Below, piece by piece: positions 1 through 63,868 of a stretch of 63,868 nucleotides of DNA. Position 1 is the first letter of the stretch. Each line of letters opens with the position of its first letter. The stretch comes from Selaginella moellendorffii (Eukaryota; Plantae; Lycopodiophyta). The stretch lies in NCBI RefSeq assembly GCF_000143415.4, contig NW_003314313.1, positions 425,759 to 489,626 on the forward strand, read 5' to 3'. Below the pieces are notes generated by a model. That model worked only from the letters and a program-made list of their open reading frames with translations, made no database searches and had not been told where the DNA came from. A program made the position numbers and the translations under genes.

Positions 1-297
1 CCTTTTCTAGCAAACCCACCACCTACACCAGATGCCGCAACTGGGCTTTCACCGTAAATGCCAGACCTGATTCATTTCTCTATCGTATGAAGGCATTTTG
101 GCCAGGATCGGAGTGACAAGTTCTGGACAAGCAGAATAGATACTCGTCAGGACAATACATATATCTTTATTATAATTACTATTTAATAATCAATACAAAG
201 CCAAGTAGTCAATGCTTCATTTAGGTGCATACAAGCTGATGTATTGTTTCCTGGCACCAGCAAACGGCCTTGAGATACGGAGTATGATACGAATATG

Positions 298-1289
298 TTA
301 CCTGACGCGGTGCTCGTCCTGTGGCCTGTTGTAAGGCGTCCAAACTGGTTTTCCCACAAAGAAACGCATAGCCTGAAGCATCAGGAGATAAATTCGTGTG
401 TGATCTCAATACCACCTTGACGTAATTGTTGTTATCCAGAGTGAAGCGAGGGTAGCTTCCAGCAGGAAGTACGATCATGTCTCCCTTCTTCGCCCAAGTC
501 TCTCACATCGAAGTAGCCTGCGTTTGTCAAACGATACTTACATCAAGCTGTTCTTCTCAATTACTACTATCGCTTTTGGTCTAAATTGGAAGCCGAGTTT
601 GCTAGTTACCGCTTCCATCGAGGCAGTAGCGGATCTCCTCGTCCAGATGGATGTGCTCCTCGAAGAAGCTCTGATCTTGTGCTCGCAGTTTGGCAGCTTC
701 TCCGGACTCACGGTGATGATATCCTGTGTGAAACAAAGAAATCAACATAAGCTTTTTTTGCAAATTACTGTAGCTTTGCTCGTCTCTTCCGATCCAAGAG
801 CTACCTGGAGTATCCTCGCTTCTTTCGTATCTCCTGTAGCTTTGAGTCGGTCTCGTACTGATCTGCGTCAAGATCGCAGTGCAAAACACCCAGGGCACCA
901 AAGCGTTTCCAAGGTGAGAAGCAGCAGAACAAAGAAATCTCACAGAAAACCTGCGAGCTTAAACGAGCTGACTGGGCCGGTCTCTGCTCGCCCTAGCGCC
1001 TTGCTCAGCTCGCTAGTGCCGTTATCTGTAGCAAATCAATGTCGTCAATCTTATTTGCTAGAGCGATAGTTTGCACAGAAGTGCTGTATTGGCGGGCTAT
1101 GGAAGTTAAACGTTTCACCCCTGAAGAAACAATGTTAGCACAAGAGAAGAAAAGGAAAAAATCCCATACTCTTGAGAACGAGACAGGATGAGTGACGCTC
1201 CGATCCGTTGCTTCTCCGGCCTATTTGCAGAGAAAACACTCCATCACTAGCTATCTTGCTAGAAATTCCGCTCATACCTTGTCCGCCAT
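298..1289 (-). pseudogene. ARD: Acireductone dioxygenase (ARD, methionine salvage) pseudogene
   Basis: Minus-strand exons read MADK, DIITVSPEKLPNCEHKI, SFFEEHIHLDEEIRYCLDGSG, YFDVRD, WAKKGDMIVLPAGSYPRFTLDNNNYVK and [17 protein letters not shown]. Lesions: 1-nt deletion between KI and SFFEEH (~670), deletion/frameshift after YFDVRD (~495), and His->Pro in the usual YHRF metal-ligand motif. Confidence 0.85.
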
Positions 1290-2398
1290 GGCCGAAATCT
1301 TCCCTGCATTCTCCCGACGCCTCCCGATCGGCACGGATTTGGCCAGGGAAGGGAGCCTAGAGATCCCGCGGTCGATCGCAGTGCTAGCGCCCGCCAAGCC
1401 AGCGGCAAGATGAGCAACCCTAGCCTGCATAGCGCGAGAACGAGCTAGGGCTTTGAGCAAAAGAATCTCAAACGGCTAAGTTTTGACCAAAGTTGACTGT
1501 TTATCTTAATTAATAGAACTTTGGTAGTCTTGTGAATGTTCCACCCCCTTTCATGAACATAGAGCCAGCCTTACAAACCTTTGAATGAGAATGTTTGTTC
1601 CAAAGTGTTCCATGTTTATAAGACTGGTGGATCCGACCTGGACGCTAGTTCGTTCCACAAATTTCTTTTCAAGCTTTTGTGCCTTCCACGAGAATTTCGT
1701 TCCACGCTATTGACGCCCGCTATTTGGTCTGAGAAAGAAAGACCCGAAAGTAAAGCAAATCTGGTTTAGTTTTATGCCCTGCTTGAAAATTTTCATGACT
1801 TGGGCGTGACTTGAATAGTGGCCAGGTCTGCAAGGGAAGGATGCAGTGATGGTTTCTCAAGAAGCCAAATTTCTTCCTATTCATAACATGCCCCGTGTTG
1901 ACGAAGTGAAAATTTTGATGCTGATAGCAAAGAAAATGCACTGTTTAACTCAAAAGGTACTGTTTTCGAGTTTTTCTCAACCATAACTAACTCTGAAATA
2001 GTATAGCGCTACCAAGTAAACGAATACTCTTCCAATACTGAATCCAGCTCAGATGTTTAAAACACTGGTCAAAAAGAAGATAATTCATACTTATCTGTAC
2101 ACACGTCTTTGACCAGTGTTGGTTTGCTGGTCTTTGAGGCAGCCTGTAACAACACAAAAGACCATGAAATTCCGCGTTATGGATACAGCATGAGCGTCCG
2201 ACACGTAATGGCACTTGAAACTTGTCGATTTATGGCACGGTCCGAGTCCTGAGCTAGTCGCTTAAGCCCCTCGATTGATTTAACAGGATCAGTAAAAAAA
2301 AAATGTGATGACTATATAAGCAATCCAGCTGCGTACTCTGATCCTCCAGTCCAGTCTTCTCATTCGAAAGCCTGTAAGCACAGTAAGGTGTGAGAGGA

Positions 2399-5300
2399 AT
2401 GTCTCAAACACAAGCTGAGTGTACCATCAAAGTCGGATACGATGCTGTTGTTGTTGGATCGGGCTACGGAGGATCAATTGCTGCCTATCGACTCGCAAAA
2501 GCGGGACTCCGTGTGTGTGTTCTAGAAAAGGGAAGACGATGGGATCCTCACGAGTTTCCAGCAACGCCATGGCAGCTGATTTCCAATATGCGATTTTTCA
2601 CTCCGTTTGGAAGAATAGGAAGGAGGAATGCTCTTTATGAGGTAAGTCTGTACCGCATTGTGTTCAAACACATGACACAGTTGGTCCATTTTTGAAGGTG
2701 CACAGCAACGGAGACTCGATCGCACTAGTTGGCTCAGGACTGGGAGGAGGCTCACTAGTGAATGCTGGCATTATAATGCCCACACCGAAAAGAGCACGAA
2801 AGCATCCAAAATGGCCAAGCGAGTGGGAGGAAGACTGGGAGAAATACGAAGCACAATCCCACAGCATTCTGGAGCCGGAATATACTCAGAATGAGCCACC
2901 AAAGTCCAAAGTGCTAGACCAAATTGCAAACGAGATAGAGGACGCAGCAAGAGATTCCATGAAGTTGACAATAAGTTTCAATCAGAAGAAGAATGCTGCT
3001 GGAGTTACACAAAAGGAATGTATTTCATGCGGTAACTGTCTATCAGGATGCAGGTACAATGCAAAGAGCTCAACAGACAAAAATTACCTCGAACTAGCCG
3101 CACAGGTACTTTTCCAGCCAAAACTGAAGGCACATCTTCTTACGGAAATCGTATGTGCAGGCCGGAGCCAGAATTTGCACGCAGACGGAAGTGATGTTCA
3201 TCTTGGATACCTCTAGCCACGGAGAAGAATTTAATTGTCAACCCTGCAATCACGAAGCAAATTGCAAATCAGTAGCTACTAGAAGGTGGCGTGTGTACCT
3301 GAATGAAGTCAATTATATTTCAGCAGACTACGTCATTCTAGCTGGTACCACCCTGTAAACGCTTTGACCTTTTATCGCTAACATCCCTTTTCTACTTCAG
3401 CTGGTGTTCTTGGCACGAACGAGATCCTCCTGAGATCAAAAGAGCGAGGCCTACAACTGTCCGAACAGTTGGGGCACGGAGTTAGCTCCAATGGAAATAA
3501 TATCGCTTACATAACAGGCACAGCTGCACAAACTCAAGCTCGAGGACTAAGAGAAAATGAGTTCTCAAGGACTCCCATGCAGCTACGTCCTGGACCAGTC
3601 ATATCAAGTTCACACACATCATCACTTGGTTTCACCATACAGGTAATATTACCTTGAAAACACTTAAGTTAAACACTCTTACAGGGATCCTCTATTCCTC
3701 GAGCAACTCCCGAGACTTTACTGAGGGGAGTGATTACTTATGGCCAGCATGACTACGGATTCCTTGTTGGTATATGGGAACGCATCAAGCATTGGACAGG
3801 AATGAAAAACAGCCAAGCTCTAGTATTGAATATGATGGGATATGACGCTGCTGACGGGCAAATCAAGCTAGACAAGGCAACAGGAAGACTGGAATACAGT
3901 GCAGCGAAGGACTTACTTTTTCACCAGAAGCTTCGGACCGCTGAAAGATTGGCAGCCCGCCTTCGTGGGAAGCTATACATGAGTCGCTTCAGAAGTGTTA
4001 CAGTTCATCTTTTGGGAGGTTGCAACGCAGCACCAGACTCATCCACTGGCGTGACAAACGCAAGCGGCCAGGTTTTCTTCCCTAAGAAGAACAAATATCA
4101 GTTGAATCAGCCAACGAAAGTTCATTCTGGCCTCTACGTGTGCGATGCCTCTTTGATTCCATGCTCCGTTGGATTGAATCCGGTCAGCACCATCTCTATA
4201 GTTGCAGAGAGAGTTGCGAATGGAATTGTCAACGACGCACACAACTACCTGTCAAAAAATATTCAGCACGAGGTATTGACTGGCGATCTCAGTGATTTCA
4301 AGTCAAGGACATACCTCAACTCGCGGCTTTCTTGCGAAATGGAGAGCAGCCACGTCATTATCCACGAAAAACTGGCAGGAAATATTGGAGGAGCTCCTTG
4401 CACGCTGCGATTGGTGATGCATATGGGACAAGACAAGGATAGGGCTGCAAGTAATCTCACATTTGGAGATAGTCACCCTCTGCTGCGTGGATATGTTGGA
4501 GGCGATGTTCTTATTCCTTCGCTGGAACCAAGTCCACTTTATGTGGTTGACGGATACGTAGATATGTGCCATGTCGATGAAAGAACTCCTTTCACTCAAT
4601 ATATGCACTATCACCTGGTTCTGTCAACAAACACAGGCACCAGGTAAGTTATCCTATCTTCTGTCAATCTGATCTCATTGAAAACTATGGTTTCTGAAGG
4701 TATACTTTGGACGGAAGGAAAGAGATGCGACCATTCATGAGCGGCCTAATGTGTTACTCTGATGCAACCACACTACATATCGTTGTTCGAGCTCAGCAGG
4801 ACTCACCAAAACCGGTTGCCTTGAAAGGAAAAGTGCGGGTAACTCTTCCCGAGTTACTTAAGTCCCTAATATTGTTACGAGGGCCAAGGAAGCGGGAGTT
4901 TGTAGGAAGACTCCTGGAAACACTTGCTAGGACGTACTTGATGAGAACACCGAGAGCGACAAGCCGGGAAATGGCAAAACCAGAAGACTCGACCGAAAAC
5001 TATCCAAGCTATGTACTTCATGAGATTGCCACAGGTAAAAACAGACTTGACTCTTTTATACAGGCAGTGACAGATTGCTTGTGCAGGAGATGGTGCCCGC
5101 ATTACCTGCAAGCAATGGTGCTCGAAGGGTGCTGCTCAGGATGAGAACGTCAAAATTGTTTTGCTTCTCAATGGTTATGCCACAGAGAGTTTCTGTGTCC
5201 CTACGGAAAACCACGACATCGTAAGAACACTTCTAGAGAACGACTATGAACCTTGGCTCTTGCAAACACGTTTCCATCCGTCGCATCCGACTCCAACTTC

Positions 5301-6367
5301 TTTCACTTTCGATGACGTCGCTCGGTTCGACATTCCAGCCGGTATGTGCACTCTGTCAAAAACCGAAAAAGTTTAATGCTGGAAATTTTTACAGCATTTG
5401 CAAAGATGAGCCACGTCAAGAGAAAGTCGGTAACAGCACACGTTATTGCTCATTGCATAGGAGGAGTCTCAATTCACATGAGCTTGATGGGTGGATACAT
5501 ACCTCCATCGTCGATAGCATCACTGATTTGCACAAACTCGTCCATGTTCTTCAACTTCGTTCCATCAGCGCTCGTCAAGTTGACTCTGCCTCTCATTCCT
5601 GTAAGTAGTTTTTGCGTTAGCCATAAAAAAAAGGAGACTTACGTCTTGTTGTTTATCTACTACAGATTTCTATGACAATCCTGGGAAAGAAGCTCGTCAT
5701 ACCAATAAGTCCTCCGCAAGAAGAACCGATGTCGTGGCGACACAAGCTACTCCGCGCAATTGCTCGAGCGATACCACGCACGGAGCGCTGCCACTGTGAC
5801 GAATGCAACGTTTTCTCAGGAATTTTCGGCAACACATTCTGGCACGAGAAAGTCAGACTGGAAACGCACAACTGGTTGACCAAGCAGGCAGTGCAAACTC
5901 TATCAATGGCAGCATTGCCACACGCACGTAAAATCGTTCTCGCGGGACACGTAGTAGACAACGAGGGGAAAAACGAGACTTACATGGCTCATCCGGAGAG
6001 GCTAGCAGTCCACACCACGTATATCTCCGGCGGCCGCCCCATTCTCGTCACTCCAGAGACCTCTCTCCGCGCGCACGGATTCATGAAGCGGCATCACCCT
6101 GGATTCAGCCACGCTCGAATCGTGATTCAAGACTACGGACACTCCGACCTGTGGATCGGAGAGCATTCGCACGGGGACGTGTTCCCGCTGGTGCTGGAGC
6201 GCCTCAAATCCGCCGGGAGAAGCCATCCGAGCGATAACCTCCAGAAGAATGCGATACTGCCGTGGGAGGAGTCGCTGATCGCTGGTAGGAATGGCGCGTG
6301 CGGCGGCGTTGTCTTCATCCTGATGGCGCTGCTCGCGATCGCCTTGCTCTGCTTGGTAAACCATTGA
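2399..6367 (+). CDS. GMC oxidoreductase (cholesterol-oxidase-like) fused to alpha/beta hydrolase with C-terminal TM helix, copy 1 (multi-exon)
   Basis: GSGYGG Rossmann motif, LEKG, GSGLGGGSLVNA, CISCGNCLSGC, VHLLGGC, GLYVCDASLIP..VGLNP; then LLLNGY, HVIAHCIGG, YGHSDLWIG; hydrophobic tail VVFILMALLAIALLCLV. GT-AG introns join the ORF pieces. Confidence 0.9.
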
Positions 6368-7245
6368 ATCTGCCAGTACAATGGTGATCACAACTTGTGA
6401 TTTGATGCAAACAAATCAGGGAGAATGCACTGCTCCCGTGACAGCAAGCCCCATCATCTGAAACTATTACATTGTTAGCTAAGAAAGAGCATCCTTTAAA
6501 CCCTTTTGTGTGCTTCCAATTCCATGCTATTTGGGAACTTATGACCACTATATGGCTGCATCAAGTGGTGGTGCTTGTCAAACCAATCCAATGTTTCCAT
6601 ACCTCAATTAGAACAAGAGAGAGCATGTTAGACTTATCATTAGCTGCACTTGCCAGTTAGTGCTGGAGTTTGTCGCCACTGGAGTATAGTGAGTTTTTCT
6701 AGCTCATTTTTTTGACTCGGATGATAGCAATCCATGTTGACTAGTAGTTTACCAATTAAGAATTTTTATTTTACTATTGTTGTTGAGGAGTTTTTTTTTT
6801 TCCTTCATGAATGAACAGTCTTAAAAGTCCACTTATCTTCCCATAGTTTAGTATCAACAAGGTTTAACCAATCTCTTAAATTTTTGCCAAAGTATTTTAT
6901 AAGCCTTAGGATTTTTGTATTTTTTTATAACAAAAAGCTTGAGCAATTTTTTTTCTTATTTCCTTTTAACAATTGCTAAATTTTTTTTTTCTCTTCCACT
7001 TTATTTCTTCTTTAATTTTTTCACTTTCTCCTCAAATTTAATTTTTTTTCTTTAAAGGAGTGGGTATGCATAGAAGTCCGATCCTAACAAATTCAACAAA
7101 TTCAAAGTCAAAATTTGTATGCGTGTTGTGCTGACGGATGGTACCTTGATAGGCAGTTTTCCATTCTAGTTCTTTGTCCCTAGAACATCTCGACGAGGGT
7201 GAATTTCTGTAAGAAAGAGGGGAGAACAAAAGTGAGACGACTTTT

Positions 7246-10200
7246 ATGTCTCAAACGCAAGTGGAACGTACCATCCAAGTCGGGTACGACGCGGTTGTTG
7301 TTGGATCTGGCTATGGAGGATCGATTGCTGCATATCGACTCGCAGAAGCAGGAATCCGTGTGTGCGTTCTCGAGAAAGGAAGACGATGGGAGCCTCACCA
7401 GTTTCCAGCAACGCCCTGGAAATTGCTTTCCAGCACGCGTTTTCTTACTCCATTCGGAAGCATTGGGAAGAAGGATGCTCTCTATGAGGTGAGTTACTGA
7501 ATAGCATTGTACTTCTCCTGTTAAAACATATATACACACAGTTAGTCCATGTTTACAGGTGCACAGCCATGGAGACTCTGTCGCTCTAGTTGGGTCAGGA
7601 CTGGGAGGAGGCTCGCTAGTGAATGCTGGAATCATCATGCCCACACCGAAAAGAGCACGAAGGCATCCAAACTGGCCAAAAGAGTGGGAGGAAGACTGGG
7701 ATCTATACGAAGCAAAATCTCACAGCATTCTGGAGCCTGAAGAAATCCTGCACGAGGCTCCAAAATCAAAAGTGCTAGACAAAATTGCAAACGAGATAGA
7801 GGACGCAGCAAGAGATTCGATGAAGTTGACAATAAGTTTCAATCAGAAGAAGAATGCTGCTGGAGTTACACAAAACGAATGCATTTCATGCGGTAACTGT
7901 CTATCAGGATGCAGGTACAACGCAAAGAGCTCAACAGACAAAAATTACCTTGAACTAGCCGCACAGGTACTTGTCCAGCCAAAACTGAAGGCACATCTTC
8001 TTACGGAAACCGAATGTGCAGGCCGGAGCCAGAATTTGCACGCAGACGGAAGTGATGTTCATCAGCGAGAACTCCAGCCATGAAAAGGAAACTTGTTGTC
8101 AACCCTGCAATCATGGAGCAAATTGCAAATCAGTAGCTAAAAGAAGATGGCGCGTGCACCTGAATGAAGCGGATTATATTTCAGCAGACTACGTCATTGT
8201 AGCCGGTACTATCGTGTAAAAGCTGGAAACCTTGGTCGCTGATATTTGCTGACCTTTCTTTCTTCAGCTGGTGTTCTTGGCACGAACGAGATCCTCCTGA
8301 GATCAAGAGAGCGAGGCCTACAACTGTCCCAACAGTTGGGGCACGGAGTTAGCTCCAATGGAAATAATATCGCTTACATAACAGGCACAGCTGCACAAAC
8401 TCAAGCTCGAGGACTAAGAGAAAATGAGTTCTCAAGGACTCCCATGCAGCTACGTCCTGGACCAGTCATATCAAGGTCACACACATCATCACTTGGTTTT
8501 ACCATACAGGTAATATTACCTTGAAAACACTTAAGTTAAACACTCTTACAGGGATCCTCTATTCCTCGAGCAACTCCCGAGACTTTACTGAGGGGAGTGT
8601 TTACTTATGGCCAGCATGACTACGGATTCCTTGTTGGTATATGGGAACACATCAAGCAATGGACAGGAATGCAAAACAGCCAAGCTCTAGTCCTGAATAT
8701 GATGGGATATGACGCTGCTGACGGGCAAATCAAGCTAGACAAGGTAACAGGAAGACTGGAATACAATGCAGCGAAGGACTTACTTTTTCACCATAAGCTT
8801 CGAACCGCTGAAAGGTTGGCAGCCCGCCTTCGTGGGAAGCTATACATGAGTCGCTTCAGAAGTGTTACAGTTCATCTTTTGGGAGGTTGCAACGCAGCAC
8901 CAGACTCATCCACAGGCGTGACAAACGCTAGCGGTCAGCTGTTCTTCCCTGATACAAGCAACGTTCAGTTCACGAAGACAACAAAAGTTCACGCAGGCCT
9001 GTACATTTGCGATGCCTCTTTGATTCCATGCTCTGTTGGATTGAATCCTGTCAGCACGATCTCTATAGTTGCAGAGAGAGTTGCGAATGGAATTGTCAAC
9101 GACGCACACAACTATCTGTTAAAAAAGTTCCAGCACGAAGGCGATCATAGTAATTTCAAAACAAGAACGTACCTCAACTCGCGGCTTGCTTGCGAAATGA
9201 AGAGCAGCCGCGTCATTATCCACGAGAAAATGAGAGGAAATATTGGAGGAGCTCCTTGCACACTGCGATTAGTGATGCATATGGGACAAAACAAGGATAC
9301 GGCTGCAAGTAATTGCGCGTTTGGAGATTGTCATCCTCTACTGCGTGGATATGTTGGAGGCGATGCTCTTATTCCTTCTCTGGAACCAGGTCCTTTATAT
9401 GTGATTGATGGATACGTGGATATGTGCCATGTCGATGAAAGAACTCCTTTCACTCAGTATATGCACTATCACCTGCTTTTGTCAACAAACACGGGAACCA
9501 GGTAAGTTATCCTATCTTCTGTCAATCTGATCTCATTGAAAACTATGGTTTCTGAAGGTATACTTTGGACGGAAGGAAAGAGATGCGACCATTCATGAGC
9601 GGCCTGATGTGTTACTCTGATGCAACCACGCTACATATCGTTGTTCGAGCTCAGCAGGACTCACCAAAACCGATTGCCTTGAAAGGAAAAGTGCGGGTAA
9701 CTCTTCCCGAGTTACTCAAGTCCCTAATATTCTTACGAGGGCCAAGGAAGCGGGAGTTCATAAGACGGCTCCTGGAGACACTTGCTAGGACGTACTTGAT
9801 GAGAATACCTAGGACTCGAAGAGAAAAGGTGACCAGGACACAACACTTGACAGACAACTATCCAAACTACGTTCTTCATGAACTCGTGACAGGTATTAAA
9901 AAGAATTTTTAACAGGCAGTCATTCTGACGCTGGTCTAGGGGATGGTGTGCACATTACCTGCAAGCAATGGTGCTCACAAGATTCTGCGGACAACCAAAA
10001 CTCTAGAGTAGTTTTGTTGCTCAATGGTTATTCCACAGAGAGCTTCTGGCTTCCTACAGAAAGTAATGACATCATACGAACGCTGATACAGAATGATTAC
10101 GAACCTTGGCTGCTGCAAACACGCTTGCATCCATTGCATCCAACAAAAAGTTCTTTTACTTTCGACGATATTGCTCGCTTCGACATTCCATCTGGTATGG

Positions 10201-11225
10201 TCCTGTTTTAAGGAGGAAAATGGTTAACGTTAAAGCTCTGCAGCGTTTGCGAAGATAAACCAAGTCAAGAAAAAGCAGGTAGCTGCACACGTTATTGCTC
10301 ACTGCATAGGGGGACTCTCAATTCACATGAGCTTGATGGGTGGATACATACCTCCATCTTCGATAGCATCACTAGTTTGCACAAACTCGTCCATGTTCTT
10401 CCACTTGGTTCCATCAGCGCTCGTGAAGCTGACTCTACCTCTCATTCCTGTAAGTATTTTTTGCGTTAGCCATCTACAAGCCCATGCTTACATGTTTTTC
10501 TACAGATTTCTATGAAAATCCTGGGAAAGCACACCATCATGCCGATCAGTGCTCCAAAAGAACCAATGTCGTGGCGGCACAGACTACTGCGCTCAATCGC
10601 TCGAGCTATACCACGTACTGAGAGCTGCCCATGCGATGAATGCAATGTTTCCTCAGGAATTTTCGGCAGCGCATTCTGGCACCAAAACGTTCGGCTAGAA
10701 ATGCACGACTGGCTGAATAAGCAGGCAATGCCAGTTCTTCCAATGGCAGGATTTCCACATTTGCGATTAATCGCTCTAGCGGGACACATAGTCGACAGTA
10801 AAGGAGACAAGGAGACTTACATGGCTCATCCGGAGAGGCTAGCGGTGCATACGACTTATATTTCCGGCGGCCGCCCCATTCTCGTCACTCCAGAGACCTC
10901 TCTCCGCGCGCACGGATTCGTGAAGCGGCATCACCCTGGATTCAGCCACGCTCGAATCGTGATTCCAGATTACGGACATTCTGACCTGTGGATCGGAGAG
11001 CGTTCGCCAGAGGACGTGTTCCCGCTGGTGCTGGAACGCCTCAAATCCGCCGAGAGAAGCGACCCGACCGATAATCTCCAGAAGAACGCGATACTGCCGT
11101 GGGAGGAGCCGCTGATCGCTGGCAGGAATGGCGCCAGCGGCAGCGTCGTCTCCATCCTGATGGCGCTGCTCGCGATCACCTTGCTCTGCCTGCTAGCTCA
11201 GATAAACCCTAGCCCTAGAATTTGA
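7246..11225 (+). CDS. GMC oxidoreductase-alpha/beta hydrolase fusion, copy 2
   Basis: Same motifs and exon structure as copy 1; no obvious stops or frameshifts seen. Confidence 0.9.
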
Positions 11226-12391
11226 ACTTCCCGCCAAAAGAAAGAAATCTACACCTAATTTATTGGATAGCGTGTTCTTGGCTATTCGTCTCCTTCTCGT
11301 TATGCTCGAGGCCCAATCTGTGAGAAACACTGGTATCGATTCTCACAAACTTACCATCTGGAAGCACTCCACAAAGACTTTCGTCCAAAGCTTTTCCTGT
11401 CTAAGCCTCCATGGGAACTGGGAAAGCGCTTCAAAGTTTGCATGACTTGTTTGTCTACAGGCGGAGAGAAAAGCATCATTTGCTTGGCAGCCTTTTTCAA
11501 GTTTAATGCTACGTACCTTGGATGAGATTTTTGTTCGCGACTTTCAGCCAGTAGGTGATTTGCGCTGAAAGGAAAACTTCTAGTGTTGATATAAAACTAA
11601 GAGCTGGAAACTTTGACTTGATCTACCTGTGTTTGTAACGCCTGTTGCTAGAATGCACGTCTGAAGCACGGGGTCAGAATGAGAAAAAAAAGAGAGTAAA
11701 ACCCACCATGTCTGTAACGTCGATCGCAAAAGATACAGTAGGCAGCACTTCGTTTTCCCGGTTTTGCGGAAACACTTGCAACTTGGGCCGGGACAGTGAA
11801 TCGAATCCAGTTTCTCCTTGAAAGTTTTGTATCTTCGGGTTTCGCAAGTTGACCCTTTGGCAGCATCCAAGAAAGTCCAAAGCCTCACCTCCACAGTGTA
11901 TTGACTTTGAGCACGTCTTGACCGCAATCGAATCAATTTCTTGGCTGCTGTTCCAGCGAGTGTGTCAACTGTTGGCTTCTTCTAGTCGCTCAAGGCTGGC
12001 CCTGACAGGAACACCAACAGTTGTTAAAGCCTCTACCAACACAAGAGAAAAATAAAAAGTGAAGGAAACAAATTCAACGTCAAGGACAGTACGCACAGCA
12101 CATACTGGCCCTTGATGCACTGATTATGTGTCTGACCTTTGGATTTGTATATGCATTTTGTGCACGCACCCCTCCGTGTGCTGAGTTCACTTCCTTAAGG
12201 CCTGTTTACATAGTACACGGTCAGTAAAATTTTATAAAAAAATGTCGAAGCGGCGAGTATATAAGCGATGCATGCTGTTACCTTGATCAGAAGTCTTCGG
12301 CTCGCTCTAGAACAGCTCGACGAGCGAGGTGATAACGTTGTCAAGGAAGGAGTGAATTTCTGTAAGAGTGAGAACAAAAGTGAGACGAATT

Positions 12392-15300
12392 ATGTCTCAG
12401 ACACAAGTCGAACGTACCATCAAAGTCGGGTACGATGCGGTTGTTGTTGGATCTGGCTATGGAGGATCGATTGCTGCATATCGACTCGCAGAAGCAGGGA
12501 TCCGTGTGTGCGTTCTGGAAAAAGGCAGACGATGGGAGCCCCACGAGTTTCCAACAACGCCCTGGAAATTGCTTCCCAGCATGCGCTTTCTTACGCCATT
12601 CGGAAGCTTTGGGAAGAAGGATGCTCTCTATGAGGTGAGTTTCTGGATCGCATTGTACTTCTCCTGTTAAAACATATATTCACACAGTTAGTCCATGTTT
12701 ACAGGTGCACAGCCACGGAGACTCTGTCGCTCTAGTTGGGTCAGGACTGGGAGGAGGCTCACTAGTGAATGCTGGAATCATCATGCCCACACCGAAAAGA
12801 GCACGAAGGCATCCAAACTGGCCAAAAGAGTGGGAGGAAGACTGGGAGAAACACGAAGCAAAATCCCACAGCATTCTGGAGCCTGAATATGCTCAGAATG
12901 AGCCACCAAAGTCCAAAGTGCTAGACCAAATTGCAAACGAGATCGAGGATGCAGCAAAAGATTCCATGAAGTTGACCATAAGTTTCAAACAGAAGAAGAA
13001 TGCTGCTGGAGTTACCCAAAACGAATGCATTTCGTGCGGTAACTGTCTATCAGGATGCAAGTACAACGCAAAGAGCTCAACAGACAAAAATTACCTCGAA
13101 CTAGCCGCACAGGTACTTTATCGCTGTATTGAAGGCATATCTTCTTACGGAAATCGAATGCGCAGGCAGGAGCCAGAATTTGCACGCAGACGGAAGTGAT
13201 GTTCATCAGCGAGAACTCAGAAGAATTCTGTTGTCAAAACTGCAATGATGGAGCAAATTGCAAATCAGTAGCTACAAGAAGATGGCGTGTGCACCTGAAT
13301 GAAGTGGATTATATTTCGGCAGACTACGTCATCGTAGCCGGTACTATCTTGTAAAAGCTCGAAACTTTCGTTGCTAATATTTGCTGCCCCTTCTTTCTTC
13401 AGCTGGTGTTCTTGGCACGAATGGGATCCTCTTGCGATCAAAAGAGCGAGGCCTACAACTGTCCCAACAGTTGGGATACGGAGTTAGCTGCAATGGAAAT
13501 AATATAGCTTACATAACAGGCACAGCCGCACAGACTCAAGCTCAAGGACTTCGAGAAGAAGATTTCTCAAGGACTCCCATGCAGCTACGTCCTGGTCCAG
13601 TCATATCAAGTTCACATACATCATCACTTGGCTTTACAATACAGGTAATATGAGTGAAATAAGCTTATATCAAGCTAAACACCTCTTTCAGGGCTCTTGT
13701 ATTCCTCAAGCTGCTCCAGAATTTCTACTAAGGGGAGTCATTACTTATGGCCTAGGGGACTACGGGTTTCTCACTGGTATCTGGGAACAAGTCAAACAAT
13801 GGACAGGAACGCAGAACAGCCAAGCTCTGGTATTGAATATGATGGGATATGACGCTGCTGACGGGCAAATCAAGATAGACAAGCTAACAGGAAGAGTGGC
13901 ATACAGTGCAGCGAAGGACTTACTTTTTCATCATAAGCTTCGGACCGCTGAAAAGTTGGCAGCTCGCCTTCGTGGGAAGCTGTACATGAGTCGCTTCAGA
14001 AGTGCTGCCGTTCATCTTTTGGGAGGTTGCAACGCAGCAACAGACTCATCCACCGGCGTGGCAAACGCAAACGGCCAGATTTTCTTCCCTGAGACGAGCA
14101 ACGGTCAGTTCAGGAAGACAACAAAAGTTCACGCAGGCCTGTACGTTTGCGACGCCTCTTTGATTCCATGCTCAGTTGGACTGAATCCGGTCAGCACGAT
14201 CTCAATAGTGGCAGAGAGAGTTGCGAATGGCATTGTCAACGATGCGCAGAACTACCTGTCACAAAAGTTTCAGCACGAAGTATTTACTGGCGATCTTAGT
14301 AATTTAAAATCAAGAACATACCTCAACTCGCGACTTGCTTCCGAAATGCAGTGCAGCTATGTCATTATCCACGAAAAATTGAAAGGAAATATTGGAGGAG
14401 CTCCTTGCACACTGCGACTGGTGATGCATATGGGACAAGACAAGGATACGCCTGCAAGCAATCGTTTGTTTGGAGATAGTCATCCTCTCCTGCGTGGATA
14501 TGTTGGAGGCGATGTTCTTATTCCTTCGCTGGAACCAGGTCCTCTATATGTGGTTGACGGATACGTAAATATGTGCCATGTCGATGAAAAAACTCCTTTC
14601 ACTCAGTATATGCATTATCACCTGCTTCTGTCAACAAACACGGGCACCAGGTAAGTTTTCCTTCCTCCTCTAAATCTGGTCTGGTCTCATGCAAAACATG
14701 CTATGGTTTGTGAAGGTATACTTTGGACGGACGGAAAGAGATGCGACCATTCATGAGCGGCTTAAAGTGCTTCTATGAGTCGACCACGCTACATGTCGTT
14801 GTTCGAACTCAGCAGGAGTCATCAAAACCGGTTGTCCTGAAAGGAAAGTTGCGAGTAACTCTTCCCGAGTTACTTAAGTCGCTAATATCGTTGCGAGGAC
14901 CAAGGAAGCGGGAGTTTGTAGGACGGCTGATGGAAACACTTGCTAGGACGTACTTGATGAGAACACCAAGGACTCCAACAGAGAAGGTGACCAGGACACA
15001 AAACTTGACGAACAACTATTCAAACTACGTGCTTCATGAACTCGTGACAGGTACGAAACAAATTTCTTAACAGGCAGTCATTCTGACACGAGCATGATGG
15101 ATGGCTGTAGAGGACGGTGTACACATTACCTGCAAGCAATGGTGCTCAAAAGATGCTGCGGAGGACCAAAACTCCAGAGTCGTTTTGTTGCTCAATGGTT
15201 ATTCCACAGAGAGCTTCTGGCTTCCTACAGAAAGTAATGACATCATACGAACGCTGATACAGAATGATTACGAACCTTGGCTGCTGCAAACACGCTTGCA

Positions 15301-16407
15301 TCCATTGCATCCAACAAAATATTCCTTCACTTTCGACGATATTGCTCACTTCGACATTCCATCTGGTATGTTCCTGTTTTTTCAAGGAGGAAAATTTTAA
15401 TCGCTAAAATTTGCAGCGTTTGCGAAGATAAACCAAGTCAAGAAAAAGCAGATAGCGGCACACGTTATTGCTCACTGCATAGGAGGACTATCAATTCACA
15501 TGAGCTTGATGGGTGGACACATACCTCCATCGTCGATCGCATCGCTAGTTTGCACAAACTCGTCCATGTTCTTCAACTTGGTTCCATCAGCGCTCGTGAA
15601 GTTGACTCTGCCTCTCATCCCTGTAAGTGGTTTTTGCGTTAGCCATCTACGAACTGAGAATTACATCTTTACGTTTTTCTACAGATTTCTATGAAAATCC
15701 TGGGAAAGAACACCATCGTGCCGATAAGTCCTCCTAAAGAAGAATCAATGCCCTGGCGACACAGACTACTGCGCTCAATCGCTCGAGCGATACCACGCAC
15801 TGAAAGCTGTCCCTGCGATGAATGCAATGTTTTCTCAGGAATTTTCGGCAGCACATTCTGGCACCAAAACGTCGGGCTAGAAATGCACGACTGGCTGAAC
15901 AAGAAGGCAGTGCCAGTTCTTCCAATGGCAGGATTTCCACATTTGCGATCAATCGCTCTAGCGGGACACATAGTCAACAGTGAAGGAGAAGAGGAGACTT
16001 ACATGGCTCATCCGGAGAGGCTAGCAGTTCACACCACGTATATCTCCGGCGGCCGCCCCATTCTCGTCACTCCAGAGACCTCTCTCCGCGCGCACGGATT
16101 CATGAAGCGGCATCAGCCTGGATTCAGCCACGCTCGAATCGTGATTCCAGATTATGGACACTCTGACCTGTGGATCGGAGAGCATTCGCACGAGGACGTG
16201 TTCCCGCTGGTGCTGGAACGCCTAAAATCCGCCGAGCGGAGCGATCCGAGCGATAATCTGCAGAAGAACGCGATATTGCCGTGGGAGGAGCCACTGGCCG
16301 GCCACAAGAAAGCCGCTGGGAGGAGCGCCGTGGCCATCCTGATGGCGCTGCTCGCGATCGCCATGCTGTGCTTGCTTGCCCTGATAAACCCTAGCTCTAG
16401 AATTTGA
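12392..16407 (+). CDS. GMC oxidoreductase-alpha/beta hydrolase fusion, copy 3
   Basis: Same motifs and exon structure; MSQTQVER start; TM tail AVAILMALLAIAMLCLLALI. Confidence 0.9.
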
Positions 16408-16560
16408 AATTCCCGCCAAAACTGCTTGAGAAAAGAGAAAAAGAAAATTCCTTGTGAACAGGACCAGGATTGAATATTCACGTTTGTTCTTTTCACAAAG
16501 ACAAGAATGATTGAAACAGGGTCGTTTGTTCTTCTCATAAACTCCAACATGCGAGAGCTC

Positions 16561-16569
16561 CTATAAAAT
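16561..16569 (+). promoter_or_regulatory. TATA box of GMC copy 4
   Basis: CTATAAATA about 45 nt upstream of the ATG at 16610. Confidence 0.55.
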
Positions 16570-16609
16570 AGCTTCCAAGCAAATGAGAAGAAAGCGGTAT
16601 CGTTTTGAG

Positions 16610-19600
16610 ATGGCTTCTCCGCCTCGCACCTTCGATGTTGTAGTGGTGGGCTCTGGCTATGGCGGAGCCATCGCTGCGTGCCGGCTCGCTCAAGCTGGTT
16701 TGAGCGTCTGCGTTTTGGAGAAAGGCAAGCGATGGGAGCCTCGGGATTTTCCAACGAATGTGTGGCAGCTTCTTTCCACCATGCGCTTCCACACTGGATT
16801 CGGCAGCTTTGGAAGGAAGAACTCGTTATACGAGGCGAGCAAAGCTTGAAAGTAAAAAGACCTCTCACTCACCTTTGATGTTGTTAATGTTCTCAGGTGT
16901 ATGTTGATGGCGATTCACTCGCCGTGACAGCGTCTGGGCTTGGAGGCGGATCTCTGGTGAACGCTGGGGTGATCATGCCGACGCCTCGAAGAGCTCGCAG
17001 TGATCCGCGCTGGCCGGAAGAGTGGGACAGAGACTGGGACGAGTTTGAGGCGAAGGCACAAGAGATCTTGCAGCCCGAGAGTGTGCCACACGACTTTCCT
17101 AAGACACAGATCATGGATAAGCTTGTAGAAGATATCGAAGACATGTCTAGAGTTCCAGTGAAGCTTACCATGACATTCTCGAGTAAGAAAAGTGTCGCTG
17201 GAGCAGCACAGGATGCCTGCGTTGCCTGTGGGAACTGTTTAACAGGATGCTCTTACAACGCCAAGAGCTCCACTGACAAGAATTATATCCAGCTCGCTGC
17301 ACAGGTATGTCGAAGCCAAAAAGTTTAGTTTTTGGTTGAGCAAAAAACAAAACTTTTGCAGGCAGGAGCTCAAATCTACACCGAGAGAGAAGTCCTGTTT
17401 GTAAGCCAAAGTCCAAAAGCTACAAGCAGCCACTTTCAGGCTCCCTTTGGCAAGGCTCGAAGCAGGAGATGGCGAGTTCATGAAAACTCAGTGGACTACA
17501 TCTCAGCAGATTACGTCGTGTTATCCGGTAAGAAAAACTTGACACTCTAGAGGTTGCTGACTTTCATCTGCCTTCTTCTCTCTCAGCTGGTGTTTTAGGA
17601 ACGACTGGGATCTTGCTCAGATCAAAAGAGCGAGGCTTGCAACTTTCAGAAAAGCTGGGGAGTGGAGTCAGTTGCAATGGAAACAACATTGCATTCGTAA
17701 CAGAAGCCTCTGCACAAACTCAAGTACGCGGACTAGGAAAGGAAAAGTTTCCAAGCACGCCGCTCCCACTAAGACCAGGCCCATCTATTTCCAGCTCGCA
17801 CACCTCTTCTCTCGGCTTCACCATTCAGGTAACATTTCGCAATGCATCAAAGCTCTAACTTCTACGACCATAGGCTTCAGCAATCCCGAAAGCAAGTTCC
17901 TACGTAATCTTGAAAGGAATCCTCATAAACAGGTGGCCAGTCAGCTGGGGAATCATTCATGCTCTTTGGGACCAGTTCATGCAGTGGATAACTAGACAGA
18001 ACATTCAGGAACTTCAACTTAATTTGATAAGCTATGACTCCGGGGATGGACACGTTACCTTGAACGAGAAATCTGGAAAAATCACGTACCAGGCATCCAG
18101 TGACTTGCTCTTCTGCAAAAAACTCGAACGAGTTAAGAAGATTGCTTCTAAACTTGACGGGAAGCTCTTTCTACCTCGCTTCCGGAGCAACTCGGTGCAT
18201 CTCCTAGGAGGCTGCAATGTTTCGACGAGCATCACTTCCGGGGTCACGAGTCCGAGTGGACAGGTTTACGCTCCACCTGCAAGTAATCAAGCCAACGCTC
18301 ATAACAGTGAGGAAAGGAGCAACAAGAATGTCCATGCAGGCTTATACATCTGTGATGCATCGGTAATTCCCTGTTCGATAGGCGTCAATCCAGTAGGCAC
18401 TATAGCAATTGTGGCAGAAAAGGTATCAAGCTGCATAGCAAAGGATGCAAAATATTACCTTTTCTCGCGAAGGCAAAGCTTGAGTTCCTTGGAACATCCT
18501 GTCCAGGACGAGCCACTGAAAACCAGCAAAGTTACTGTTGTCAATGAGACACTCGACGGAAGTTTCGATGGCATACCTTGCACGTTGAAGCTAACAATGC
18601 ATATAGTTCCGAAAACGACGAACTGCACAACCATTCTCCATGGCCAAGTAGGAGGAAAGCTGCTCATCCCGTTGCTAGAAAAGGACCCCTTGCATGTCTT
18701 GGACGGATACGTCAACCTGTGTTCGCTGAGCGAGAAGTCTCCCTTCACTCAGTTTATGCGTTACCATCTGCTTCTATCCACGTCTTCAGGCCGCCGGTAA
18801 GTGAAGTCCTTCTAGAAATCCAGAAAGTTACGAGCAGACTGGCAGGTTCTTGTTGATGGCAAAAAAAGAGATGAGGCCCTTCCTCTGCGGTCTCTGGATC
18901 TATAAGGAATCGACCACACTTAACGCACAGCTCGTCGATCTTTCAGGCAAGGAGAGTGCCAACCCTTCAGTACTCCAGGGAACTTTGCACGTCAGTGTCT
19001 TCAATCTTCTGAGGTCGTTGATAAGCTTGAAAGGACCAGGGAAATTTTCGTTTCTTAAGCAGTTGCTATCGAGTCTGCTGCAAACATACTTTTCTGGACG
19101 TCCCCGGCGAATTGATCAACCTTCCGAAGTAAATGTCAGATCGGAAGACGAAGTACTCGACTATCCTAGTTATGTTCATCATGAGATGCAAACCAGTAAG
19201 TGCAAAAAACAGGTGACGCTACTTCAAGCGGTCCTAATGCACAGTACGATGTTGCTTGCAGAAGATGGAGCAAAAGTTACCTGTAAACAATGGCCACTTT
19301 CCATGGACCAGAAGAAAGGACTGGTGCTGCTTTTGAATGGCTACTCCACTGAAAGCTTCTGCCTACCAACCGAGCCACAAGATATGGTCCGATCGCTTCT
19401 GCAAAATGGATATGAGGTATGGCTGTTGCAGACAAGAGTTCACCCATCTCACCCCGGCCAAGAAAAGTTTGATCTTGATGACATTGCGAAGTTTGACATT
19501 CCAGCAGGTAAGCTGCATCACATACACGCAAAGTAGAGTCAGCTAACGAGTTTTGCAGCGTTTGAAAGAATGGAACAATCAAAAAATGGCCCAGCTTGTG

Positions 19601-20508
19601 CTCACGTCATTGCGCATTGCATCGGCGGACTACTGATTCATATGGCCATAATGGGAGGACACTTACCTGTCTCTCGTGTTGCTTCACTGGTCTGCACAAA
19701 CTCGTCAATGTTTTTCAGCCTGGTTCCATCGGCATTGGTGAAAATGGCACTTCCTCTGATACCTGTAAGTTTTAAGAATCAGTGCACGAGCTAACAAAGA
19801 TTTGCGCAGATATCTATGAAAATTCTGGGAGATCATAAAACACTTCCAATCACCAATCAGAAGCGTGAACAAAAACTACCAACAAGACACAAACTTATCC
19901 GAGCAATAGCTCGAGCGATACCACGAACGGAGTGCTGCGTGAGCGACGAATGCAGCATTTTCTCAGGCATATTTGGCAACACATTCTGGCACGAGAACGT
20001 AAGAAAAGAAATGCACGACTGGCTTGTGAGCCAAGCGGTACCAGTTCTACCACTGCAAGCTTTCCCACATCTAAGAAAGATCGCGAGAGCTGGCCATATA
20101 GTAGATGCCAGGGGACAAGAAACTTACATGACAAAACCGGAGAGGCTCGCGCTTCCCACGACTTACATCTCCGGCGGCAAACCAATCCTGGGAACACCAC
20201 AAATGTCTGAGCAAGCGCACGAATTCATGAAGAAACACCATCCCACCTTCGATCACGCTCGCTTCGTGATCACGAGCTATGGCCATTCGGATCTATGGAT
20301 CGGGGAGAGCAGCCACACCGACATTTTCCCGCTGATCATCGAGCGCCTTCGATCCGTGGAGAAAGATCCAGCTCCGGAGCGGCGGGAAGCAAACAGGAGG
20401 AGAAATCTACCTCTGCCATGGGCGATCGCTCCAGCCCGTGCGAGAATACTTCCTGTGGGAGTGGCATTAGGGTTTCTCATGTTATGCTTTGCTTTTAAAA
20501 GTTTCTAG
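16610..20508 (+). CDS. GMC oxidoreductase-alpha/beta hydrolase fusion, copy 4 (most divergent)
   Basis: MASPPRTFDVVVVGSGYGG, CVACGNCLTGC, VHLLGGC, HVIAHCIGG, YGHSDLWIG, TM tail; first intron has a GC donor. Confidence 0.88.
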
Positions 20509-20590
20509 TTTCCCTCCCCGCCATAGCGTAGGGTTTCTCTCTTGGCGCCAATCGTCCAGCTTCAATCGGCTCCAACCGATCGAAATTTCA

Positions 20591-23500
20591 ATGGCCGAGC
20601 TCGCAGAACGGCGATTGTGCGAGGAGCCGAATCCGCGCAGGTAACGAAGATGGATTTCCCATCAATGCAGCTGAAAAATCTTGTTTCTTAGCTATCAAAC
20701 ATTTCTATTCGAGAAAACGCTGGCAATGAACACGATCGTGTGCCTGGAAACTGGGTGTGGCAAAACGATGATCGCCGTGCTTCTCATTCGCTCGCTTTCT
20801 CACTTATTTCGCAAGCCAGAGAAAGGGATTTGCGTGTTTTTGGCCCCAACAGTGAGCCTTTGCGAGCAGGTTAGCATCTTGCTTGCTATCGTGCTAGTAT
20901 TTTGGACTTTTTATATGGTTGGCAGCAAGCCGAGGTCATTGAGCGCTACACTGACCTTTACGTTGGTACTTACGTCGGTGGAACTTCCACCATGGATGTT
21001 CATTGGTGGACAACGCATCTTCAAAAGCAAGAGGTTCTTTCTTTCTATTAACTTTGGCTTTACTCTTCTTGCGTGGAACCTACAGGTTTTTGTCATGACT
21101 CCTGCGATTCTGCTGGACAACCTTCGCCATCGATTTTTTAATCCGGATCATGTTGAGCTGCTAATTTTTGACGAATGTCATCACTGTGCCAAGGGGCATC
21201 CTTATGCGAATATCATGAGCGTAAGTGCTTTCTTTTGCTTCGTTTTCTGATAGTGTTACTGCATTCACAGGAGTTTTATCACAAGCCTGAAGCTAAGTGT
21301 CCGAGAATATTGGGCATGACGGCGTCACCCATTGTTGGAAAAGGTATGAGGATGTTGTGTGCATGAACCTCACCTGCATTTACAGGCAAGACGTGGAGCG
21401 GTCCACAAGCTTTCAAAGAAAGTTTTGATTGCCTTGAAACTATGCTACGCTCAAAGGTTGTTGTCTATCTAAAGTCTCATTTGATGGACCCGCTGGTCTT
21501 TTGTCACAGATTATCACTTTCGCAGATAAAGAGCTAACTAGCTTTTTACCGTCATCTGATATGAAAATCAAGGAGCACTTGCCAGACACGAAAGGCAAGC
21601 ATCGTACAACGGACATCGACAATCGTTTCGAGGTCAACTGAAAGAATTAGCTTGTTATTGTTTAACACATGTTGCACATTTCAGAACTTAACCAGAGAAT
21701 TTCGACTTCCAGAAGAAAGGCAAGCTGTAAATAAGATATACAACACTCTGAACTACTGTCTCTTTGAGTTGGGCCTCTTCTCTGCAAGAAAGGTTGGGCT
21801 AAACAATTTGGGAACCTACGAAATCTCGTATTACAGGCGGCAGAGATTATGCTCGCTGGCTGTGACGGAAAAGGACGTGATGCGGAAGCCGCATTCTTGA
21901 GGCGTGTGCTAAACATTCTGGAAGAGAAAGCGATTTTGGACGGTAACATATAGTAAGTTTTAACTGACAAGTGCGTTCTTGGACAGGTACTGCAGATGAT
22001 CAAATCCGTGCCATTTCTTCTAAAGTCCAACTTTTACTGGATGTGCTTGATGAGTACAAGTGAGACATAATTTTCCCCAATCACACTACTAACTGTTACG
22101 GCTTTGTTATGCAGGTCTGCCCAAGATCTTCGTTGTATTGTGTTTGTTGAGAGAGTGATTGCAGCCAAGGTTTTGACTCTGCTTTTGAACTCTCGTCCCT
22201 ACGTTAGAGCACAGTGTGTAGCAAGTCACAGAAATAAGTTGAAGGGCTTAACTCTGGCAACTCAGAGAAACTCATTGGAAGACTTTCGTGCTGGAAAGGT
22301 GAAAATCGAGTTTGTCTGATTTCTCTGATTTCTCTTATGCAACAATGCTATATAACTGTTCATTACAGGCTAATGTCATTGTGGCGACTAATGTTGCTGA
22401 AGAAGGCCTTGATATTCAAAGCTGTTCTCTTGTTATACGATTCAACATGCCTAAAACCGAGCGTAGCAGTATTCAGTCAAGGGGCCGTGCACGTAAACAA
22501 GGATCTGACTACGTTATTCTGATGGAATCGTGAGCCTACTTTCTTTCAATTCCGGTTATCTCACCTGTTTTCCTCCAGTGGGAACCTCAACGAGGAAAAA
22601 CTCTTACATGCAATACTAGAAGGGGAAAAGTTGATGCATGAGCAGCTACATACTGTTCAGGATACCTATGACCATCAACTTTTTTATCGCCAGAAAGATG
22701 CCTATCATGTTGAGTCCACGGGTGCGGTCGTGAACATCGATTCAAGTGTTTCGTTACTCCACCAATACTGCTCGACACTTGGGTAACTCTTTTATATACC
22801 GTTTCATTCTCGTTTAAGTGTAGCATTTATAGGAATGACGCACATCCGAATTTTCAGTTCTACAAGGGTGAAGACGGGGGAACAACTTGTAACGTGACAC
22901 TTCCTGATATCTGCACCGTCAAATACATCAAAGGCAAAAGATGTGCAACGGAGGAAATCGCAAGAAAGGCTGCATGCCTGGAAGCCTGTCGAAAGCTACA
23001 CATGGCTGGGGCACTATCGGATAATTTGCGTCCAGTTCGGGCTACTAATATCTCCAAAAGTGTCTCAATTACCTCAGGTGTGTTCAATCTCCTATCATTT
23101 TCTTAATGTAATCACGTTATATCACATTCAGATGACATGGATATGTACGAGACGATCATACCTGATGTTTTACAAGGAAAGTTGGGTGTGTTTTCTGAGA
23201 ATCTGACCTTCCACACCTACGTGCTTTCCTTTAGCTCCAGTGACGACAGGTTATCCTATCGTAATTTTGCACTGTTCTTGTCATCAAAGCTAGATGCCAG
23301 CGTCGAAGTTGAACGCTTCGAACTGAATTTGGGACGTGGAAGAAATGTTGTGGTTCAGCTAGGCTCCGTGCAAAATATCATCTTAGACAGTGACAACGTA
23401 AGTTTTGTCGCTTCTGTGTATTATGTTTTGACTTATGCTCCGATTTTCAAGATTGCTGCCGTAAATCGGTTCTACGAAATAGTTTTTCCTATCCTATGGC

Positions 23501-26335
23501 AACGACGACTACCTCCAATCCATCTCCAGCAATACTTACTTCTGCCACTGCTTCCTGGCAAGATAGATGTAGACTGGAAATGCGTTCAGTCTCTCACACC
23601 TCCATCAATAGTCTCAGACAACGATGACAAAAGTGTTTTACATTTTGCAAACTATTCGCTGCGAGCTACAGATATCAAAGGAGGACTGATTCTTACAAAG
23701 CATACCAATGAACCAGTTTTTTATTCTCTTTTGGGTGTTCTTAAGGAAACAACCGCGCAAAGCCCGTTTTCCAATCCCAAATATATTACTTATTCCGACT
23801 ACTTCTTGAAAAGGTAAGATTTGTGAGTTCCTTCTTCGTTTCTGATTGTGAGGAGCGACATACAGGCATAATATGAAACTGCAATATCCAGCCCAACCCC
23901 TTCTGAAAGTGAAGATGCTTGGCGATGTGCAAAACTATTTACTGCCACGTTCAACAGACATGCCTGGCAGGTCGCATAGGAAATCGACTATTGAGCTGCC
24001 GCCCGAGCTTTGCATTCTCTTAGAACCAGAACTTGACTACTCCGTTGTGGCGTCCGTAATGGTGCTTCCTTCCGTTATCTACCGGCTAGAATGTCTAAGT
24101 TCTGCTGCACAGCTGACGAAACTCGTGGGCATTCACATGTCTACAACCATGGTAAAATGCTGTTCGCGTTCATATTTTTATTGTGTTCATTTTTCTTTTT
24201 CCCCTGCAGATGTTGATGGCACTGACTTCTGCAAGCTGTAATGAAGGCTTTTCTCTCGAGAGACTCGAGTTTTTAGGCGATTCATTCCTCAAATTTGCAC
24301 TGAGCTTGCACTTGGTCTCTGAATATCCGGAACAACAAGAAGGCTTTCTTTCACAAAAGCGTCAAGAGCAGATCTCTAACAGCAATTTGCACAGGCTTGG
24401 TGTACAAAGAGGATTGGTGGTAAGCATGCAATAATATGTTTCTAGTCTCTTAAACAGAACTTACAGACGTACATGAGAGACGGGCAGTTTGAGCCGAAGG
24501 ATTGGATTGCACCGGTCCCTTGCTCTTCTTTGGCCAGTCACGAAAAGCTTTTAGGACGGAAGTTATGTGACAAAGGTCATCGTTGGCTGCGAAGAAAATC
24601 GGTTGCAGATGTAATGGAGGCCATCATCGGTGCATACATTACTGAAAACTCCGCTGATGCTGCCTATCACTTCATGACCTGGGCAGGATTTAAGCTGGTT
24701 GACAGGTGTTTAGTACCTGTGTTCTCATGCCAAGCTTCTGAAGTTGACGATATCTGCAATCTGGAAAAGATAATCGGCTATACCTTTCGGAACAAATGCT
24801 TCCTTGTTGAAGCGTTCACTCATGCTTCTTCCAGCGTTCGATCGTATCAGGTAAACAAGTAACTTTTGGAGCTGGACTAACACTGCTTAGTTGTCAGCGG
24901 CTGGAGTATTTAGGCGATGCTGTCCTGGATTACCTCATTGTTCTTCATCTTTATGCGAGCTATCCCAGCTTGCAACCGGGACTTCTCAATGATCTCAAGG
25001 TTGCTACAGTGAACAATGTTTGGTTCGCTTTCGTTGCTGTGCGCCACAACTTTCACAAGTATCTGCGTCACAAGCTTAAAGAGATTGACGAGTATCTTCT
25101 GAACAAAAATGTGCAATGTTTCGAGGATTGGCAGCTTGAGCAACCGCCAAAGGTCAGTCTCTGAGCTTTAAAAGTTTGTCCTCCTCTTGACGCTTGTCTC
25201 TTTTTCTTTTGCAGTGTCTCAGTGATTTAGTGGAATCTCTCGCGGGAGCTTTGTTATTTGATACGGGTGGTAATCTGGAACTAGTGTGGAGCGTATTGGA
25301 GCCCCTTCTGCGCCCGGTTGCCAGTCCCGAGACCTTGGCACTTCACCCAGTCCGAGAGCTTCAGGAGCTATGCCAGCTGAAAGAAATTTCAGCTCCAAGC
25401 TACAACGTTGGAACTTGCTCGGTGACATTGGCAGACGGAGGCATAGTCACAGGACAAGGCTCCGGAGGAGCAAACAAAAAGCTTCTCAAGAACCAGTCTT
25501 CTGCCGATGCCTTGGGAAAACTGAAGGTAATAACAAGTTATGCTCCGAAAACGTTACAGTTTTTTGTTTATATTCAGGCTTTGGGATTTCAACACCCACG
25601 GCACGAACTCCTTCATGCTATTCGGGCCGAGACACACATAGAGGCCTCAACGGTCATCATAAACAACGGTTTGAACTTCAGTGTCCCCGTCGTTACACAG
25701 TGCATGGAATCGGAGCTTGCATCCTTCGTACCACCAATGTCGAGCTCGAGTTCTTCTACAGAATCGGATCTATTTCGGCAGCAAAGTCTTCCAGACCATG
25801 ACTTGCCTTCCGATTTAGAACTTGTCGACACTGAACACGAGTCAGATGTTCTAGCAGCATCACTTGCGGAAGAGTTTGGTCTCGACGATGATCTCCTCGA
25901 GAAGCTTTGCAGTGCTACAGCTTCGTCTACTGTTCCTCCTAGACACGGTAAAAGCTATTTCATGTTTCTATCCTTACGATTTGTGTTTTCTTTCCAGAAG
26001 GTGGTGGCAGTGATTCTTTTGTTGCTGGAGCTCCACGAGCAGAGCTTCAAATTCTCTGCCAAAAGAGACGGTGGTCGGATCCCGAGTACATTATTTGCGA
26101 GGAGAGTGGTCCTCCGCACAAGAAACAGTAAGAAAAGAAAAGAAAAGAATGAAACTCCTAATCCTGCTGATTGTTGTTTTTTTTTTCATCTTGTAGCTTT
26201 GCTTTGGCTGTGACAATCAGTCTTCCAATCGATGGACCCGTGACATTTTATGGAGAGCCCCAGCGAGACATGAAGCGGGCCAAAGACTCGGCAGCCAACG
26301 CCGCCATCGCTTATTTGAAAAAGCTCCTTTCATGA
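20591..26335 (+). CDS. DCL4: Full-length Dicer-like protein, DCL2/DCL4 clade, most DCL4-like (DExD/H helicase, helicase C, DUF283, PAZ, RNase IIIa, RNase IIIb, two dsRBDs)
   Basis: LETGCGKT, ICVFLAPTV, DECHH, GMTASPIVGKG, EEGLDIQSC, QSRGRAR, SSVSLLHQYC (DUF283), PAZ region, ERLEFLGDSFLK, KGHRWLRRKSVADVMEAIIGA, QRLEYLGDAVLD, HPVRELQELCQ, APRAELQILCQKRRW. Exons join in frame where traced. Confidence 0.88.
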
Positions 26336-26512
26336 TTTCTTGCGGCATCATCCAGTGGCTACAAGGTGAGACGAAAATACTTCTAGATGACTATATGGCT
26401 GATTTTCTCTTCTTCTTTCTCCCTTGGAGTTGGATGTGGCCTCGTTTGATACAATCTAGTGATCACGTCCTCCGGTAAGCTAATCTTTCATCGCAATGAG
26501 TTTAATGAGTTA

Positions 26513-27643
26513 CGTTCTTGCAAAGACGAAGGCGCCACTGCTGTTGCTACAAATCTTCTTCCCCTGCCTCCGGAGTTCTTGGATTTTCTTCTCGGGCAGA
26601 TTGTGGATCCGCGCGTCTACCACGCGGCTCAAACGCTGCGTTACTTCAGGTACTAGAACTCGGGATTCCTTTTCTTTGTTTAATTGGATTGCCAGAGTAA
26701 AGCCGCGGGGAGTTAGCGAAAGAACTTGGGATCAAAATCGAGCCTGTTTCTTGGCTATGTTTCCAGTGTTTTCACTGGCATCGTCCAGGGCCTACAAGTC
26801 TGGAAAGGTGAGAAAATATGAAAAATAAAATAAAAAAATCGAGAACTCTTGTTTGTTTCATTTTCGACAGATTTACGGTATGGATGCGGCCTCCGGGGCT
26901 GCTGTTGCAGCACCTGATATACAATCCGGTGATCACGTGCGCAGCTCCTGGTAAGCGAAGCTTTCATTGCAGTTTATGGGAGTTCTTTCAACTTGAGGTT
27001 TTGGTGTGGGGGCTGGAATACTAACAGGAGTTGATATTTCTCGCCATCGCCTAGCAGCCTGTCGGACCATGCTCCAAAAGTATGAGTTCGGTAGCCGAGC
27101 GAGGCTTTTCCTTTTCCGACGGGACGACGTTCTCCATCCTGCCAGCAAAAAAAGCACTGCAATCCAGTGTCCTTGAGAGACAACCACGTACGTATTCGCT
27201 CCTGTTCTTTCTTACAAGTGAAACTTTGTGCTTGCGTCTTCAGATCAGTCCTGTTCTTATCTCTTGAAGGGAGATTGGAGACCGCCTAAAGCTGTCTCTC
27301 AAGAAAAGGCGAAGGCGGCAGTGGCTCTGGGATTGTAGGAAGAGAATTGCGGAGTTTCCTTGCACCAGGCACGGCCGATGCCGCTCTTGTCGATGGCTAC
27401 AGGTGAGTTCTTAAGCAGTTTCTTCTTGCAACGCATCCTTCCTGATGCGGGTTAAGCTACACACTTCTTTTGTTTCGTTTCTCTTGTGATTTGAGGGCTA
27501 TATGTTGCAGAGGTGAGACAGATCAAATCTGCCATGTCCTGGCCATGCACAATGACCGGCTTGCTTGCGCGTTTCCAACACCAAACGCCAGTTTGTCGCT
27601 AAAATCACCAAGGAACGAATGCCATACGAGCAAATCTTTATGA
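26513..27643 (+). pseudogene. NOL1/NOP2/Sun RNA m5C methyltransferase pseudogene (unit 1)
   Basis: Homologous to 52076-53824 but lacks the start codon, has several deletions and lacks the DAECTHDGS exon. Confidence 0.85.
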
Positions 27644-27776
27644 TCAGAATCTCGCACTTCTCTACCTTCGCGAGTGTACAGTGCCCCTATGTCCAAAATG
27701 GACAGTAAAGCCCGAGCACACTCTTCAAGAAAGACGAAAATTACGCGTATGGTTGTAAGATCCGCTGCTAATACTA

Positions 27777-28055
27777 AGGTCAGCTTTGATAATTGTCGTT
27801 TCACAATGTCAGGGTGGTGTCGTGTGTTCTCGTCGTTTGCATTTTCACGAGCTTTCCGGTCGATCTAGGAGACACCTTACAGCGCTCTACATTCCCAACC
27901 ATAGGCGGGACAAGTTTTAGGAGCCTTGATCGTCCTCGACACATACGAACCCACTATCTGATTCGGCAATCTCGAGCCCATTGTGATCACTGCTGAGGGA
28001 CTAACCATCAAAGCGCGTACCTGTGACGAGTTGACGAGCTTATCTCTTGGATAGA
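27777..28055 (-). pseudogene. 3' fragment of the LisH-domain gene (unit 1)
   Basis: Matches 53990-54350 with deletions. Confidence 0.75.
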
Positions 28056-28401
28056 TGCTCTCTCATGAATTTAATAAGGAAAAGATGATAACGGTATCAT
28101 GGATGTTTCATACGCAGCTTCGATCTGTCAGAATCTACGACATTAGGGTCCTAGGGTTTCACTGTTTCGTCCAGCTTCAATCGGCTCAGATCAATCGACT
28201 CAAGCTCCAAACGTAGCCGAATCTGCGCAGGTAACGAAGATCGATTTTCTATCATTAATGTAGCTGGAAAATCTTAGCTATCAGACATTTCTATTCGAGA
28301 AAATTGTGTGACTGGAAGCTTGTCGAAAGCTACACACGACTGGGTTTCTATCAGATAAATTACATCCAGTTCCTCCTACTAGGATCTCCAATACTGCCTC
28401 A

Positions 28402-31400
28402 ATGACTTCAGGTGTGTTGAATCCACTAACGTTTTCTTGAAGTAATCACACTATATTAGATTCAGATGACATGGATATGTATGAGACGATCATACCTGAT
28501 GTTTTCCAAGGACAGTTGGGTGTGTTTTCTGAAAATCTGACCTTCCACACCTACGTGCTTTCCTTTAGCTCCAGTGACGACAGGTTCTCCTATCGTAACT
28601 TTGCGCTGTTCTTGTCATCAAAGCTGGATGCCTCCCTCGAAAATGAAACCTTCGAACTGGATTTGGGACGTGGAAGAAATGTTGTGGTTCGGCTTGGCTC
28701 GATGCAAAATATCAGCTTAGACAGTGACAAGGTAAGGATTTTGTCGCTTTTGTGGATAATGTTTTGACTTATGCTCTGCTTTTCAAGGTTGCTGCCGTAA
28801 ATCAGTTCTACGAAAATGTTTTCGCTACTTTATGGCGACGATGGCCTCATCTCCAGCCATACTTCCTTCTGCCGCTGCTTCCTGGAAAGATAAATGTTTT
28901 GGATGTGGACTGGAATTGCGTTCAGTCTCTCACACCTCCATCAATGGTCTCAGACAGCGATGACAAAAGTGTTTTACATTTTGCGAACTATTCGCTGCGA
29001 GCTACAGATATCAAAGGAGGATTGATTCTTACAAAGCATACCAATGAACCAGTTTTTCATTCTCTTTTGGGTGTTCTTAAAGAAACAACCGCGCAAAGCC
29101 CGTTTTCCAATCCCAAATATAGTACTTATTCCGACTACTTCTTGAAAAGGTAAGATTTGTGAGTTCCTTCTTCGTTTCTGATTGTGAGGAGCGACTTATA
29201 GGCATAATATGAAACTGCAATATCCAGCCCAACCCCTTCTGAAAGTGAAGATGCTTGGCGATGTGCAAAACTATTTACTGCCACGTTCAACAGACATGCC
29301 TGGCACGTCGCATAGGAAATCGACTATTGAGCTGCCGCCCGAGCTTTGCATTCTCTTAGAACCAGAACTTGACTACTCCGTTGTGGCGTCCGTAATGGTG
29401 CTTCCTTCCGTTATCTACCGGCTAGAATGTCTAAGTGCTGCTGCACAGCTGACGAAACTCGTGGGCATCCACATCTCTACAACCATGGTAAAATGCTGTT
29501 CGCGTTCATATTTTTATTGTTTTCATTTTTCTTTTTTCCCTGCAGATGTTGATGGCACTGACTTCTGCAAGCTGTAATGAAGGCTTTTCTCTCGAGAGAC
29601 TCGAGTTTTTAGGCGATTCATTCCTCAAATTTGCACTGAGCTTGCACTTGGTCTCTGAATATCCGGAAGAACAAGAAGGCTTTCTTACTCAAAAGCGTCA
29701 AGAGCAGATCTCTAACAGCAATTTGCACAGGTTTGGTGTACAAAGAGGATTGGTGGTAAGCATGCAATAATATGTTTCTAGTCTCTTAAACAGAACTTAC
29801 AGACGTACATGAGAGACGGGCAGTTTGAGCCGAAGGATTGGATTGCACCGGTCCCTTGCTCTTCTTTGGCCAGTCACGAAAAGCTTTTAGGACGGAAGTT
29901 CTGTGACAAAGGTCATCGTTGGCTGCGAAGAAAATCGGTTGCAGATGTAATGGAGGCCATCATCGGTGCATACATTACTGACAACTCCGCTGATGCTGCC
30001 TATCACTTCATGACCTGGGCAGGATTTAAGCTGGTTGACAGGTGTTTAGTACCTGTGTTCTCATGCCAAGCTTCTGAAGTTGACGATATCTGCAATCTGG
30101 AAAAGATAATCGGCTATACCTTTCGGAACAAATGCTTCCTTGTTGAAGCGTTCACTCATGCTTCTTCCAGCGTTCAATCGTATCAGGTAAACAAGTAACT
30201 TTTGGAGCTGGACTAACACTGGTTAGTTGTCAGCGGCTGGAGTATTTAGGCGATGCTGTCCTGGATTACCTTATTGTTCTTCATCTTTATGCTAGCTATC
30301 CCAGCTTGCAACCGGGACTTCTCAGTGATCTCAAGGCTGCTACAGTAAACAACGTTTGGTTCGCTTTCGTTGCTGTGCGCCACAACTTTCACAAGTATCT
30401 GCGTCACAACCATAAGAAAGAGATTGACGAGTATCTTCTGAACAAAAATGTGCAATGTTTCTTGGACTGGCAGCTTGAGCAACCGCCAAAGGTCAGTCTC
30501 TGAGCTTTTAAAGTTTGTCCTCCTCTTGACGCTTGTCTCTTTTTCTTTTGCAGTGTCTCAGTGATTTAGTGGAATCTCTCGCGGGAGCTTTGTTATTTGA
30601 CACGGGTGGTAATCTGGAACTAGTGTGGAGCATATTGGAGCCTCTTCTGCGCCCGATTGCCAGTCCCGAGAGCTTGGCACTTCACCCAGTCCGAGAGCTT
30701 CAGGAGCTATGCCAGCTGAAAGAAATTTCAGCTCCAAGCTACAACGTTGGAACTTGCTCGGTGACATTGGCAGACGGAGGCTTAGTCACAGGACAAGGCT
30801 CCGGAGGAGCAAACAAAAGGCTTCTCAAGAAGCAGTCTTCTGTCGATGCCTTGAAAAGACTGAAGGTAATAACAAGTTCTGCTCCGAAAACGTTACAGTT
30901 TTTCTTTTGTATTCAGGCTTTGGGATTTCAACATCCACGGCACGAACTCCTTCGTGCTATTCGGGCCGAGACACACATAGAGGCCTCAAAGGTCATCATA
31001 AACAACGGTTTGAACTTCAGTGTCCCCGTCATTAAGTGCATGGAATCGGAGCTTGAACCCTTCGTACCACCAGTGGCGAGCTCGAGTTCTTCTGCAGAAT
31101 CAGATCTATCTCGGCAGGAAAGTCTTGCTCCAGACCATGACTTGCCTTCCGATTTAGAACCTGGCAACACTGAACACGAGTCAGATGTTCTAGCAGCATC
31201 ACTTGCGGAAGAGTTTGGTCTCGACGATGCAACTAGTCATCTCCTCGAGCAGCATTGCAGTGCTACAGCTTCGTCGACTGTTCCTCCTAGACACGGTTAA
31301 AGCTACTTCATGTTTCTTTCCTTAAGATTTGTTTTTGCTTTCCAGAGGGTGGTGGCATTGATTCTTACATTGTTGGAGCTCCAAGAGCAGAGCTTCAAAT

Positions 31401-31676
31401 TCTCTGTCAGAAGCGACGGTGGTCGGATCCCGAGTACATTATTTCGGAGGAGACTGGTCCTCCTCACATGAGACAGTAAGAAAAGAACAGTATGAAACTC
31501 GTAATCCTGCTCATTGATGATTTTCTTCGTCTTGTAGATACATTTTGGCTGTGAAAATCAGTCTTCCAATCCATGGACCCGTGACATTTTATGGAGAGCC
31601 CCAGCGAGATGTAAAGCGTGCCAAAGACTCGGCAGCCAACGCCGCCATCGCTTATTTTAAAACGCTCCTTTTATGA
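28402..31676 (+). CDS. Helicase-less Dicer-like paralog (PAZ, RNase IIIa, RNase IIIb, two dsRBDs), apparently intact
   Basis: Paralog of the 3' part of the full-length gene. First ATG of the spliced leader at 28402 (MTS|DDMDMYE), alternative ATG at 28471. Both RNase III signatures kept, splice sites kept, all indels versus copy 1 are multiples of 3, stop at the homologous position. Confidence 0.7.
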
Positions 31677-31935
31677 TGAGTTCAAAGTCGTCAAAGGTAA
31701 ACGTTTTTTTTCTTTGTATTCTTTACGGCGATCGATTCATTTCTTTGCGGCATCATCCAGTTACAAGGTGAGACGAAAATACTTCTAGATGACTATATGG
31801 CTGAATTTTCTCTTTTTCTCTCTCCCCTTAGAGTTGGATGTGGCCTCGTTTGATACAATCTGGTGATCGTTAAGCTAAGCTTTCATCGCAACGGTTTAAT
31901 GAGTTCCGTGACAATAGTTTGATCTTTCGTGAGCA

Positions 31936-33373
31936 ATCGCGTGAATTGAGGTAGCGCCAGCCGCCGCGAGCGACCCATTCTCTTGCAAAGACCAAGGCGC
32001 CACGCCAAATCTTCTTCCCTGCCTCCGGAGTTCGTGGATTTTCTTCTTGGGCAGAATGTGGATCATCGCGTCTACCATACGTCAAACGCTGCCGCTTTAC
32101 TTCAGGTACTAGAACTCGGGATTCCTTTCCTTTGCTTGATTGGATTGCCAGAGTAAAGCCGAGTGCCAGTTAGCGAAAGAACTTGGGATCAAATTCGAGC
32201 CTGTTTCTTGGCTACCCGGATTTTTCCAGTGTTCATCCCAAGCGTCACCAGTGCCTACAATTCTGGACAGGTGAGAAAAAATGATACAGAAAAAAGAAAA
32301 CTTCGAGAACTCTTGTTTGTTCTTGTGGTCGACAGATTTACGGTATGGATGTGGCCTCCGGGGCTGCTGTTGCAGCACTTGATGTGATCACGTCCTCGAC
32401 GTCTGCGCAGTTCTTGGTAACCGAAGCTTTCATTGCAGTTTATGGGAGTTCTTTCAACTTGTAGGTCCGAAACTATCATGATGGCAGAGGTTTTAGGTGT
32501 GGGGGCTGGAACGGTAGCCGAGCGAGGGTGTTCCTTGCCGACGGGAGGACGTTCTCCATCCTGGCAGTTAAAAAAGCATAGCAATCCAGTTTCCTTGAGA
32601 AACAACCATGTACGTATTCGATCCTGTTCTTTCTTACAAGTGAAACTTTGTGCTTGCGTCTTCGGACCAGTCCTGTTCTTATCTCTTGATACTCACTGAT
32701 TGGAGACCTCCTAAATCGAAAAGGGAGCTGTCTCTCAAGAACTGGCGAAGATGGCAGTGGCTCTGGGATTGTAGGAAGAGAATTGAGGAGTGTCCTTGCA
32801 CCAGGCACGGGCTAAGGCTCGCTTTGTGTTGTTTACGAATGCTTGGTGGTTTTCTCCACAGGTGCTCGTGGATGCCGAGTGTACTCACGATGGCTCGCTG
32901 AAGCACATCTGCAAGTTTGAGCAGTGGGGATGGAAAACCTCCGAGAAACGGTTTTTCAACTCGGAACGCATATCTACAATCACTAATCTTCAGGTATCGA
33001 GTCATCTAGTTTCGTGTTGGTCCTTGACATCTTGGAAGTGTAGCTAGCAACGGCTTCAGACTGTTGAAGCAGGGTGGGACACTCGTTTACAGCACTTGCA
33101 GTTTGCTTTTCAGTTCCTTTCCTTCAGGGATTGTAAAACCATGGATCGTCACGATCAAAACGAGGGAGTTCCTAAGCAGTTTCTTGCAACGCGTCCTTCC
33201 TGACACTTCTTTTGCTTCCTTTCTCTTGTGATTTGACACTGGGGCTACGTGTAGAGGTCAGAGAGATAAGTCTGCCAAGTCCTGGCCATGCACAATGACC
33301 GGCTTGTGCTTGCGGGTTTCGCCAGTTCGCTAAAATCACCAAGGAACGAATGCCATACGAGCAAATCTTATAA
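31936..33373 (+). pseudogene. NOL1/NOP2/Sun m5C methyltransferase pseudogene (unit 2)
   Basis: ATG changed to ATC, with in-frame stops and deletions relative to 52076-53824. Confidence 0.85.
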
Positions 33374-35857
33374 TCAGAACCTCGCAGTCCTCTACCTTAG
33401 CGAGACTGCTAAGGTTCTATTGTTCTAGCTTTAGCATTGTCACCATTGTATGTACTGTGCAGTGCTCTCCAAAATGGACACTAAAGCGCGAGCACTTCGT
33501 GGAAGGAACACTCTTCAAGAAAGAAGAAAATTACGAGTATGGTTGTAAGAAGACATTTTGTCCACTGCCAACACAAAGGGTAAAATTGCCATGCAGAACA
33601 AATTAAATGATGCCTCATATAATGTTGAGTATAATGCATTTCATCCCAAGTGACATGATTTCTTGGATTTTGACAAACAGTCACAATGATAATCACTTCC
33701 AAGTATACCACCACTATTATAGCTTTTAAATTTATAATAATGTATTTTTTTTATCACATGATCACTTGCTGCAAACCAATCAAAATGACACATGTTAATA
33801 TCATCAATTCATATAAATTTAAAATATCGGATTTAATTCCCAATATCACAGGTGCTAAGAATATCTGGACAACTATCTCAATAAAATAAAGGGAAAATTA
33901 TATAAAAGCCCCTTAAAATTTTTAAAATTGCCAAAAAAAAAAAAAAAACCATAGGATAACCACAAAGCAAAATCTAAACCCTCTGAACTTTTAGATATTG
34001 CAAAATACTTCTAATATTACATTTATAACTAGAAATTGATACAGTTATGACCATAACACCCACAATAAAATTCATTTTTGTCATTCTTGAGATTTTCAAT
34101 ATGAATGGATTTCTTTTTTTCTATAGTAGGATTTCTCCCGAAGGCAATAAGATCTTACTGTTGCTCCAGCACTCTATGCCCAACTTGATTTTGATGATGA
34201 GCATGAGGGGTTATTCTGGAAGTGTCATTGGTGCTGTTTTGGCAGCAAATCTTCTAAGTCTAAAGATCTTATTGCTTACAAGAACATCTCAAGCAAACAT
34301 GAATCTCAAGTAAATATTAAATCATACTTAGGAAAGAATGAACAAACTTTAGCTCTATCTAAATTGGCCTTTTGAAACTTCAATTTTCCCTATAATAAAG
34401 TATAGAAAACAGTTTTATCCACTTCATCTTGATAAATTTTCACTTAACAGAGGAAGTAGACATGTACATGCTTTTGTGGTTGCATAAGAGGGGTATTTAA
34501 TCTTCTTCATAATTGGCCTTTTTACAGTGTGGGTAGGTGGTCTCCTTGGATTTTGGTTTGGTCATTGTGAATGAAATAGACTGCTGTATTTTCTACCCTT
34601 TTACGAATTGCACACCATAAGATTTAAGTTCCTGGTGGAAAAATCACTTGGTGAGATGTTATGGCAGCTCTCACTAATAATATCTTGAATCAAGCTGAAT
34701 CATTCATATACTTCAAAGATGTGTCTGGCTCCTATTGGTCCACATGTAATATTAGTGTGGAAAAAACACAAGCATAGGATATATCATGAATATCCATTCC
34801 TTATGCCATGGATGAGGCTTCATGCCCATAGCAATGGCCTATGCTATATGTGGATCCATTTATGGCCTCATAGACCGATTCATCCCATGCATTCAAACAA
34901 GTTGTTAATGTTGCAAACCAAATGGACAATTGACCAAATTACATACTATACTGCTTTGTCTAGAGCATTATATTCTCACCTCTTACTCTTGTTGCTCATG
35001 GCAAAAGAACCAAATTATCATTTTTTGGCACACTTCTTTTAACATTGTGTTCAAAGCAAGTGTAACTAAACTCCATCTAGCTCCATTGCAAATTTGTGGA
35101 CATATATTGTTTAGAGTCATGTCTCTAATGCATCCTATTGAGTTTATCCTTTGTTGCCATTGATTTGCAATCTAGCTCTCTCAACACTTTAGTTTCACAT
35201 CATGATACTTAGAAAGATTTGCATATGACTCAAAATAGCTTGAACATAAGGAATCATTATAAATGTTTTAGCAGGGATTTAGGTGACCTACTAGTTGCTT
35301 ATATTGTAATAGAAGGGACCTTCTTGTACTAGTTGCTTATAGCAAAATAACTAGACTATAGCACTTTTTTCTATATAGCAACACCTTTGTAGATGGTCCC
35401 AGGTTAATGATGTTTAACCACTCACTCCATGCTCATGTTCTTGATCATAGCCAACCAATTCCATGAATTGGTGGGGCTCATATTTGGATTGTGTACTATG
35501 GAAGGGTGTGTAGTGTTGATGTCTGGACCTAGAATTCTCCCAAGAGCAGCATGCTGAAGGAGATTTGACAATATGGATGTTGCAATTGTATGTAGTAACA
35601 TTTAGATGAGAAGAGTTAATGAAGAGATAAATGTTTTATATTTTGTATCTTCCCAAGTAGAGCAAAAGAAAAAAGTATAGGCAAAATGGAATTACACTTA
35701 AGTTTAGGGATCCAAAGAAAAATGACTTGACCTAGGCAATGCTCATCATAGACAAGTGTTAAGTAATTAGGAATGGATATAAAATCATGTAATATATAAG
35801 TAACACTTAGACATGTTGGAAAAAAACTCCCGCTCACTATTGTATGCATTTGCATTG

Positions 35858-37910
35858 TGTAAGCAACTAAAAAAAATGACTTGAAAGATGATCCATAGAG
35901 TTCAAATATAGAGGAAAAGGGCCCATGAATAAAAGTGCACTTCTTTATCCAATCAATTAAAGGTTTTGGGATACTTAGGGTTAAATGTTCTTGGGTTTAA
36001 CGGGTTGAATAACCTCCAAGGAAGTCCAAATTAAGGAGGTTACTGTGAGACACAAAATCCCTAGGCCCCAAAGTGGAGCCGGAAAGGGTGCCACGTGGTA
36101 GTGGCTGAAGCGAGAGCCAAACGAGCGTAACACGTTTGGACCAAAAGCTCCGACTTGAAAAGTCAAGAGCGGGAGTGGAACTCCCAACGAAGTGCAAGAG
36201 GAACGAGCACGAAGCGAGCAAAAAGCGAGGCTCCAAAAAGGGACCCAAAAGGACCAACACATGACACGTGGAAGTGTCCGAGATGGACTCGAGTTGGAGT
36301 CCGAAGTAGTATCCGAGATGGACTCGAGTTGGAGTCCGAAGTAGTGTCCGAGATGGACTCGAGTTGGAGTCCGAAGTGGAGTCCGAGATGGACTCGAGTT
36401 GGAGTCCGAAGTGGAGTCCGAGATGGACCCGAGTTGGAGTCCGAAGTGGAGTCCGAGATGGACCCGAGTTGGAGTCCGAAGTGGAGTCCGAGATGGACCC
36501 GAGATGGACCCGAGATGGAGTCCGAGATGGAGCCCGAGATGGACCCGAGATGGAGTCCGAGATGGAGTCCGAGATGGAGTCCGAGGTGGACCCGAGATGG
36601 ACCCGAAATGGAGTCTGAGATGGAGTCCGAGATGGACCCGAGATGGAGTCCGAGATGGAGTCCGAGATGGACCCGAAATGGAGTCCGAGATGGACCCGAG
36701 ATGGAGTCTGAGATGGAGTCCGAGATGGAGTCCGAAGTCGAGACCGAGACCGGGACCGAGACCGGGACCGAGACCGGGACCGAGACCGAGACCGAAATCG
36801 GGACCGAGACCGAGACCGAGGCCGAGGCCGAGACCGAGCCCGAGCCCGAGTCCGAGTCCGAATCCGAGTCCGAGTCCGAGTCCGAGTCCGAGTCCGAGTC
36901 CGAGTCCGGAGCCTGAGAGGGTGAAAGCCCAAGGCGTTCGTCTCCCAGACCCTGGGGGGTTTGGTGAGCTCCAAAAGTATAGTAGGGGGAGGACTGCAGT
37001 GGAGCCAGTTTGGCCAGGAAAGGCCAGTTTGGCCTAGGAAGGCCGGACCCAGTGTTGGGTGATGAGCTGCCCACTGGGATGTCCAAGACTAGAGTGAACA
37101 CAGACCGACAAGCGGGGTAGCTTGGTGAAGTGTTCAAGAGCCGGCTCTAGTTCCCCCGGGAGATCGACTGGCCGATGCTCCCAGTCCAAGTGTGGGTGGC
37201 ACTACCTACTTGGATACCTGGTGTGGCTCAACGGAACCCGCTCTAAGCCATGGCTAGAGCACCCAAGGGCAGAAGGCGAGGAGAGTACCCAGGTGGCTCG
37301 CGTAAGGCCACGGTGTTCCGAAATGTTGTCCCAAAGGCCCAGACTGTGGAAAGGAAGAGGAGCAGTCCTTTGGGGTAGGGACCAAGGACACAGTCGTGTG
37401 GTGAGGAAGTCCCAGAGGACCGTGGGACTTAGTGGCCGGGCCTGTGGGTCTCGATCCAGTGGCAGTGTTGGCAAACACGGCCAGGGGCAGAAAGGGACTT
37501 AGTGGGGACTGACAGAGGGATATTGGGGAAGGCTATTCCCCTTGTCGGTGGGCATCCTAAGGATGCTAAGGAGTGGATCTGAGATGACCACTCACGGATG
37601 GTTTGCCTAGTCTTGGAGAGCCAAGACTGTGATGCAAGTGGTATTGGACTACAAGTGTGGCAAAGGTGATTGGGCATGGCCTTAGCGTAACGGGCTGCTA
37701 TGTCGGTGGTACCTTTGAGTGTCGGTCATGGGATCGGACACGTGGAGCACTTGGACCAAGTGCAAATGTTGAATGGCATGGATGCCATTCTCGGGGCTAG
37801 CAAGTCCCAAATCCTGGATTGGACTTATGGAGGTTGTGAATGAGACTCCTCCAAGTGGTTAGTGGTGTGGTTAAGTGACTAAAGCAGAATGGAAAATTTA
37901 GTCGCTTACA
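35858..37910 (+). mobile_element. LTR 1 (2053 bp) of an LTR retrotransposon
   Basis: TGTAAGCAACTAAA...TTTAGTCGCTTACA terminal inverted repeat (13/14 match); followed by a PBS. Confidence 0.85.
36271..36910. repeat. GC-rich compound minisatellite inside LTR 1 (35-, 11/12- and 6-bp units)
   Basis: GAGATGGACTCGAGTTGGAGTCCGAAGTGGAGTCC units, then GAGATGGAGTCC/GAGATGGACCC, then GAGACC/GGGACC and (GAGTCC)n. Confidence 0.95.
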
Positions 37911-37913
37911 ATT

Positions 37914-37925
37914 TGGTATCGGAGC
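37914..37925 (+). promoter_or_regulatory. Primer-binding site (tRNA-iMet type)
   Basis: TGGTATCGGAGC 3 nt after the LTR end; the canonical plant site is TGGTATCAGAGC. Confidence 0.85.
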
Positions 37926-39641
37926 TGTTCCTTAGTCCGACTTTTATTGGTGCTCAAGTACATCACCACTAGTGTTGGCATCGGAAGGTCCGAGGAGTGG
38001 GCCTATCCTTGAGGAGTAGCAAGTCGGGAAGACATGGCTTTCCATTACAGTTCATGTGTGAACTTGTAGACGAGGTGGTGGATAGAAAAGGGCCAATAAT
38101 GGAACGACTTTGGGATCTTGGGAACAGTATATGGTTTTCCTCAAAGAGTTGAGGATGTGATCCAGATGAGCGTTTGACTTAGCAAACTGGCTAATGTAGT
38201 TGTGGTAAACAACTACAGTTGGGATCACGGGAAAGATAAAGACTCCAAAGCAATAAAGGAGTCACAAGATTTTCCTCATATAGTTGAGGTTGGTGCTCAT
38301 GAATGTGAGACCAGAAGTAATGACCGTGGGAGGTCAAATACGGAAGAGGACTCAAGTCCTTGAAAAGGTAGCTGGGGCTACCTCTAATAAATGCTGGAAC
38401 AACCCAAGGAGTTGGGGGTGTATTAAGTGGATGAGTTGGTGTTCTCATCACATGGACAAGTAGTCCTAAGGGGCAAAGGTTGCCCCCAGAGAACAAAATC
38501 AAGTGTCGGAGTAACACTTGTGAAAATAGTCCTTTTGAGTAGGACAGGAATGCAAGAAGTGTATTCCAGTGAGCTAGTGCCTCACAAGTAGGACTTTACG
38601 GGTCTGTGGATTAACCAAGTCCAAAACTGCTGGATGACTCAAGTAGAGTCAACGGATGGTTCTAAAAGGACTAATAGAAGCATTTGGACTGAGGTGTGTT
38701 GTACCCCACAAAGGATGGGGGGGGATCATAGGATCCAAGGATGAGAACAGAGGGTATCTCATCGATGGCAAAATGTGCCATGCTAAAGTTATGGGAAAGG
38801 TGTTCCCAGAAGAAAACAACTTTGACATAAAGTTGTGTGTGACTTCTATGGTGCAGTGCTAACGGATGGTTGGCATGAGAAAGAGCGGTGTTGGTCTTGG
38901 CAAAGACTTAGACACGAAGGGGAAATGTCATAGAGGTAGGCTTGTGGAGCCGATGGTGTGAAGACACCAAATGTGCCAAGGTGTGATACCTTGAGGCTAT
39001 GTTAGTGGGTTTATGAGAACCCCTTGACAAAGGAATCCCAATGGAAATGGGAATAGCATAGCCTAAGCTGCAGAGCATGCAGTTGGAGTGTGGTGACCCA
39101 GATAATGATGGAGGTGTGAAAGCACCAAGCAATGAGTTGTAGGACTTGACAACTATGAGGCAACTAAGCAAGAGATTCAAAATAACTGGTTAAACGGGTA
39201 GAAGGTAGCTACCCAAGACTTCTTAATAGCATAGGGAAGTTGGATATACCCTTACGGGGGATAAATTGCTTGTGTTGCGATATAGTAAGTCAATGTCATA
39301 AAAGGAAATACTCATTGTCAAGAAAGCCATCATTGGGACACCCGAACACTCTAGAACACCAGAAGGTGGTGTTTGATGTCGCGAGGGCAATAGATAAAGC
39401 CCAAGGGACTAAGTCCCTAGCGAATGATGGATAGAAGGTGCTATCCAAATGTCCAAGGTTGCGGAGACAGGAGAGGACTGTTTACCCGAGTTGGACAAAG
39501 CCAAAAATGGAATTTTGGCAAGGCTAGTGATGGGCATGTAAAGGCCCATAAGCAACAATGTAATCCCAGTGTGTGGGATTATAAGGTGAGCATACCCAGA
39601 TTGAGGAACCACTCCCTAGGCTATTGGGTAGGTTCATCCCT
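37926..39641 (+). mobile_element. Retrotransposon internal sequence, degenerate or non-autonomous
   Basis: Follows the PBS; no long ORF and no recognisable RT or integrase motifs. Confidence 0.6.
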
Positions 39642-39956
39642 AGAGCAGCATGCTGAAGGAGATTTGACAATATGGATGTTGCAATTGTATGTAGTAACAT
39701 TTAGATGAGAAGAGTTAATGAAGAGATAAATGTTTTATATTTTGTATCTTCCCAAGTAGAGCAAAAGAAAAAAGTATAGGCAAAATGGAATTACACTTAA
39801 GTTTAGGGATCCAAAGAAAAATGACTTGACCTAGGCAATGCTCATCATAGACAAGTGTTAAGTAATTAGGAATGGATATAAAATCATGTAATATATAAGT
39901 AACACTTAGACATGTTGGAAAAAAACTCCCGCTCACTATTGTATGCATTTGCATTG

Positions 39957-42069
39957 TGTAAGCAACTAAAAAAAATGACTTGAAAGATGATCCATAGAGT
40001 TCAAATATAGAGGAAAAGGGCCCATGAATAAAAGTGCACTTCTTTATCCAATCAATTAAAGGTTTTGGGATACTTAGGGTTAAATGTTCTTGGGTTTAAC
40101 GGGTTGAATAACCTCCAAGGAAGTCCAAATTAAGGAGGTTACTGTGAGACACAAAATCCCTAGGCCCCAAAGTGGAGCCGGAAAGGGTGCCACGTGGTAG
40201 TGGCTGAAGCGAGAGCCAAACGAGCGTAACACGTTTGGACCAAAAGCTCCGACTTGAAAAGTCAAGAGCGGGAGTGGAACTCCCAACGAAGTGCAAGAGG
40301 AACGAGCACGAAGCGAGCAAAAAGCGAGGCTCCAAAAAGGGACCCAAAAGGACCAACACATGACACGTGGAAGTGTCCGAGATGGACTCGAGTTGGAGTC
40401 CGAAGTAGTATCCGAGATGGACTCGAGTTGGAGTCCGAAGTAGTGTCCGAGATGGACTCGAGTTGGAGTCCGAAGTGGAGTCCAAGATGGACTCGAGTTG
40501 GAGTCCGAAGTGGAGTCCGAGATGGACCCGAGTTGGAGTCCGAAGTGGAGTCCGAGATGGACCCGAGTTGGAGTCCGAAGTGGAGTCCGAGATGGACCCG
40601 AGTTGGAGTCCGAAGTGGAGTCCGAGATGGACCCGAGATGGACCCGAGATGGAGTCCGAGATGGAGCCCGAGATGGACCCGAGATGGAGTCCGAGATGGA
40701 GTCCGAGATGGAGTCCGAGGTGGACCCGAGATGGACCCGAAATGGAGTCTGAGATGGAGTCCGAGATGGACCCGAGATGGAGTCCGAGATGGAGTCCGAG
40801 ATGGACCCGAAATGGAGTCCGAGATGGACCCGAGATGGAGTCTGAGATGGAGTCCGAGATGGAGTCCGAAGTCGAGACCGAGACCGGGACCGAGACCGGG
40901 ACCGAGACCGGGACCGAGACCGAGACCGAAATCGGGACCGAGACCGAGACCGAGGCCGAGGCCGAGACCGAGCCCGAGCTAAGCCTGAGCCTGAGCCCCG
41001 AGTCCGAGTCCGAGTCCGAGTCCGAGTCCGAGTCCGAGTCCGAGTCCGAGTCCGAGTCCGAGTCCGGAGCCTGAGAGGGTGAAAGCCCAAGGCGTTCGTC
41101 TCCCAGACCCTGGGGGGTTTGGTGAGCTCCAAAAGTATAGTAGGGGGAGGACTGCAGTGGAGCCAGTTTGGCCAGGAAAGGCCAGTTTGGCCTAGGAAGG
41201 CCGGACCCAGTGTTGGGTGATGAGCTGCCCACTGGGATGTCCAAGACTAGAGTGAACACAGACCGACAAGCGGGGTAGCTTGGTGAAGTGTTCAAGAGCC
41301 GGCTCTAGTTCCCCCGGGAGATCGACTGGCCGATGCTCCCAATCCAAGTGTGGGTGGCACTACCTACTTGGATACCTGGTGTGGCTCAACGGAACCCGCT
41401 CTAAGCCCATGGCTAGAGCACCCAAGGGCAGAAGGCGAGGAGAGTACCCAGGTGGCTCGCGTAAGGCCACGGTGTTCCGAAATGTTGTCCCAAAGGCCCA
41501 GACTGTGGAAAGGAAGAGGAGCAGTCCTCTGGGGTAGGGACCAAGGACACAGTCGTGTGGTGAGGAAGTCCCAGAGGACCGTGGGACTTAGTGGCCGGGC
41601 CTGTGGGTCTCGATCCAGTGGCAGTGTTGGCAAACACGGCCAGGGGCAGAAAGGGACTTAGTGGGGACTGACAGAGGGATATTGGGGAAGGCTATTCCCC
41701 TTGTCGGTGGGCATCCTAAGGATGCTAAGGAGTGGATCTGAGATGACCACTCACGGATGGTTTGCCTAGTCTTGGAGAGCCAAGACTGTGATGCAAGTGG
41801 TATTGGACTACAAGTGTGGCAAAGGTGATTGGGCATGGCCTTAGCGTAACGGGCTGCTATGTCGGTGGTACCTTTGAGTGTCGGTCATGGGATCGGACAC
41901 ATGGAGCACTTGGACCAAGTGCAAATGTTGAATGGCATGGATGCCATTCTCGGGGCTAGCAAGTCCCAAATCCTGGATTGGACTTATGGAGGTTGTGAAT
42001 GAGACTCCTCCAAGTGGTTAGTGGTGTGGTTAAGTGACTAAAGCAGAATGGAAAATTTAGTCGCTTACA
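39957..42069 (+). mobile_element. LTR 2 (2113 bp), near-identical to LTR 1
   Basis: Same TG...CA termini; differs by a few substitutions, a 1-nt indel and minisatellite copy number. Confidence 0.85.
40371..41068. repeat. Compound minisatellite inside LTR 2
   Basis: Same units as in LTR 1, with one extra 35-mer and extra 6-mers. Confidence 0.95.
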
Positions 42070-42453
42070 GTTACACATTAAATTAACCATATTTTCTCCC
42101 ACTTATATAAAATAAAGTTGAGAGAGTGATATATACTTATCCTTATTCATGCCTTTAGGGTTCAAAATTGAATTTTTTTTTTTTTCATTCTTCTTCTTTC
42201 CTTATCTTCTCTACATTCTTGTCTCTATTTTTTTATCACTATTTTGCAAACAAGGGCAAGAACACGAATATAGGTAAAAAAAACCTTACTCAAGAGCAAC
42301 AACAATGGACACTTTTAACACTTTTCAATCATAACTGTTTTAAATTTTGAAATTTATAAAACGGGTTTCTGGATAGTTTTGGCTGAAGATTTAGAGTTTT
42401 TAGGGATTAGAAGCTTGTGCTCACCCTTGCAATTGAACAACCAAACTCAGTTG

Positions 42454-45400
42454 ATGGCGGCCTTCATAACACGTGGTACAACTCCTTTTACTCTTGGTGC
42501 CAATCCTCACGTTCGGCCGGAGTTCTTTTGCGGGAATCCTGGGGATGATGTGTACTATTGGTTCGATCACGTCACAGTGATTGCCACATATCATTCTTGG
42601 GATGATGCTTGACATTTGCATGAGTTTCCCACGTGTCTTCAAGGGACAGCATTGTAATGGTATAATAATTTGAGCACAGCCACTCGTGGGGATTAGAGTG
42701 TTCTCCCAGACATCTTCAAACACGCCTTTGGACATGCTAACGATTATGATGATGCCTTTCAATAATTGCATTGTTTTTGCTAAGGGCCATTTGAGTCGGT
42801 GATGCAATTTGGCATTTATTTCTGAAGTCTTTTGCTTTATGCGGAGCCAAATATGTTGGAGCGAATCAAGCTAGGAATGTTGTGGCCAGCACTTCATCAA
42901 GATCTTGTCGAACTTGTGTATACACTTGCTCCTGCCACCCTTGATAATGCTCTTCACTTGGCACAACATTATGAGATGTCGCCTCTTCCACTTCTCGCTG
43001 CACGTCCTTCAGCTCCACTTCCTATGTGTGATAGTCCTATTTCAATGGAGGTTGATGTTGCTGCTGCTCGAGTACAAGGACAAAGGCGAGGACATGGTCA
43101 TGGCCGTAATATTCGTTGTTGGGCGTGTGATGAAGTTGGTCATACTTATCAGCGTTGTCAGTGTTTTCCGGATTAGCGACCTCTATTTCTTGGGTGGAGA
43201 CCTTGGCATCAGCAATGTCCCGTTGGTGCTACTATAGTGGAAGGTTTGGACACCGAGATGCATATGGGAAACGAGGAGTCACCCGAGTAACGGAGGGACC
43301 TTGCCCAAATAATTTAGTGGCCTCTCCATCTTTCTTTCGGTAGTATCATCAAGCGGTTCACTCAACACCGGTTCATCCAATGTTTACTTTCCAAGCTCAT
43401 TTTTATAACAAGAGGTCTCCTATTATTCTCTCTGTGTTAGTTAATACAGGTTCAAGTTTATCTTCTATTGCTCGACCTGTTGCCACACATTGCCGTCTAC
43501 ACTTGTATCGTGCGGCAGAACCTGTTTTCATTCTTTATGGCAATGGCCATACACATGCATGTGCATGGGATGAGGCAAACCTGGTTGTGCATGTGGGCGA
43601 TCTCGAGATTGAGTTGCAGTCATTGCAGGTGGTGCCGAGTCAAGCTTTTGACCTCATTCTTGGTATGGATTGGTTGTAGTGCAATCATGCCAAGTGTGAC
43701 TTTGAGGCTTCTCCCCCTTGTCTCATATTTCCTTATGTTTCATCCATTCCCCACACTTTCGTACCTCTTCATCCCTCTACTTCTACCTCTGCTTCCATTA
43801 CTTTTGTTCCCCCACTATTTCCTCTTATGTTTCCGTCTTGTTCTGCTCTTCCCTTTTCCGATCCCTCTGACGATCTTTGTGTTGCAGTAGTTGACCGGCT
43901 CATGAAGGAGTATTCTGATCTCTTTGAATTTGACCTATCGTCCAAAGCCAAGATTGCTACACATCATCTGATTCCAACCGGGGATGCTCATCCAATCAAG
44001 GTTTTTATTCATCATCGGTCACCCAAAGAGATCAAGATTTTATATGCAAACATCAAAAGATATTGGAGAAGGGTGTTATTTGGAAGTAGATATATGAACC
44101 TCATCTTGTGACAAAGCTTGATGGGAGTATTCATTTCTGCATCGACTATTGTCCGTTAAATGAAGTGACGATCTCAAATGTGTACCCTCTTCCTCACACT
44201 GCTAATCTCTTGGATCGTCTGGGGTGAAGTCATTGGTTCACTAAGTTAGATCTTGCTTTTGGGTACTGGCAAGTACTAATGGCCAAAGAAGATATTTCTA
44301 AGACTGCTTTTCGTACACCATTTGGTTTGTACAAGTTCTTGGTGATGCCATTTAGTTTGAACAATACTCCAACAACTTTCCAGCGGATGATGGATGAGGT
44401 TTTTTGCGATATGCCGGAGCTGATTGCTAACTTCATTAATGATGTCTTGATCCATTCAGAAGGGACGTGGGAGGAGCACGTTCGTGATGTTTGTAAAATG
44501 TTAGATCGGCTATGCAACTTTGGTTTAAAGCTGAGTGGTTGAAGTGCGTGTTTGGGTCAAAAGACACAACTTATTTTGGGTACCGTATTTCTCGTGAGAG
44601 TTTGCAAGTTGATCCTGACAAACTTGTAGATGTTCTAAAATTCCCTACTTCAAAGTGTGTGAATCATGTGCAGCACTTCCTTGGCAAGGTGTAGTATCTC
44701 AGTCGTTTTATGGAGTATCTTTCTGATCGCACTACATTATTGCGAGCATTGCTGAAGTCATCAACGTCATCTTTCATCTGGTCTTTGGATTGTGAGCAGG
44801 CGTTCATAGATCTCAAAGGGCTATTGACAACTCCTCCGATTTTGGCATATCTTGACTACACTCGACCTTTTATTTTGCGTGTGGATGCTTCTAACATTGG
44901 TCTTGAAGGTGTGTTGATGCAAAAGAGCTCAAGTGTGCCTGGTCAGCTCCATCCCATTGCATATATAAGCCTTACATTACAACCAGTGAAGATAAACTAC
45001 TCCATGATAGAGAAGGAGTGTTTAGCAGCAGTCTAGGGTTTTGAGAAACTTCATGCATATCTACATGGTTCTCGGACGTTGCTTGAAGGTGACCATACTG
45101 TTGTTACTTCATTATTGAAGTGGAAGAACTTGGTTAGTCGTACTGCCTGATGGGGTTTAAAGCTTCAGATATATGATTTTGATGTTGTTCATCACCCAAG
45201 GAATTCTATTGTTGATGCTAATGCCTTTTCTCGAGATCCTCTTCCTTCTCCACTCTCTTCTCATGTTTTTGACGAGCCTATTGTTCCAGCATCTATGGAT
45301 TTTCTAGACAAGGATTCTATGCCGTCACGGTTGCTGTATTTGACATTCAATGTCCACAAGGTGCGGAGCAAGATCTACCTTCTCTTGATGAGGTTCGCGA

Positions 45401-46940
45401 GGCTCAAAAGATTGAGCCGTGGATTCGAAGGCTTCAAGATGGGTTTGAGAATCCTACATCACTTGCTAATGACTTGCCTTTCCGACATTTATATTCTCAA
45501 TATCACCTTGAAGACGGCTTTCTTTATTTTGTGGAAATGAATCGTAATGATCATTTACGGCTAGTGGTGCCTTCTGTCTTTATTCTATGGTTTTTCAATG
45601 CCTACCATGATTCTCCTATTCTAGATGGGCATATGGGACATTGTCGTGTAACTGAGAAGCTGCACAGATCTTTCTATTGGCCAAAGATGCAACATGATAT
45701 TATTTAGTATGTGCGTAGTTGCATTTGGTGCCAAACTTGTAATACTCCTCCTTGTCTTGTGAAAGGACGGTTATAGTCAATTGCAATTTCCCGTCCGTTT
45801 GAGTTGGTGGCATTTGATCTTATGGGACCTTTTCCACAATCGATTGCTTGCAATGAGTATGTTATTATTGCTTCTGACTACTTGACTCGTTAGGTGGAAG
45901 TTGATGCTCTTGCTAGTGCCCTTGCAACTACTGTTGGATACTTCCTTCTCAATCGAGTGGTATTCCAGTATTCTTGTCCAAAGCGGATTCTTTTGAATAA
46001 TGGTCCCACATTTATGGCTGAGGCATTTCATGTTTTGACGTCTTGATTGGGGATATGCCACACTTTCACGAATGCTTATCATCCACAATCAGACAGTCTG
46101 ATGGAACAGCTCGTTCAGACATTCAAAGGGATGATTGCGAAGTATGTGAACTTTCAGCATTCAGATTAGGATGGTTATTTGCTGTCTCTTCGGTATGCAT
46201 ATGTCACAGGGGTGCAGAGTTCTATTGGTGCTTCACCATATAAACTCCTATATGGTTATGATCCAATATTACCAACAGAACTGCATTTACCTTTGCAATT
46301 ACCACAAGCTACCGATGCTAAGTCATGAGATCAGTATTTGATGAGCATTCTTCCACTTGTCCAAGTAGAGTTTTCTGAGCACTTAGGCCGCGTATAAGTG
46401 GGACAACAACAACACTACAACTCCCATCATCATCAGAGTACAAAGTGGATAATTTGGTGTTAGTCTATTTTCCCCATTTTATGGTACATGGTTTATCTAA
46501 GGGGCTCCTTGCACAGTGGAAAAGACTGTATTGGGTGTTGCAGCAAGTTGGACCACAATTTTATGAGGTTTGGCATGACATCCAGCAAGCCAATCCTCCA
46601 GAGATTGTGCATTTGCAGCGGTTGAAACGCTTCATACAAAGGGATCAGGAGTAGTTAATACCACCTACAGATCCGCCGATGCCTCCTCCTGATGCTCCTC
46701 CAGATCCCCGCCCGTTTACAAGAGAACCCTGATGGTCTTCCATTATTCTGAGAGGAAGGGATGATGTGAGGGCCAATTGTATGGCTATAATGCCGTATAT
46801 TAATATTAGTGTAATGGGATTTTGGGAGCTATCAAATTAGTTTCAATTTGGACCACTCACTCCTATATATAAACTAAAGTTTTTGGGCTAATTGATATGC
46901 ACATTTTCTGTATTCTTTTTCCATATTCCAAGCACTCACA
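42454..46940 (+). mobile_element. Degenerate Ty3/gypsy retrotransposon (gag-PR-RT-RNaseH-INT) with PPT and probable short 3' LTR
   Basis: Gag RPEFFCGNPGDDVYYWF, zinc knuckle CWACDEVGHTYQRC, protease VNTGSS and LILGMDWL, RT KTAFRTPFGLYKFLVMPF and FINDVL, RNase H DASNIG and EKECLA, integrase HDSPILDGHMGH and FDLMGPF; many stops. PPT GAGAGGAAGGGATGA at 46750-46764, then TGTGAG...CTCACA at 46765-46940. Confidence 0.9.
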
Positions 46941-47386
46941 CATCTATATTCTAAAATATTCTTTAATACATATCATTTACAGTTTCTGTAATACATTTTT
47001 AATTAAAATTTATTATTGTTTAAGTTTTCTCTCAAGCTTTGCCTATTGAATAGTAGCATCCCCATTGATAAGAAATTGCCAACCGTCTTATTTCAAGGCT
47101 ACCCCAGGAATCTTTCACATGTGGAACATATAAATTAGCTTTCAAATATTATTTACCAAAACTTTGAAATGAATTTGGGATCCTGATCATTCAAAGTAAG
47201 TATTAACACTAAATGTAATTACGACAAGTATCACATGTTAAACCATAAAAGCTAAATAACCAATCAATAAACACTTAAAACCATAAATCATCATCTTGAA
47301 GTGAATCATTTTCATCAAACAATACATAACAACCTATATAACATCATAAAAATATTAAACCATGGAAAATTTACTGATTTATATAT

Positions 47387-47920
47387 AGGTCAGCTTTGAT
47401 AATTATCGATTCACAATGTCAGGGTGGTGTGGTGTGTTCTCGTCATTTGCATTTTCACGAGCTTTCTGGTCGATCTAGGAGACACCTTATAGCGTTCTAC
47501 ATAGTCAATGGACCCCAAACATAACATGACAAGTTTTAAGAACCTTGATCAAACTTTTGATCAGCAGTTGCGAAGTTGACAGCTATGGCTGGAGAGAACC
47601 TCTCCACTTGTTGATTGAGATGGTTGAACCAGAAAGAGCATATCAATCGGTGCTGGATTCATAAGAGAGGCCATGCACACTAAAGTGATGGTGGATCCAA
47701 CTAAAGCGGTCCTCGACACCTACGAACCAAATATCTGATTCGGCAATCTCGAGCCCATTGTGATCACTGCTGAGGCCCGGAGAGACAAACCATCAAAGCA
47801 AGTATCTGTGACGAGTTGAAGATGGCGAACTTATCTCTTGGATCAGGGAAGTTCCCAATCGTCCATGGAGGACAGCGGCTCTGTGGCGAAGAAGTCTTCA
47901 CAAAGAATGTCCACAGATGC
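47387..47920 (-). pseudogene. 3' fragment of the LisH-domain gene (unit 2)
   Basis: Matches 53990-54477, with deletions and an extra segment of about 150 bp. Confidence 0.75.
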
Positions 47921-48029
47921 TCTCAAAGGAAAAGATGATAACGGTACCATGGATGTTTCATACGCAGCTTCGATCTGTCAGAATCTACGACATTAGGGTC
48001 CTAGGGTTTCACTGTTTAGTCCAGCTTCA

Positions 48030-51000
48030 ATCGGCTCAGATCAATCGACTCAAGCTCCAAACGTAGCCGAATCTGCGCAGGTAACGAAGATCGATTTTCT
48101 ATCAATTAATGTAGCTGGAAAATCTTAGCTATCAGACATTTCTATTCGAGAAAATTGCTTGCCTGGAAGCTTGTGAAAACCTACACACTACTGGGCTTCT
48201 ATCAGATAAATTGCATCCAGTTCCTGCTACTAGGATCTCCAATACTGCCTCAATGACTTCAGGTGTGTTGAATCCACTAACGTTTTCTTGAAGTAATCAC
48301 GTTATATTAGATGGATATGTACGAGACCATCATACCTGATGTTTTCCAAGGACTGGTTTCTGAAAATCTGACCTTCCACACCTACGTACTTTCTTTTAGC
48401 GCCAGTGACGACAGGTTCTCCTATCGTAACTTTGCGCTGTTCTTGCCATCAAAGTTGGATGCCTCCCTCAAAAATGGAAGCTTCGAACTGGATTTGGGAC
48501 GTGGAAGAAATGCTGTGGTTCGGCTTGGCTCGATGCAAAATATCAGCTTAGACAGTGATAAGGTAAGGATTTTGTCGCTTTTGTGGATAATGTTTTGACT
48601 TATGCTCTGCTTTTCAAGGTTGCTGCCGGAAATCAGTTCTACGAGAAACTTTTTTCTACTTTATGGCGACGACGGCTACCTCCAATCCATCTCCAGCCAT
48701 ACTTACTTCTGCCACTGCTTCCTGGCAAGATAAATGTTTTGGATGTGGACTGGAAATGCGTTCAGTCTCTCACACCTCCATCAATAGTCTCAGACAACGA
48801 TGACGAAAGTGTTCTACATTTTGCAAATTATTCATTGCGAGCTACAGATATCAAAGCAGGACTGATTCTTACAAAGCACACCAGGAAACCGTTATTTTAT
48901 TCTCATCTGGGTGTTCTCGAAGAAATGACGGCGCAGAGCTCGTTTTTCAATCACAACTATAATACGTATTCCGACTACTTTCTGGAAGTGTAAGACTTGT
49001 TAGTTTCTTCTTCGCTCTGATTGGAACACGCGACTTACAGACATAATGTCAAACTGCAATATCCAGCCCAACCACTTCTAAAAGTGAGCAACTTGCCTGG
49101 CAATGTGCACAACTATTTACTGCCCCGTTCAACAGACTTGTCAAGCGCGTCGAATGGCATATCGACTAACAAGCTGCCACCCGAACTTTGCATTCTCTTA
49201 CAACCAGAAGTTGACTGCTCCATTGTGGTGTCTGTGATGGTCCTGCCTTCAGTCATCTACCGGCTACAATGTCTAAGTACTGCTGCGCAGCTGACGAAAC
49301 TCGTGGGCATCCACATATCTACAACCACGGTAAAAAGTTCGTTTTATTATTTTCATTGTTTGTTTGTTTGTTTGTTTGTTTTTCTTTTTTCCCTGCAGAT
49401 GTTGATGGCACTGACTTCTGCAAGCTGTAATGAAGGCTTTTCTCTCGAGAGACTCGAGCTTTTAGGCGATGCATTCCTCAAATTTGCACTGAGCTTGCAC
49501 TTGGTCTCTGAATATCCGGAACAACAAGAAGGCTTTCTTAGTCAAAATCGTCAAGAGCAGATCTCTAACAGCAATTTGCACAGGCTTGGTGTACAAACAG
49601 GATTGGTGGTAAGCATGCAATAATATGTTTCTAGTCTCTTAAACAGAACTTACAGACGTACATCAGAGACGGGCAGTTTGAGCCAAAGGATTGGATTGCA
49701 CCGGTCCCTTGCTCTTCTTTGGTCAGTCACGAAAAGATTATAGGACGGAAGTTATGTGACAAAGGTCATCGTTGGCTGCGAAGAAAATCGGTTGCAGATG
49801 TAATGGAGGCCATCATCGGTGCATACATTACTGACAACTCCGCTGATGCTGTCTATCACTTCATGACCTGGGCAGGATTTAAGCTGGTTGACAGGTGTTT
49901 AGTACCTGTATTCTCATGCCAAGCTTCTGAAGTTGACGATATCTGCAATCTAGAAAAGATAATCGGCTATACCTTTCGGAACAAATGCTTCCTTGTTGAA
50001 GCGTTCACTCATGCTTCTTCCAGCGTTCGATCATATCAGGTAGACGAGTAAGTTTTGGAGCTGGACTAACACTGGTTAGTTGTCAGCGGCTGGAGTATTT
50101 AGGCGATGCTGTCCTGGATTACCTTATCGTTCTTCATCTTTATGCGAGCTATCCCAACTTGCAACCGGGACTTCTCAGTGATCTCAAGGCTGCTACAGTA
50201 AACAACGTTTGGTTCGCTTTCGTTGCTGTGCGCCACAACTTTCACAAGTATCTGCGTCACAACCATAAGAAAGAGATTGACGAGTATCTTCTGAACAAAA
50301 ATGTGCAATGTTTCGAGGACTGGCAGCTTGAGCAACCGCCAAAGGTCAGTCTCTGAGCTTTTAAAGTTTGTCCTCCTCCTGACGCTTGTCTCTTTTTCTT
50401 TTGCAGTGTCTCAGTGATTTAGTGGAATCTCTCGCGGGAGCTTATACGGGAGTCTGGAACTAGGGTGGAGCATATTGGAGCCGCTTCTGCGCCCGATTGC
50501 CAGTCCCGAGAGCTTGGCACTTCACCCAGTCCGAGAGCTTCAGGAGCTATGCCAGCTGAAAGAAATTTCAGCTCCAAGCTACAACGTTAGAAGTTGCTCG
50601 GTGACATTGGCAAACAGACGCTTTGTGAGAGGACAAGGCTCCGGAGGAGCAAACAAAAGGCTTCTCAAGAAGCAGTCTTCTGCCGATGCCTTGGAAAAAC
50701 TGAAGGTAATAACAAGTTATGCTCCGAAATTGTTACAGTTTTTCTTTTATATTCAGGCTTTGGGATTTCAACACCCACGGCACGAACTCCTTCTTGTTAT
50801 TCGGGCCGAGACACACATAAAGGTCATCATAAACAACGGTTTGAAGTTCAGTGTTCCCGTCGTTACACAGTGCATGGAATCGGAGCTTGCATCCTTCGTA
50901 CCACCAATGTCGAGCTCGAGTTCTTCCGCAGAATGAGATCTATCTTGGCAGGAAAGTCTTGCTGCAGTCCATGACTTGCCTTCCGATTTAGAACTTGGCG

Positions 51001-51765
51001 ACACTGAAGACGAGTCAGATGTTCTACCAGCATCACTTGCGGAAGACTTTGGTCTCGACGATACAACCAGTAGGCAGAGAATTTGAAGCTCTGCTCATGG
51101 AGCTCCAACAACAAAAGAATCATTGCCACCTTCTGGAAAGCCAGCAAAGTACTGCAAATTCATGTGCTTGATGGTGTGAATTCCAGGTAAAGAATGCTCC
51201 ATAAGAAATCATAGAGTCTTTGGAAACAGGTACCGGGCAATATGTAAATGTGTCCCAGCTTGGAGAATGCTTTCCAGGAGCTATTGAAGGAACAAGGGTG
51301 ATTGTTCTGTTTTCGTTGTATGAATATAATTTGTTAAAAAAATGCTACAACGTTTTAAGCATAATTGGAAGGGAAGCCAACACACAGTGAAGCAAGGTAT
51401 GCAACCAAATTATGGATGTGAAGAAAACACCAGAAAGCAAAGTTTTTACCGCGTCTAGCAGGAGGAACAGTAGAGGAAGGTGTAGCACTGCAAAGTTGAT
51501 CGACTGGTGGTAACACTGATATGTTGGCAAACTCAGAAAGCACGGTGGATTGCTTAAGACGGTGGTCGGATCCCGAGTACATTATTTGCGAGGAGAGTGG
51601 TCCTCCTCACATGAAACAGTAAGAAAAGAAGAGAGTGAAGACTCTACTGATCGATGCTGTGGCAATCAGTCTTTCAATCGATGGACCCGTGAGTGTAGAG
51701 CCCCAGCGAGACGTGAAGCGAGCCAAAGACTCGGCATCCAACGCCGCCATCGCTTATTTGAAGAA
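48030..51765 (+). pseudogene. Helicase-less Dicer-like pseudogene (unit 3)
   Basis: Same helicase deletion as unit 2; 13-nt frameshifting deletion at ~50443 in RNase IIIb; premature TGA at 50934-50936; inverted segment ~51070-51555; deleted last exon. Confidence 0.88.
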
Positions 51766-52075
51766 GGTTCTCTTGTGGTGACGTCGATAAGCAAAGGTAA
51801 GCTTTTTATTTTTCCTTAATGAGCAATGGCATTGCAAACACGAAGACGCTGCTCTAAAACTCTCTTCTTTTGTTGGATCGAGTAAAGCCGTGCGCTTCCA
51901 ATGGAAGTGCTTGGGATCCAAGTCGGGCTTGTTGTCAGTGTGCTTCTCAAGCGTCACTGGAAGGTGAGAAGAAAATACTTCTAGAGGACTATAGAGTTAC
52001 GTGTGGCTTGATACTAACTTTCATTGTAATCCATTGACAATAGTTTGATCTTGGTTTTAGGGTTTTTCGTGAGCA

Positions 52076-53824
52076 ATGGCGTGCATTGAGGTAGCGCCAG
52101 CCGCGGCGCGCGATCCATTCTCTTGCAAACACGATGGCGCCGCTGCTGTTTCTACAAATCTTCTTCCCCTGCCTCCGGAATTCGTCGATTTTCTTCTCGG
52201 GCAGAATGTGGATCCTCGCGTCTACCTCGCGGCTCAAACACTGCCGCGTTACTTCAGGTACTAGAACTCGGGATTCCTTTTCTTTGTTTGATTGGATTGC
52301 CAGAGTAAAGCCGAGTGCCACCAATGCTGCTGGGGAGTTAGCGAAAGAACTTGGGATCAAAGTCGAGCCTGTTTCATGGCTACCCGGTTTTTTCCGGTGT
52401 TCTTCCCAAGCGTCACTGGCATCATCCAGTGCCTACAAGTCTGGAAAGGTGAGAAAAAAAAAAAACGAAACTTTCGAGAACTGCCTGGCTGATCTTTTCC
52501 TTGTTTGTTTGTGTTGCATTTCCTTCTGGACAGATTTACGGTATGGATGCGGCCTCCGGGGCTGCTGTTGCAGCACTTGATATACAATCCGGTGATCACG
52601 TCCTCGACGTCTGCGCAGCTCCTGGTAAGCGAAGCGTTCATTGCAATTCATGAGAGTTTCACGTTTTTTTTCAACGTGTAGGAGCGAAACTATGCATGAT
52701 GGCGGAGGTTTTGGGTGTGGGGGCTGGAACACTGACCGGAGTTGATATTTCTCGCCATCGCCTTGCAGCTTGTCGGACCATGCTCCAAAAGTACGAGCTC
52801 GGTAACCGGGCGAGGCTTTTCCTTGCCGACGGGGCTACGTTCTCCATCCTCCCAGTAAAAGAAGCACCGCAATCCAACGCAAGCGTCCTTGAGAGACAAT
52901 CACGTAAGTATTAGCTCCTGTTTTTCTTTCCGGTGAAGCTTTTTGCTTGCATCTTCAGACCAGTCCTGTTCTTATCTCTTGAAGGACGGGTTACTCGCTG
53001 ATTGGAGACCGCCTAAATCGAAAAGGGAGAAGCGAGACGACCAGCGAGCCGTCTCTAAAGAACAGGCGAATGGTCCCGAGCTCTTTTATTACGGCTGTGA
53101 CTCTGGGATTGTAGGAAGAGAAATGCGGAGTGTCCTTGCACAGGGCACGGCTGATGCCGCTCTAGTCGATGGCTATGACAAGGTATGCAAAAGGCTCGCT
53201 TTTCCGCTGGTTACGAATGCTTGGCATTTGTTTTTTCCACAGGTGCTCGTGGATGCCGAGTGTACTCACGATGGCTCGCTGAAGCACATCTGCAAGTTTG
53301 AGCAGTGGGGATGGGAAACCTTCGAGAAACGGTTTTTCAACTCGGAACGCATTTCTACAATCACTAATCTTCAGGTATGGAGTCATCTAGTTTTGGTGTT
53401 GCTGGTCCTTGACATCTTGGAACCGTAGCTCCGGCTCTTGAGCAACGGATTCAGACTGTTGAAGCAGGGCGGGACACTCGTTTACAGCACTTGCAGGTTT
53501 GCTTTTTCAGTTCCTTTCCTTCACGGATTGTAAAGTCTTTGATCCTCAGTTTCACTTATGATCAAAACGAGGGAGTGCTTAAGCAGTTTCTTGCAGCACA
53601 TCCTGATGCGGGTAAGCACTTCTACGCACTTCTTTGCTTCCTTTCTCTTGTGATTTGACACTGGGTTATCTGTTGCAGAGGTGAGAGAGATCAAGTCTGC
53701 CAAGTCCTGGCCATGCACAATGACCGGCTTGTGCTTGCGCTTTGATCCGCTCGTTTCCAACACCAACGGCCAGTTTGTCGCTAAAATCACCAAGGAACGA
53801 ATGCCATACGAGCAAATCTTATAA
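52076..53824 (+). CDS. NOL1/NOP2/Sun (RsmB/NSUN-type) RNA cytosine-C5 methyltransferase, intact copy
   Basis: Spliced motifs IYGMDAASGAAV, VLDVCAAPGAK (motif I), YDKVLVDAECTHDGS (IV), GTLVYSTCS (VI), GQFVAKITK. Confidence 0.88.
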
Positions 53825-54035
53825 TCAGAACCTCGCAACTCTCCAACTTCACGAGACTCCCAAGGTTCTATCGTTCAGGCTTTGGTTTTTAGCGCAATTC
53901 TCACCATTGGATGTTTGTAGCGTCAGGACTCTTCTAAGAAAAAGGTTGATGTTTGATTGGAAGAATAGTTTTATCCATTGCTAATACAAAGTCAGCTTTC
54001 ATATAATTGTGTGTGGAAGTCACGGTTTCACAATG

Positions 54036-55473
54036 TCAGGGTGGTGTGTTCTCGTCGTTTGCATTTCCACAAGCTTTTCTGGTCGATTTGGGAGTAGGAG
54101 ACACCTTACAGCTCTCTGCAATACAAGACACAAAGCAATGAATCGGAAACTTAGTGTGACAAGTTTAAGCACCTTGATCGTCCTCCACGCATATGATCTC
54201 CGCCACGAATCCACTATCTGATTCGGCAATCTCGAGCCCGTTGTGATCACTGCTGAAAGAAATGTGTAAGCCCGGAGAGACAAAACCATCAAAAAAGCTC
54301 GACGCAAGTACCTGTCACGAGTTGAAGATGGCGAGCTTATCTCTTGGATCATGTCCTCGGCCATCATCGAGTTCATAAGCTCCGAGAAGGACGTTCCATC
54401 CAGGGAAGTTCCCAATATGTCGTCAATGGAGGACAGCGGCTCCGTCGTGAAGAAATCTTCACAAAGAATGTCCACAGGTAGGCCGGATGATCTCTCCAGT
54501 GCTTTCTCCTTCTCGTTGGCACCAGTTTTGGTATCGCCAGCTGCGTGGCGGAGAGGCTCGCTGGAGGTGGTGAAGTCCAGAGACTTGCAGTTCCTTGTCG
54601 TTGGCTTCACTTGTTGTCTCTTGCTGCGTGCTTTCGATGGCTCACAGCTTGTAGGCCGAGCTGTTGATGGTGTTAGAAACTCCGAGGGTGCTACTTGAAA
54701 GCTCCCGGAGCCTATTGGCAGCCCAAACTGCTGTGGAGTCTGTGGATCGATCGGAGCTGGCCTGGAAGGAGTGAATGGAGCAGGCTTGGCATCTCTGGTC
54801 GGAAGCACTGCATGCGAAGTTTCAACACGAGAAACAAAAGGAGAGTTTCGTTACCAGGACAGTGACGAATTCTCTTGGTCCCTATCGCGGTGTTTGTGAT
54901 GTCAAGCATGGGCGCTTCCTGTCCTCGAGGAGAAGTTTTCCTTTTTGGAACGGAATTTACATGGGTGATTGGTGCAGCAGGCGTAGATGGTGGTGGCCCT
55001 GGATGGATGAAGAAGAGATCGTTAGCAGCAAAGAAGGAGAGGATGAAAACTTTACCTGGAGCCAAGGAAGTAAGAGCCCTGGATTTCTCATACGAAGCCA
55101 CCATCTCCTTAACGCTGGCTACAAAACTCTCGAGCTTCAATCTCTCCGACTGGACGGACAGAGCTTGCTCTTTGAGCGCAATGTAGTCGTTTAGAATGTC
55201 ACTCAGGCTCATCATTTTCATGGGCGCCTCCTGATAGAACACAATGCCGGTGAAAATCGAGAAGAAAATCCCCAGATCCGCAAGAGCAAGGAAACCCACC
55301 GTTTTGCACGGCGCAAGCACCGACGCTGCCTCGGTCCGGAACTCGCGAAGCGTCTTCGCGTAGCTCCGATCTTTGAGGTAGCAGTCGACGAGAAATGCGA
55401 TTTGTACCTCCGTGACGCCTCCTGTGCCGAGTCTGGGATCGCATCCCGCGCTCTTCCGCCGCGGCTTCGTCAT
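54036..55473 (-). CDS. LisH-like N-terminal domain protein with coiled coil and disordered C-terminus
   Basis: MTKPRRK...GVTEVQIAFLVDCYLKDRSYAKTLREFRTEA (LisH-like), MSLSDILNDYIALKEQ; multi-exon; ends ...NDENTPP*. Confidence 0.75.
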
Positions 55474-55701
55474 CGCTAGCGCCGGACGCGAGCGGGAGCT
55501 GGAGGATCTAGCCCTAGAGCGCAATGGCGCTTGGTAGAACCAAGCGCGCGAGAGAGGAGTGAGAGACCCTAGCTTCTCGTGGAAGCGCCCTATTCCATCA
55601 ATGCTTTCAAACTTACCAATGAGAATTTGGCGCGCAATGCCAGCACAGGGGATTTTAGGGTTTATGGCGATTTAGGGTTAGTCAATTCTTGCGGAGGAGA
55701 A

Positions 55702-56340
55702 ATGGCGACGACGCTGGTGTCGGCGGCGTCGGCAGCGGCGTCGGCGCTGCCACTTGCGTCTCGAAATGTGGCGGCGCCGTCCACTTCGATGCCGTCGCTG
55801 GTGTGGGTGTGCGCTCCAGGTGAGTGATTCTCGAGAAATCTATCCGTCGGGTCTCAGCTCTTCGGAATTTCTCACAGGAAGAGGCTTGTTTTGTCCCTGC
55901 TCGAGATGGAAATCCGGGTAAGCCAGCTTGGTGCCTCCAATCTCTCGAATTTCTGGAGCTTAGCTCTCTTTCTTGTTCTCCAGGCCGCCTCGGGCTTCCA
56001 GATCACGGTGTGAAATTCGGTCTATGGCACCCGACGAAGAGAAAATGACAAAGAGGTCGCCTCTAGATTTCCCAATTGTAAGTCAGGATTCTCTGGCGAG
56101 TTCTCGTTCTAGCGAGCGAAGATTTCTCACTGGATTGCTCAACAGGAATGGGATCGACCAGCTCCTGGCCGGAGACCCGATATCTTCCCGCAATTCAGTC
56201 CCATGAAAGCTCCATTGCCACCGCCGCTACCTTGCGATCCTCCGGAGGAAGACGAGGACGAGGAAGAAGAGAAAGAGGAGGAAGAAGAAGAAGAGAAGAA
56301 GGAGAAGCCCGAGAAAGAGCCCGAGAAACCAAAGGAATAG
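55702..56340 (+). CDS. Small putative plastid-targeted protein with Pro-rich core and acidic tail
   Basis: Ala/Ser-rich transit-peptide-like start, then MAPDEEKMTKRSPLDFPI|EWDRPAPGRRPDIFPQFSPMK...DPPEEDEDEEEE; three short introns. Confidence 0.75.
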
Positions 56341-56422
56341 AAGAGAGAATACGCCATTTTGTATCAAATAATATACCATACTATAAATTAGGGTTCTTGA
56401 GGTTTTGGTTAGGGCTTTGGCT

Positions 56423-57411
56423 ATGGCGGACGATACTGTCGTCCAAGACGCTAGCGTTGGTCAGGGCGATCGCGACGACGACAAGAGTGGAGTGATATTC
56501 GTTCTCGAGCGCGCGTCGCTGGAGACCGCCAAGGTCGGCAAGGTATGGAGGGGATAATTTCGGCCGCATTGTCGAGTGGAAGTGCTTGATTTCTTTCTCA
56601 TTCTCGACGCAGACTTATCAGCTGCTCAATTGCGACGATCACGCGAATTTTCTGAGGAAGCACAAGCGCGATCCAGCGTTATATCGTCCCGATATCTTGC
56701 ATCAGGTAGCACGACCTTGGGGATTTTTGTGAGAGTTTCACTTGTTTTGTGGTTCTGGAACAGGCCCTTCTAGCGATCCTCGACAGTCCACTCAACAAAG
56801 CTGGGCGATTGAAAGCTCTCTATGTCAAGACTGAGAACAATGTCCTCATCCAAGTGAATCCTCACATTCGTCTTCCTCGAACGTTTAAACGCTTTTGTGG
56901 ACTCATGGGTAAAGTTCTATCTTTCATCCAAAGCTTAGCTTTGTTTTACTGGTTTTTCGCGTTTTCCAGCACAGTTGCTTCAAAAGCTAAGTATTCGTGC
57001 TACGAATGGGCCTGATAAACTCCTGCGAGTTGTAAAACAGCCAGTCACTCGACACCTCCCGGCTGGAGTTCGTCGAATCGGTACGCGGACGTGAAAAACT
57101 TTTGAGACGTGATACAAATTCTCTTCCGTCGCAGGACTATCTTACAAAGCACCGAAAGTCGTGCAACTAAGAGACTACGTCGCAGCCTCTGGACCCGAAG
57201 AAACTCTAGTTTTTGTAGTGGGAGCCATGGCTCATGGAAAAATCGAGGCCGATTACATTGACGATCTAGTCGCAGGTAAAGAGCTTAAAAAATCTTTCTT
57301 TTCCTTTCATTACAAGCATGAAACTGTGCAGTGTCAGAGTATCCTTTGAGTGCAGCGTGCTGCATAGGACGGATTTGTAATGCTTTAGAACAACACTGGC
57401 AGATTATATGA
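56423..57411 (+). CDS. EMG1: 18S rRNA pseudouridine-N1 methyltransferase EMG1/NEP1 (SPOUT family)
   Basis: VIFVLERASLE, LLNCDDH, RPDILHQALLAILDSPLNKAG, RLPRTFKRFCGLM, VVGAMAHG, YPLSAACCIGRIC. Confidence 0.95.
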
Positions 57412-57461
57412 AAATCAGACCCTTTGCTCGCGAAGAAAAATCCCACACGAAGAACTTCCCA

Positions 57462-58643
57462 TCACTGCTTGGTTAGATCCAATGAAAGCAGCGGCAACGC
57501 CATTATACTACACAAGAGAGCTAACAGAATTGCCCCGAGCCAACCTGGGAACATGAAATGCCTGTTGTGATCCTTGTTGCGTCGATTCTCTGCCACTGTG
57601 TTTTCCGGCTCGCCGGGCTTGTTGACGGGCTGTTGCTCTGATTTTTGCTCGCAAAGCGTCTGCATCTCGGCCTGTTTTTGGATGTACTCTGGAAACATTT
57701 TTCTGAACGTCACACTGCGGAAAAGTAAAAAGAAGTTGATATGCAGAATCTCGACTTTTTCAAAACAAGAACTTTCTTACTTTTGACAATTGAAAGCAAG
57801 CGATGATCGAGCGAGGCGCCGTTTCTCCTCGTCGCTTGTGGTTAAACTTCCAGTCGTGGGAGAATTATCCATCTAAAAGGAAGAAAAAATCGAGTGATTG
57901 TGAAAGAAAACGCCATCGTATTACCATGAAGGACAGCAATCCCGTAAGAATACTGCGACAAAAGGCCACAAATAAATGACAAGTTTTCGTGACAATCTAG
58001 GACAGTACCTTGAAACTGACCACATTGGATTCCAAGTCTCTGGATGAACTGCGAGAAGAACACACAATGAGAGCAAAAACAAGCGCTTGATGCTTACAGT
58101 CACTCATGGACATGCACAGCCTCTTCTGGGTTGCAAAGCGACCATTTGGAGTGATCATACTGCAGGAAAAGAGGTCACAGTGTAGAAGAAAAAAAACAAA
58201 GAGAAAACTTTACCTTATTCCAGGCGGCTTGTAAGGATACTCTGGAGGAAATTTAAGCTTGCCATGGTAGAAACCCCCTGCATTCGTTCGCACAAAGCTT
58301 GAGAATCAAAAGCCCTGAAAGTGTGAGAGGCTTATTCTATTTGCTTACCTTCGAATGGAGTCCCTTGACTACCCTCGAGCACATAATCTGCCAGGAAAGA
58401 AAACTTTGGCAGCTGAATCAAACGAAGAACAAAGCGATCCAGCAACGATTATAGAGGAGGAAATACTCACGCCATTCCAGAATGTCGCTCGGCGACGGCT
58501 TGGCGACGACATGCGGCACTGGTTCCTGATCAATCGCGGCACACCATTGCTAACAATGAGATCATCCCGGAGAGCTGGATTCTTACCTTGCACAGCGCCT
58601 TGAATTCGCGCTGTAGGCGCTTCACACAAGCTCTCTCGGCCAT
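57462..58643 (-). CDS. ER tail-anchored E2 ubiquitin-conjugating enzyme (Ubc6/UBE2J2; plant UBC33/34-like)
   Basis: MAERACVKRLQREF, HYVLEGSQGTPFEGG, FPPEYPYKPP, TPNGRF..RLCMSMSDFHPETWNPMW, C-terminal TM helix. Confidence 0.93.
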
Positions 58644-58771
58644 TTTACCCACGAACCCTAAGTTCTCCGCCACGTCGGCAAAACTTATGTTAAAATATTC
58701 TATCTGCGTTATGGTAACAGAATATGCTTGACAGGCTGGACGTCCGTCTGGAGGTATAGGGTTTATAGAGA

Positions 58772-59629
58772 ATGAGGCCGCCAAGGGGGGGAGGAAGAGA
58801 TGGGGGCTTCCGCGGCGGGGGCCGGCGAGGCGGCGGTGGATTTCGTGGAGGGTTTCGTGGTGGCGCGCGAGGATTTCGAGACGAGGGTCCTCCGGAAGAG
58901 GTTGTGGGTGAGTTTTTCGTGTTTTTCTCCGAGATTGATTGAATCGCGACAATGCCGCAGCGATCTCGACGTTCTCGCACGCTTGCGAGGGCGAGGCGGT
59001 GGTGAAGCTCGTCGCGGATGCGAAGATCCCGAAATTCAATGCCGCCATTTTCCTGGAGAACAAGGCGCAGATTGGAAGGGTGGAAGAAATATTTGGCCCC
59101 ATCAATGAGCCCGTAAGTTCTTCGCGCATTTCATTCTGGTCGATCCAAGCATTGGTTTTCTTCCTTTGATCTTTCCAGTTTTTCTCGATTAAGATGCAAG
59201 ACGGCATCGTCGCTACTTCCTATCATCCTGGCGATAAGTTCTACATCGATCCGAGGCAGACGCTAGAACTCACACGATTCACGCAGTAAGTTCTTCGCAT
59301 TCTTCGATCAAATCCATTTTTTCCCCCTTTGATCTCCCCCCGCCTTCCATTTTCATCCATTTCCTTCTTTCGACTTACCGATTTTTTCTTTAGACCACAA
59401 GCTGGTGGCGGCGGCTTTGGTCGCGGCGGAGGTAGAGGCGGCGGTGGAAGAGGTAAATATTAACTATGATTGTAAAATCTCTTCTACATTGACAATTTTT
59501 TACCAAGGCCGCGGGCGTGGAGGAGGATTCCGTGGCGGAAGAAATGGCGGCGGCGGCGGATTCCGTGGCGGAAGAAGCAGCGGTGGTGGTGGATTCCGGG
59601 GACGTGCCAGAGGTCGTGGAAGATTCTAA
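58772..59629 (+). CDS. GAR1: H/ACA snoRNP subunit GAR1
   Basis: RGG/FRGG-rich termini; core [49 protein letters not shown]. Confidence 0.95.
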
Positions 59630-59736
59630 CCACAAGCTCTCTTTAGATACTCCTTTGTGAAATTTTCTCTCTTTGCTAACACGAGAGCTTCTCGAGATGG
59701 TTTTTAGGAGGGAGGTTTTAGGTCGAAATATTTTGG

Positions 59737-60054
59737 ATGAGCAGTGACGCGGGATCCTCGATCGACGCGGCGGTGAGCCGCAAATGCGGCGCCAAAATCC
59801 AGGCGCTGGAGCGCTGCAATGCGCGGTATCGATCGGAGCCGGAGCGCAGCCTGGTGTGCGGCCATCTCAACAAGCTCGCGGCGATGTGCCTGGTGGAGAT
59901 CGTTTGCCCCGAGCAGGTTGAGGCCGTCAAGATCTACTGCACGGGCGCTGGAACAGCGCGGGTGAGGAACTCGTGCCGGATCGCCAAGGAAAATCTCACC
60001 ATTTGCTTGGATTATCGGCAAGACGACACTAGCAGCGGCAACGGGATCAATTAA
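59737..60054 (+). CDS. Small CHCH/Cx9C protein, probably mitochondrial intermembrane space
   Basis: Single exon, 105 aa, with Cx9C, Cx9C, Cx10C and Cx9C pairs. Confidence 0.75.
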   Translation: MSSDAGSSIDAAVSRKCGAKIQALERCNARYRSEPERSLVCGHLNKLAAMCLVEIVCPEQVEAVKIYCTGAGTARVRNSCRIAKENLTICLDYRQDDTSSGNGIN

Positions 60055-60308
60055 TTCCTTTTCCAGGCAGAGAATATCTTCTTCGTCCTTCCACTTTAAC
60101 CGTGGCACTGGCTCTGCCTAGGGTTTCCATTCTTTCTCTCGATCTCTCTCTCTCGGCCACTGCAGCTTGCTGCGAGTCACCAAGATAGCAATGGATTATG
60201 CGCTTCTTGGATCGGCATTCTAGGATTTCTCTAAGGAGGCTTGGCGGCTGGGGATTTCGATCTCGCATCGGCCAAGTACCAGCAGCGAGCAGGAGCTTCG
60301 TGGTGACA

Positions 60309-61930
60309 ATGTCGGACAGGTTCTTCTTGAATAATCTCGCGGATTACTCCGAGAAGGAGGAGGCAAATGTCCAAGAAATCCTCGAGAGCGGCAAGGAGAT
60401 TCCAAGGACTGCCGAAGGCTACAGCGTCAATCTCGCCGCGCCGTTCCGGCATCCACATCTAGCTTCGCCGGAGAAGCTTCTCAAATCCGCCCTGGCCTTG
60501 AAGGACGAGGTTAGTACGTTCGTTCTCTTCTCACTCTTTTTCCTTTTTTGTTTGCTCAAGAACTTTGGCTACGTGTGTTGCTCTAGATCGTCCAAGTAAC
60601 TTGGGGACGTNNNNNNNNNNNNNNNNNNNNNNNNNNNNNNNNNNNNNNNNNNNNNNNNNNNNNNNNNNNNNNNNNNNNNNNNNNNNNNNNNNNNNNNNNN
60701 NNNNNNNNNNNNNNNNNNNNNNNNNNNNNNNNNNNNNNNNNNNNNNNNNNNNNNNNNNNNNNNNNNNNNNNNNNNNNNNNNNNNNNNNNNNNNNNNNNNN
60801 NNNNNNNNNNNNNNNNNNNNNNNNNNNNNNNNNNNNNNNNNNNNNNNNNNNNNNNNNNNNNNNNNNNNNNNNNNNNNNNNNNNNNNNNNNNNNNNNNNNN
60901 NNNNNNNNNNNNNNNNNNNNNNNNNNNNNNNNNNNNNNNNNNNNNNNNNNNNNNNNNNNNNNNNNNNNNNNNNNNNNNNNNNNNNNNNNNNNNNNNNNNN
61001 NNNNNNNNNNNNNNNNNNNNNNNNNNNNNNNNNNNNNNNNNNNNNNNNNNNNNNNNNNNNNNNNNNNNNNNNNNNNNNNNNNNNNNNNNNNNNNNNNNNN
61101 NNNNNNNNNNNNNNNNNNNNNNNNNNNNNNNNNNNNNNNNNNNNNNNNNNNNNNNNNNNNNNNNNNNNNNNNNNNNNNNNNNNNNNNNNNNNNNNNNNNA
61201 CGTTGCTTGATCGTTCCTTTCTTCGGGTGCAGGGGCCTATTGTTGATGCTATTTTAGCTGCTGGCCGAGCAGGGGCATCTCAAAGCTCTTGTCCTCTCAT
61301 GTATCAATGGCATGGTACAAGATATTGGGGCGCTGCTCACGGTCTGGCAGGGATAATGTACGTCCTGATGCATTTCCCTTTGTCAGCAAGGGATGCTGCA
61401 GATGTGAAAGAAACGCTGCTCTACATGATAGCCAACAGGTTTCAGTCTGGAAACTATCCATCCAGTGACGGCAATCAACGGGACAAGTTGATCCACTGGT
61501 GTCATGGTGCACCTGGAATCTGCCTCACGCTGTGCAAAGCTGCCAAGGTTTGTCACTACGGCATTTCTGCGAAATAACGCGAAAGTTTCAGGTGTTTCCT
61601 GAGCCTGTATTTCGGGAAGCCGCTGTTGCTGCTGGAGAGCTCATCTGGAAGAAGGGCCTTTTACGACGAGTTGGACTCTGCCATGGGGTCAGTGGCAACA
61701 CATATCCATTTCTGGCTCTTTACCGGCTTACTGGGGATAGGAAGCATCTTTTCCGTGCTCGGTCATTCGCCACCTTCTTGTGCAACCAAGGCAGAGAGCT
61801 TATTGACTCGGGGGACATGCACGGTGGGGATCACCCATACTCCTTGTTTGAAGGACTTGCAGGAACGGCCTTTCTTTGGCTCGACTTGCAGCGTCCTGAG
61901 GAAGCGAGATTTCCCGGTTACGAGCTGTAG
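60309..61930 (+). CDS. LanC-like protein (GCR2/LANCL), middle hidden in a gap
   Basis: MSDRFFLN, YWGAAHGLAGI, HWCHGAPG, GLCHGVSGN, YSLFEGLAG, RFPGYEL*. Confidence 0.92.
60611..61199. other. Assembly gap (N run)
   Basis: Run of N. Confidence 1.
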
Positions 61931-62018
61931 TGGAAGGAACAGGTTGTATGTAACATAGTAGGCAGCAGTTTGTTTATTTATGTCAACGATAACGTGGTGG
62001 TGACGAGTCGACTTATAT

Positions 62019-62922
62019 CTAGTAGCGGCACTCGGAATCGGGCCTCTGGCTTCCACTACAGAAGGAAAGACTGGCTGGACATTTCTTGAGGCAGTTGTAT
62101 GTGAAGCTGGCGCTGATGAGGTTTGGGAGGGGCTTTAGAAATAGGCTGGGTACCTCGCCTTGGAGATAGTTTCCGTCCAAGAACAATCTGGCCAGCGGTA
62201 GAGCAGTGGAACCATCGGCTGCAACTTTCTTCGCGTACTCGTCTGGGATCCTACTGGTGAAATGGTTGCTGCTTAAGGAGAGGGATGAAAGCCTGTTAAG
62301 CCTCGACAACGCAACCGGCAAGCTGCCTCGGATGTTGTTATGACTCGCGTCAAAAGCAACGAGCTGGCTGTTGCTAAAATCCAGGTGATCGGTTGAGCTG
62401 ATTGAAGTGAGCTGGTTGTGGGAAAGGTTTAGCTGCTGGAGGCTCGGTAGCAAGAATATCGTGGAAGGGAGAGGTCCCCTTACTTTGTTGCTGCTCAAGT
62501 CCAGCACCTCGAGATCCTGAAACCTTGTAACGTCGGGGCTGTCAAGCGTCAGAGAGGCTGCGTTACTTCGCAGTGAAAGCTGGTATAGAGACTTCGGCAG
62601 CTTGGAGAAGAGCAGACTATCCGTGAAGCCATTATGGCTGGCGTCGAAGTATCTCAGGTTGACGGTATTGGAGAGTGACGTCGGAAGCGCACCAGCGAAT
62701 TGATTGTTTTGGAGGTAAAGCCTTTGCAAATCTTTCATAGAAGAAAACAAACTTACTGGAAGAGTTCCACTAAGCTTGTTGTTTGCCACCGACAGGTACT
62801 CAAGCTTGTTGAGCTGAGCCATGGATTGTGGGAGAGCCCCGGACAGCTTGTTTCCTGACAAGTCCAACTTCTGCAAATTCCTGAGCCTCGCAATTTCCGA
62901 AGGGATGGATCCCGGGAAAGAA
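62019..62922 (-). CDS. Plant-specific extracellular-type LRR protein, 5' end lost in gap
   Basis: Repeated LxxLxLSxNxLxGxLP units; C-terminal Cys cap NCLKKCPASLSFCSGSQRPDSEC. Confidence 0.88.
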
Positions 62923-63022
62923 NNNNNNNNNNNNNNNNNNNNNNNNNNNNNNNNNNNNNNNNNNNNNNNNNNNNNNNNNNNNNNNNNNNNNNNNNNNNNN
63001 NNNNNNNNNNNNNNNNNNNNNN
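62923..63022. other. Assembly gap (100 N)
   Basis: Run of N. Confidence 1.
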
Positions 63023-63868
63023 GTCGCAGCTCTGGACCCGAAGAAACTCTAGTTTTTGTAGTGGGAGCCATGGCTCATGGAAAAATCGAGGCCGATTACA
63101 TTGACGATCTAGTCGCAGGTAAAGAGCTTAAAAAATCTTTCTTTTCCTTTCATTACAAGCATGAAACTGTGCAGTGTCAGAGTATCCTTTGAGTGCAGCG
63201 TGCTGCATAGGACGGATTTGTAATGCTTTAGAACAACACTGGCAGATTATATGAAAATCAGACCCTTTGCTCGCGAAGAAAAATCCCACACGAAGAACTT
63301 CCCATCACTGCTTGGTTAGATCCAATGAAAGCAGCGGCAACGCCATTATACTACACAAGAGAGCTAACAGAATTGCCCCGAGCCAACCTGGGAACATGAA
63401 ATGCCTGTTGTGATCCTTGTTGCGTCGATTCTCTGCCACTGTGTTTTCCGGCTCGCCGGGCTTGTTGACGGGCTGTTGCTCTGATTTTTGCTCGCAAAGC
63501 GTCTGCATCTCGGCCTGTTTTTGGATGTACTCTGGAAACATTTTTCTGAACGTCACACTGCGGAAAAGTAAAAAGAAGTTGATATGCAGAATCTCGACTT
63601 TTTCAAAACAAGAACTTTCTTACTTTTGACAATTGAAAGCAAGCGATGATCGAGCGAGGCGCCGTTTCTCCTCGTCGCTTGTGGTTAAACTTCCAGTCGT
63701 GGGAGAATTATCCATCTAAAAGGAAGAAAAAATCGAGTGATTGTGAAAGAAAACGCCATCGTATTACCATGAAGGACAGCAATCCCGTAAGAATACTGCG
63801 ACAAAAGGCCACAAATAAATGACAAGTTTTCGTGACACTCTAGGACAGTACCTTGAAACTGACCACAT
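63023..63868. repeat. Near-exact duplicate of ~57179-58025 (EMG1 3' end plus E2 3' end)
   Basis: Identical including introns, apart from two differences that I saw near the segment ends. Confidence 0.9.

Follow-up and report, generated by a model that had tools for sequence, protein, structure and literature searches.

The window analysed here, a stretch of 63,868 nucleotides from Selaginella moellendorffii, carries an array of Dicer-like genes on its forward strand, in which a full-length gene (copy 1), a truncated derivative with an intact frame (copy 2, 28150-31676) and a truncated pseudogene (copy 3) were recognised (Table 1). The protein of copy 1 gave Pfam matches to DEAD (residues 19-177), Helicase_C (330-444), Dicer_dimer (513-595), PAZ, two RNase III domains and dsRBD. 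Copy 2 shows 90% identity to copy 1 across 99% of the length, the identity of the pair being given as ~90-95%. Near-identical tandem and inverted pieces occur in the array, and the NCBI names for the copies are Dicer homolog 2, 4-like and 3b-like. Literature searches found no published description of the copy 2 gene.

Table 1. Features of the Dicer-like array, in positions of the window
Feature	Position	Strand	Remarks and basis
Copy 1, full-length Dicer-like parent	20591..26335	+	1510 aa, RefSeq XP_002982062.2; Pfam on exons and whole protein
Copy 2 leader: parental 5' UTR and exon 1 remnant	28167..28230	+	blast and sequence comparison
Leader intron, from the parent	28231..28277	+	GT..AG; sequence comparison
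Exon-2 remnant YQTFLFEK, running at 28303/28304 into the DUF283 tail	28278..28311	+	ends in TGA 28309-28311
Remnant of the last DUF283 helix (LEACRKLH...), untranslated	28312..28401	+	former internal ATG is ACG
Exon 1 of the new CDS	28402..28411	+	start codon 28402-28404
Exons 2-4 (28460-28731, 28788-29149, 29202-29487): Platform, PAZ, connector helix	28460..29487	+	translation, Pfam, predicted structure, RNA joints
Exons 5-8 (29546-29755, 29803-30186, 30234-30491, 30554-30865): RNase IIIa, RNase IIIb, dsRBD1	29546..30865	+	Pfam
Exons 9-11 (30917-31295, 31346-31475, 31538-31676): linker predicted disordered, dsRBD2	30917..31676	+	stop 31674-31676
RsmB-F methyltransferase remnant of duplication unit 2	31925..33432	+	decayed; comparison with the intact homologue
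Copy 3, pseudogene	47926..51766	+	junction and ATG (48253) as in copy 2

Copy 2 retains the proximal upstream region of its parent. The leader matches copy 1 at 20552-20640 (blast segments 20552-20572 and 20625-20717), and the exon-2 remnant proper (YQTFLFEK, 28278-28303) runs directly into the last helix of DUF283 (LEACRKLH). Absent from copy 2 are about 2252 bp of copy 1 (bases ~20718-22969), which correspond to the helicase and most of DUF283, and the deletion is in frame. Mapping against copy 1 bore out the jump from TFLFEK to LEACRKLH described in the first-pass annotation, together with the retained upstream region, exon-1 remnant and intron 1. RNA depth at copy 2 starts in the bin 28162-28292, and the end of an RNA contig is flanked by adapter at 28185/6 (run X25). 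The sole RNA-assembly contig across the leader intron (X25, 28201-28323, 0 mismatches) leaves this intron in. Mismatch-free RNA contigs from runs of two studies (X25 and X6) span the junction. An assembly artefact was considered and ruled out, because the junction is carried by four copies on three scaffolds and by independent RNA assemblies.

In agreement with what had been read initially, the old start codon (ATG 20591 of copy 1) is ATC in copy 2, the ATG of the internal LHMAG motif is ACG, and the leader holds an in-frame TGA. This TGA is private to copy 2. The ATG at 28402, where copy 1 has ATT, has a weak context, with T at position -3 and A at +4. Past 28186 it is the sole ATG, save one at 28258 in the leader intron that is paired with a TAG. 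The ATG at 28402 is the first AUG of the spliced leader and in frame, as claimed, but the description 'newly gained' did not hold, since copy 3 and two further copies, c4 and c6, have it as well. The proposed N-terminus MTSDDMDMYE was corrected: the main intron-1 acceptor in RNA is the AG at 28458-28459, and exon 2 therefore begins at 28460, giving MTSDSDDMDMYE. The resulting protein of 913 aa is RefSeq isoform X1 (copy 2 models XP_024542805-7). At the protein level, copy 2 and c4 would be told apart from the other copies by private peptides such as those of the N-terminus (MTSDSDDMDMYE / MTSDSDDMNMYE) and by dsRBD2 residues found in copy 2 only.

The open frame of 913 codons is spread over eleven exons, all ten introns are bounded by GT..AG, and copy 2 is free of frameshifts, premature stops and lost splice sites. 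A Pfam search of the protein found PAZ (PF02170, residues 166-272, E = 1.3e-11), Ribonuclease_3 in two stretches (E = 3.5e-41) and dsrm/DND1_DSRM (residues 837-907), and found neither a helicase nor DUF283. Both RNase III signatures (ERLEFLGD and RLEYLGD) are kept with both downstream D..E pairs, and the catalytic residues E327/D334/D428/E431 and E511/D515/D598/E601 fall in columns that are invariant across 56 DCLs. The splice sites, RNase III signatures and two dsRBDs reported by the first-pass annotation were thus all recovered. Judged by its sequence, copy 2 is a Dicer, as defined by the RNase III pair and the PAZ/Platform/connector module, that lacks the canonical N-terminal helicase and DUF283. 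An AF2 model (pLDDT 78, pTM 0.73) opens at the first Platform strand (residue 8) and places Platform strands at 8-124, PAZ at 156-268 and a helix at 273-302, with a match to the PAZ cassette 4ngc. The model supported the view that the protein would adopt the fold of the dicing core that is ordered in Dicers of plants and mammals, and the predicted product looks able to cut double-stranded RNA.

Some RNA assembly contigs look chimeric between paralogues (record 2 of X1 has c4 letters in exon 3 and non-c4 letters in exon 4), and therefore evidence for transcription was taken from raw reads and mismatch-free contigs. In the stranded raw run X30, every read placed on copy 2 was oriented as plus-strand RNA, and introns 2-10 were spliced. 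Letters found only in copy 2, among the variants listed, were present in X30 at 29437 (G, 4/18), 30293 (T, 3/14), 30601 (C, 5/11) and 30643 (T, 5/10). Exons 9-11 were covered in this run at a depth of 3-5.5, with joints 31294>31345 (5 reads) and 31475>31538 (6 reads). Copy 1 diverges from copy 2 by 4-15% in these exons, and copy 3 and c4 by 5-10% and then over 17%; at an identity cut of 97% for reads of 150 nt, most or all reads from other copies should fail, and the reads are best assigned to copy 2. A spliced sense transcript with copy-2-specific SNPs and the deletion junction, as looked for since the first-pass annotation, was thus seen in the X30 reads and the mismatch-free contigs. The depth of copy-2 RNA was low (1-5x in ~12% of one run). 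Among the family reads of X30, the truncated copies, c4 foremost, exceeded the full-length gene, whose share is roughly bounded, as the mapping covered copy 2 without the helicase exons of copy 1 and lost copy-1 reads where divergence is above 3%.

Copy 2 has its junction, its ATG and the absence of both older ATGs in common with copy 3, with c4, which lies on the scaffold of the other haplotype, and with c6, which lies on an unplaced scaffold. The junction and ATG are therefore older than copy 2, and one old event founded the family. Copy 2 and c4 form a clade with a support of 100. Disabled alleles or relatives, which had been set beforehand as a sign against a functional gene, are present. 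Copy 3 has deletions of 11, 9, 13 and 9 nt, an early TGA (50934) and, after 51071, an inversion plus an insertion, while c6 is dead through frameshifts of 11 and 13 nt and an inversion, as in copy 3. The c4 gene is a chimera of copy 2 and copy 3 that ends at 750 aa, with a premature stop and a rearrangement. On the scaffold of the other haplotype, the chimeric c4 was the only truncated copy found, a copy-2 unit of its own being missing, and copy 2 may therefore be dispensable. Intact, chimeric and dead versions thus coexist in one sequenced individual.

The members of this family are gene-conversion mosaics. Across its central third, copy 2 differs from copy 1 by ~1%, in introns as well as exons; divergence between the two is 0-2.7% over 29000-30200, where intron 5 is identical and exons 4-6 are near-identical, and exons 5-8 make up the zone most homogenised with copy 1. 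The segments 28402-28850 and 31250-31676 are 9-15% from copy 1. Recent conversion, which the first-pass annotation had named as a possible source of the similarity to copy 1, applies to much of it. Since 29000-30200 was overwritten by a copy-1-like donor, introns included, its intactness is silent on selection for copy 2.

The evidence for selection on copy 2 was mixed. The six coding indels that distinguish it from copy 1 (9, 9, 3, 3, 3 and 9 nt) are all multiples of three, exactly as initially reported, whereas none of the four non-coding indels is (2, 5, 2 and 11 nt; Fisher p = 1/210 by hand arithmetic). Two of the indels, of 9 and 3 nt, could be assigned to the copy-2 lineage by polarisation, and both are in frame. 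Exons 10-11 are free of indels, and there are at least two in the 62-nt intron 10 and one of 11 nt in the 3' flank. The neighbouring methyltransferase has indeed decayed, with 27 indels per 1.5 kb as compared with the intact copy. Among 62 scorable amino acid differences between copies 1 and 2, eight lie in the highly conserved columns (203 of 848), and all eight are conservative. The changes unique to copy 2 comprised 7 synonymous and 20 non-synonymous ones, giving an omega of 0.85 (p = 0.65 versus neutrality), a value based on few changes and on branches blurred by conversion; the branch check suggested at the outset thus returned a ratio indistinguishable from 1. The pairwise omega of copy 1 versus copy 2 was 0.62. 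None of the approaches used for omega (pairwise, three-copy parsimony and five-copy parsimony) separated neutrality from the relaxed level of the family (0.5-0.6), and c5 was of no help in polarising exons 10-11, where c1, c1' and c5 are nearly identical. In searches for orthologues in other Selaginella (protein collections and exhaustive HMMER), the closest sequence outside S. moellendorffii was that of Diphasiastrum at 39%, a result that the content of the collections may limit.

In a tree that included neither DCL1 nor mDCL, the Selaginella clade fell outside DCL2+DCL3 (SH-aLRT 99) on a stem of 1.03, in a polytomy with bryophyte DCL4, a Diphasiastrum protein and seed-plant DCL4 (long stem). 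The full-length sequences closest to the parent are those of a lycophyte protein and of the DCL4s of bryophytes and seed plants, at an identity of only 30-39%. DCL4 residues 761-1541 align with residues 9-716 of copy 2, plant DCL4 has two C-terminal dsRBDs, as has copy 2, and the RNA-bound chain 9kby of Arabidopsis DCL4 (9kby/9kbz) matched the copy 2 model with a TM by target of 0.76. The label 'DCL4-like' for copy 2 appears plausible. One study reported DCL4 to be absent from S. moellendorffii (PMC4607528), and the locus bears on the question of a DCL4-type gene in this species. DRB4 is bound by DUF283 of Arabidopsis DCL4 (PMC7827160), a domain that copy 2 lacks.

We favour, with about even confidence, the explanation that S. 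moellendorffii has a small family of Dicer-like genes without helicase, unstable in structure, to which copy 2 belongs as an expressed gene under weak or recent constraint. The full-length gene would have been duplicated in tandem, and one ancestral in-frame deletion of ~2.25 kb in the duplicate would have taken away the DExD/H helicase and the greater part of DUF283; with the original starts lost, translation would begin at the ATG just 5' of the Platform domain. Further duplication of the truncated gene, reshuffling through unequal crossing-over and repair by gene conversion would then have left an intact copy 2, dead copies in copy 3 and c6, and the chimera c4. The mRNA of copy 2 comes from the proximal promoter region of the parent, is spliced at inherited sites and encodes a Platform-PAZ-connector-RNase IIIa/b-dsRBD1-linker-dsRBD2 protein of 913 aa with all catalytic residues. 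This protein might hold the end of a dsRNA in the PAZ/Platform pocket, and measure and cut it without ATP-driven translocation, like Giardia Dicer and mDCL; independence of ATP is suggested here by analogy. As copy 2 lacks DUF283 and the helicase, the protein would be uncoupled from partners bound by either. A bolder form of this explanation, which seems to us rather unlikely, is that this Dicer lineage is expressed mainly in its helicase-less form, with one working truncated copy per haplotype (copy 2 and c4) and decaying spares, so that a Dicer with an ATP-dependent helicase would be caught midway in its change to a minimal enzyme acting on dsRNA ends only.

A serious contender, although we hold it to be somewhat improbable, is that copy 2 is a transcribed relic without function, killed by the helicase deletion, with a promoter that was duplicated along, a frame repeatedly repaired by conversion from the selected full-length neighbour, and little time elapsed since the last such repair. 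The mosaic divergence, with near-identity to copy 1 in exons 4-6 and their introns, the omega of the copy-2 branch, the death of copy 3 and c6 and the truncation of c4 by a stop and a rearrangement, the confinement of copy 2 to one haplotype with no separate unit on the other, and the low RNA depth are all consistent with such a relic. However, the unconverted ends of the gene are also open and exons 10-11 carry no indel, the methyltransferase of the same unit decayed despite an intact donor nearby, and the differences from copy 1 shun conserved columns. That most X30 family reads come from truncated copies is possible for a dead locus, although not required of one.

Plant RNase-three-like proteins have been proposed to play a damping role, and the protein of copy 2 might likewise act mainly as a competitor or modulator that occupies dsRNA ends, or yields products that are not loaded, and so damps the full-length pathway. 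The retention of PAZ, both dsRBDs and the catalytic centre, the loss of the partner-binding DUF283 and helicase, and the excess of truncated over full-length transcripts in X30 would fit this role, but we consider it quite unlikely, as all eight catalytic residues are kept, which pure inhibition would not need, and the closest architectural precedent, mDCL, aids siRNA accumulation (PMC10721683). It is highly improbable that the locus matters as RNA only, either as a source or target of siRNAs tuning the tandem Dicer array or as a decoy transcript: transcripts and near-identical tandem and inverted pieces are present, but the reading frame is kept and the RNA reads are all on one strand, so that no antisense partner was seen.

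The role of the Dicer helicase is still debated and, to our knowledge, only a few Dicers naturally lack it, most of them ancient. At the present locus, parent and truncated derivative adjoin, and the scar of the deletion can still be seen. Should the protein prove active, the two genes would form a clean natural experiment on what helicase and DUF283 mean in a plant Dicer for the need for ATP, for processivity, for the length of the products and for the binding of partners, and would support a repeated origin of shortened DCLs. If it is inactive, the locus is a warning that gene conversion can hold a long frame open in a dying gene.

Among known shortened Dicers is a natural isoform of the mouse oocyte that is shortened at the N-terminus (7yyn, 'Isoform 2 of Endoribonuclease Dicer') and has a higher activity on long dsRNA. 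Its dicing-state core matched the copy 2 model with a TM by target of 0.73, only the dicing core being ordered in the dicing-state mammalian Dicer matched. This isoform arises from an alternative promoter of a single Dicer gene and keeps most of the protein (1765 aa), in contrast to copy 2, a separate gene with a genomic deletion of helicase and DUF283. Giardia Dicer dices without helicase, DUF283 or ATP (PMC7384945, PMC7827160). The Giardia intestinalis enzyme (2ffl) shares with copy 2 the Platform-PAZ-connector-RNase IIIa/b core and a sequence match in the PAZ region, but it has no dsRBD, its TM versus the copy 2 model is weak (~0.30-0.36), and the two are not linked by close common descent. 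Some human and fly Dicer variants without helicase and DUF283 lose activity in vitro (PMC7827160). A truncated DCL2 variant of Medicago truncatula, cited in PMC7827160, is likewise a shortened extra paralogue beside full-length ones, but belongs to the DCL2 clade, unlike copy 2.

The nearest precedent in architecture is mDCL of Physcomitrium, which lacks the helicase and the dimerisation domain and whose mutant has an siRNA phenotype (PMC10721683, PMC5144951); this architecture can therefore work in plants. mDCL contributes to siRNA accumulation, which is more than mere blocking (PMC10721683). A DCL1b class with a 'minimal domain set' occurs in Marchantia, mosses and ferns (PMC11799827). Copy 2 has the architecture of mDCL/DCL1b, namely PAZ and RNase III with no helicase and no dimerisation domain, but mDCL/DCL1b are old and cluster with DCL1, and copy 2 keeps two C-terminal dsRBDs. 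Membership of the mDCL family by descent was rejected: copy 2 is nested in the Selaginella DCL4-grade clade (in the tree without mDCL), and its 90% identity to its neighbour, the introns it shares with that gene and the deletion scar indicate an independent and recent origin from a DCL4-grade gene. With mDCL, plants are thus already known to have a Dicer that lacks the helicase and has a genetic function, and copy 2 is an independent, younger case.

Three Dicer-related units were found by self-comparison of the window, each with a methyltransferase gene or remnant on its 3' side. Copy 2, the helicase-less derivative of the full-length copy 1, retains the parental leader, the leader intron and the beginning of exon 2 (YQTFLFEK), which is joined at 28303/28304 to the last helix of DUF283, the Dicer dimerisation domain, with the loss of copy-1 bases 20718-22969 (about 2252 bp). 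The old start codon has changed from ATG to ATC and an internal ATG to ACG, an in-frame TGA lies at 28309, and an ATG stands at 28402 where copy 1 has ATT; apart from an ATG-TAG pair within the leader intron, this is the sole ATG 3' of the likely transcript start. The exon model has an open frame and ten GT..AG introns. All six coding indels relative to copy 1 are of 3 or 9 nt, whereas the four non-coding ones are of 2, 5, 2 and 11 nt (Fisher p = 1/210, our own arithmetic). The first-pass annotation, which saw in copy 2 a possible functional, ATP-independent mini-Dicer, had described the leader, junction, lost ATGs, TGA, ATG 28402, open frame and in-frame indels correctly, as it had the decay of the neighbouring methyltransferase copy, which we measured at 11% divergence and 27 indels in 1.5 kb relative to the intact copy. 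One correction concerns the intron-1 acceptor, which RNA places six bases upstream, with exon 2 starting at 28460 and a protein of 913 aa. Queried with exon 6, an exhaustive HMMER search recovered RefSeq XP_024542807, a 911-aa protein that matches our first copy-2 model exactly, and the 913-aa isoform XP_024542805/6 uses the RNA-supported acceptor. A literature search for truncated Selaginella Dicer-like genes found no paper discussing them.

Features of the Dicer array (window units from self-comparison, their domains confirmed by exon-level and whole-protein Pfam searches)
Feature	Location	RefSeq	Remark
Copy 1	20591-26335	XP_002982062.2	full length
RsmB-F-type methyltransferase copy	26516-27674		decayed remnant
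Copy 2	28150-31676		helicase-less
Copy 2, parental leader	28167-28230		about 65 bp retained
Copy 2, leader intron	28231-28277		retained from parent
RsmB-F-type methyltransferase copy, copy-2 unit	31925-33432		decayed remnant
Copy 3	47926-51766		helicase-less pseudogene
RsmB-F-type methyltransferase copy, third	52065-53883		close match to L001 gene called as intact 423-aa product
c4	L001 (GL377572.1) 10001-12680	XP_024527014-17	helicase-less, 750 aa
c5	L002 (GL377903.1) 1-2982	XP_024523828
c6	L002 (GL377903.1) 8217-10111

Copy 2, copy 3, c4 and c6 have the junction and the new ATG in common, and all four have lost both older ATGs; one ancestral event therefore founded the family. The start codon is thus not a gain of copy 2 itself, as had been proposed, and the in-frame TGA is the only one of these features private to it. 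Scaffold L001 shows the same order as the window (98.2% identity over the copy-1 region, 96.2% over the 12.7 kb that start at copy 3), carries a single truncated copy, c4, and is read as the other haplotype. We found that c4 is a copy-2/copy-3 chimera: its first 2.7 kb are nearer to copy 2 (4.4%) than to copy 3 (7.9%), and from about 30800 on it tracks copy 3, with the same premature stop, ahead of dsRBD2, and the same inversion plus insertion; its dsRBD1 has also lost 27 nt in frame. The part of copy 3 that corresponds to copy 2 31245-31406 lies inverted, with about 300 bp of extra sequence; this rearrangement is found in c4 too and is therefore older than the divergence of the haplotypes. 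Copy 3 and c6 are dead because of shared 11-nt and 9-nt deletions, to which copy 3 adds one of 13 nt. The unplaced 10-kb scaffold L002 holds c6, 98% identical to copy 3 and carrying these two copy-3 deletions, and c5, which ends at the scaffold edge, resembles copy 1 at its 3' end and has a 610-aa protein model; the two are separated by a Dicer fragment in inverted orientation and a stretch of N. In size or in variability, the Dicer array goes beyond what is seen in the window.

Divergence between copies 1 and 2 is mosaic, at 9-15% at both ends and 0-2.7% across 29000-30200, where the introns are equally similar; intron 5 shows no difference among the three window copies. The mosaic and the chimeric c4 indicate that gene conversion and unequal crossing-over dominate the locus, and the intact frame within 29000-30200 cannot be taken as a sign of constraint on copy 2. 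A 14-kb block between units 2 and 3 (33500-47400), without counterpart between the matching stretches of L001, holds two 2.4-kb direct repeats (35535-37910 and 39633-42069, 97% identical) with internal tandem repeats at about 35-nt offsets, a GC content of around 56% and a strong skew towards G over C and A over T. The window also contains an 847-bp direct repeat (57179-58025 and 63023-63868, 99.8% identical), whose second copy reaches the window end, and a 4-5 kb gene repeated four times in tandem (2399-20508), the fourth copy with one ORF matching the GMC oxidoreductase C-terminal domain.

The copy-2-specific 5' kilobase was found by word searches in assemblies from eight studies, and one raw stranded RNA run (X30) and three RNA contig sets (X25, X1, X6) were mapped to copy 2. 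All X30 reads shared the orientation expected for + strand RNA, splice joints of the GT..AG type occurred at introns 2-10 and at the corrected intron 1, and mismatch-free contigs in runs from two studies spanned the deletion junction, establishing a spliced copy-2 transcript. The sole contig over the leader intron was unspliced. When variant letters were assigned to copies through a five-copy alignment, c4-private letters accounted for 60-80% of X30 reads in the central part, copy-2-private letters for about 8-25% (about 50% near 30600) and full-length-allele-private letters for 0-10% where scorable; these shares come from one raw run at low depth, mapped to copy 2, which lacks the helicase exons, and the 97% identity cut disfavours copy 1 over part of the sequence. 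Reads on the copy-2 3' kilobase (X30 depth 3-5.5, introns 9 and 10 spliced) should be mostly or all from copy 2, because copy 1 and copy 3/c4 mostly diverge beyond that cut. An X25 contig ends at 28185-28186 against an Illumina adapter, in the bin where RNA depth begins; the transcript may have its 5' end here, in a position matching the parent's leader. Just upstream of copy 2, a short element at 27900-28030 (X25 depth 48) recurs at unit boundaries, with matches near 47381-47819 and 54025-54349.

In the copy-2 protein every column that is invariant in 56 plant DCLs is retained, the eight catalytic acidic residues among them, and its differences from copy 1 are under-represented, and conservative, in conserved columns. 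In the AF2 model (pLDDT 78, pTM 0.73) the first Platform strand forms the beginning, followed by PAZ, the connector helix, the two RNase III domains, dsRBD1, a linker predicted to be disordered and dsRBD2. Among known structures it matches best Arabidopsis DCL3, DCL4 and dicing-state mammalian Dicer (TM by target 0.73-0.76), entries whose ordered part is this same core. The new start therefore coincides with a domain boundary, and the predicted product equals the cutting part of Dicer. By analogy with Giardia Dicer, the Physcomitrium helicase-less mDCL and DUF283 of Arabidopsis DCL4 (PMC7384945, PMC10721683, PMC7827160), such a protein would be ATP-independent, would measure from the dsRNA end and would have lost DUF283-mediated partner binding.

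Whether copy 2 is constrained was assessed by dN/dS, one of the checks proposed at the outset. The pairwise omega between copies 1 and 2 is 0.62, and the copy-2-private changes (7 synonymous, 20 non-synonymous) give 0.85 (p = 0.65 against neutrality), compared with a family level of 0.5-0.6; these values neither show nor exclude constraint. Frame maintenance is the stronger signal: indels are in-frame only, the neighbouring remnant is heavily decayed, and exons 10-11, which are unconverted, contain no indel or stop despite about 10% divergence. Against constraint we count the dead sister copies 3 and c6 and the truncated c4, together with the fact that the other haplotype has no copy 2 as a unit of its own. 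We consider the chances about even that copy 2 makes a working enzyme. A transcribed relic kept open by conversion, as the converted central region would allow and the clean exons 10-11 speak against, has about one chance in three, and a purely modulatory or RNA-level role, smaller odds still.

The label 'DCL4-like' for the parent gene is reasonable but unproven. Its best relatives comprise a protein of Diphasiastrum (39%) and DCL4s from bryophytes and seed plants, and a 29-protein tree sets the Selaginella clade outside DCL2+DCL3 (support 99) and places it without resolution among the DCL4 groups, on a very long stem. One study found no DCL4 in S. moellendorffii (PMC4607528), perhaps because the gene had previously been modelled only in fragments (SELMODRAFT entries of 497 aa). 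A plant DCL lacking the helicase and the dimerisation domain is already known in Physcomitrium mDCL, which has a mutant phenotype, and frequent origin of shortened DCLs has been suggested in the literature (PMC5144951, PMC10721683, PMC11799827). Copy 2 has the same architecture but a different ancestry, being a recent and independent derivative of a DCL4-grade gene that still adjoins its parent.
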